In this document: positions 1 to 21,806 of the stretch, one piece after another
How the letters are laid out: every line of letters begins with the position of its first letter
How positions within the stretch are numbered: the stretch's first letter is position 1
Assembly: GCA_964607485.1 (NCBI GenBank)
Contig: CAZSKP010000020.1
Coordinates: 49,134-70,939 of the forward strand
Direction: 5' to 3'
Length of the DNA: 21,806 nt
DNA from: an uncultured bacterium
Lineage (GTDB): Bacteria; Abyssobacteria; SURF-5
Notes under the pieces: model-generated
Database searches by the model: none
The model's input: only the letters and a program-made list of their open reading frames with translations
Told to the model about the DNA's origin: nothing
Made by a program: the position numbers and the translations under genes

Positions 1-77
1 AAGTAAGACATCTATGGATATCAAACAACTCGCGGCGGCCATTTCGCCAAGATTTATCATCTTGAGAGGGATACTGT

Positions 78-827
78 ATGACAAATTCCGAGTCAAGACA
101 AGAACCAGTCGGCAGAGAAAGTGACCCGTTTGAAACCACACAATGGAGCCTTGTGATCGCGGCCGGTAAGGATTCTTCGCCCGCGGCCCGTCACGCACTG
201 GCTATCCTCTGCCAGAAATACTGGGGGCCACTCTACGCCTTTGTCCGTCGCAAGAACTATAGCGTTCAGGACGCACAGGACATCACTCAGGGTTTCTTTA
301 CGCAATTTCTCGAGCGCGGCGCCATCCGTGATATTTGCCGGGAGCGGGGCAAGTTCCGGGCATACCTGCTCTCTGCCCTCAAACATTATATGACTGATGA
401 ATGGCGTCGGGGGCAGGCCCAGAAGCGGGGCGGCGGCGATGTTCCGCTCTCACTGGACTTCGATTCCGCCGAAAGAAGCTATGGCCTGCAGCTGGCAGAT
501 GAAAAAACCCCCGAGATTATCTATGAAGAGCGGTGGGCAATGACACTCCTCAACACCGTTTTGAACAACCTCGAGCAAGAATACTACGCCTCCGGGAAAG
601 CCGATCTCTTCAGCACCCTGAAATCCCACCTCACGGGAGAGGATACCGGAGCGACGTATGCTCAACTGGCCGGAGCGCTGGATATGACCGAGGGAGCCGT
701 CAAGGTCGCCATCCACCGTCTCCGTAAGCGTTTCGGCATTCTCCTAAGGGCGGAAATCGCGCAGACTGTCGCCGACGCTGACGACGTTGAAGACGAGATT
801 CATCACCTGTTCTCCCTGTTTCAATAA
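78..827 (+). CDS. ECF-type RNA polymerase sigma factor (sigma70 group 4), of the type encoded next to Ser/Thr kinases
   Basis: 249-aa ORF. N-terminal FETTQWSLV motif, sigma2 region (LCQKYWGPLYAFVRR...DAQDITQGFF...GKFRAYL), AQKRGG linker, sigma4 HTH (TYAQLAGALDMTEGAVKVAIHRLRKR). SD-like GAGAGGG at 64-70. Confidence 0.93.
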   Translation: MTNSESRQEPVGRESDPFETTQWSLVIAAGKDSSPAARHALAILCQKYWGPLYAFVRRKNYSVQDAQDITQGFFTQFLERGAIRDICRERGKFRAYLLSALKHYMTDEWRRGQAQKRGGGDVPLSLDFDSAERSYGLQLADEKTPEIIYEERWAMTLLNTVLNNLEQEYYASGKADLFSTLKSHLTGEDTGATYAQLAGALDMTEGAVKVAIHRLRKRFGILLRAEIAQTVADADDVEDEIHHLFSLFQ

Positions 828-844
828 ATGAGATGTTTTTCCCC

Positions 845-870
845 GTAACCTTTCGGGACTCTTTGCGTAG
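845..870 (+). promoter_or_regulatory. Putative ECF-dependent promoter (-35 GTAAC, -10 CGTAG) upstream of the kinase gene
   Basis: AAC at 847-849 and CGT at 866-868 are separated by 16 nt, matching the general ECF consensus AAC-N16/17-CGT. It lies in the short gap between the ECF stop and the kinase start. Confidence 0.6.
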
Positions 871-910
871 AGAGTAAGTGGAGAGAGGAGCCGGAAAGGA
901 GAGACTAACA

Positions 911-3900
911 ATGAGCACTGCAGGCAAATGTTCAGAATGCGGCGCCGAACTACCTGCAGATCATGGACTTAGAGGTCTGTGCCCGCGCTGCTTGCTCGTG
1001 CTGGGCTTGGGGGTTGACGACACGGCCGACCCGAAAACCATTGGCGCCTACGAGATTGAGCGTCTGCTCGGTCGCGGCGGCATGGGCGTCGTCTACAAGG
1101 CGCGCCAGGTGTCCCTCAACCGCATCGTCGCCCTCAAAATCCTCAACCCAACACTGAGCAGCGATCCCGCTTTTGTCAAGCGATTCCATCGCGAAGCACA
1201 GGCGGTGGCCCGTCTGAACCATCAGAACATCGTCCACATTTACGATATCGGCGAAGAGAACGGGATGCACTTCTTCAGCATGGAATATGTGAAGGGCCGG
1301 CTGCTTAGTGAGATCCTGGACAAGGAGGGATTCCTGAGAGTGGGCCAGGCGGTGGACATCATCTTTCAGGTAGCGAGAGCGCTGAGATACGCCCACTCGA
1401 AGAACATCATACATCGCGATGTCAAGCCGTCCAACATCATCGTCGACCGGCTGAGCAGGGTGAAGGTCATGGACTTCGGGCTGGCGAAGCTCGGCGGCAA
1501 CACGCGGCTCACCAGGACCGACACTGTGCTGGGAACGGTGAAATACATGTCACCCGAGCAGGCGCGCGGAGAGACGGTCGACCATCGGACGGACATCTGG
1601 TCGATGGGGATCGTGCTCTATGAGATGCTCGCGGGCATGACTCCGTTCAAGGCGACGAACGAGGCGGCGCTGATACACAAAATTATCTACGAACCTGTCC
1701 CGGACCTGAATGACCTCAGTCCGGAGACGCCACCGCAACTGCGGGCGATTGTGGCCAAGACGATGGCAAAAGATAAGAATGAACGCTACCAGAGCGTTTC
1801 CGACTTCCTGAAGGACCTGCAGACTCTCAAGGCTCCTCGACCAACAAAAGGCGACACGCTTTTTGAAAAAGCCGGGGGGTATCTCGAGAAACTCATCGCC
1901 TTTTCGCGCAAGAAGGATGTTCGCCGCAAAGTGCTGGTGCCGCTAGCGCTCGCAGCAGTCATTTTTGTGGGATATCTTGCATATTCCAAGTGGTCGGAGC
2001 AAAGAGGCCCAGCCCCCGAGGATATGGTCCTGATTCCCGCCGGCGAATTCATGATGGGAGCTTCTCCGGGCATGGTCCATCAGCATGAGACCCCACAACA
2101 CCGCGTGTTTCTCGATGCTTTCTATATCGACAAATTTCCCGTCACCAATATGCAGTTTCAGAAGTTCGTGGATTCAACGGGCTATGTAACGGATGCAGAG
2201 AAACGGGGATGGTCAAATGCTCCAGAGGAAAAGCGGGCCGACCAGATTAAAGCGAATGGCGCAAACTGGCGCCATCCGCGAGGGCCCGAAAGTGACATAA
2301 AGGACATAATGAACCACCCGGTTGTTCATGTTAGCTGGAATGATGCTCATGCGTACGCCAAGTGGGCCAATAAACGCTTGCCAACTGAGGCGGAATGGGA
2401 GAAGGCGGCAAGGGGCACCGATGGGAGGAAGTACCCCTGGGGCGACGGTGAGCCTGATGGAACCCGGTGCAACTATGCAGACAGGAACACAGCTTTCGGT
2501 TGGAGAGACAGTAGCGTAGATGATGGATATGAATACACCTCTCCAGTCGGACGATACGAGAATGGCAAAAGTCCATATGGTATATACGATATGGCGGGCA
2601 ACGTGTGGGAATGGTGCTCTGACTGGTACGATAAGGATTACTTCAGCAAAAGCCCTAAAGATAACCCGAAGGGTCCTGCGAACGGCCAGCATCGCGTGAT
2701 CCGGGGAGGCGGGTCGTGGCACGACGGCGCCGATTATATGCGATCAACAAACCGTGGTCCACGCCAACCAGCATTCGTGAGTTCCGACCAAGGCTTTCGG
2801 TGCGCCAAGGGTGTGCCGGGAGCGAAAGTGACCGAGGTTGCGGCTAACTTTGACGACGGATTGCCCGCCGGATGGGCTCTCTATGGGACAGCCGCCGTCG
2901 AAAACGGACAGATAGTCTTGACTCCCAATCTACACAACCAGGCTGGAAGTATATTCTATAATACTCCCGTTCCTCATTGTTCACATTTCGAGGTTTCATT
3001 CGATTTCGAGATTGTAGGATTTGCCGATGGATTTGCGTTCGCATGGGTCCCAGGACCTGAGTTCATCGGCGGGGACGGAGCAGATCTTGGCTATGAAACA
3101 TTGCAGGGGTATGCCGTGGAGTTTGATGTGTATTGTGACCGAAACTACGACCCACCCCGTTCTCATATTGCGTTGATCAAGGATGATGTTCGCCGGCATC
3201 TGGCGTCTTCAATGGACTTCCCCACTCTGAACAATTCAGGCAAGTTCTCCTGTAATATCGTTTTTCTGAATTCAACAATACGCGTATACTTGTCAAATCC
3301 GCAGGCAGGACTGGCGGAAAAGAAATTGGTGCTCGAACACACGATTTCCGACTACGAACCATTTACGGCATATCTTGGTCTCACGGGGGCGACGGGCGGA
3401 GTATCCGCGAGGCACGTAATAGACAACGTGAGAATGTCTGCCCCATTCCAAGCGACTCGAAAGCGGCTGAAAGGGGAAAAGAAAAGTGGCGAACGAAAGA
3501 TGACTTCCCAAAAAACCGAAACCATGGACACGCATGCACACCCCCAGTTAGCCCGGGCCAAGAGATTGGCAGAGGAGGAAAAGTGGGATGAAGCCTTGAC
3601 CGCCTATACCCAGTTGGCCGACCAGCATCCGGAAAACATTGAGCTGCAAAAAGCAGTGGTATTATTTCTGCATAACGAATATCGAATCGGCAAGAAACTT
3701 GAATGGGCGTCAGCTCCGTTTCGCTCATTTTCCAAAACAATGAGGCGATATGCTGAGAGAGTCATTAAGCTGGATCCCTCCCAGCGCGATATGTATTATT
3801 TTGGCCTTCGCGGATATGAATATGCTGGCCTGCCCATTTCCGAAACAGTCAAAAGGCAATTGGAAAACAACTATGCACGGACTCGTCAAAGATTCCCCGA

Positions 3901-5125
3901 TTGGCAGGGAGTTTTCGGGATGTACACCGAGGCCTTTTCAAATCTTGGTCTTTACGACCTTGCCCTTGGGGTTACCGACGATTGGGAAAATCAGTCGGGA
4001 GAAAGCGCCGGTGTCCTGGTCAACAGGTCGAGAGCGCTTGACGGCCTCGGCAGGCATGAGGAAGCCTATCAATTGGCCCTAAGTGCTTTCAACAAATTCC
4101 CGGATGATGCCTGGTTGGCCGCGCATCTGGCCGATATGCAGTTAGCCCGCGGAAATAAATCACGGGCAATAGAACTCTATAAGAAAGCCGATGAAATCTC
4201 TCCGAACGACCATTTCAAGCAAAAAATTCGGGAGATTAGCCGGCAACAAACAGGCACCTCACCCCCGGAAAAGACTGCGTTATCAAATGAAGACCATGCC
4301 GCCCCCGGCGCAGACGATGACATCGCATTCTGGACACAACCTTCAAAGGAACTATTGGAGAAACTAGAAGAGCCTGTGAGTTTTGAATTCGCGAATGAGC
4401 AAGCAGGAGATGTGATAAGGTTTCTCAGTTCAATAAAGCAGATCACCATTGAGGCAGAACCAAGACTGAAGAGAAGGCGGGTTACGATTCGAGTGGACCA
4501 GAAACGACTCGGTGAGGCGATTGAATTAATAGCGCGCATGCTCCACAGCAAAATTCAGTTAAGATCGCACTTTATATACATAGGGGAGGCCCTCTATCAT
4601 CCGGATATCTCAACCTTTTCACCCGGATTAAGGGCTGAGTTAAGGCAACCTTGCACTTTTGACTTCGAGGAGCAAGAACTCTCAAAGATACTTCTTCTAT
4701 TGAGCAGCATAACACACGGCATCGATTTCTCCACTAGTGAAGAAATCGGCCGAAGGAAAACCAGTGTGACAGCCGTTAAATTATCAGCTTTTGAGTCTCT
4801 GCAAATATTGTGCAGTCAGCATGACCTGACGTTAGAGCAAGACGGAGAAAATTCCTTGATACTCCAAGGTGGAACAAATTCCATTAAAGCCCCAAGAAAA
4901 TTGACTGAATCCCAAGCTGAAGAATGGCCTGAGATCAAGGTTGTATCCGTATTCGACCCGAAACAATCCGGCAACTACGTATGTATTATTGAAATGAATG
5001 GACGGAGAAGATTCGTCAAGGAAGGCGACGAATTTTCTGATTTGCGAGTCCTGCGAATTGATGGAACAGAGAATTGCATTACCGCATCGCATCCCTCTTT
5101 GGGAGAGAGGACGTTTTGTGAGTAG
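911..5125 (+). CDS. Multidomain transmembrane Ser/Thr protein kinase: Zn-ribbon, Hanks kinase, TM, FGE-sulfatase (SUMF1-like), L-type lectin, TPR, 2x STN/secretin-N0-like, PilP/GspC-like beta domain
   Basis: ATG 911 follows AAGGAG (the ORF track starts at GTG 878). CSEC..CPRC 929-991. Kinase motifs LGRGGMGVVY, VALK, HRDVKPSN, DFG, GTVKYMSPE, DIWSMG. TM VLVPLALAAVIFVGYLAY ~1931-1984. FGE motifs IPAGEFMMG, PVVHVSWNDA, RLPTEAEWEKAARG, DMAGNVWEW, GFRC ~2015-2809. Lectin motifs LTP..QAGSIFY, ADGFAF, AVEFD, GLTGATGG ~2846-3430. TPR-like helices ~3540-4240. STN-like repeats ~4364-4585 and ~4640-4866. C-terminal RFVKEGDEFSDLRVLRID. Confidence 0.92.
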   Translation: MSTAGKCSECGAELPADHGLRGLCPRCLLVLGLGVDDTADPKTIGAYEIERLLGRGGMGVVYKARQVSLNRIVALKILNPTLSSDPAFVKRFHREAQAVARLNHQNIVHIYDIGEENGMHFFSMEYVKGRLLSEILDKEGFLRVGQAVDIIFQVARALRYAHSKNIIHRDVKPSNIIVDRLSRVKVMDFGLAKLGGNTRLTRTDTVLGTVKYMSPEQARGETVDHRTDIWSMGIVLYEMLAGMTPFKATNEAALIHKIIYEPVPDLNDLSPETPPQLRAIVAKTMAKDKNERYQSVSDFLKDLQTLKAPRPTKGDTLFEKAGGYLEKLIAFSRKKDVRRKVLVPLALAAVIFVGYLAYSKWSEQRGPAPEDMVLIPAGEFMMGASPGMVHQHETPQHRVFLDAFYIDKFPVTNMQFQKFVDSTGYVTDAEKRGWSNAPEEKRADQIKANGANWRHPRGPESDIKDIMNHPVVHVSWNDAHAYAKWANKRLPTEAEWEKAARGTDGRKYPWGDGEPDGTRCNYADRNTAFGWRDSSVDDGYEYTSPVGRYENGKSPYGIYDMAGNVWEWCSDWYDKDYFSKSPKDNPKGPANGQHRVIRGGGSWHDGADYMRSTNRGPRQPAFVSSDQGFRCAKGVPGAKVTEVAANFDDGLPAGWALYGTAAVENGQIVLTPNLHNQAGSIFYNTPVPHCSHFEVSFDFEIVGFADGFAFAWVPGPEFIGGDGADLGYETLQGYAVEFDVYCDRNYDPPRSHIALIKDDVRRHLASSMDFPTLNNSGKFSCNIVFLNSTIRVYLSNPQAGLAEKKLVLEHTISDYEPFTAYLGLTGATGGVSARHVIDNVRMSAPFQATRKRLKGEKKSGERKMTSQKTETMDTHAHPQLARAKRLAEEEKWDEALTAYTQLADQHPENIELQKAVVLFLHNEYRIGKKLEWASAPFRSFSKTMRRYAERVIKLDPSQRDMYYFGLRGYEYAGLPISETVKRQLENNYARTRQRFPDWQGVFGMYTEAFSNLGLYDLALGVTDDWENQSGESAGVLVNRSRALDGLGRHEEAYQLALSAFNKFPDDAWLAAHLADMQLARGNKSRAIELYKKADEISPNDHFKQKIREISRQQTGTSPPEKTALSNEDHAAPGADDDIAFWTQPSKELLEKLEEPVSFEFANEQAGDVIRFLSSIKQITIEAEPRLKRRRVTIRVDQKRLGEAIELIARMLHSKIQLRSHFIYIGEALYHPDISTFSPGLRAELRQPCTFDFEEQELSKILLLLSSITHGIDFSTSEEIGRRKTSVTAVKLSAFESLQILCSQHDLTLEQDGENSLILQGGTNSIKAPRKLTESQAEEWPEIKVVSVFDPKQSGNYVCIIEMNGRRRFVKEGDEFSDLRVLRIDGTENCITASHPSLGERTFCE

Positions 5126-5563
5126 GGTAGACTGAGACTGACCACCCAAAACGAGTTCGCATGGACAAATAATCTCAGGTTAAACGGCCGCGGATAGTTG
5201 TCAATGGTTTCACTTTTCCACTCCCTCTGAAAGTGTAATTATCACCCATCCTATCGTTCAAATATCGCCCTTGGCGAGTGCATAATACGTTTTCAAATCT
5301 GCATTCTTAAATCGCTTGCTTTTATGCTGTTCCAAGTCCTCAGCCGCCGAGGACTATCTTTTGACCGGAGCGAACACACGAGACACAGAAAAGGACTTCA
5401 CGCACAAGGAAGATTGTGCTGGTTTTTTGTGCCGGTTTGCAGTCAGCTCTGTGCTTTTCATGTCATCCAGTGGCAAAACCAAGCCCTTTTTGGAGCATCA
5501 CATCTTCATGTCCAGTCTACTGTTGGCAGGGATTGTCTTTCAATGGCCGTATCTTTAGGATAG

Positions 5564-5607
5564 CACTCGTAATGAGGGGGTCAGGGGTTCGAGTCCCCTC
5601 TCCAGCT
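5564..5607 (+). pseudogene. 3' half of tRNA-Thr(CGT); probable attachment (att) site scar of an integrative element
   Basis: Anticodon loop CTCGTAA 5566-5572, 3' anticodon strand TGAGG, variable GGGTC, perfect T-arm AGGGG-TTCGAGT-CCCCT 5583-5599, acceptor 3' strand CTCCAGC 5600-5606 plus discriminator T. No GCTGGAG 5' acceptor strand or D-arm upstream. The anticodon stem pairs for only 2 bp. Confidence 0.85.
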
Positions 5608-5614
5608 CTTTGCT

Positions 5615-5648
5615 ATCGGGGCACTCTTATGAGTGCCCTGATCTTTTT
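5615..5648 (+). terminator. Intrinsic (rho-independent) terminator downstream of the tRNA fragment
   Basis: 12-bp stem ATCGGGGCACTC / GAGTGCCCTGAT (one G-U), TTAT loop, followed by CTTTTT. Confidence 0.85.
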
Positions 5649-5667
5649 GTGGGGCAAATGGTGGCAA
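5649..5667 (+). repeat. Tandem G(G/T)GGCAA direct repeat, possible integrase arm-type sites
   Basis: GTGGGGCAAA TGGTGGCAA directly after the terminator. Related motifs are GTGGCAAA at 5470-5477 and TGGTGGCAAA at 17632-17641. Confidence 0.35.
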
Positions 5668-5984
5668 GTTGTGCTGGTTCTCAATGGCTGATACGACCAT
5701 ACTACCCCACCCAGTTCTCTCTGTAAACTTGGTGCTGAAGGACTGCCAAACTTGTCCAGATATTCGATGTCACAGAAGAGAACGACTTCCATTTTTTCGG
5801 CATGAAGGTAGCAGGACTCCCGACGGAACCCATAGAGAGACGTCTGACCATTGTGGAAGCAGTGAGAATTACCGCTCCAACCGGGGTGGGGAATAGAGCG
5901 ACAGAGTATCTTTCTTCGTCGAATGTGGCCGGTTCATTCTGCGTTCCAAATCTCCTGGTAAAGCGCGAGTTTCTAGAAAAATCC

Positions 5985-6013
5985 TTGTATTTAAAGCAAT
6001 TGCATGATATAAT
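5985..6013 (+). promoter_or_regulatory. Sigma70 promoter with extended -10 for the five-gene signalling cluster
   Basis: TTGTAT (5985-5990), 17-nt spacer, TG at 6005-6006, TATAAT (6008-6013), in an AT-rich context. Confidence 0.8.
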
Positions 6014-6119
6014 TTTTTCCTCATTGATACGACCCGGCCCATTGTCGATAGGCCTTAGCGTGCCAGATTGATGATATCCTCCCTTCAGAAAGAGGAGGTC
6101 GGGAGAGGCTTTGGGGATT

Positions 6120-8762
6120 ATGGGAATGCAACGCTCGCACCGGCGGATTTTTCGGGTTCCCCACCTGCTGAGAGTCCTGGTCGTTCACCTCATGTTTCAA
6201 ATCCTTGTTACATCCATCCCTTTCCAGACAACTGCAGAGGAACTTGCCTCCGATAGAAAGCCGGGCCCGCCCACGCAAAGCTCTGCTTTCGTGTACGTAA
6301 TCGACAAATCCTCGAGCATGCTCAGGACTTTTGACGCGCTGAAGGAAACCCTGAGAAAGGCAATCGGGAAATGCGGTTCCGACGACAGCGTCTCCATATT
6401 GGTTTTCGGCGACAACGTGACGTTATTAGCCAGTTACAAATCCATGAATGAATTCAAGAAAGACGCCGTGCTGAAGCTTCTGGATTCCGTCTCTGCCGAT
6501 GCACTCTACACAAATTTGGGACTGGCAATCGATCAGGGGACCCAATGTCTGTATGATCGCTTCTGTGAGGAACAGGCGGAAGACTATACCTTGATACTCG
6601 TAACCGATGGCAAGGATCATCCCTCGCCCAATTACGTTCGGAAGAGAACCATTGAAGATTCCATCACTCAGTTTCCCGATTTTCTTCCGGGGCAGCAGTG
6701 GTCGCTCCGTTACATTGCTTTGGAGGGCCAAATAGACCCGCAACTGTTCGAGCTCGTGAGAAAATATGACGGGAGCTTCTTTGATGTGGAAAAGATCGCT
6801 CATCTGGCGAGCATGGACGACGGCGAAGTGATCGAGAGCATAATCGGTGATCCCGAACAATGGGAGAGTCTCCACGCCTTCATAATCGACCATTTGGGTG
6901 AAGTGCAGATAAAGCGGGAGGGTGAGGAACTGTGGTTCTCAATTTCGAAGGACGGCCCGCAAAGAATTTTCCCTCACGATGAAGTAAGGATATCCTCTGG
7001 ATCGAAAGCCGTCATTAGTTTTGGACCAATTGGGAAAGTTGGCATGGAGGAGAATAGCCAGGCGAGTCTCGAGACCCTGCAGGCCCTGCCTGTGAGAAGG
7101 TCCAGCGCGGTTGAGATTACATTGGACAGGGGAACGCTCTGGAACGCTGTAACCGCGTCGCCGGGTTCATCACTCACTTACGAAGTACTGACTCCCATCG
7201 CTCTCACGGGTCTGAGAGGAACTGTTGTCAGGGTGGCTTTCGACGACGCAACGCTTAACCAAAACATTGCAGTGTTGGAAGGAATAGCAGAGATCAGTTC
7301 GCTGGAGGAAGAGCCTGTATTCGAAGAGTTTGACCTTGAGTTGGGATACTATTCGGCAATATCTCCGGGGGAAAAGCCTTCCCCGCCCAAACCAATTCCT
7401 GAAGAAATTCTTCGTGAATGGGAATTATGGAAGGAGATCCTGCGGGGAGAAGCTTCCCTTTCGCAACTGGCACTCGGAGCGAGACAATTTCTCACGGCCC
7501 GTCTGGATAAGACGAAGATGATCCTGGGTTCGTTGGAATCGGGCAAGGTCTGCACTGATAAGCTGACGCTGAAGCTCGAAGGCCATCTGCCGGTCGAGGG
7601 AATGGAAATTCGAGCAGTCCCAGACATTTCGTTGCCACACGGCGTTTCGTGCAGCGCAAGTGTGAATCTGAACCACATGATGAAAGAAGCAGAAATCGTG
7701 GTCACCGCCGAAGTGAACGAAGGCGTTCACCTTCCGGATGGTAAGACATGGGATGGCGTGTTGGCTCTTGGAAGTTCGGTCAAGAACGTCTCCTTTTCGA
7801 ATAATCCCATCCCGTTGAGGCTGTTTCGTGAAAAGGAGAAGAAGATTGGGAGCGGAGCGGGTCGCCATTCCTTTTTGGGAGAGGTTTCGGTTTGGGAGTG
7901 GTTGATGGCGAATTGGAAATGGATGGGTTTTCTCGTTGCGATCCCGGTGTATTTTTTCTTTTTGGTACTCGCCGAGCGGCAAAGGCGGTATGGAGCCCAT
8001 GCCAGGAGGTTCATACCCCTGGAGGGGTGGCTCCTCGTGCTGAGCTCACCCAGGGACTCCGACATCGAGAATATCGACCTCAAGGCTCTCAGCCTGAAAT
8101 CAAAGAAGTCTGTCTTGATTGTCGGCAGACATCCGGCTTGCGATATCCGCATCTCCCACTCCACTGTCGATAAGAGCCACGCCCGGCTGCGTCCCAGCCG
8201 AGAGGGCGTTCCTGCTTCGGTGTATATAGACGGTTTGGAGCTTAACGATGTTAAGGTCAACGACTTCATTACCAACAAAGAGGTTGTGCTTAAGGATAGA
8301 GATATTGTTGACATCGGAGCCTTTAAATTTATGTACACAACCTCTTACCTCAAACAGGTCGTAGTCCATTACAATGACGGAGATACCAGATATGGGACCC
8401 TCCTGACGTGGAACATGGAAGACGAAGGCTTCGTGCTTCGTCCTATGAGCGAACCTCCTGACGACAACCCTTGTTATATCCCATTCGCCGACCTAAAAGG
8501 AGTCTTCTTCGTCAAGGATTTTGACAAGGAAATCGCACGAAAGATCAAATCCTCAGATATCTACACGAAGAAACATCATATCGTCGTGGAATTCCCGGAC
8601 GGCGAGACAATCGAGGGGTATACCGTGCATGACTATGATCCAAAGGCTCCCCGGTTCTTCCTGGTTCCAGAGCTGAAGAAGGATGAAGAAGGGAACAACG
8701 TGTACATCCTTGTGGAGAGAAGCTCTGCGAAAAAAATCAACATTGTGGCCGAGCCGGCCTGA
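6120..8762 (+). CDS. Single-pass membrane protein, paralog A: signal, vWA, FecR domain, beta-rich domain, TM, FHA, tandem Sm-like (DUF6982-like) domains
   Basis: Start is uncertain (TTG 6111, ATG 6120 or ATG 6126). Basic then hydrophobic N-terminus. vWA MIDAS DKSSS 6303-6317, YTNLGLAI, LILVTDG. FecR motifs GEVQIKR, SGSKAVISFG, LDRGTLW, YEVLTPIALTGLRGTV, AVLEG. TM ~7914-7973. FHA IVGRHPACDIRI..VDKSHARL. C-terminal VVVHYNDG..YGTL, LKGVFFVKDF, VEFPDGETIEG, FFLVP..GNN. Confidence 0.85.
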   Translation: MGMQRSHRRIFRVPHLLRVLVVHLMFQILVTSIPFQTTAEELASDRKPGPPTQSSAFVYVIDKSSSMLRTFDALKETLRKAIGKCGSDDSVSILVFGDNVTLLASYKSMNEFKKDAVLKLLDSVSADALYTNLGLAIDQGTQCLYDRFCEEQAEDYTLILVTDGKDHPSPNYVRKRTIEDSITQFPDFLPGQQWSLRYIALEGQIDPQLFELVRKYDGSFFDVEKIAHLASMDDGEVIESIIGDPEQWESLHAFIIDHLGEVQIKREGEELWFSISKDGPQRIFPHDEVRISSGSKAVISFGPIGKVGMEENSQASLETLQALPVRRSSAVEITLDRGTLWNAVTASPGSSLTYEVLTPIALTGLRGTVVRVAFDDATLNQNIAVLEGIAEISSLEEEPVFEEFDLELGYYSAISPGEKPSPPKPIPEEILREWELWKEILRGEASLSQLALGARQFLTARLDKTKMILGSLESGKVCTDKLTLKLEGHLPVEGMEIRAVPDISLPHGVSCSASVNLNHMMKEAEIVVTAEVNEGVHLPDGKTWDGVLALGSSVKNVSFSNNPIPLRLFREKEKKIGSGAGRHSFLGEVSVWEWLMANWKWMGFLVAIPVYFFFLVLAERQRRYGAHARRFIPLEGWLLVLSSPRDSDIENIDLKALSLKSKKSVLIVGRHPACDIRISHSTVDKSHARLRPSREGVPASVYIDGLELNDVKVNDFITNKEVVLKDRDIVDIGAFKFMYTTSYLKQVVVHYNDGDTRYGTLLTWNMEDEGFVLRPMSEPPDDNPCYIPFADLKGVFFVKDFDKEIARKIKSSDIYTKKHHIVVEFPDGETIEGYTVHDYDPKAPRFFLVPELKKDEEGNNVYILVERSSAKKINIVAEPA

Positions 8763-8968
8763 TGCGCGGATCCGGGGAAAAGAAGATGGTCTCAATATGG
8801 GCGATCGATAGCCGGTTCACGTCATGGCCTTGATCCTCGCTGCCATGGGAAATCCCAAGGGCGGAACTGCACATTTGTCTGGGTTGACGCCGTGGAGCAC
8901 ATCGTCGATTTCTGCAAATGGCATCCTCGCGTCATTAGGTGGCAGGAGCGTAACGGTCGGAAGGGGAC

Positions 8969-11632
8969 ATGTATTCTGGGCGGCCATACAGCTTTATGAC
9001 TGTCGTTGTGAGTGTTTTCACAGCGTGCCTGATTTTTCTCGCTGCTTTCCCCTTGATTCCGTCTGCAACATTCGGGGAAGAACTTGACCCTCCAACGGAA
9101 TTTGGACAAGCACGAGGCGGTTCAGCCATCGTGTATCTAATCGATAAGTCATCGAGCATGCTTTGGGTATTTGATGAGTTAAAGGGGATCGTAAAGAAAG
9201 CCATAGACCAACGCGGACCCGAGGACAGCATTTGCATCATCGTCTTTGGCGATTCCGTAACTACGTTGGCCTCGTACAAACACTTGGACGACTCAAACAA
9301 GGCAGCTCTGTCGGGGCTTCTTGATTCCGTCTATGCGGATGCCCTGTACACAAATTTGGAGCTTGCGATCGATCGAGGGATCCAACATCTGCACACTTAT
9401 TTCTGTGATCATATGGCGGAAAATTATACACTGGTTCTCATAACCGACGGCAAGAACCATCCGCCGCCCGGACATATTCGCGAGCGATCCCTGGAAGAGG
9501 CAGTGACTCAGTTCTCGGATTTTCTTCCCGGAAAGCAGTGGTCGCTGGGTTACGTTGTTCTAGAGGGTCGGCTCGATCCGGAATTGCTGACCCTTCTGGG
9601 GAAATACGAGGGCAGAATCCTCGATGTCGATGAAATCGCTCAAACATCCGAGGCAACCGGCGACGAAGTCCTAGCGAGCATCATTGAGCATCCGGAAGAC
9701 TGGATATCATTTGAGGCCGTACTCGTGGACCATACTGGCGAGGTGAACGTGAGGGGGCCGGAAGGGGACCGGTGGGTTGCAATTCCGAAAGGGGCCACTC
9801 CGGAATTGCTCGCTGGAGATAGCGTGGCCGTATCTGCTGGCTCAAAGGCGGTCATCAGCTTCGGGTCGCTTGGGAGAGTGGGACTTGAGGGAACCACTGA
9901 GATTAATCTGAACAGGCTGAAGAAGATGCCTCTGGAACAATCGAGCGTCATCCAACTCAGGTTGGAGAACGGCACTCTCTGGAATACCGTAAAGGGTCCC
10001 ATGGCTGGCGAGGTCACTTACGAAGTGCTAACTCCTATCGCCTTGACAGGTGTAAGAGGCACGGTTTTCAGGATATCTCTCGACAGCCAAACATTGGAAC
10101 AGACCATCGCGGTCCTTGAAGGAACGGTCGAGACAAGCTCCTCCGAAGAGCGCCCCAGTTTCGAGAGCTTCACTCTGACCGATGGAAACTTTTCAATATT
10201 CTCTTCAGGTGCAAAACCCTCCTCGCCCCTGCCCATACCGAAGGATATGATCCTTCAATGGGAAAGATGGAGGAAAGCCTTACAAAAGAAAGAGCCCCTT
10301 TCGCACATCAATTTTCAAACAGTGCTGATCACACCAGCCGAGGGAAAGCTTGTAATGGGACCGATAAAACCCGGTATGAAGTTCAGCAAAATGGTCCCGC
10401 TCACATTGAGCGAAGAGTACCGTGGGAAAGCGCCTATCTCGGCGAAAGTGGTGATCGACTTGCCCCCGGGAGCCAACATAAAGGTTGACGTCATCGATAA
10501 AGATGATAGCAAACTGGAGAAAAATCTGTCAGTCAATCTCCAGTGCCAACCTTTTCTCAGGTATGCCGGGGCAAAGGAATACAACGGCAAGATCAGGCTC
10601 ATGTGCTCCAGTGACGATGTCAGATTCACCGAGCCGGAAGTGGAACTTCAAATACTTCATTCCCCTCCCAGATTTGGCCTCTGGGGAGGCGACTATTCGA
10701 CTCTCACAAAGAATCTTATCCTGGCAGCCGCTGTGTTGTCAACGCTGTTCATCATCTTCGTGATATGGAAGAAGAGGGATGCGTTTCTTAAACTCAAAAA
10801 GTGGGAGAGGAGAGTTATCGACTATATCCGACAGAAGGTCATCAAGACGAAGTTCATTCACTTATTCCGAGCCAGACCCACAGGACAACTCGTGTTGCGA
10901 GGTTCGTCACCGGACGGGCATCGAAAACTGTTCAACTTGGCTGAAATATCTCTTCACAGCAACGAAGTCGTCCTCGGCATCGGCTCGGACCCGTCGAATG
11001 CAATTTCCCTTTCTCACTCTTCGGTCCGTCCGTTCCACTGCACCATCTGGGCTGGTCGAAGAAGAAATCCGACAAGAGTTTACATCAACGCTCTTGCAGG
11101 GGGACATTTGGCCGTAAATGGCGACCAGATTGCGCACACTCAGGAGGTCAAAGACAAAGATGTGATCGCAATCGGAGACTATGAATTCGAATTCGTTGAC
11201 ACTCAGCTCTATCGCCAGGTCGAGGTCCATATGAACAATGGGACAGTCTATGAAAGCACGCTGGAATACTGGGATCTTAACCATAGCGTCTTCTATATCA
11301 GACAGACCCTGCAAGATCACGATTGCACACTTGCTGTTCCGTTTATGGATGTCTCTCACATACATTTTTATCAGGATGAGAGCGCGCGCGATATAGGCGT
11401 CCTGCCACACCCGTTACGTGCTTACCGAGCAAAGCGCAAGAGTCTCGCTAAAGTCACCCTCAGAAGCGGACAGAAGCTGAAGGGATTCAAATATGGGAAA
11501 TATCGCCATGAGGACTCGCCCGGAATCTTTCTTCTGCCGCCTTCTTCTGAAGAATCAAGGATTCAATACACGTATATACCGAAAACCAGCATCGAAACTT
11601 TCGTGATTGTGGACAGTTATCGAGCCCATTGA
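8969..11632 (+). CDS. Single-pass membrane protein, paralog B: signal, vWA, FecR domain, beta-rich domain, TM, degenerate FHA, tandem Sm-like domains
   Basis: Same architecture as paralog A. DKSSS 9143-9157, YTNLELAI, LVLITDG. YEVLTPIALTGVRGTV. TM LILAAAVLSTLFIIFVIW 10715-10768. FHA-like LGIGSDPSNAISL..VRPFHCTI..VNG..KDKDVIAIG. Sm-like VEVHMNNGTVYESTLEYWD and AKVTLRSGQKLKG. Purine-rich SD GGAAGGGGA upstream. Confidence 0.85.
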   Translation: MYSGRPYSFMTVVVSVFTACLIFLAAFPLIPSATFGEELDPPTEFGQARGGSAIVYLIDKSSSMLWVFDELKGIVKKAIDQRGPEDSICIIVFGDSVTTLASYKHLDDSNKAALSGLLDSVYADALYTNLELAIDRGIQHLHTYFCDHMAENYTLVLITDGKNHPPPGHIRERSLEEAVTQFSDFLPGKQWSLGYVVLEGRLDPELLTLLGKYEGRILDVDEIAQTSEATGDEVLASIIEHPEDWISFEAVLVDHTGEVNVRGPEGDRWVAIPKGATPELLAGDSVAVSAGSKAVISFGSLGRVGLEGTTEINLNRLKKMPLEQSSVIQLRLENGTLWNTVKGPMAGEVTYEVLTPIALTGVRGTVFRISLDSQTLEQTIAVLEGTVETSSSEERPSFESFTLTDGNFSIFSSGAKPSSPLPIPKDMILQWERWRKALQKKEPLSHINFQTVLITPAEGKLVMGPIKPGMKFSKMVPLTLSEEYRGKAPISAKVVIDLPPGANIKVDVIDKDDSKLEKNLSVNLQCQPFLRYAGAKEYNGKIRLMCSSDDVRFTEPEVELQILHSPPRFGLWGGDYSTLTKNLILAAAVLSTLFIIFVIWKKRDAFLKLKKWERRVIDYIRQKVIKTKFIHLFRARPTGQLVLRGSSPDGHRKLFNLAEISLHSNEVVLGIGSDPSNAISLSHSSVRPFHCTIWAGRRRNPTRVYINALAGGHLAVNGDQIAHTQEVKDKDVIAIGDYEFEFVDTQLYRQVEVHMNNGTVYESTLEYWDLNHSVFYIRQTLQDHDCTLAVPFMDVSHIHFYQDESARDIGVLPHPLRAYRAKRKSLAKVTLRSGQKLKGFKYGKYRHEDSPGIFLLPPSSEESRIQYTYIPKTSIETFVIVDSYRAH

Positions 11633-14523
11633 TGTTCATGCGACCAAATCCAACAAAAGTTGCACGAAGCACGGAACACGGGATGACCGAAAACACTCAA
11701 GAGTCGAAAGTCGGCCGATTTTCCGCCGTGCGAAAGCATTACGGGGTCGTGATTGCCGTTTCCTCCTGGCTACTGATCGTCGTGCTCGGGCTTTTTTTTC
11801 ACGGGCCCTTCATGGAAATGGAAAACAAGCTCCTTGATATCCGGATGCGTCTTCCCCATAAGGCGAAAGCCTGCGATCAAATTGTCTATGTTGATATCGA
11901 CGATAAAAGCATAGCTCTTTTTGGAAGGTGGCCCTGGAACCGCTCGCTGATGGCCGAAATTCTTCAAGCGCTCCGACGTGCGAATATTGTGGGAATGTTT
12001 CCCGATTTTCTCATCGCCGAAGAGACAACGGTCAGGGATGACCTCGCCCTTGTTCATGCGGTAGAGGACAGCGGAAACATATTCTTGGGCGCGGCGTTCC
12101 AGCTCCAACAAGCCGATGAACATCCAACACAATCAGAGCCCGTCGACGGGATTCTGAAAGGATTCCGTTATGACCTTAGAGTCAACACCGATAGCAAAGC
12201 AATGAGAGCCACAAGGGCGCTCGCTTCCCTTCCTTCGCTTATGGCGGTGGTTGCTGGAACTGGACACATCAGTTTCGTGCCTGATGAAGACGGAGTAGCC
12301 AGAAATCTGCCCCTCTTCGTTGACCTGGAAGGTCGGTATTTCCCTTCGATCGACATCGAAGTGGCCCGTTGGCTCCTTCAAGTCGAGCGAGAAAAAATCG
12401 AGATCGTTCCGGGAAGATATGTGGTTCTGAGGGAAGCGCTGACGCCCGGCCTTACTGAAAGGAAGGATGTCTTCATCCCGGTGGACGCACAAATGCGGAT
12501 TCTTATCAACTACGCAGGCCGGTGGGGCGAAGCCTTCAAACACTATCCGATCCACGCGATACTCAGAGATCTGCTTTCTGACGATCCACTTGCGAGAGAA
12601 AAGGCGAAGAGCTTGCTTGACGGCAAGTTTATTGTTCTATCCGCCGCTTTCACGGGCGGCGCGGATATGGGGCCAACTCCGCTCCAGCCTCTTGTGCCCC
12701 TGTCGGAAATCCATGGGCATGTCATAAGCTCAATCGTGAACCAACAATTTCTGAGACACGTTCCGTCTTCGGCGACCATGCTCATCGCTCTCCCACTCTG
12801 CCTGGTGTTGGGTCTGTTATCGCCAAGGTTGAAGACCTTGCGCCTTTCAGGTCTCAGCGCCTTGATGCTCGCTCTATGGGTAGTAACGGCATTTGTTCTG
12901 TTCGCAGCCGCTGGATACGTTGTTGATATCGTTTGGCCGGGCGCGGCCATAGTGCTCTCGTACGCGGGCTGCGCCGGACGCATGCACTGGAAGACGGAAC
13001 GTGAGCGAGCATCACTCCGGAGGGCCTTCTCCCAATATGTTTCGCCCGACGTGCTTTCTCAAATACTCGTTGAGCCGCGCAGGCTCGTCCTCGGGGGCGA
13101 ACGAGTCAACTTGTCGATTCTGGTGCTGGTCTTCGAAAAATTCGAACGATTCTCTGAAAATGCAGAACCGGAGGAGATCATCGAACTGCTCACGGCTTTC
13201 TACGATAAGACGTGCGAATGGATCTTGAAACACGGGGGTACCATCGATAAGTTCACGAAAGACGGGCTGATTGCATTCTTCGGCGCTCCGTTGAAGCAGG
13301 ACAAACATTTGGAATCGGCGGTGAGGGCCGCCCTGTCGATCAGGCGGGAAGTGGCCGAGCTGATTACGTCAAGGAGCCGGCGAGGAGAAAAAACGGTCGG
13401 CGTGAAAATGGCGATACACTCGGGCTTCGCCACCGTGGGAAACATCGGGTCTCCGAAGAGGATGGACTATACGGTAATCGGAAGGAACGTGAACCTGTGC
13501 ATTGCAATGGCCGAGTCCGCTACAGACGGCCAAATACTCGTGACACGCAAGACTCACCAAAGCGTGGAAAGCCTCGTTGACGCGAAAGAATGCGGAGAAG
13601 TCAGACTTTCCGCATATCCGAAACCCTTTTTCATTTTTGACATCATCGGTCTGAAGGATGCATTGCAACATGTCCCCGTGCCGACGATCATCCCAACCGT
13701 CGAAATGCGCGAAAAGAAATTCCTGGGTCCCTACACGTTGACCGAGAAACTTGGAGTGGGCAATACGGGAACGGTCTACAAGGGATACGATGAACAATTG
13801 GACCGCCAAGTCGCTATCAAGGTGCTTTCCCCAGGTTTGCAGAAAGACAGGCTGCAACTAATCGCAGAAGAGGCAAAGACGCTCGCGAAGTTGAGTCATC
13901 CCAATGTTGTACAGGTTTACTATGCGGGAGAAGAGGATGGGATCGGATTTCTGGTGATGGAATTGGTGGATGGAGGCAACCTGAGAGAGTTGATAAACAC
14001 CGAGGGGGCTCTCTCGGTGAGCCATGCGCTCGACATTATCACCCAGACCTCCCGCGGACTGAACGCTGCACACAAGCGGGGAATAACTCACCGCGATATC
14101 AAGCCCGCCAATCTCCTGCTGAACAATTACGACATTGTCAAGGTCACAGACTTCGGACTTGCCGGCGAAAAGATTTTCAGACAAAGAGCAGAACGACGCA
14201 TAGCCGGAACATTCCAGTACATGTCGCCCGAACAGGCCCAAGGACTCAAGACAGACTGCAGAAGCGACATATACGCCCTGGGGATTACGTTCTTTCACTT
14301 ACTCGCTGGAGAGGTTCCCTTCAAATCGGACAGCATCGCCGGTCTGATATGGCATCATGCCGAGTCCCAGCTCCCCATTGAACCCCTCAAGAAACAGGGG
14401 GTTCCAGACTCAGTAATCAGGCTGGTTCAAAAGATGACGGCAAAGCTTCCCGGCGAGAGATTCGCCAACTACTTGGAATTACTCGAGGAGCTGGATAAAC
14501 TAGAGCTTCAAATTGACGGATAG
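11632..14523 (+). CDS. CHASE2 sensor, 3 TM, degenerate class III nucleotide cyclase, Ser/Thr kinase fusion
   Basis: ATG 11632 overlaps the upstream stop (TGATG); ATG 11683 is an alternative start. N-terminal TM. CHASE2 motifs IVYVDIDDKSI..GRWPWNRS, PDEDGVARNLPL, GKFIVL, EIHGHVISSI. Three hydrophobic helices. AFSQYVSPDV linker. Cyclase fold GGTIDKF..DGLIAFFGAP, VGNIGS..RMDYTVIG. Intact kinase motifs LGVGNTGTVY, VAIK, HRDIKPAN, DFG, GTFQYMSPE. Confidence 0.92.
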   Translation: MFMRPNPTKVARSTEHGMTENTQESKVGRFSAVRKHYGVVIAVSSWLLIVVLGLFFHGPFMEMENKLLDIRMRLPHKAKACDQIVYVDIDDKSIALFGRWPWNRSLMAEILQALRRANIVGMFPDFLIAEETTVRDDLALVHAVEDSGNIFLGAAFQLQQADEHPTQSEPVDGILKGFRYDLRVNTDSKAMRATRALASLPSLMAVVAGTGHISFVPDEDGVARNLPLFVDLEGRYFPSIDIEVARWLLQVEREKIEIVPGRYVVLREALTPGLTERKDVFIPVDAQMRILINYAGRWGEAFKHYPIHAILRDLLSDDPLAREKAKSLLDGKFIVLSAAFTGGADMGPTPLQPLVPLSEIHGHVISSIVNQQFLRHVPSSATMLIALPLCLVLGLLSPRLKTLRLSGLSALMLALWVVTAFVLFAAAGYVVDIVWPGAAIVLSYAGCAGRMHWKTERERASLRRAFSQYVSPDVLSQILVEPRRLVLGGERVNLSILVLVFEKFERFSENAEPEEIIELLTAFYDKTCEWILKHGGTIDKFTKDGLIAFFGAPLKQDKHLESAVRAALSIRREVAELITSRSRRGEKTVGVKMAIHSGFATVGNIGSPKRMDYTVIGRNVNLCIAMAESATDGQILVTRKTHQSVESLVDAKECGEVRLSAYPKPFFIFDIIGLKDALQHVPVPTIIPTVEMREKKFLGPYTLTEKLGVGNTGTVYKGYDEQLDRQVAIKVLSPGLQKDRLQLIAEEAKTLAKLSHPNVVQVYYAGEEDGIGFLVMELVDGGNLRELINTEGALSVSHALDIITQTSRGLNAAHKRGITHRDIKPANLLLNNYDIVKVTDFGLAGEKIFRQRAERRIAGTFQYMSPEQAQGLKTDCRSDIYALGITFFHLLAGEVPFKSDSIAGLIWHHAESQLPIEPLKKQGVPDSVIRLVQKMTAKLPGERFANYLELLEELDKLELQIDG

Positions 14524-14568
14524 CGTCTGTCTCAGGATTCGACATCGCTGGAGGGGCCGGCCAAGAAA

Positions 14569-15909
14569 ATGATTTACGGTATAGGACACATACTCGACCA
14601 AGAATTTCGCGTTGTCAACGTCCACGAGGGCGGCATGGCACTCGTGTATATTCTTGAGGATACAAGAACCGGAGACAAGATAGCGGCGAAGACGATACGC
14701 GAAGAACTCCTGAGCGATGCTTCGATGGTTGCTCGGTTCAGGCGCGAAATGAAGATCTGGGTGGGTATAGGCAGTCACCCCAATGTTGTTCGGGCTTTCT
14801 TCGTGAAAAACATTGAGTCCTGTCCTTTCCTCTTTATGGAATACATGGATAAGGGATCGCTTCTTGAGCTTACCAAGTCGAGTGACCCTTTCCCTATCAG
14901 TCAGATTTTGACTATCGCCCGGGCGATAGCAGAAGGAATGAGCCATGTGCACAACCGGCTTACCCCCGATGGACTGCGTGGAATAGTTCACCGCGATCTC
15001 AAACCGTCTAACATACTGATGAACAAAGAGGGGGAGATCAAAGTGGCGGACTTCGGAGTGGCGCGAGCGCTCGACACGACCCTCCTCACGCGAACACTTG
15101 ATGTGGTAGGGACCATTCATTACAGCTCGCCGGAACAGATTCTCGACTCGCGAAACGCAGACAAGCGAGCCGACGTTTACTCCTTTGGGGCCATTCTGTA
15201 CCATGTTGCGTGCGGCACGCCTCCGTTTGAGGGGACAACGTGGATGCATCTGGTGAACAAGATAAGAACGTTTACGCCTCCTTCGCCCACAGAAGTGCGA
15301 AGCGATATCCCCGAACCGTTTTCTCGGATTACGATGAAATGCCTGGCGAAACAGAAGGAGGACCGGTTTGAGAATTTTGAGGAAATCATTTTGGCCTTGT
15401 CAGAACTGATTTCGGAAAAGGAAGAGGGCGGAAAGAAAGCGGATCGCGCCACAGCAAGGGAGTTGAGCAGAATACTGGACCTGGCGGAAAAAGAGGCTGT
15501 GAAAAACGGGTGTGCTTTCGTGGAGCCGGTCCATCTCTTGTTGGCGGTCGTATCGGCGAATACGGAATCTCTTTCGGCATGGCTGAAAGATGTGCGGATA
15601 GACTCGGACAAGCTAGCAAGCCGTATTCGCGAACTCATCGGACGGACGGAACAAGCCCCTCCCCCGAGTGATGTGACGCTCAAGCGTTCATCCCGAAGGG
15701 TCATCGGGCTGGCTCAGAGTTTGGCTGAACAGGAGAAGCTCCGGAATCCGTGTGGTAGGCATATATTGAGAGCGTTGATTCAGGAAACCTCGGTCCGCGA
15801 GATACTGGCGAATGGCCTGAGCCTGGATGGCAGCGAAGGCGTCGAAACGGAAACGCTTTTCGATGAAATAGAGGAGGGGTTCGAGCCTCCTCACATAGAT
15901 GACTTGTGA
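14569..15909 (+). CDS. Cytoplasmic Ser/Thr kinase with C-terminal Clp N-terminal (Clp repeat) domain
   Basis: Kinase motifs EGGMALVY, IAAKT, HPNVV, HRDLKPSN, DFG, GTIHYSSPE, DVYSFG; no TM. C-terminal two-repeat pattern RILDLAEKEA..FVEPVHLLLAVV and RRVIGLAQSLA..CGRHILRALI resembles Clp_N. Confidence 0.88.
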   Translation: MIYGIGHILDQEFRVVNVHEGGMALVYILEDTRTGDKIAAKTIREELLSDASMVARFRREMKIWVGIGSHPNVVRAFFVKNIESCPFLFMEYMDKGSLLELTKSSDPFPISQILTIARAIAEGMSHVHNRLTPDGLRGIVHRDLKPSNILMNKEGEIKVADFGVARALDTTLLTRTLDVVGTIHYSSPEQILDSRNADKRADVYSFGAILYHVACGTPPFEGTTWMHLVNKIRTFTPPSPTEVRSDIPEPFSRITMKCLAKQKEDRFENFEEIILALSELISEKEEGGKKADRATARELSRILDLAEKEAVKNGCAFVEPVHLLLAVVSANTESLSAWLKDVRIDSDKLASRIRELIGRTEQAPPPSDVTLKRSSRRVIGLAQSLAEQEKLRNPCGRHILRALIQETSVREILANGLSLDGSEGVETETLFDEIEEGFEPPHIDDL

Positions 15910-15941
15910 TGTGGTTTCGTTTGAACTGGTGATCATAGATT

Positions 15942-17546
15942 ATGGCTGTGCTTAGAATTCTAGCTCCCGCTGAACTTCAGGACGATTTTCAGATTGGCCA
16001 GAGGATATTCACGCTGGGCCGTTCCCCCGACAACACTCTTCAGATAGACCGACCCACCATAGCTCGCGTGCATGCGTCGATCATATGTGAGGGAAAAAGA
16101 TACCTTCTGATCGATCACTCCAGCAGACACGGAACATTTGTGGACGGCGATAGAATTGACAGGAGAGTGCTATCCTCCGGCAACCGAATCGCACTGGGCA
16201 AGCACGCCGAATTGCTATTTTCAATCCCAAGTCCCGAAGCCGACACCCGGGTCGGCCAGCGGGTCGTCGTGACGAAGGACCAGGCGAAGGACCCCATTTC
16301 AGACATTCAGAAGAGAATGACGCTGGAAGAGGCCGGATTTGACTACAAACAGGGCATTCCTGCCAAGACATTTGAGGCTGAATCAAGGGGAAGATATCTC
16401 TCGACAATCTATCAGGTCAATCAGACCATAACCGAAATCTTTGACCTCAGTGAACTGGCCAACAGGGTTCTCGATCTGATACTCCAGATCTTTGCGGTTG
16501 ATAGAACCGCCATCATCCTGTATGACCAGGAGGCACAACATCCATATCCCATCGCGTTCAAAGCCAGAAAGGAGATCCACGGCTCCAGCCCAATCAACAT
16601 CAGCCAGACAATTATCAGAAAAGCGATCTTCGAGGGAAGTGGGATCTTGGCGAGCGATACATATATTGACGACCGCTTCAAAGACGTCTCCAGCATCATG
16701 CGTAAGCAGATTCGGTCAGTAATGTGTGTGCCGCTCCACACAAAGGGGAAGATTCTGGGGGCGATATACGCCGACGCTCTCGAAGTCCCAGGGGGATTCT
16801 CTGAGGAAGACCTTCGTCTGTTGTTTGCCGTTGGAGGAGCGCTTGCAAACTCGATTGAGAACGCGTGGCTGGTTGACATAATAAAGAAGGAGGAGCGGAA
16901 ACTGAGCACCCTCGAGCGATATCTTCCCTCAGTTGTCCTCGAGCACTTGCTCCAGCAGCAGGATCCAACAAAGCTGGGGGGAAAAACCGTTTCCATCTCC
17001 ATTTTGTTCGCGGACATTCGGGGTTTTACCCTCCTGACGGAACGAACCAGTTCAGCGGACGTTGTCTTTCTTCTGAACGACTATTTCACGTCGATGTCGG
17101 AGATTGTTTTCGAATATGGTGGCACGCTGGGCGAATACATTGGTGACGAAATCATGGCCTACTTCGGAGCGCCAATTGAATGTGAGGATCATGCCTCGCG
17201 AACGATTTCTGTGGCCACGAAAATGATGGAGAGGATGAGATTGCTCAAGAATCACAGAAGGGAGGCTGGATTGCCTGTCTTCGACATCGGAATCGGAATC
17301 GCCACGGGAGCCGTCATAGCGGGCAACATTGGCTCGGCCAAGCAAATGAAGTACACGGTCATCGGGAATACGGTCAATCTGGCCAAGAGATTGTGCGATT
17401 ACGCGCAACCAGGGCAAATACTGATCGACGCGGATGCGTATCACGTCGCCGAAAAACCGTCGAACGTTCGTTTTCTCGAGAGAGTAAATCTCAAGGGAAT
17501 CTCAAGGCCGGTGGCAGTTTACGTGGTTGAGCAGAACATCGACTAA
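15942..17546 (+). CDS. FHA-GAF-class III nucleotide cyclase (predicted guanylate-cyclase-like specificity)
   Basis: FHA FTLGRSPDN..IARVHASI..DHSSRHGTFVDG. GAF IRSVMCVPL..GKILGAIYAD..FSEEDLRLL. Cyclase SILFADIRGFT, GEYIGDEIMAYFGAP, GNIGS..KYTVIGNTVNLAKRL with both metal Asp residues and the Asn/Arg pair intact. Confidence 0.92.
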   Translation: MAVLRILAPAELQDDFQIGQRIFTLGRSPDNTLQIDRPTIARVHASIICEGKRYLLIDHSSRHGTFVDGDRIDRRVLSSGNRIALGKHAELLFSIPSPEADTRVGQRVVVTKDQAKDPISDIQKRMTLEEAGFDYKQGIPAKTFEAESRGRYLSTIYQVNQTITEIFDLSELANRVLDLILQIFAVDRTAIILYDQEAQHPYPIAFKARKEIHGSSPINISQTIIRKAIFEGSGILASDTYIDDRFKDVSSIMRKQIRSVMCVPLHTKGKILGAIYADALEVPGGFSEEDLRLLFAVGGALANSIENAWLVDIIKKEERKLSTLERYLPSVVLEHLLQQQDPTKLGGKTVSISILFADIRGFTLLTERTSSADVVFLLNDYFTSMSEIVFEYGGTLGEYIGDEIMAYFGAPIECEDHASRTISVATKMMERMRLLKNHRREAGLPVFDIGIGIATGAVIAGNIGSAKQMKYTVIGNTVNLAKRLCDYAQPGQILIDADAYHVAEKPSNVRFLERVNLKGISRPVAVYVVEQNID

Positions 17547-17970
17547 CCAATGGTGCCGTCGTGTCGCAGCATGACGTAAACGTCAAATCATTCATTGCGC
17601 CTTCAACTACTATTTTGCTTTCTCAATAAACTGGTGGCAAATATGAACAGTTCCAAGTAATTGCAAACAATTTCTGAAGACGAGCAGACGGTCCAAGGGA
17701 CGAGAGTTCCATTCGCCTCTGCCTTTAGCAAAGCTTTTCAGTTCAGAGTTACATCATTCTAAACACCAAAATAGCAAACCCTTTAACCAACCAACTGACT
17801 AAATACCTTCTCAGTCTGTAGAAGTAAAGAGTAATACCTTTTCTGGCAAAAGTCTGGCCCGGCCATTTTCCAACACCAAATTATGAAATCTCCTTCGCCT
17901 TCTGATAAAGTATATTGCCGATATCACCTTCGACGATTGAGCGACACCATAACTTAAGAGAGGAACAGAG

Positions 17971-19281
17971 ATGCCGAAAATAACATTCATGGGAGCGGGT
18001 AGCACTATTTTTGCCCGCAATGTATTGGGCGACTGCATGGTAACCGACTCCATAAAGAATCTCCGGATTGCATTGTATGATATTGATGCCGAGCGCCTGA
18101 AGGAGTCGGAGCTGATGCTCAATAACATAAATGAAACCAACAACGGGGGCCGGGCCAAAATTGAAACCTTCCTGGGTGTCAGAAGACGTAAGGCTGCCTT
18201 GAAAAAAGCGGATTTCGTAGTCAATGCAGTTCAGATTGGCGGCTGGAAGCCTTCCACCTTTATTGACTTCCAGGTGCCAAAACGATTCGGGTTACGGCAA
18301 ACCATCGGTGATACCATCGGCATCGGCGGTATCTTCCGCGGGCTGCGTACCATTCCCGTAATTATGGATTTCGCACGCGACATGGAAGAGGTCTGTCCGG
18401 ATGCGTGGCTGCTGAATTACACCAATCCCATGGCGATGGTCACCGGTGCGGTGCAGCGCTATACGAATGTGAAGACCGTGGGCTTATGCCATAGCTGGCA
18501 AGTCTGTGCGTTATTGCTGTGCTGGATGCTTGACCTGCCGTTTGACAATCTCCGCTGGAATGTGGCCGGCATAAATCATCAGGCCTGGTTGCTCGATATC
18601 AGCCGCGACGGCGAAGATTTGTATCCGGAAATAAGAAAGCGGGCTCAGATGAAAGAATATGTCAATAAGGACAAGGTGCGTTTTGAAATCATGAAACGCT
18701 TCGGATATTACAATACCGAATCGTCCGAGCATACCGCTGAATACTCGCCATACTTCATCAAATCGCAGTATCCCGAGCTGATTGAAGAATTCAATATCCC
18801 GCTCGACGAATATCCCCGGCGCTGCATAGAACAGATCGAAGAATGGAAAGAAGTCCGTAAACAGATAGTGACAACCAAAAAGCCGTTGACACACGCACGT
18901 GGAGCTGAATACGCTTCGTATATTATCGAAGCAATGCTGGCCGACAGACCCTACACCATCGGCGGAAATGTTATCAATAACAACCTCATAACCAATCTGC
19001 CCCGTAATGCCTGCGTGGAAGTCAAGTGTGTGGTCGACCGCACCGGTGTGCACCCGACGGTTGTCGGCGATCTGCCCGAACAACTTGCGGCCTTGAACCG
19101 TACCAACATCAATGTCCAGCTTATGACGATCGAAGCAGCCATGACGCGCAAACGCGATGCCGTGTACCAGGCGGCATTCCTCGATCCGCATACCGGCGCG
19201 GAACTGCGCATGGATAAGATTGTGAAGATGTGTGACGCCCTATTCAAGGCACACGGGAACATGATACCCCGCTTTAAATAG
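17971..19281 (+). CDS. melA: NAD+-dependent alpha-galactosidase/alpha-glucosidase, glycoside hydrolase family 4
   Basis: Motifs KITFMGAGS, QTIGDTIGIGGIFRGLRTIP, LNYTNPM, VGLCHS, AGINH, TESSEH, NLP..ACVEV, LDPHT. SD GAGAGG upstream. Confidence 0.93.
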   Translation: MPKITFMGAGSTIFARNVLGDCMVTDSIKNLRIALYDIDAERLKESELMLNNINETNNGGRAKIETFLGVRRRKAALKKADFVVNAVQIGGWKPSTFIDFQVPKRFGLRQTIGDTIGIGGIFRGLRTIPVIMDFARDMEEVCPDAWLLNYTNPMAMVTGAVQRYTNVKTVGLCHSWQVCALLLCWMLDLPFDNLRWNVAGINHQAWLLDISRDGEDLYPEIRKRAQMKEYVNKDKVRFEIMKRFGYYNTESSEHTAEYSPYFIKSQYPELIEEFNIPLDEYPRRCIEQIEEWKEVRKQIVTTKKPLTHARGAEYASYIIEAMLADRPYTIGGNVINNNLITNLPRNACVEVKCVVDRTGVHPTVVGDLPEQLAALNRTNINVQLMTIEAAMTRKRDAVYQAAFLDPHTGAELRMDKIVKMCDALFKAHGNMIPRFK

Positions 19282-19524
19282 GACAGACCTCGCCACGAAG
19301 TCATCATGAGGGAATCAATTGATCGATCCCTAGACACTTATCGTGGCATGGGACTCACCTGTTCGACCGTCCAAGTATCGCTCCTGACGAGTCAAGATAA
19401 CGCCTTCCATTCCGTGCCCATGTGACCACGCCTGACGCCTCCCGAAAGAGCGCAGAAGGCCTTCCCGTCTGGACTGATGTCTTGCCCAGCCACCTTGGTC
19501 AAGCCCATTTCAAGATAAGTACAC

Positions 19525-19553
19525 TTGACAAATTTATGTACGTGGTCTATAAT
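19525..19553 (+). promoter_or_regulatory. Perfect-consensus sigma70 promoter upstream of the TetR operon
   Basis: TTGACA (19525-19530), 17 nt, TATAAT (19548-19553). Confidence 0.9.
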
Positions 19554-19628
19554 TGGGTGTAGTTTGTTTATTGTCACCGTATAGATTTCCGCCATGCGTG
19601 TTTGAGTTTTCTCGAAAAAAGGAATCTC

Positions 19629-20240
19629 ATGGGAACGAAAACGCTATCTCGGAGGCAACGAAAGAAGAACGAGCTGAAAGAGAAAATCTACCGGACGGCT
19701 GTTCAGTTCTTCCGGACAAAGGGATTCGATGTCACGAACATCGAAGACATCACCGAGGCGGTGGACATAAGCCGTAACACATTTTTCAACTATTATGCCG
19801 GCAAGGACAAGGTGCTCCACGAAATAGCCCAGAGGACCGTGGCCTACTATGAAGAAATGCTGGCGAAGGAATTGGAGTCATCGGATCCTGTGACCGAGAA
19901 GATCAAGCGTCTCCTGATACAGATGGGACGGAACATCCAAAAAGAAAAGGATTTCTATCGCACCATCTTCATTGAGATAATGCGCTCCCAGGTGGGTCTG
20001 GTTGAGGGTGAAAAAGAACATACAACCATCGATAAACTCCTGGGGACGCTTCTCAGTCAAGGTCAGGAGCAAGGAGAAATTGACAAGAGCCTCGATCCGT
20101 ATCAGTTGGCTGAAATGTTGACCGGTATCTATTTTCTCACGATTATTCATTGGCTCTATTCCAAGAAGTCCTACTCTATTTCCGATCGATTAAGAACCGC
20201 TGCCGACATTTTCTTGAACGGTTGTCTTCTGCACGATTGA
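19629..20240 (+). CDS. TetR/AcrR family transcriptional regulator
   Basis: ATG 19629 follows AAGGA (the track starts at TTG 19602). HTH IYRTAVQFFRTKGFDVTNIEDITEAVDISRNTFFNYYAGKD; C-terminal GQEQGEI motif. Confidence 0.93.
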   Translation: MGTKTLSRRQRKKNELKEKIYRTAVQFFRTKGFDVTNIEDITEAVDISRNTFFNYYAGKDKVLHEIAQRTVAYYEEMLAKELESSDPVTEKIKRLLIQMGRNIQKEKDFYRTIFIEIMRSQVGLVEGEKEHTTIDKLLGTLLSQGQEQGEIDKSLDPYQLAEMLTGIYFLTIIHWLYSKKSYSISDRLRTAADIFLNGCLLHD

Positions 20241-20274
20241 CTTCTCTCAAATCCATAGGCCAGAGGGGGGGAAC

Positions 20275-20670
20275 ATGTCGGAAACCTCCGCCGCGGAACT
20301 CGCTGAGAAACTGAGGGAGGCCTATAACAGTTTCAAGGCTGACCATCCGGACACCCTAGATCTTTTCACCGATGACGTTGTCTATCGAGATCCTCGCTTT
20401 CCGGCCTTCAAGGGAAAAGAGGCACTCAAGACATACCTGCAACAACTCGCCGGAGAGAACCAGGCCATGCAGGTTGACTGGGTTTACACGAACGTAGTCG
20501 CCGAAGGCGATCAGGCGGCAGTCGAGTGGCTGGTGAAGACCCCGATGGAATTCGGCGGGAAGAAGTTTGAGTTTTCGGGGGCAGCCTTCTTCAAGGTGCG
20601 CGATGGCAGGATATGTCGATACACCGGCTACTGGGACACCGGCATTCTCCGGCAACTGGGAGGCGAATGA
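20275..20670 (+). CDS. SnoaL-like / NTF2-fold protein
   Basis: 131 aa with LFTDDVVYRDP..FKGKEAL, VVAEGDQAAVEW, FKVRDGRI..YWDT. G-rich SD. Confidence 0.88.
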   Translation: MSETSAAELAEKLREAYNSFKADHPDTLDLFTDDVVYRDPRFPAFKGKEALKTYLQQLAGENQAMQVDWVYTNVVAEGDQAAVEWLVKTPMEFGGKKFEFSGAAFFKVRDGRICRYTGYWDTGILRQLGGE

Positions 20671-20693
20671 GCGTCCGGACAGAAAGAGACACG

Positions 20694-21806
20694 ATGACCA
20701 CAAAGGAACTACTCACTGGAAACGAAGCGATTGCGCGCGGCGCTCTTGAGGCGGGCGTCAGGTTCGCCTCGATGTATCCCGGCACCCCCGCGACTGAAGT
20801 CGTCGAGACACTGGCGAAGCATGGCAAACAGTATGGCCTCCACGTCCAATGGGCGGTCAACGAAAAAGCGAGCATCGAGATGGCTGCCTCCGCCTCGTTC
20901 AGTGGACTCAGGTCACTCTGCGCCATGAAACACGTTGGCGTCAACGTAGCGGCGGAGTTTCTCTTGTACCTCAACCTCTCGGGATGCGGTGCCGGCATGG
21001 TGTTGGTCTGGGCCGACGATCCGGGCCACCACAGTTCTCAGAACGAACAAGATTCGAGGAACTATGCCATGATGGCTCAACTTCCCATGCTCGAGCCGGC
21101 AATCCCCCGGGAAGCAAAAGAGATGACACGCTACGCATTCAAACTCTCCGAGGAACTGCAGCTTCCCGTTATCGTGAGGACGGTCACACGGCTGAGCCAT
21201 TCCCGAGGCGAGGTTGAGGTCGAGACCACCCGGCCACAACAGGAGATTCAGTCTTCCTTTGAAAAAGACTCGACGGTTCGATGGAGTCCGGTAGGCGGCC
21301 TCGTGAACAAGCATCAGACTCTTCACAGAAAAAACGAAGAGTGCCGGCGTATTTTCGAGCGGTCGAAATTCAATTCTTACAGGGGTGTCCGAAACCCTGA
21401 CATTCTGATTATCTCTTCCGGTCCATCCGCCCTCTATGCAGAGGAGGCCGTGAGCCTGCTGGACATTTGGGACGAGGCCGGGCTCCTGAAGCTCGGCACA
21501 ACCCACCCCCTTCCGTTCGACCTCATTAGCGCTCACATTGAGAGAGCACAAAAGGTGTTGTTTGTCGAAGAGGTGGACCCGTTCTTGGAGCAGAACATCA
21601 GAAGTATTGCGGCGGAGCTTCCGCATCGGGTCCGATGCTACGGCAAGCTCGATAAGGGAGTTCCCGCAGGGAAGTACATCCCGGCCTGCGGTGAGCTGAA
21701 TGTGGACCTCGTCGTCGACGCCATATTGAAGGTTCAGGGCAAGAAGGAGGCCGTTCCGATAGAGGTGCCTTCGGCCCAAGTCGACTTCACCGACGATCTG
21801 CCGCTC
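20694..21806 (+). CDS. iorA: Indolepyruvate:ferredoxin oxidoreductase alpha subunit (runs off the window end; absent from the ORF track)
   Basis: Manual translation gives MTTKELLTGNEAIARGALEAGV..YPGTPATE..WAVNEKASIEMA..AMKHVGVNVA..ADDPGHHSSQNEQDSR..LPMLEP..RTVTRLSH. An in-frame alternative ATG at 20667 overlaps the SnoaL stop (ATGA). Confidence 0.92.
   Translation, partial: MTTKELLTGNEAIARGALEAGVRFASMYPGTPATEVVETLAKHGKQYGLHVQWAVNEKASIEMAASASFSGLRSLCAMKHVGVNVAAEFLLYLNLSGCGAGMVLVWADDPGHHSSQNEQDSRNYAMMAQLPMLEPAIPREAKEMTRYAFKLSEELQLPVIVRTVTRLSHSRGEVEVETTRPQQEIQSSFEKDSTVRWSPVGGLVNKHQTLHRKNEECRRIFERSKFNSYRGVRNPDILIISSGPSALYAEEAVSLLDIWDEAGLLKLGTTHPLPFDLISAHIERAQKVLFVEEVDPFLEQNIRSIAAELPHRVRCYGKLDKGVPAGKYIPACGELNVDLVVDAILKVQGKKEAVPIEVPSAQVDFTDDLPL

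Follow-up and report, generated by a model that had tools for sequence, protein, structure and literature searches.

Five neighbouring genes on the + strand of this DNA probably constitute a conserved, lineage-specific transmembrane Ser/Thr-kinase signalling module, in which the signal may be relayed from kinase to cyclase. The core of the module is a gene pair, a membrane protein with vWA and FecR-like domains (R, present here as R1 and R2) and a four-helix CHASE2 receptor; a soluble kinase and an FHA-GAF cyclase with the Glu of guanylate cyclases are frequent accessories. The following features were located in the window, i.e., the whole stretch of 21,806 nucleotides that was analysed:

5985 to 6013, + strand: putative promoter-like site, read from the sequence (TTGTAT, 17-nt spacer, TATAAT with TG extension)
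6111 to 8762, + strand: R1, 883 aa (Pfam VWA_2, FecR, FHA and DUF6982; hydropathy)
8969 to 11632, + strand: R2, 887 aa, a paralogue of R1 (37 % identity) with the same Pfam architecture
11629 to 14523, + strand: CHASE2 receptor kinase, 964 aa (Pfam CHASE2, 142.5 bits; Guanylate_cyc, 47.7 bits; Pkinase, 173.8 bits; hydropathy)
13111 to 13611, + strand: degenerate cyclase-homology domain of the receptor kinase (alignment to the solved CyaB; first metal-binding Asp replaced by Val/Ile)
14569 to 15909, + strand: soluble Hanks kinase, 446 aa (Pfam Pkinase, aa 20-268, and Clp_N, 39.7 bits)
15942 to 17546, + strand: FHA-GAF cyclase, 534 aa (Pfam FHA, 60.9 bits; GAF; Guanylate_cyc, 100.2 bits)

Pfam confirmed all five domain architectures of the preliminary description and, together with the alignments, its tally of two kinases, three FHA domains, an intact cyclase domain and a degenerate one. 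The gene spacing was reproduced from the coordinates of the open reading frames: 206 nt between R1 and R2, a 1-nt overlap of R2 with the CHASE2 kinase gene, 45 nt from there to the soluble kinase gene and 32 nt to the cyclase gene. The nucleotide is shared by the R2 stop codon TGA (11630-11632) and an ATG at 11632, the longest frame of the CHASE2 kinase beginning at TTG 11629. For R1, the longest frame starts at 6111, and 6120, the start given earlier, is an in-frame ATG. Of the one strong promoter proposed upstream of R1, the extended -10 element is perfect (TGaTATAAT, 6005-6013), but the -35 element (TTGTAT, 5985-5990) is a 3/6 match to the consensus. A promoter scan of the region with a consensus that may not be that of the host did not list the site, and the 14 promoter-like sites of the region were no excess over shuffled sequences (10.3 ± 3.8).

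R is predicted to be a single-pass membrane protein exposing the vWA and FecR-like domains outward and the FHA domain and DUF6982 inward. In R1, a signal/anchor helix precedes the vWA domain (aa 61-167), the FecR-like domain (aa 290-392) and a transmembrane (TM) helix (aa 604-622), and the C-terminal part with FHA (aa 670-736) and DUF6982 (aa 748-880) is cytoplasmic by hydropathy. Hydropathy also bore out the extracytoplasmic location proposed for vWA/FecR and CHASE2. All 16 family members examined share the MIDAS residues D65, S67, S69, T134 and D166 (R1 numbering), and the metal-ion adhesion site of the vWA domain is intact. The tail previously called Sm-like is DUF6982 by Pfam identity, for which a literature search found no paper; its structure model, two small β-barrels in tandem, retains a weak resemblance to Sm/Hfq/Tudor folds. 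A FecR domain is confined to R1 and R2 among the seven vWA-...-DUF6982 paralogues of the present genome (G000), the two that lie beside the CHASE2 kinase. The receptor kinase consists of TM1 (aa 39-57), a periplasmic CHASE2 domain, three TM helices (aa 380-449) and a cytoplasmic part in which a class III cyclase domain (aa 495-661) precedes the Hanks kinase (aa 702-945). The kinase has all catalytic motifs, and its residues K731, D823, N828, D841 and T861 were invariant in 10 of 10 homologues. The cyclase domain had been described as a pseudocyclase, rightly so: Val or Ile replaces the first metal-binding Asp in 5/5 orthologues. Lys, Thr and the second Asp are retained, Asn too except in genome G004, and the Arg is kept in three of the five orthologues, being lost in G000 and G004. 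Only 10 clusters of the protein database showed the CHASE2-cyclase-kinase form, each at least 55 % identical to the present protein.

Recurrence of the genes was followed in 11 genomes of the small uncultured phylum, 10 of them from one family, so that all counts refer to related genomes and not to independent samples. Full-length CHASE2-cyclase-kinase orthologues (54-63 % identity) were present in five of the 11, and in all five a vWA-FecR-TM-FHA-DUF6982 gene adjoins the kinase gene, four times co-oriented and once divergent. Orthologues of the cyclase (56-66 % identity) and of the soluble kinase (49-60 % identity) each occurred in 4/5 genomes that possess the CHASE2 kinase, against 0/6 of those without it. 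The expectation that the genes recur together elsewhere thus held for the core pair and, by their confinement to these genomes, for both accessories. A chance cluster of unrelated signalling genes, suggested by the very high density of such genes in these genomes, is highly improbable given an adjacency kept across five genera at 40-63 % protein identity, the 1-nt overlap of R2 with the receptor kinase and the common phyletic pattern of the accessories; the synteny already disfavours chance. The upstream ECF sigma factor and giant kinase genes and the downstream GH4 and TetR genes were not syntenic at the loci of the relatives, and the conserved block therefore extends from R to the cyclase. 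The five-gene set is not fixed, as the soluble kinase is absent from the locus of G004 and the cyclase from that of G002, in which (77 % complete) no cyclase orthologue was found; in G009 the cyclase orthologue lacks the FHA domain and the soluble kinase is split, and in G003 an R2-like gene was present and the CHASE2 kinase was not found. A second, independent receptor-kinase pairing exists in 10/10 genomes of the family, an R-like gene of ~770 aa directly 5' of a kinase gene of ~570-640 aa on the same strand (in G000 vWA-DUF6982, then a kinase-PQQ propeller protein). The cluster has so far been seen in one small lineage only. FecR-domain genes adjoining CHASE2 genes are on record (PMC5192318, PMC5498481, accessible parts), among them operons of Burkholderia and P. 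aeruginosa (PMC5192318). The earlier statement that such genes often neighbour CHASE2 agrees with these pairs, but of 24 distant CHASE2 loci, 13 had a DUF4384 protein as the neighbouring partner and none had a FecR protein; FecR is therefore no general partner of CHASE2.

The variation among loci could also mean that only R and the CHASE2 kinase act together, the soluble kinase and the cyclase being independent genes that happen to lie downstream, with protein phosphorylation, e.g., of envelope, adhesion or motility targets, as the output. The genomes are rich in kinases (at least 22 kinase-domain matches in G000) and cyclases (9 domains), and such neighbours are therefore common. We consider this reading rather unlikely, since orthologues of both accessories were found only where the CHASE2 kinase occurs, the accessories trail that kinase at the short distances given above in G000, and the Glu-type cyclase is a specialised form. 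The soluble kinase has no TM helix by hydropathy, and the HRD, DFG and SPE motifs are readable in its sequence. Its tail (aa ~300-409) resembles a Clp N-domain, with a sub-threshold NCBIfam match to the ClpB N-terminus at aa 300-409; the kinase-ClpN architecture proposed before holds for the present protein by Pfam, but Clp_N was found in only 1/4 orthologues.

The FHA-GAF cyclase is composed of FHA (aa 24-86), GAF (aa 168-305) and a class III cyclase domain (aa 351-530) that was correctly described as intact, both Asp, the Asn and the Arg being present in the alignment. A Glu-Thr specificity pair, with Glu where adenylate cyclases have Lys, occurred in 3/3 orthologues, and a phylum-wide paralogue has Lys-Thr instead; the Glu-type enzyme is a specialised paralogue of this Lys-type cyclase. 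Glu also occupies this position in 2w01, the best match among solved structures, and the ANP receptor was among the solved matches. Guanylate cyclases have Glu at the Lys site and C/S/T/H/A/G at the second site (PMC4215837, accessible part). The product is probably cGMP, although the Glu-Thr pair alone is no proof of a GTP preference. The degenerate receptor domain might pair with this catalytic domain like C2 with C1 of animal adenylate cyclases, giving the receptor direct control of cyclic nucleotide synthesis and possibly another substrate, with Lys-Thr from the receptor and the metal site from the soluble enzyme. The residues kept in the receptor domain, of which only the first Asp is lost in all five, form a C2-like pattern, and both domains have the same solved cyclases as best matches. 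The pairing is nevertheless improbable in view of the cyclase missing from G002 and the losses of Arg (G000, G004) and Asn (G004), and the dead domain could equally be a homodimeric transducer.

FHA domains contact phosphothreonine by Ser, Asn and Arg residues. The canonical phosphate-binding Ser is absent from all three FHA domains (Asp in R1, Ala in the cyclase), the cyclase FHA has His for the Asn of the NG motif, and in 10/10 R2-type members the GR motif lacks its Arg. The premise that these domains read phosphothreonine is weakened by the loss of Ser and, in the R2 type, of Arg. In the favoured module, the vWA/FecR ectodomain would catch a ligand or surface contact and act on CHASE2 in the periplasm, and the dead cyclase domain would serve as dimerising transducer turning the kinase on. 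Phosphorylated sites may then recruit R1-type proteins by their FHA tails and also the FHA-GAF cyclase, either directly or via the soluble kinase, upon which the cyclase would make cGMP, less likely cAMP. cNMP-binding proteins would read the signal and a PP2C phosphatase would reset it, both encoded elsewhere in the genome, where 11 cNMP-binding domains and one PP2C_2 match were found. Pfam detected no phosphatase, phosphodiesterase or cNMP-binding domain in the 11 large open reading frames of the window, as the preliminary description had stated. In G000, a PP2C phosphatase gene lies 20 nt downstream of a paralogous FHA-GAF cyclase gene, which links FHA cyclases to phosphorylation and counts in favour of the relay.

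Triads of vWA protein, kinase and phosphatase have been suggested to act in stress or conflict, and the kinase and cyclase domains of the cluster were matched by PADLOC models for kinases (PD-T4-6, mad6) and for the Pycsar cyclase. It is still very unlikely that the cluster is an anti-phage or conflict system, be it of the vWA/kinase or of the cyclase-signal type: the matches span generic catalytic domains only, an unrelated upstream kinase scores even higher, and no PADLOC model matches R1 or R2. Within the window, Pfam found none of the usual effectors (nuclease, protease, pore, NADase), the flanking segment is without integrase, and the locus shows synteny and vertical conservation (40-63 % identity).

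Literature searches for CHASE2 with FecR and for CHASE2 with FHA and protein kinase yielded no description of the present composition, in line with the earlier claim. "Undescribed system" is overstated, however, because all the building blocks are of known kinds: pairs of FecR with CHASE2, CHASE2 kinases and cyclases gated by FHA have been described; the combination is unusual, the parts are familiar. Animal receptor guanylate cyclases unite an extracellular sensor, a dead kinase domain and a live cyclase in one chain. The CHASE2 receptor likewise joins sensor, kinase-type and cyclase-type domains, one of them dead, and would be their mirror image, with the kinase live, the cyclase dead, the domain order reversed and an unrelated sensor.

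The comparisons below refer to the accessible parts of the cited papers. In the "BiofilmReg" operon of Burkholderia (LysM/FecR with CHASE2 histidine kinase; two-gene form in P. aeruginosa PAO1), a secreted or membrane FecR protein is, as here, encoded directly 5' of a CHASE2 TM sensor, both facing the periplasm (PMC5192318). There, a histidine kinase with response regulator forms the output, in place of the present Hanks kinase preceded by a dead cyclase domain; the FecR protein of the operon carries LysM and lacks a cytoplasmic part, whereas the present one adds vWA, a TM helix, FHA and DUF6982 (PMC5192318). The threonine phosphorylation pathway of the P. aeruginosa H1-T6SS (PpkA, Fha1, TagR, PppA) shares a TM Hanks kinase, an extracytoplasmic vWA domain, a periplasmic co-receptor and an FHA docking target (PMC3224232). 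There, vWA is on PpkA itself and FHA on a soluble scaffold, while here one membrane protein has both; the pathway has an adjacent PP2C gene and a secretion machine as output (PMC3224232), unlike the present locus with no phosphatase or T6SS gene by Pfam and a cyclase downstream. Cyanobacterial CHASE2-Ser/Thr kinases have CHASE2 fused to a Hanks kinase, as here, but the accessible text reports no cyclase-homology domain between the two (PMC2176072, PMC1262709). The bacterial guanylate cyclase Cya2 (E-G pair) and M. xanthus Pkn2 (GC-like domain, E-T pair) share the replacement of the adenine-specifying Lys by Glu in a class III cyclase, and Pkn2 also the link of a kinase to a cyclase-like domain (PMC4215837, PMC1262709). 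In these sources, Cya2 has no FHA or GAF, and the kinase of Pkn2 precedes the cyclase-like domain in one protein (PMC4215837, PMC1262709); here, the cyclase with Glu stands apart as an FHA-GAF protein of its own, and the cyclase domain fused to the kinase is dead and of the Lys type. Bdellovibrio DgcB, a nucleotide cyclase controlled via a phosphopeptide by its N-terminal FHA domain, is a precedent for an FHA-gated cyclase (PMC6733907). It is a GGDEF diguanylate cyclase with a consensus FHA domain (PMC6733907), whereas the present enzyme combines a class III cyclase with GAF and an FHA domain without the canonical Ser.

The cluster consists of five co-oriented open reading frames with the following positions and Pfam domains:

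6111-8762, plus strand: R1, first of two paralogous receptor-like membrane proteins (VWA_2, FecR, FHA, DUF6982)
8969-11632, plus strand: R2, the second of these proteins (VWA_2, FecR, FHA, DUF6982)
11629-14523, plus strand: gene 3, a receptor kinase (CHASE2, a weak Guanylate_cyc match of 47.7 bits, Pkinase)
14569-15909, plus strand: gene 4, a soluble kinase (Pkinase, Clp_N)
15942-17546, plus strand: gene 5, a soluble cyclase (FHA, GAF, Guanylate_cyc)

The intergenic gaps were 206, 45 and 32 nt, and the stop codon of R2 and an ATG of gene 3 share a 1-base overlap. Since Pfam architectures and hydropathy topology agree, the five-gene architecture given in the preliminary description is correct. 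At the strong promoter also described there, a perfect extended -10 element is present, but the -35 element is poor and the site is absent from the list of the consensus scan, in which promoter-like sites showed no excess over shuffled sequences. ARAGORN and Rfam gave no match anywhere in the window. Upstream of the cluster (78-5125) are the genes for an ECF-type sigma factor (78-827) and for a protein of 1415 aa with a Hanks kinase, a transmembrane helix, an FGE-sulfatase, a legume-lectin-like domain and TPR repeats; this pair had no synteny with the five-gene block in relatives. The 3' half of a tRNA-Thr(CGT) gene and its downstream hairpin are copied at window ~5560-5650, 460 nt upstream of R1 (94 % identity over 88 nt), the full gene being located 18.6 kb upstream on the same contig (C20:36073-36147 of the source genome G000). 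Genes for PLD, FtsH and metabolic enzymes, the ECF sigma factor and the giant kinase lie between the two copies. A genomic island as cause of the cluster was rejected, because no integrase was among the 10 ORFs scanned between the copies and the five genes are outside the tRNA-Thr-bounded segment.

The recurrence of the gene neighborhood was assessed in 11 genomes of the phylum. Full-length orthologues of gene 3 (54-63 % identity) were present in five of these, and in all five an R gene adjoins the gene 3 orthologue, so the proposed neighborhood does recur. The loci of four relatives are arranged as follows:

G001: R1-R2-kinase, where the contig ends
G009: R1-kinase-soluble kinase-cyclase
G004: R2-kinase-cyclase
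G002: divergent R1 and kinase-soluble kinase

The ECF sigma factor and 1415-aa kinase upstream and the GH4 and TetR genes downstream are missing from the relatives' loci; the conserved block extends from R through the cyclase. Orthologues of the gene 5 cyclase and of the soluble kinase each occurred in four of the five genomes with gene 3 and in none of the six others, the soluble kinase once elsewhere in the genome; as these genomes are related, such counts are not independent trials. That the five genes were brought together by chance alone is, beside these counts, highly improbable. Records with homologues were variously labelled by their submitters as Hydrogenedentota, Zixiibacteriota, Lindowbacteria or Abyssubacteria.

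The three-domain CHASE2-cyclase-kinase form is rare: of the 5.8 billion protein clusters searched, 10 represented it, each with 55 % or more identity to gene 3, followed by plain CHASE2-cyclases with at most 31 % identity; the R family had 19 clusters. The soluble kinase retrieved generic kinase clusters only from the protein cluster Atlas, none with Clp_N. A metagenome scan with the gene 3 alignment yielded 35 loci. All of them encode distantly related CHASE2 proteins (23-33 % identity), and the three-domain form was absent; a scan of the genome collection yielded four loci. One of the latter, on a chromosome labelled Candidatus Zixiibacteriota (L032:9513-12788), has the 705-aa CHASE2-cyclase part in another frame than the kinase part, with just a 132-aa DUF6982 ORF upstream of the split gene, either a decayed copy or the result of assembly frameshifts. 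The five-gene module does not extend beyond one small lineage of uncultured bacteria.

Hydropathy analysis of R1 and R2 revealed an N-terminal signal/anchor helix, an ectodomain of ~560 residues, one transmembrane helix and a cytoplasmic tail. The MIDAS pattern DxSxS...T...D of the vWA domain is intact, and all 16 R proteins compared share its residues D65, S67, S69, T134 and D166. The FecR domain (PF04773) scored 26.2 bits in R1 and 32.2 bits in R2 against a cut-off of 24 and was also found in the R orthologues of four relatives (G002, G003, G004, G009). FecR-type anti-sigma factors carry an N-terminal cytoplasmic anti-sigma domain ahead of the transmembrane helix. R1 and R2 are built differently: the N-terminus is the signal/anchor helix and vWA domain, and the cytoplasmic part is the C-terminal FHA-DUF6982 tail. 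In an NCBIfam search all matches stayed below the curated cut-offs; among them, the FecR region of R2 (window 8969-11632, aa 280-394) matched Lsa33 and LipL45, surface proteins of Leptospira. Gene 3 has a clear CHASE2 domain (PF05226, aa 49-396, 142.5 bits versus a cut-off of 26.3). In the CHASE2 family one transmembrane helix precedes and three follow the sensor, then the cytoplasmic output begins. Gene 3 fits this layout with hydropathy peaks at aa 39-57, 380-398, 409-427 and 423-449, followed by the cyclase and kinase domains.

Nine DUF6982 matches were obtained in the source genome. Seven were proteins of 760-1088 aa with vWA, transmembrane helix, an FHA domain in some and DUF6982, and among these paralogues FecR is limited to the pair next to the CHASE2 kinase. 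In a paralogous pair, a vWA-TM-DUF6982 gene precedes that of a PQQ beta-propeller kinase (G000 C33:41357-43573; L023:6452-10696), and an R-like gene followed by a kinase gene, in the same order and on the same strand, was found in 10 of 10 family genomes by match coordinates (G000 and the corresponding places in G001-G009). Because of both gene pairings, R-like proteins appear as repeated partners of Hanks kinases with outward sensors. A functional coupling limited to this core pair of R and CHASE2 kinase is a doubtful alternative to a five-gene relay; the R gene adjoins gene 3 in every genome that has it, and the soluble kinase and the cyclase are each found in four of these five genomes and nowhere else in the set. 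On another contig of the source genome (C2:81251-96205), a 15-kb stretch of the minus strand carries a tandem array of at least seven matches to Ser/Thr kinase domains.

The statement that FecR-domain genes often neighbor CHASE2 cyclases has precedents in FecR-CHASE2 pairs described elsewhere. As far as the available text of the sources goes, Burkholderia and P. aeruginosa have an operon of a LysM/FecR protein and a CHASE2 histidine kinase (PMC5192318), and the gene of the S. meliloti FecR-domain protein SMc02177 belongs to the cAMP/Clr regulon fed by the CHASE2 cyclase CyaD1 (PMC5498481). The second CHASE2 protein of the source genome, a CHASE2-cyclase, has no FecR neighbor, and FecR was adjacent in none of 24 distant metagenome loci (the 35 loci less seven near-duplicates and four without usable ORFs). 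In 13 of these 24 a DUF4384 protein, often with LPP20, adjoins the CHASE2 gene; from these counts, CHASE2 sensors often have a co-encoded envelope partner whose type varies among lineages. Several loci (L033, L035, L042, L045, L049, L053, L061 and others) encode a fusion of CHASE2 to a sigma-54 activator ATPase (~910-930 aa), preceded by a ~720-aa LPP20-DUF4384 protein gene, often with a 4-nt overlap, and in some followed by a small M23 peptidase gene. Together these genes look like a further conserved system of CHASE2 and partner.

The cyclase domain of gene 3 (aa 495-661) lacks the class III residue set of two metal-binding aspartates and an Asn-Arg pair. Alignment to solved cyclases and among the orthologues showed the first metal-binding Asp replaced by Val or Ile in five of five orthologues; the transition-state Arg is kept in three of the five, being Ala in the source genome and His in G004. 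The domain still has Lys, Thr and the second acidic residue, and in most orthologues Asn. The Hanks motifs of the attached kinase (K731, D823, N828, D841) were invariant in 10 of 10 homologues. Genes 4 and 5 have no transmembrane helix by hydropathy. The gene 4 kinase has the Hanks motifs AAK, HRDLKPSN, DFG and SPE with an atypical Gly-rich loop, and the gene 5 cyclase (aa 351-530) has all catalytic residues (FADIRGFT, IGD, TVNLAKR), kept in three of three orthologues. A heterodimer of the dead cyclase domain of gene 3 with the soluble cyclase of gene 5 is a quite unlikely arrangement.

The specificity pair of the gene 5 cyclase is Glu-Thr in three of three orthologues, Glu standing at the Lys position of adenylate cyclases; a phylum-wide paralogue of 34 % identity carries Lys-Thr. 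Among solved structures 2w01 matches best; this entry, which we take to be Cya2, also has Glu at the specificity position and bears the table name 'adenylate cyclase'. According to the accessible part of the literature, Glu takes the Lys position in guanylate cyclases, C, S, T, H, A or G is at the second (Asp) position, and Cya2-type enzymes are able to bind both substrates (PMC4215837). Gene 5 conforms to this residue rule and is predicted to be a guanylate cyclase. The Lys-type FHA-GAF-cyclase (585 aa) is encoded on another contig of the source genome (C16, L069:4148-6696), has homologues in 10 of 11 phylum genomes, and is followed after 20 nt by the gene of a PP2C phosphatase (256 aa), which ties this type of cyclase to Ser/Thr phosphorylation.

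FHA domains were recognized by Pfam in R1, R2 and gene 5 (36.1, 30.3 and 60.9 bits versus a cut-off of 20.7), and a model of the R1 tail matched solved FHA domains with a Foldseek E-value of 5e-6 and TM-scores of 0.75-0.87 normalised to the target. The canonical phosphate-binding residues are the Arg of GR, the Ser of SR.H and the Asn of NG. None of the three domains has the complete set: compared with GarA, gene 5 keeps GR, has Ala for Ser and HG for NG (His for Asn), and R1 keeps GR and has Asp for Ser; the GR Arg is kept in five of six R1-type and absent in 10 of 10 R2-type proteins. The expectation that these domains read phosphothreonine is thus borne out for the fold, but not for the canonical binding residues, and judged by these residues the losses are real evidence against a simple relay of this kind, above all for R2.

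The tail previously described as Sm-like is present and bears the Pfam name DUF6982. The model (pLDDT 83.6; 19 sequences) consists of two five-stranded small barrels and a joining helix. Fold matches were weak, with Foldseek E-values of 0.026 or worse (tandem Tudor or LSm) and Z-scores of only 3.5-4.8 for the best VIA matches (Sm, LSm, Hfq, YaeO); Sm, LSm, Hfq and tandem Tudor predominate among them, and one homologue is labelled 'snRNP-like' by a source. A profile search found 1272 representatives (E <= 0.001). Partners were scanned in 74 of 150 listed rows, hand-picked and mostly of 200-720 aa, to the exclusion of short DUF6982-only forms and of most proteins as long as the receptors: FHA occurred in 20, TPR in 14, PilZ in two and MshEN in one. 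With FHA in 20 of 74 rows, FHA-DUF6982 is a recurrent, uncharacterised cassette; no paper on DUF6982 was found. PilZ and MshEN, fused to DUF6982 in other organisms (P0256, P0259, P0279), are c-di-GMP receptor domains. The source genome also encodes an AAA_22-DUF6982-TPR protein within a polysaccharide-export cluster (contig C23, L028:6244-8634).

While composition, topology, catalytic residues, synteny and phyletic pattern are shown, the mechanism is inferred; the following reading is somewhat more likely than not. The vWA/FecR ectodomain of R would act on CHASE2, and the dead cyclase domain would pass the signal on to the kinase by dimerisation. Phosphorylation would then recruit the FHA tails and the FHA-GAF cyclase, whose product would be cGMP. 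Readers of cyclic nucleotides and a means of reset exist in trans, as the source genome encodes elsewhere 11 domains of the cNMP-binding type and one match to PP2C_2. As a long shot, we tentatively propose that the cluster mirrors, in a bacterium, the receptor guanylate cyclases of animals: R would be an adhesion-type co-receptor that gates the CHASE2 receptor, the dead cyclase domain would be the dimerisation switch of the live kinase, and this kinase would switch on the FHA-GAF protein as a dedicated guanylate cyclase, in a kinase-to-cGMP relay. The Sm-like tandem barrels in the tails of R may then cluster the complex or provide an extra output. A role of the cluster in defence is most improbable; PADLOC 2.0 did report matches, but to generic kinase and cyclase domains only, and none for R1 and R2.

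To our knowledge, neither ligand nor partner is known for CHASE2 sensors, and the conserved, co-encoded co-receptor with its intact adhesion site offers a concrete candidate partner pair. If the proposed relay is true, nature would have reused a cyclase fold, in the dead domain of gene 3, solely as a kinase signal transducer, and the kinase-controlled Glu-type cyclase would be a rare bacterial case of regulated cGMP synthesis.

The five-gene cluster recombines elements of known systems, and no description of this combination was found in the literature. The threonine phosphorylation pathway of type VI secretion (T6SS) differs by its adjacent PP2C and T6SS structural genes, neither of which is in the window. 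TerY-P triads combine vWA, PP2C and kinase, the PP2C being in the same operon; here the window has no PP2C, and the sole PP2C_2 match of the source genome is on another contig. From what the accessible text of the sources describes, the nearest known systems include the FecR/CHASE2 two-component operon (PMC5192318) and the PpkA-Fha1-TagR pathway of the H1-T6SS (PMC3224232). They also include the cyanobacterial CHASE2 kinases (PMC2176072, PMC1262709), Cya2 (PMC4215837), the kinase Pkn2 with a guanylate cyclase-like domain (PMC1262709) and the FHA-gated DgcB (PMC6733907).

Follow-up and report, generated by a model that had tools for sequence, protein, structure and literature searches.

What is the role of a class III cyclase domain that lies between a CHASE2 sensor and a Ser/Thr kinase and carries substitutions at residues on which active cyclases depend? 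This question is raised by one gene of the window (the whole 21,806-nucleotide stretch of DNA that was analyzed). A preliminary description of the locus had proposed that the domain is a pseudo-cyclase that couples CHASE2 to kinase activity, serving either for dimerization or as an ATP/cAMP-binding switch.

Domain order of the receptor kinase

The reading frame at 11629..14523 is intact, as the preliminary description had stated; its 964 residues contain Pfam matches to CHASE2, Guanylate_cyc, and Pkinase. The TTG start shares 4 nucleotides with the stop of the upstream gene. An alternative start, ATG at 11683, would give a protein of 946 residues and is the start of the database copy, P0002. 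The gene and its parts are as follows.

11629..14523, + strand: gene for CHASE2, transmembrane helices, candidate pseudo-cyclase, and Ser/Thr kinase (964 aa from TTG 11629)
11773..12816, + strand: CHASE2 extracytoplasmic sensor domain, aa 49-396 (Pfam PF05226, 142.5 bits)
12994..13110, + strand: segment preceding the cyclase domain (aa 456-494), with a motif (F-S-x-Y-V-S-P) like that of a cyclase-transducer element (CTE)
13111..13644, + strand: candidate pseudo-cyclase domain, aa 495-672, class III CHD fold (Pfam PF00211 and PDB matches)
13645..13731, + strand: linker between cyclase and kinase domains, about aa 673-701, weakly conserved and of low model confidence
13732..14463, + strand: Hanks-type Ser/Thr kinase domain, aa 702-945 (Pfam Pkinase PF00069, 173.8 bits)

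A full-length AF2 model, built on a 14-row alignment (mean pLDDT, 57.1; pTM, 0.36), was used for secondary structure and per-domain confidence only. It places one predicted helix before CHASE2 (aa 21-56) and three after it (aa 355-467). Together with the CHASE2 match and a putative cytoplasmic output, these predicted membrane helices give the protein the features of a CHASE2 sensor receptor. The cyclase domain was recognized both by Pfam (Guanylate_cyc PF00211, aa 495-661, 47.7 bits against a cut-off of 21.9) and by its PDB matches, CyaB (3r5g, E of 1.7e-29) and Cya2 (2w01, E of 2e-26). Its strands and helices occur in the expected order in the model, with a pLDDT of about 70 to 86 over aa 491-600. 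In Cya2, the CTE motif is given as -FGRY- (PMC5995499, available in part).

The catalytic motifs of the kinase domain are complete (G-loop, K731, E748, HRD 821-823, N828, DFG 841-843, and SPE 866-868). K731, E748, H821-R822-D823, K825, N828, D841-F842-G843, and S866-P867-E868 are invariant in seven aligned sequences, down to 30% identity. Judged by these motifs, the Hanks-type kinase is intact. Scans of the window for Rfam families and tRNA genes gave no hits.

Loss and conservation of residues in the cyclase domain

The eight key residues listed for Cya2 (PMC6005667, Table 1; source available in part) were mapped onto the domain through alignments with 2w01 and 3r5g. The positions concerned are given here.

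13129..13137, + strand: Val501-Phe502-Glu503, where active cyclases have the metal Asp, one further residue, and the phosphate-binding Arg
13249..13263, + strand: Lys541 (base specifying), Lys544 (for Gly), and Asp545 (second metal Asp), from the residue table
13432..13506, + strand: dimerization arm and former transition-state motif, aa 602-626, with Asn622 kept and Ala626 in place of Arg

As had been reported in the preliminary description, the first metal Asp, present in the consensus and in the neighboring cyclase, is Val501 (GTC, 13129-13131), a Gly is replaced by Lys544 within FTKDG, and the transition-state Arg is Ala626 (GCA, 13504-13506), four residues past Asn622. The adenine-type Lys541 (13249-13251) and Tyr-Thr615 are kept. 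Of the two metal Asp residues of active class III cyclases, only the second, Asp545, is present, and of the transition-state Asn/Arg pair, only the Asn. Two further losses were found: Glu503 occupies the position of the phosphate-binding Arg (Cya2 R450), and Ser661 or Ala662, depending on the alignment, that of the gamma-phosphate Lys (Cya2 K608). The window protein has thus lost four of the eight key residues of the Cya2 set. It retains a base-specifying pair, Lys541 and Thr615; pairs of Lys with Asp/Thr specify ATP and pairs of Glu with Cys/Ser/Gly specify GTP (PMC6005667, in part). The neighboring gene at 15942..17546, previously taken as the intact comparison, does have its catalytic residues, but its base-specifying residue is Glu and not Lys.

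The family comparison covers 13 sequences, to which the distant P0014 was added to give 14 aligned rows. Three replacements are common to all 13 members: Val/Ile at 501, Glu/Asp at 503, and Lys at 544. The gamma-phosphate Lys is likewise absent from every member, so that none has either of the two basic phosphate-binding residues. The remaining positions vary. Asp545 is kept in 12 of 13 members, as is the Thr at position 615; Lys541 (10/13; otherwise Arg or Thr) and Asn622 (10/13; otherwise Asp or Ser) are each altered in three. Position 626 is Arg in nine sequences, His in three, and Ala in the window protein alone. Genome G008 adds a 14th sequence with an equal residue pattern. The arrangement originally described, a catalytically degenerate cyclase domain between CHASE2 and an intact kinase, therefore holds family-wide, whereas the Arg-to-Ala replacement is private to the window protein.

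Sequencing error and lineage-specific decay are ruled out as sources of these substitutions, which occur in all 13 family sequences and in the genomes of four relatives. Ala626 is not a single-base error either, since changing an Arg codon to GCA requires two base changes. The genomes compared at the DNA level share only 54 to 63% protein identity, so synonymous sites would be saturated. A pattern scan of genome contigs found one full-length relative, on a Zixibacteria chromosome; the other 79 loci held the kinase part alone. The profile search scored only 8000 word-sharing candidates and for that reason missed the distant CHASE2-pseudo-cyclase-kinases P0162 and P0224.

Conservation is uneven along the protein. 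Mean pairwise identity is highest in the segment before the cyclase domain, which holds the CTE-like F-S-x-Y motif (0.737), followed by the kinase (0.679), the cyclase domain (0.665), CHASE2 (0.567), and the linker (0.459, taken as aa 662-701). The CTE segment and the dimerization arm are the best-conserved parts of the degenerate domain; in the arm, G604, G607, S608, R611, M612, and Y614 are invariant in all 14 aligned rows. Conservation at former catalytic positions is at or below the domain mean of 0.66 (Lys541, 0.59; Asn622, 0.59; Arg626, 0.50).

Canonical Asp, Asp, Asn, and Arg were found in none of 26 sampled cyclase domains fused to kinases (of which 11 belong to the close family and 15 to at least four further architectures) and in all 56 sampled kinase-less CHASE2 cyclases, in a sample that was drawn by similarity to the window protein and includes near-identical sequences. 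In a quick maximum-likelihood tree, sampled in the same way, the kinase-linked degenerate domains formed five groups (SH-aLRT of 89 to 100 each) on an unresolved polytomy, in a tree that also contains long branches; independent origins are unsupported, and these domains may have a single origin. One relative, P0276, is a CHASE2 kinase in which no cyclase domain was detected. Because such a protein exists, a cyclase domain is dispensable for merely coupling CHASE2 to a kinase.

These patterns bear on two explanations that we consider very improbable. The domain might be a functionless relic, the decaying remnant of a CHASE2 cyclase that acquired a kinase. Such an ancestry is suggested by the closest kinase-less relatives, P0269 and P0270, which are intact CHASE2 cyclases (31% identity). 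Neutral decay is difficult to reconcile, however, with a domain that is conserved like the kinase and better than CHASE2 and the linker, with 14 residues of the arm, the core, and their surroundings that are unchanged even in a 25%-identical relative, and with a reading frame that is whole in 12 of 13 family genes; the exception, from Zixibacteria, has a frameshift that interrupts the gene downstream of the domain. Still less credible is a weak or unusual residual activity, that is, slow turnover of ATP or GTP with a single metal Asp, or some other chemistry. Although Asp545, Asn622, Lys541, and Thr615 are present in the window protein, it lacks one of the metal ligands as well as the two phosphate contacts and the transition-state Arg, and the "catalytic" positions that remain drift across the family.

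Predicted dimer, neighboring genes, and proposed signal path

Two copies of aa 452-675 were predicted to pair with a score of 0.73, against 0.00 for the best control. Among proteins of known structure, 20 of 30 one-chain pairs and 1 of 23 single chains reached this mark; the prediction used our own 14-row alignment, and since 3r5g and 2w01 are close relatives, the pass may reflect memory of solved dimers. The runs agreed in at least 91% of contacts, with a partner pLDDT of at least 84. In this model, the chains meet through the CTE, helices 506-533, strand 539-547, and arm 602-625. The columns of this predicted interface are more conserved than the others (0.82 over 61 positions versus 0.61 over 156), a difference that none of 10,000 permutations matched but that depends on the model and is confounded by burial.

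These results favor one half of the original proposal. Conservation at the level of the kinase, peaks at the CTE and arm, the conserved interface, and the predicted homodimer are all consistent with a role in dimerization. The ATP/cAMP-binding switch is not supported: all three triphosphate or metal contacts on one side of the site are gone in every member, and Lys541 and Asn622 drift at the level of an average column. Because the protein is a predicted homodimer of identical chains, both composite sites would be crippled. How the dimer could act on the kinase is constrained by the linker, which is poorly conserved (0.46) and has a pLDDT of about 26 to 43 in the model between the two domains. 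Rigid mechanical coupling is therefore unlikely, leaving only an effect of proximity or scaffolding.

We consider it slightly more probable than not, at roughly 0.55, that the cyclase homology domain is a conserved pseudo-enzyme, unable to make cAMP or cGMP, which is retained for the role of dimeric transducer that such a domain already plays in CHASE2 cyclases; the comparison of homologues and the predicted dimer both point this way. A signal at the extracytoplasmic CHASE2 domain would shift the last membrane helix, and this movement would pass through the cyclase-transducer segment to a head-to-tail dimer of degenerate cyclase domains. The dimer would hold or reorient the two C-terminal Hanks kinase domains such that they autophosphorylate in trans, and the output would therefore be phospho-Ser/Thr rather than a cyclic nucleotide.

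Genes on either side of the receptor kinase encode candidate readers of this output.

6111..8762 and 8969..11632, + strand: two paralogous vWA-FecR-TM-FHA-DUF6982 genes (domain search)
14569..15909, + strand: soluble Ser/Thr kinase with a Clp_N domain (domain search)
15942..17546, + strand: FHA-GAF-cyclase, complete in the eight catalytic residues, with a Glu/Thr base pair

A full vWA-FecR-TM-FHA-DUF6982 gene adjoins the receptor kinase gene in five of six loci examined. The Clp_N-type soluble kinase lies downstream in three of five assessable loci, and the FHA-GAF-cyclase is adjacent or near in three of five. Orthologues of this cyclase occur in four of the five genomes of the phylum that have the pseudo-cyclase kinase (the remaining one has a completeness of 77%) and in none of six others. 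The output of the kinase is probably read by these FHA-domain neighbors: the vWA-FecR-FHA-DUF6982 membrane proteins and the co-inherited true cyclase would bind the phosphorylated residues through their FHA domains, and the cyclase would then make a second messenger. For DUF6982 itself, no PDB sequence match was informative (the best had an E of 0.11), and in a protein atlas it matched DUF6982 clusters only (scores, 0.80 to 0.82). A homologue search with a 132-aa Zixibacteria ORF returned only that ORF, labelled "partial."

Two other explanations assign the degenerate domain a different task. The pocket at the dimer interface might bind a nucleotide (ATP, GTP, cAMP, or cGMP, possibly one supplied by the neighboring cyclase) or another small molecule and thereby switch the kinase. 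We regard such ligand gating as unlikely, although Lys541, Thr615, Asn622, and Asp545 are kept in the window protein and degenerate second sites of heterodimeric cyclases have been discussed as regulatory sites for nucleotides or drugs (PMC6005667, in part). The fixation of Lys544, Glu/Asp503, and Val/Ile501 in all 13 members indicates some constraint on the pocket and suggests a specific function that a pure scaffold does not explain. On the other hand, the Asp, Arg, and Lys that contact metal and triphosphate are lost in every member, Lys541 and Asn622 are altered in three members each and Arg626 in four, at no more than average-column conservation, and Glu503 and Lys544 could fill the site by an internal salt bridge. 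Strict co-occurrence with a true cyclase could alternatively reflect direct contact of two cyclase-type domains, with the degenerate domain acting as a C2-like half that completes an asymmetric site of the FHA-GAF-cyclase or as a partner that inhibits it until the kinase signals. Its occurrence near the receptor kinase and its distribution among the phylum's genomes agree with this idea, as does the residue pattern of most members, in which the "C1-type" first Asp and phosphate Arg are missing and "C2-type" residues are kept (Lys, 10/13; Thr, 12/13; Asn, 10/13; Arg, 9/13). However, the neighboring cyclase and its orthologues carry all eight residues and hence need no partner. The seven other cyclase domains of the genome, the neighbor included, all keep both Asp residues, Asn, and Arg, and no complementary "C1-only" half was found among them. 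The window protein lacks the Arg; in G010, where the genes are directly adjacent (P0013-like), Lys, Asn, and Arg of the degenerate domain are Thr, Asp, and His; and the FHA domain already offers a phospho-dependent link. We consider hetero-association slightly less probable even than ligand gating.

Significance and relation to known systems

Regulatory roles are well established for pseudokinases and for degenerate GGDEF/EAL domains. To our knowledge, catalytically dead class III cyclase domains have hardly been discussed. Full-text literature searches turned up no description of a CHASE2-pseudo-cyclase-kinase, and AdvA was the sole bacterial noncatalytic cyclase-fold protein that they returned. 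If the domain is a dimeric transducer, the receptor would be a clean natural system for following the passage of signals through CHASE2 and the CTE, with phosphorylation as a readout independent of cyclase chemistry. The absence of canonical residues from all 26 sampled kinase-linked domains would suggest a general rule for such fusions, and a relay from Ser/Thr phosphorylation to a cyclic nucleotide through the FHA-GAF-cyclase would be predicted. Three homologues, P0005, P0006, and P0177, carry the source label "adenylate cyclase." This label is very probably wrong, and labels of this kind would overstate the number of enzymes that produce cAMP in uncultured phyla.

The N-terminal two thirds of the protein (CHASE2, helices, CTE, and cyclase domain with arm) resemble CHASE2 class IIIb cyclases such as Cya2 of Synechocystis PCC 6803 (2w01), as described in the available parts of PMC6005667 and PMC5995499. 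Cya2 is among the best PDB matches of the degenerate domain, and the nearest kinase-less relatives share the architecture. These cyclases differ in that all catalytic residues are kept (56/56 sampled) and the chain ends after the cyclase domain, with no kinase. CHASE2 is also an input domain of Ser/Thr kinases in cyanobacteria (PMC2877116, in part), and a FecR-domain protein is encoded beside a CHASE2 sensor in operons such as the Burkholderia BiofilmReg operon (PMC5192318, in part), both as here. The available parts of these two reports describe no cyclase-fold domain between sensor and kinase, and the sensory protein in Burkholderia is of the histidine kinase type.

In the TIGR03903 "TOMM system kinase/cyclase fusion protein" (STK-CHD-AAA-TPR), too, one chain combines a Hanks kinase with a class III domain, and all eight TOMM-type fusions sampled have noncanonical catalytic residues. 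In these proteins, however, the kinase comes first and the protein is soluble, of STAND type, and without CHASE2; the window protein, with its different domain order, scores 137.5 bits against the TIGR03903 cut-off of 705.75. Most family members, having lost metal residues and kept base-specifying, Asn, and Arg residues, resemble the catalytically incomplete halves of heterodimeric cyclases, such as the mammalian adenylyl cyclase C2 domain and the soluble guanylyl cyclase beta subunit (PMC6005667, in part). Unlike these halves, the window domain has no complementary partner in its genome (7/7 domains intact) and no Arg, and the "kept" residues drift in its family.

AdvA of Acinetobacter baumannii, a bacterial membrane protein in which a cytoplasmic cyclase fold without catalytic residues binds ZipA in a nonenzymatic role, differs, according to the available part of the preprint, in having no dimerization arm, self-association through the domain, or kinase (bioRxiv 10.64898/2026.04.03.716176). 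The window domain, in contrast, keeps an invariant arm, is recognizable by sequence (CyaB, E of 1.7e-29), and is predicted to form a canonical dimer.

In the animal receptor guanylyl cyclases GC-A and GC-C, an extracellular sensor is followed by a transmembrane helix, a kinase-homology pseudokinase, a dimerization helix, and an active cyclase. The logic is shared, in that a single-chain dimeric receptor has a dead enzyme domain between its sensor and a live enzyme of another class. The window protein exchanges the two roles, with a dead cyclase and a live kinase behind a CHASE2 sensor, and nothing indicates that the two arrangements share an origin (for the comparison system, see PMC10400071, available in part). 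Taken jointly, the data permit a broader and more tentative reading, which we put forward as a possibility only. Kinase-fused class III domains would as a rule be pseudo-cyclases, each a hitherto undescribed "cyclase-homology regulatory domain" that dimerizes and gates a receptor Ser/Thr kinase, and the operon would split a receptor cyclase in two: a CHASE2 receptor that retains the dead domain as a transducer and signals by phosphorylation, and a phospho-Thr-docked FHA-GAF-cyclase that, with its Glu/Thr pair, possibly makes cGMP. Such a regulatory domain would be the counterpart, with roles reversed, of the kinase-homology domain in animal receptor guanylyl cyclases.

Catalytic residues of the receptor-kinase cyclase domain

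The receptor kinase carries CHASE2, cyclase and kinase domains in one reading frame.

11629..14523, + strand: receptor-kinase ORF, 964 aa counted from TTG
aa 49-396 of this ORF, + strand: CHASE2 (Pfam, 142.5 bits)
aa 495-661, + strand: Guanylate_cyc (Pfam, 47.7 bits versus a cut-off of 21.9)
aa 702-945, + strand: Pkinase (Pfam, 173.8 bits)

The database copy of this protein, P0002, starts 18 codons downstream of the TTG and has 946 aa. The cyclase domain is homologous to solved class III cyclases, among them CyaB (3r5g; E = 1.7e-29) and the CHASE2-linked guanylyl cyclase Cya2 (2w01; E = 2e-26). Table 1 of PMC6005667 gives eight key residues of Cya2 (D448, R450, E488, D492, G562, N569, R573, and K608), and these were mapped onto the window protein through alignments to solved cyclases. 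The equivalents, in the same order, are Val501, Glu503, Lys541, Asp545, Thr615, Asn622, Ala626, and Ser661/Ala662, so that four of the eight are lost. The preliminary description had named three substitutions, and all three are real: Val for the first metal-binding Asp (Asp1; GTC, 13129-13131), Lys544 in FTKDG, and Ala for the transition-state Arg (GCA, 13504-13506). Beyond that list, two further phosphate contacts are missing. The kinase domain has all of the Hanks motifs (K731, E748, HRD 821-823, N828, DFG 841-843, and SPE 866-868), which are invariant across seven sequences with identity down to 30%. The window protein is homologous to class III cyclases but does not qualify as a catalytic one; by sequence it belongs fully to the Hanks kinases, and it is a CHASE2 receptor.

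A homologue search covering 5.8 billion proteins returned eleven clusters built from the same three domains, with 59-72% identity across the cyclase-kinase part; their source labels are Hydrogenedentota or Lindowbacteria MAGs, or none. The same search gave a further family member, P0015, from a Zixibacteria MAG. All 13 family sequences, the window protein included, have Val or Ile at Asp1, Glu or Asp at the phosphate Arg, and Lys544, and all lack the gamma-phosphate Lys. The second metal-binding Asp and the Thr are each retained in 12 of the 13. Ten sequences have the base Lys (1 has Arg and 2 have Thr instead), and ten have the Asn (replaced by Asp in 2 and by Ser in 1). At the transition-state position, Arg is found in 9/13 and His in 3/13, and Ala occurs solely in the window protein. 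The refuting condition set in the preliminary description, that close homologues all keep the Asp and the Arg, therefore had a split outcome, with Asp1 lost in 13/13 but the Arg-to-Ala change confined to the window protein. This distribution indicates that loss of the metal site is ancestral to the family and that loss of the Arg is private to the window protein. In the window's GTDB phylum, 5 of 11 species genomes (that of the window included) have the receptor-kinase gene, and direct reading of these genomes gave the same residue patterns.

In the Zixibacteria MAG chromosome (locus L010, 8181-11702), CHASE2 and the dead cyclase lie in one ORF and the kinase lies in the next. The two frames (8585..10702 and 10638..11702) break after the dead domain, through either a real frameshift or an assembly indel. 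Three dead-cyclase kinases, P0005, P0006, and P0177, are named "adenylate cyclase" by their sources; because of their residues, this label is probably a misannotation.

Selection within the family appears to have shifted away from catalysis and now to favour the fold, together with the transducer and arm. Mean pairwise identity peaks at aa 456-494 (0.737), followed by the kinase (0.679), the dead cyclase domain (0.665), CHASE2 (0.567), the membrane helices (0.533), and the linker (0.459). The most conserved stretch contains F-S-x-Y-V-S-P and corresponds to the cyclase-transducer element, for which an excerpt of PMC5995499 gives the conserved motif -FGRY- in Cya2. Fourteen core and arm residues, including G604, G607, S608, R611, M612, and Y614, do not vary across the aligned sequences, a 25%-identical relative among them. 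At the former catalytic positions, column identity is only 0.59 at Lys541, 0.59 at Asn622, and 0.50 at Arg626, versus a domain mean of 0.66. Val/Ile501, Glu/Asp503, and Lys544 are fixed across the family, and they may either close the old site by a salt bridge, which we infer, or line a new ligand pocket.

Cyclase domains with and without a kinase on the same polypeptide

Where the polypeptide has no kinase, the cyclase domain had the canonical residues (Asp, Asp, Asn, Arg) in 56/56 sampled proteins, nearly all of them CHASE2 cyclases (49 aligned in one stretch, 7 in two). P0015, a frameshifted family member, was excluded from this set. Where a Ser/Thr kinase is present on the same polypeptide, the cyclase domain had them in 0/26 sampled proteins of at least five architectures. 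Both sets were drawn by similarity to the window protein and include near-identical rows.

Kinase-linked cyclase proteins sampled, by architecture
Close family members: 11
Distant CHASE2-dead-cyclase-kinases: 2 (P0162, P0224)
Order kinase-CHASE2-dead-cyclase: 2 (P0177, P0245)
Other dead-cyclase-kinases: 3 (P0152, P0043, P0014; one behind a 7TMR histidine-kinase/receiver, one between two kinases)
Kinase-cyclase-AAA-TPR type, NCBIfam name "TOMM system kinase/cyclase fusion protein": 8 (three align over part of the domain only; P0308 differs mainly by Asp to Glu)

The non-canonical kinase-linked proteins include P0014, P0043, P0050-P0098, P0152, P0162, P0177, P0224, P0245, and P0308. A quick maximum-likelihood tree supported every kinase-linked group (89-100) and left the order among the groups unresolved; because of this, the groups may have a single origin.

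Gene surroundings and the neighbouring cyclase

The receptor kinase lies in a cluster of co-oriented signalling genes, which are listed here in order around it.

78-827: ECF-type sigma factor, directly before the gene for the 1415-aa protein
878-5125: 1415-aa protein with a Cys-rich N-terminus (CxxC...CxxC), Ser/Thr kinase, membrane helix, FGE-sulfatase (SUMF1-like), legume-lectin-like domain, and TPR repeats
6111-8762 and 8969-11632: vWA-FecR-TM-FHA-DUF6982 paralogues of 883 and 887 aa, with vWA and FecR outside the membrane and FHA and DUF6982 inside
14569-15909: soluble protein that joins a Ser/Thr kinase to a Clp_N repeat domain, following the receptor kinase
15942..17546, + strand: FHA-GAF-cyclase

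The interval of about 1 kb between the 1415-aa kinase gene and the first vWA-FecR gene (5126-6110) contained no ORF of at least 100 aa, Rfam match, or tRNA. A full vWA-FecR-FHA-DUF6982 gene adjoins the receptor kinase in five of the six loci compared; at the Zixibacteria locus, the upstream gene is a DUF6982 ORF of 132 aa only, marked "partial" by its source. The vWA-FecR-FHA gene also occurs in two phylum genomes without the receptor kinase, in one of them with no CHASE2 gene nearby. DUF6982 gave no informative match among PDB sequences or in the protein atlas. FecR-domain proteins next to CHASE2 sensors are known from a Burkholderia operon (PMC5192318, in excerpt). The kinase-Clp_N gene and the FHA-GAF-cyclase gene each lie downstream of the receptor kinase in 3/5 assessable loci, the contig of the sixth stopping just past the receptor-kinase gene.

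The FHA-GAF-cyclase had been described as intact. It does have all eight residues (D R E D T N R K, identical in the orthologues at L006 and L009, in genomes G008 and G010), but at the first base-specifying position it carries Glu in place of Lys, paired with Thr. Among PDB entries it matches the guanylyl cyclase Cya2 best; the product may be cGMP, or the specificity may be mixed. Orthologues (56-66% identity) are present in 4/5 phylum genomes with the receptor kinase, the fifth being 77% complete, and in 0/6 without it, which hold only a paralogue of 31-37% identity.

Predicted dimer and mechanism

A homodimer of aa 452-675 was predicted with a median score of 0.73 (best of three controls, 0.00), a score that may reflect likeness rather than binding, since dimers of closely related cyclases are solved. 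Of 30 proteins solved as one-chain pairs, 20 attained that mark, as did 1 of the 23 that were solved as single chains. Run-to-run contact agreement was at least 91% and partner pLDDT at least 84. The predicted interface comprises the transducer segment, helices 506-533, strand 539-547, and the arm (602-625). Interface columns are conserved at 0.82 (61 positions) versus 0.61 elsewhere (156 positions; 0/10000 permutations as extreme) and, in the core only, at 0.78 versus 0.62; both comparisons are model-dependent, with burial as a partial confounder. The AF2 model of the whole protein is of poor quality (mean pLDDT, 57.1), with fair values in the dead domain (about 70-86, aa 491-600), about 70-94 in the kinase, and very low values in the linker.

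The simplest fit to these results, and the most likely reading, is that the dead domain serves as a dimeric transducer. An ancestral CHASE2 cyclase would have acquired a C-terminal Hanks kinase, and its cyclase domain would have given up catalysis and been retained for dimeric signalling. CHASE2 would hand the signal on, via the last membrane helix and then the transducer element, to the dead-cyclase dimer, which would draw the two kinase domains together. FHA domains of neighbouring proteins, one of them the true cyclase of the pathway, would then read phospho-Thr. The catalytic loss and the conservation pattern are seen in the sequences, the dimer is a prediction, and the signal flow and FHA read-out are suggested by analogy with established CHASE2 cyclases, Hanks kinases, and FHA domains. 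A purely mechanical relay is opposed by the flexible, variable linker, by at least one CHASE2 kinase without such a domain (P0276), and by the fixed Val/Ile501, Glu/Asp503, and Lys544, which it does not explain.

The observation in the preliminary description was confirmed, and its interpretation of the domain as a dimerisation or ATP/cAMP-binding switch is supported in part. The idea of a nucleotide-gated switch for the kinase loses ground because all phosphate and metal contacts are gone and because the base Lys and Asn drift within the family. Pairing of the dead domain with the neighbouring cyclase, in a C2-like or inhibitory role, is suggested by the co-occurrence of both genes and by the "C2-like" residue pattern of most family members; it is weakened in turn because the neighbour is self-sufficient, the complementary half is absent from the genome, and, in the genome where the two genes are immediate neighbours, the dead domain no longer has Lys, Asn, or Arg. 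Residual catalysis by the dead domain fits poorly, as does its neutral decay.

In the full-text literature searched, AdvA was the only published non-catalytic bacterial cyclase-fold domain. Neither the CHASE2-pseudo-cyclase-kinase arrangement nor a rule of dead kinase-linked cyclase domains was described in that literature, which excludes most subscription journals. Regulation by a pseudo-enzyme domain is a known kind, of which the receptor kinase would be a variant; the pattern looks general and lends itself to testing. AdvA differs in that, according to an abstract, it has no such arm and its cyclase-fold domain does not mediate dimerisation. In function, the window protein presumably resembles the animal receptor guanylyl cyclases, except that its two domains have exchanged roles.

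What the first reader, a model, noticed from the sequence alone, without database searches (positions are those of the whole stretch)
17004..17395. Soluble cyclase has a Glu/Lys charge swap typical of bacterial guanylate cyclases
Seen: GTLGEYIGD has Glu (17133-17135) where adenylate cyclases have Lys (the neighbour reads GTIDKF), and MKYT has Lys (17349-17351) where the neighbour has Asp (MDYT). Both metal Asp residues (17013, 17145), Asn (17376) and Arg (17388) are intact. Known: a Glu in this position, oriented by Lys/Arg, specifies GTP in Synechocystis Cya2 and eukaryotic guanylate cyclases. Inference: an FHA/GAF-regulated guanylate cyclase; cGMP signalling is documented in relatively few bacteria. 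The retained Thr makes mixed specificity possible.
Basis: partly seen in the sequence, partly recalled or inferred. Interest (0 to 1): 0.75.

Follow-up and report, generated by a model that had tools for sequence, protein, structure and literature searches.

The report
Probable bacterial guanylate cyclase, Cya2-like signature
A soluble signalling enzyme in this window has swapped two charged residues in its active site in the way known to turn a cyclic-AMP maker into a cyclic-GMP maker, so it is probably one of the uncommon bacterial cyclic-GMP synthases, although only an enzyme assay can prove it.

Summary
The gene at 15942-17546 (+) encodes a 534-aa FHA-GAF-class III cyclase. It has Glu398 where adenylate cyclases have Lys, and Lys470 where relatives have Asp/Glu/Gln. 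All the catalytic residues I checked are intact: D358, R360, D402, N479, R483, K518.

Its best solved relative is the Synechocystis guanylate cyclase Cya2 (E=2.7e-36). Cya2's Glu488 and a Lys two residues before Gly562 align with E398 and K470.

The swap is conserved and coupled:
- All 19 cyclase-bearing members of the gene's own clade (18 relatives of 55-68% identity plus the query) read E/K/T.
- All 101 more distant FHA-GAF cyclases read K + D/E/Q + T.
- Among 169 cyclase domains of the nearest representatives, Glu always pairs with Lys/Arg (15/15) and Lys never does (0/146).

The clade sits among Lys-type FHA-GAF cyclases, not with Cya2-like E/K/G enzymes. The swap therefore looks independent.

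Caveats:
- Thr472 replaces Cya2's Gly, and Cya2's specificity Tyr is absent.
- An engineered E/T cyclase stayed ATP-preferring.
- The FHA domain has lost canonical phosphothreonine-binding residues.
- No cGMP receptor is visible nearby.

Verdict: a probable, unproven guanylate cyclase and a new variant of a known kind, of moderate interest.

The parts
15942..17546 (+). Gene for the 534-aa FHA-GAF-class III cyclase (the finding)
   Evidence: ORF list; Pfam FHA 24-86, GAF 168-305, Guanylate_cyc 351-530 at 1.4e-28
16011..16199 (+). FHA domain with decayed phosphothreonine-binding residues (R27 kept; A41 for Ser; H63 for Asn)
   Evidence: Pfam 1.7e-16; alignment to GarA FHA, where vSRrHa and sLNGT align to iARvHa and sRHGT; clade statistics
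16443..16856 (+). GAF domain, ligand unknown
   Evidence: Pfam 2.6e-14; best PDB match is the GAF of an HD-GYP protein, 4MCW, at 5.5e-8, and PDE10A GAF reaches only 0.0018
16911..16928 (+). LERYLP motif between GAF and cyclase, at the place of the cyclase transducer element; R326, Y327 and L328 are invariant in the clade
   Evidence: Coordinates; invariant columns in A3; a conserved CTE motif FGRY is described in PMC5995499 (passages). Calling it a CTE is my inference from position and similarity.
16992..17531 (+). Class III cyclase catalytic domain
   Evidence: Pfam; Cya2 2W01 at 2.7e-36 and CyaB 3R5G at 2.2e-33
17013..17021 (+). D358 (metal) and R360 (phosphate; equivalent to Cya2 Asp448/Arg450)
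   Evidence: Table 1 of PMC6005667; gap-free alignment to 2W01
17133..17147 (+). E398 (base-specifying; equivalent to Cya2 Glu488) and D402 (second metal Asp)
17349..17357 (+). K470 (aligns with the Cya2 Lys two residues before Gly562) and T472 (aligns with Cya2 Gly562 and with the Asp/Thr of adenylate cyclases)
17376..17390 (+). N479 (ribose), K482 (at the place of Cya2 Tyr572; variable in the clade) and R483 (transition state)
17493..17495 (+). K518 (equivalent to the gamma-phosphate Lys608 of Cya2)
   Evidence: Table 1 of PMC6005667
14569..15909 (+). Ser/Thr kinase with a C-terminal Clp_N domain, directly upstream (33-base gap)
   Evidence: Pfam Pkinase 1.1e-45, Clp_N 5.3e-10; the same gene order is seen in L001
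11629..14523 (+). CHASE2 - degenerate cyclase-homology domain - Ser/Thr kinase. V501 replaces the first metal Asp, E503 replaces the phosphate Arg, and A626 replaces the transition-state Arg.
   Evidence: Pfam; alignment A1; 13 orthologs; motif coordinates
6111..8762 (+). VWA-FecR-TM-FHA-DUF6982 protein, first of two paralogs in the conserved cluster
   Evidence: Pfam; one homolog lies in the same position in L001
8969..11632 (+). VWA-FecR-TM-FHA-DUF6982 protein, second paralog; its end overlaps the next gene by 4 bases
   Evidence: Pfam; ORF coordinates

Best explanation
The gene encodes a soluble, catalytically competent class III nucleotidyl cyclase that most likely prefers GTP and makes cGMP.

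Inferred mechanism, by homology with Cya2 and other class III enzymes: two cyclase domains form a head-to-tail homodimer with two symmetric sites. One protomer supplies D358 and D402 (two divalent metals) and R360 (phosphates). The other supplies E398, held in place by K470, which hydrogen-bonds N1-H and the 2-amino group of guanine. That protomer also supplies T472 (lining the O6 side of the pocket), N479 (ribose), R483 (transition state) and K518 (gamma-phosphate).

Activity is probably set by the GAF domain (ligand unknown) through the LERYLP linker. The FHA domain looks vestigial or repurposed.

The E/K pair arose by a reciprocal charge swap (Lys to Glu; Asp/Glu to Lys) inside a family of Lys-type FHA-GAF adenylate cyclases, independently of the Cya2-like E/K/G enzymes.

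Shown here: the sequence features, their conservation and covariation, and the relationships. Inferred: dimer geometry, residue roles, product and regulation.
For: Architecture and catalytic residues.

Best solved relative is the guanylate cyclase Cya2 (2W01, 2.7e-36, 128 bits), in a gap-free alignment that puts E398 on Glu488, K470 on the Lys of TKYG, and T472 on Gly562.

Literature, passages only:
- The Cya2 Glu dominates base selection 'assisted by a supporting Lys' (PMC6005667).
- Cya2 E488K alone yields an ATP-specific enzyme (PMC5995499).
- Glu at this site with C/S/T/H/A/G at the second site is the pattern of guanylate cyclases (PMC4215837).

Conservation: E/K/T in 19 of 19 cyclase-bearing clade members at 55-68% identity, and E398, K470 and T472 are invariant columns of A3.

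Covariation: E with K/R in 15/15 and K with K/R in 0/146 representative domains.

Independent origin:
- Outside the clade, the nearest cyclase domains are Lys-type (up to 51% identity), against at most 44% for other Glu-type domains, with the signature columns removed.
- Neighbour-joining bootstraps: clade monophyletic in 297/300, all Glu-types together in 0/300, and the nearest enclosing clade purely Lys-type in 257 of 297.
- Size-matched HMMs: 20 of 20 clade domains score higher with FHA-GAF Lys-type profiles than with the other-Glu profile, in 10 of 10 draws.
- The whole FHA-GAF-cyclase architecture is shared with the Lys-type proteins at 32-37% identity over 90-100% of the length.
Against: - No enzyme assay exists for any E/K/T enzyme.
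- Thr472 replaces the Gly562 that the review credits with a steric role in Cya2. Tyr572, said to enhance GC activity strongly, is Lys482 here and variable in the clade (S10, C3, R2, H2, N2, K1).
- In Ma1120 the engineered K101E/D157T enzyme gained GC activity but stayed ATP-preferring: kcat/Km 3.16 for ATP against 0.227 for GTP (x10^6 s-1 M-1) (PMC4215837, Table 3). Ma1120 was not given the Lys.
- That K470 is the 'supporting Lys' rests on alignment and covariation. The Rauch 2008 paper was not available, and I could not inspect coordinates.
- No cNMP-binding receptor domain was found in the window or in L001.
- The phylogeny is neighbour-joining on simple distances because the ML programs were unavailable. 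In 40 of 297 bootstraps the nearest clade did contain a Glu-type domain.
- The covariation p-value ignores shared ancestry.
Confidence: 0.6

Rival explanations
1. A promiscuous purine nucleotide cyclase. The Glu/Lys pair raises GTP use, but with Thr in place of Gly and without the Cya2 Tyr the enzyme makes both cAMP and cGMP in comparable amounts.
For: The Ma1120 K101E/D157T mutant used both substrates and still favoured ATP (PMC4215837). Thr at this site is the class IIIb adenylate-cyclase residue and is retained from the Lys-type ancestors (101/101). Soluble GC itself is described as promiscuous (PMC6005667). An E/T pair in the M. xanthus PKN2 GC-like domain was judged of 'unclear' specificity (PMC1262709).
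Against: In Cya2 the Glu/Lys element dominates selection, and a single E-to-K change flips specificity. Strict conservation of E and K in 19/19 argues for a defined specificity. Ma1120 lacked the supporting Lys.
Confidence: 0.2
2. Still an adenylate cyclase. The swap merely reverses a structural salt bridge without changing the substrate.
For: The two positions covary as a charge pair, which a purely structural salt bridge would also produce. Engineered E-containing Ma1120 variants stayed ATP-preferring.
Against: Lys at the first position contacts adenine N1 directly in adenylate cyclases (PMC7384201, passages). Losing it cut Ma1120 AC activity by 92% at pH 7.5. In the literature I read, enzymes with Glu at this position are described as guanylate cyclases, or as indicative of them.
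Confidence: 0.07
3. In vivo it works mainly as the metal-binding (C1-like) half of an asymmetric heterodimer with the degenerate cyclase-homology domain of the CHASE2-kinase encoded two genes upstream. That would give one hybrid site whose base-specifying residues (Lys, Asp, Thr) come from the partner.
For: In 13 of 13 orthologs the partner domain has lost the first metal Asp (V/I) and the phosphate Arg (E/D). It keeps the other half fairly well: Lys 10/13, Thr 12/13, Asn 10/13, Arg 9/13. The two genes are linked in the window and in L001.
Against: The GC has a complete residue set and needs no partner. The partner's gamma-phosphate Lys is absent in 13/13, and the window's own copy also lacks the transition-state Arg (A626). 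One chain is membrane-bound and the other soluble. No binding evidence exists.
Confidence: 0.1
4. A pyrimidine (cCMP/cUMP) cyclase of a Pycsar-type anti-phage system.
For: PADLOC PycC profiles match residues 351-487 at 6.3e-17.
Against: That score (59.7 bits) is lower than for the general Pfam cyclase model (100.2 bits) or Cya2 (128 bits), so it reflects shared class III homology. No effector gene of the Pycsar kind is adjacent. The gene sits in a conserved kinase/VWA signalling cluster.
Confidence: 0.02

Closest known systems
Cya2 of Synechocystis PCC 6803 (PDB 2W01), the CHASE2-linked class III guanylate cyclase
   Same: Best solved-structure match (2.7e-36). It shares the Glu at the first base position, a Lys two residues before the second base position, both metal Asp, the Cya2-type phosphate Arg (R450 = R360), and the Asn, Arg and gamma-phosphate Lys.
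   Different: Thr472 instead of Gly562, and Lys482 (variable) instead of Tyr572. The N-terminus is FHA-GAF and soluble rather than CHASE2 and membrane-bound. The cyclase domain does not group with Cya2-like E/K/G domains.
Lys-type FHA-GAF-cyclases (annotated 'adenylate cyclase'; Acidobacteria, Hydrogenedentes, Myxococcales, Aminicenantes and other MAG names)
   Same: The same three-domain architecture over 90-100% of the length at 32-37% identity. Their cyclase domains are the closest outside the clade (up to 51%). The Thr at the second base position is shared.
   Different: They read Lys + Asp/Glu/Gln where this clade reads Glu + Lys (101 of 101 against 19 of 19). Their FHA domains keep the canonical Arg/Ser/Asn almost without exception, and this clade's do not.
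Class IIIb adenylate cyclases CyaB (P. aeruginosa, 3R5G) and CyaC (Arthrospira, 1WC0)
   Same: Strong sequence matches (2.2e-33 and 8.1e-25), with Thr at the second base position.
   Different: They have Lys and an acidic residue (GTIDKF...MDYT; GTVDKF...SDFT) where this protein has Glu and Lys.
Xanthomonas XC_0250 (GuaX) and the R. centenum cyclase, the other assayed bacterial guanylate cyclases
   Same: Bacterial class III enzymes reported to make cGMP (PMC3770947).
   Different: They do not use the Glu/Lys signature and lack the Asn/Arg pair (L157/A161). XC_0250 has a linked cGMP receptor, XC_0249. No receptor is seen next to this gene.
Eukaryotic guanylate cyclases (sGC beta1 Glu473/Cys541; RhGC Glu497/Cys566)
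   Same: Glu at the first base position, and weaker sequence matches (1e-11 to 1e-18). I recall, but did not check here, that an Arg sits two residues before the Cys (the E-R-C triad of Tucker/Sunahara 1998). That would be the same position as K470.
   Different: Cys/Ser rather than Thr, different regulatory domains, and much lower similarity.

Membership tests
Class III nucleotidyl cyclase (PF00211) | Significant match to the catalytic-domain profile | tested here: met
   100.2 bits against a cut-off of 21.9, residues 351-530
Class III nucleotidyl cyclase (PF00211) | Two metal-binding Asp, the transition-state Asn/Arg, and the phosphate-binding Arg and Lys | tested here: met
   D358, D402, N479, R483, R360 and K518, mapped on Table 1 of PMC6005667 through the gap-free Cya2 alignment
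Class III nucleotidyl cyclase (PF00211) | Catalytic dimer | not testable with these tools
Cya2-type bacterial guanylate cyclase | Glu at the first base-specifying position | tested here: met
   E398 aligns with Glu488; invariant in the clade
Cya2-type bacterial guanylate cyclase | Lys that supports the Glu | tested here: met
   K470 aligns with the Lys of Cya2 TKYG. E pairs with K/R in 15/15. That this Lys is the 'supporting Lys' of the literature is inferred, because the primary paper was not held.
Cya2-type bacterial guanylate cyclase | Gly at the second base position (steric role) | tested here: not met
   T472. Among the other Glu-type representative domains the residue is G9, A2, C1.
Cya2-type bacterial guanylate cyclase | Tyr lining the guanine pocket (Tyr572) | tested here: not met
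   K482, variable in the clade. It is also not Tyr in the 12 other Glu-type representative domains, so this may be a Cya2 peculiarity.
Cya2-type bacterial guanylate cyclase | Common descent with the E/K/G cyclase domains | tested here: not met
   0/300 NJ bootstraps unite the Glu-types; identity and HMM scores favour Lys-type relatives.
Cya2-type bacterial guanylate cyclase | GTP turned over faster than ATP | not testable with these tools
   Needs an enzyme assay
Class IIIb adenylate cyclase (Lys/Thr pair) | Lys at the first base position | tested here: not met
   E398
Class IIIb adenylate cyclase (Lys/Thr pair) | Thr at the second base position | tested here: met
   T472
Phosphothreonine-binding FHA domain | Profile match | tested here: met
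   PF00498 at 1.7e-16; GarA FHA at 1.1e-10
Phosphothreonine-binding FHA domain | Conserved Arg (GR), Ser (SRxH) and Asn (NGT). Their roles as phosphate and peptide contacts are recalled, not checked here. | tested here: not met
   R27 is present, but A41 replaces Ser and H63 replaces Asn. Clade: 10/19, 5/19 and 1/19, against 100/101, 101/101 and 99/101 in Lys-type relatives.
Cyclic-nucleotide-binding GAF domain (PDE/CyaB type) | Close similarity to cNMP-binding GAFs, or the NKFDE motif (motif recalled) | tested here: inconclusive
   The best PDB match is a GAF of an HD-GYP protein (5.5e-8), and PDE10A GAF reaches only 0.0018. I saw no obvious NKFDE pattern by eye in the sequence.
Pycsar pyrimidine cyclase (PycC) | Specific PycC match plus an adjacent effector gene | tested here: not met
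   Only a generic 59.7-bit match; the neighbours are kinases and VWA/FHA proteins

The most novel reading that the evidence does not exclude
The cluster encodes a partner-dependent product switch. As a homodimer, the soluble E/K/T cyclase makes cGMP. When paired with the conserved 'C2-like' pseudo-cyclase domain of the CHASE2-kinase, which has lost its own metal and phosphate residues in 13 of 13 orthologs but mostly keeps Lys/Asp/Thr/Asn/Arg, it would contribute the metal site to a single hybrid, adenine-specifying active site. One signalling module would then emit cGMP or cAMP according to receptor state. Alongside this, the clade would be an independent, convergent re-invention of the Glu/Lys solution for GTP selection.
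Probability: 0.08. Interest if true: 0.8.

Novelty: new variant of a known kind. Interest (0 to 1): 0.45.

Why it matters
In the papers I read, few bacterial cGMP synthases have been assayed: Cya2, the Rhodospirillum enzymes and Xanthomonas XC_0250. Even for Cya2 the receptor is still unknown (PMC10187061).

This clade offers a natural experiment. An adenylate-cyclase family appears to have switched its base-selecting residues by a two-residue reciprocal charge swap while keeping everything else. Comparing E/K/T enzymes with their K/(D,E)/T sisters would directly test which residues suffice for GTP selection in a natural scaffold, where engineered swaps have given ambiguous results.

It would also extend cGMP signalling to uncultivated lineages (hits are named Hydrogenedentota and Lindowbacteria) and link it to a Ser/Thr-kinase/VWA/FHA cluster.

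The signature itself is known, Glu/Lys-type cyclases are not rare in metagenomes (15 of 173 of the nearest domains), and nothing here is proven biochemically. Hence moderate interest.

Tried and rejected
1. ML phylogeny: treekit, FastTree and iqtree2 could not be loaded. I used my own neighbour-joining with bootstraps, identities and size-matched HMM scores instead.

2. Dimer prediction: complex prediction for the GC domain with the neighbour's degenerate cyclase domain was unavailable. Nothing was folded, and homo- and heterodimerisation stay unchecked.

3. DUF6982 as a possible cNMP receiver:
- The PDB sequence search gave nothing (best E=0.87).
- The Atlas gave only DUF6982 clusters.
- The AF2 model from a 14-sequence alignment (mean pLDDT 79.4) shows two small beta-barrels.
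- Foldseek against PDB gave no match at E<=0.001; the best, at 0.02, were Tudor/Sm-like folds.
So there is no evidence that it binds cyclic nucleotides.

4. Pycsar reading: rejected (see the rival explanations).

5. Search for a cNMP-binding domain: no such Pfam hit among the ORFs I scanned in the window and in L001. The rest of the genome could not be examined.

6. Rfam and tRNA scans of the window found nothing.

7. Genome scan: the search for related loci gave only two loci, one of them a 2.3-kb fragment, so synteny rests on few loci.

8. Papers not held: Rauch et al. 2008 (PMC2572937) and Ochoa de Alda 2000 (PMC94558). What I say about the 'interacting lysine' comes from a review and from recalling the abstract. 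PMC2576301 gave nothing useful.

9. Prior description: full-text searches found no paper describing an FHA-GAF guanylate cyclase (0 papers; 4 papers, none on this family). No supplementary files were consulted.
Full report
**What is there.** The window carries a run of same-strand genes:
- an ECF-type sigma factor (78-827);
- a 1415-aa Ser/Thr kinase fused to FGE-sulfatase, lectin and TPR domains (878-5125);
- two paralogous VWA-FecR-FHA-DUF6982 proteins (6111-8762 and 8969-11632);
- a CHASE2-cyclase-Ser/Thr kinase (11629-14523);
- a Ser/Thr kinase with a Clp_N domain (14569-15909);
- the gene of the finding (15942-17546).

The finding's gene encodes 534 aa: FHA (24-86), GAF (168-305) and a class III cyclase domain (351-530, 100 bits). 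Gaps between the last genes are small: a 4-base overlap, then 45 and 32 bases. This fits one operon, which is my inference. After 17546 come unrelated genes: GH4 glycosidase, TetR, a SnoaL-like protein and a POR-like oxidoreductase.

**Checking the observation.** HMMER alignments to solved structures confirm the equivalences.
- The adenylate cyclases CyaB (3R5G) and CyaC (1WC0) read ...D-K-F-V-G-D... and ...M/S-D-Y/F-T...
- The guanylate cyclase Cya2 (2W01) reads ...D-E-F-M-G-D... and ...T-K-Y-G...
- This protein reads ...G-E-Y-I-G-D... and ...M-K-Y-T...

The Cya2 alignment has no gaps. With Table 1 of PMC6005667 the mapping is: D448=D358, R450=R360, E488=E398, D492=D402, G562=T472, N569=N479, R573=R483, K608=K518.

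One correction of detail is needed. The classical 'second base-specifying' position (Asp in class IIIa, Thr in IIIb, Cys in animal GCs, Gly in Cya2) is T472. K470 lies two residues upstream, where Cya2 also has Lys.

**Is it more than chance?** Yes.
- Of the 120 best full-length relatives, 19 form a close group at 54-68% identity, with names such as Candidatus Hydrogenedentota and Lindowbacteria. Eighteen of them carry a cyclase domain, and P0019 is truncated.
- All 18, and the query, read D-E-D-K-T-N-R at the seven key positions.
- The other 101, which are FHA-GAF-cyclases at 32-37% identity, read D-K-D-(D/E/Q)-T-N-(R; H in one). There are no intermediates.
- In the exhaustive search of 1.84 billion representatives, the 150 best proteins gave 173 cyclase domains. 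Glu at the first position occurs in 15, always with Lys (14) or Arg (1) at the second. The third residue is G (9), T (3, all from this clade), A (2) or C (1).
- On the 169 domains covering at least 150 query positions, E pairs with K/R in 15/15 and K pairs with K/R in 0/146. Lys-type domains have D60, E49, S16, N14, Q4, T2, G1 there. Fisher p = 2e-21, not corrected for phylogeny.

**What is known about the signature.** All of this comes from passages only. [quoted passage not shown] E488K alone gives an ATP-specific enzyme (PMC5995499). The Tyr is said to hydrogen-bond the guanine 2-amino group (PMC4886424) and to enhance GC but not AC activity (PMC4215837). Guanylate cyclases have Glu at the first site and C, S, T, H, A or G at the second (PMC4215837).

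I recall that the abstract of Rauch et al. 2008 speaks of 'a conserved glutamate, assisted by an interacting lysine', but that paper was not available. No text I read gives the Lys a residue number. Its identity with the Lys aligned to K470 is therefore my inference from alignment and covariation.

**Points against a simple 'it is a Cya2'.**
- T472 replaces Gly. K482 replaces the Tyr and varies within the clade. The Tyr is also absent from the 12 other Glu-type representative domains, so it may be peculiar to Cya2.
- In the Ma1120 adenylate cyclase, K101E/D157T raised GC activity about 2- to 4-fold, yet kcat/Km stayed 3.16 for ATP against 0.227 for GTP. That scaffold had no supporting Lys.
- The other assayed bacterial guanylate cyclases do not use this signature at all. 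XC_0250 has L73, A150, L157 and A161 (PMC3770947). 'Typical of bacterial guanylate cyclases' should therefore read 'typical of the Cya2 type'.

**Where the clade comes from.**
- With the three signature columns removed, the closest cyclase domains outside the clade are Lys-type (47-51% identity; P0092 at 51%). The best other Glu-type reaches 44%.
- In a neighbour-joining analysis of 127 domains (all 20 E/K/T, all 12 other Glu-type, 45 of 101 FHA-GAF Lys-type and 50 of 146 other Lys-type, chosen at random), the clade was monophyletic in 297/300 bootstraps. All Glu-types were together in 0/300. The smallest enclosing clade held only Lys-type sequences in 257 of 297 and some Glu-type in 40.
- Profiles built from 11 randomly drawn FHA-GAF Lys-type domains scored all 20 clade domains higher than the profile of the 11 other E/K(R)/(G,A) domains, in 10 of 10 draws.
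- The other Glu-type cyclases carry different sensors: PAS, REC, HAMP, REC-GAF and PilZ.

Together with the shared three-domain architecture, this indicates that the Glu/Lys pair arose inside the FHA-GAF adenylate-cyclase family, independently of Cya2-like enzymes. From a K/E/T ancestor each change could be one transition (AAR to GAR and GAR to AAR), which I read from the codons GAA and AAG. The ML tree programs were unavailable, so this conclusion is provisional.

**Regulation.** The FHA domain matches the profile and GarA (1.1e-10). Against GarA's GR, SRRH and LNGT it reads GR, ARVH and RHGT.

| FHA residue | This clade (19 with an FHA region) | Lys-type relatives |
|---|---|---|
| Arg | 10/19 | 100/101 |
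| Ser | 5/19 | 101/101 |
| Asn | 1/19 | 99/101 |

In locus L001 the ortholog begins after the FHA region (426 aa, GAF-cyclase only). The substrate swap is thus accompanied by relaxation or loss of canonical phosphothreonine recognition, and direct FHA-mediated control by the adjacent kinases is doubtful.

The GAF domain resembles GAFs of unknown ligand (4MCW, 5.5e-8) more than cNMP-binding ones (PDE10A, 0.0018). Between GAF and cyclase lies LERYLP (16911-16928), with R326, Y327 and L328 invariant. It sits where other cyclases carry the transducer element (FGRY motif, PMC5995499), which suggests GAF-to-cyclase signalling through that linker. This is my inference.

**Surroundings.** L001 keeps the order VWA-FecR-FHA-DUF6982, CHASE2-cyclase-kinase, kinase, GAF-cyclase, with different flanks. 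Linkage elsewhere could not be assessed, because most contigs are short and the lists are incomplete. The window's own cyclase, for example, is not in the list.

The CHASE2-linked cyclase domain is not a normal adenylate cyclase. In 13 of 13 orthologs the first metal Asp is Val/Ile, the phosphate Arg is Glu/Asp, and the gamma-phosphate Lys is absent. Lys (10/13), Thr (12/13), Asn (10/13) and Arg (9/13; Ala in the window) are largely retained. This is the pattern of a 'C2-like' half-site and prompts the heterodimer idea, which could not be tested.

No cNMP-binding domain was found in the window or in L001. DUF6982 models as two small beta-barrels without significant structural relatives. PADLOC's PycC matches are generic.

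**Verdict.** This is most likely a GTP-preferring class III cyclase (confidence about 0.6), with mixed purine specificity as the main alternative. It is a new variant of a known kind: the Cya2-type Glu/Lys signature on a Thr-bearing class IIIb scaffold of FHA-GAF architecture, probably of independent origin. Only an enzyme assay can settle the product.

Noticed in passing
window 11629-14523 (cyclase-homology part about 13040-13690; V501 at 13129-13131): The CHASE2-cyclase-kinase has a half-degenerate cyclase domain. The first metal Asp is replaced by Val/Ile and the phosphate Arg by Glu/Asp in 13 of 13 orthologs, and the gamma-phosphate Lys is lost. The Lys/Thr/Asn/Arg half is mostly kept (the window copy has Ala for the Arg). 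It looks like a C2-like pseudo-subunit or a pure dimerisation module.
   Followed up: partly
window 16011-16199; L001 10016-11296: The FHA domain of the E/K/T clade has lost the canonical Arg/Ser/Asn set that is almost invariant in the Lys-type sister family. The L001 ortholog lacks the FHA domain altogether.
   Followed up: yes
window 6111-8762 and 8969-11632 (DUF6982 at 8340-8759 and 11207-11629): These are two tandem paralogs of a VWA-FecR-TM-FHA-DUF6982 protein. DUF6982 also occurs as stand-alone proteins of about 130 aa. It models as two small beta-barrels (pLDDT 79) with only weak Tudor/Sm-like structural matches (E >= 0.02). Function unknown.
   Followed up: partly
window 878-5125: A 1415-aa protein fuses a Ser/Thr kinase to an FGE-sulfatase (SUMF1-like) domain, a legume-lectin-like domain and TPR repeats. 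It lies directly after an ECF-type sigma factor gene (78-827).
   Followed up: no
window 5126-6110: This is a nearly 1-kb stretch without a convincing ORF between the big kinase gene and the VWA genes. It holds a strong terminator-like hairpin at 5615-5642 (12 pairs, 7 GC, T-run). There is no tRNA and no Rfam match.
   Followed up: partly
window 14569-15909; L001 8657-9985: A Ser/Thr kinase carries a C-terminal Clp_N domain. In L001 the kinase ORF ends at 9655, and the region up to about 9985 appears to continue the protein in another frame. This could be a frameshift or an assembly error in that MAG.
   Followed up: no
proteins P0185, P0205, P0251, P0200, P0249 (representative search): Glu/Lys-type (predicted GTP-type) cyclase domains occur with many sensor or output domains, including PilZ, REC, REC-GAF, PAS and HAMP. 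Sequence-predicted Cya2-like enzymes are therefore fairly widespread in metagenomes (15 of 173 of the nearest domains).
   Followed up: partly
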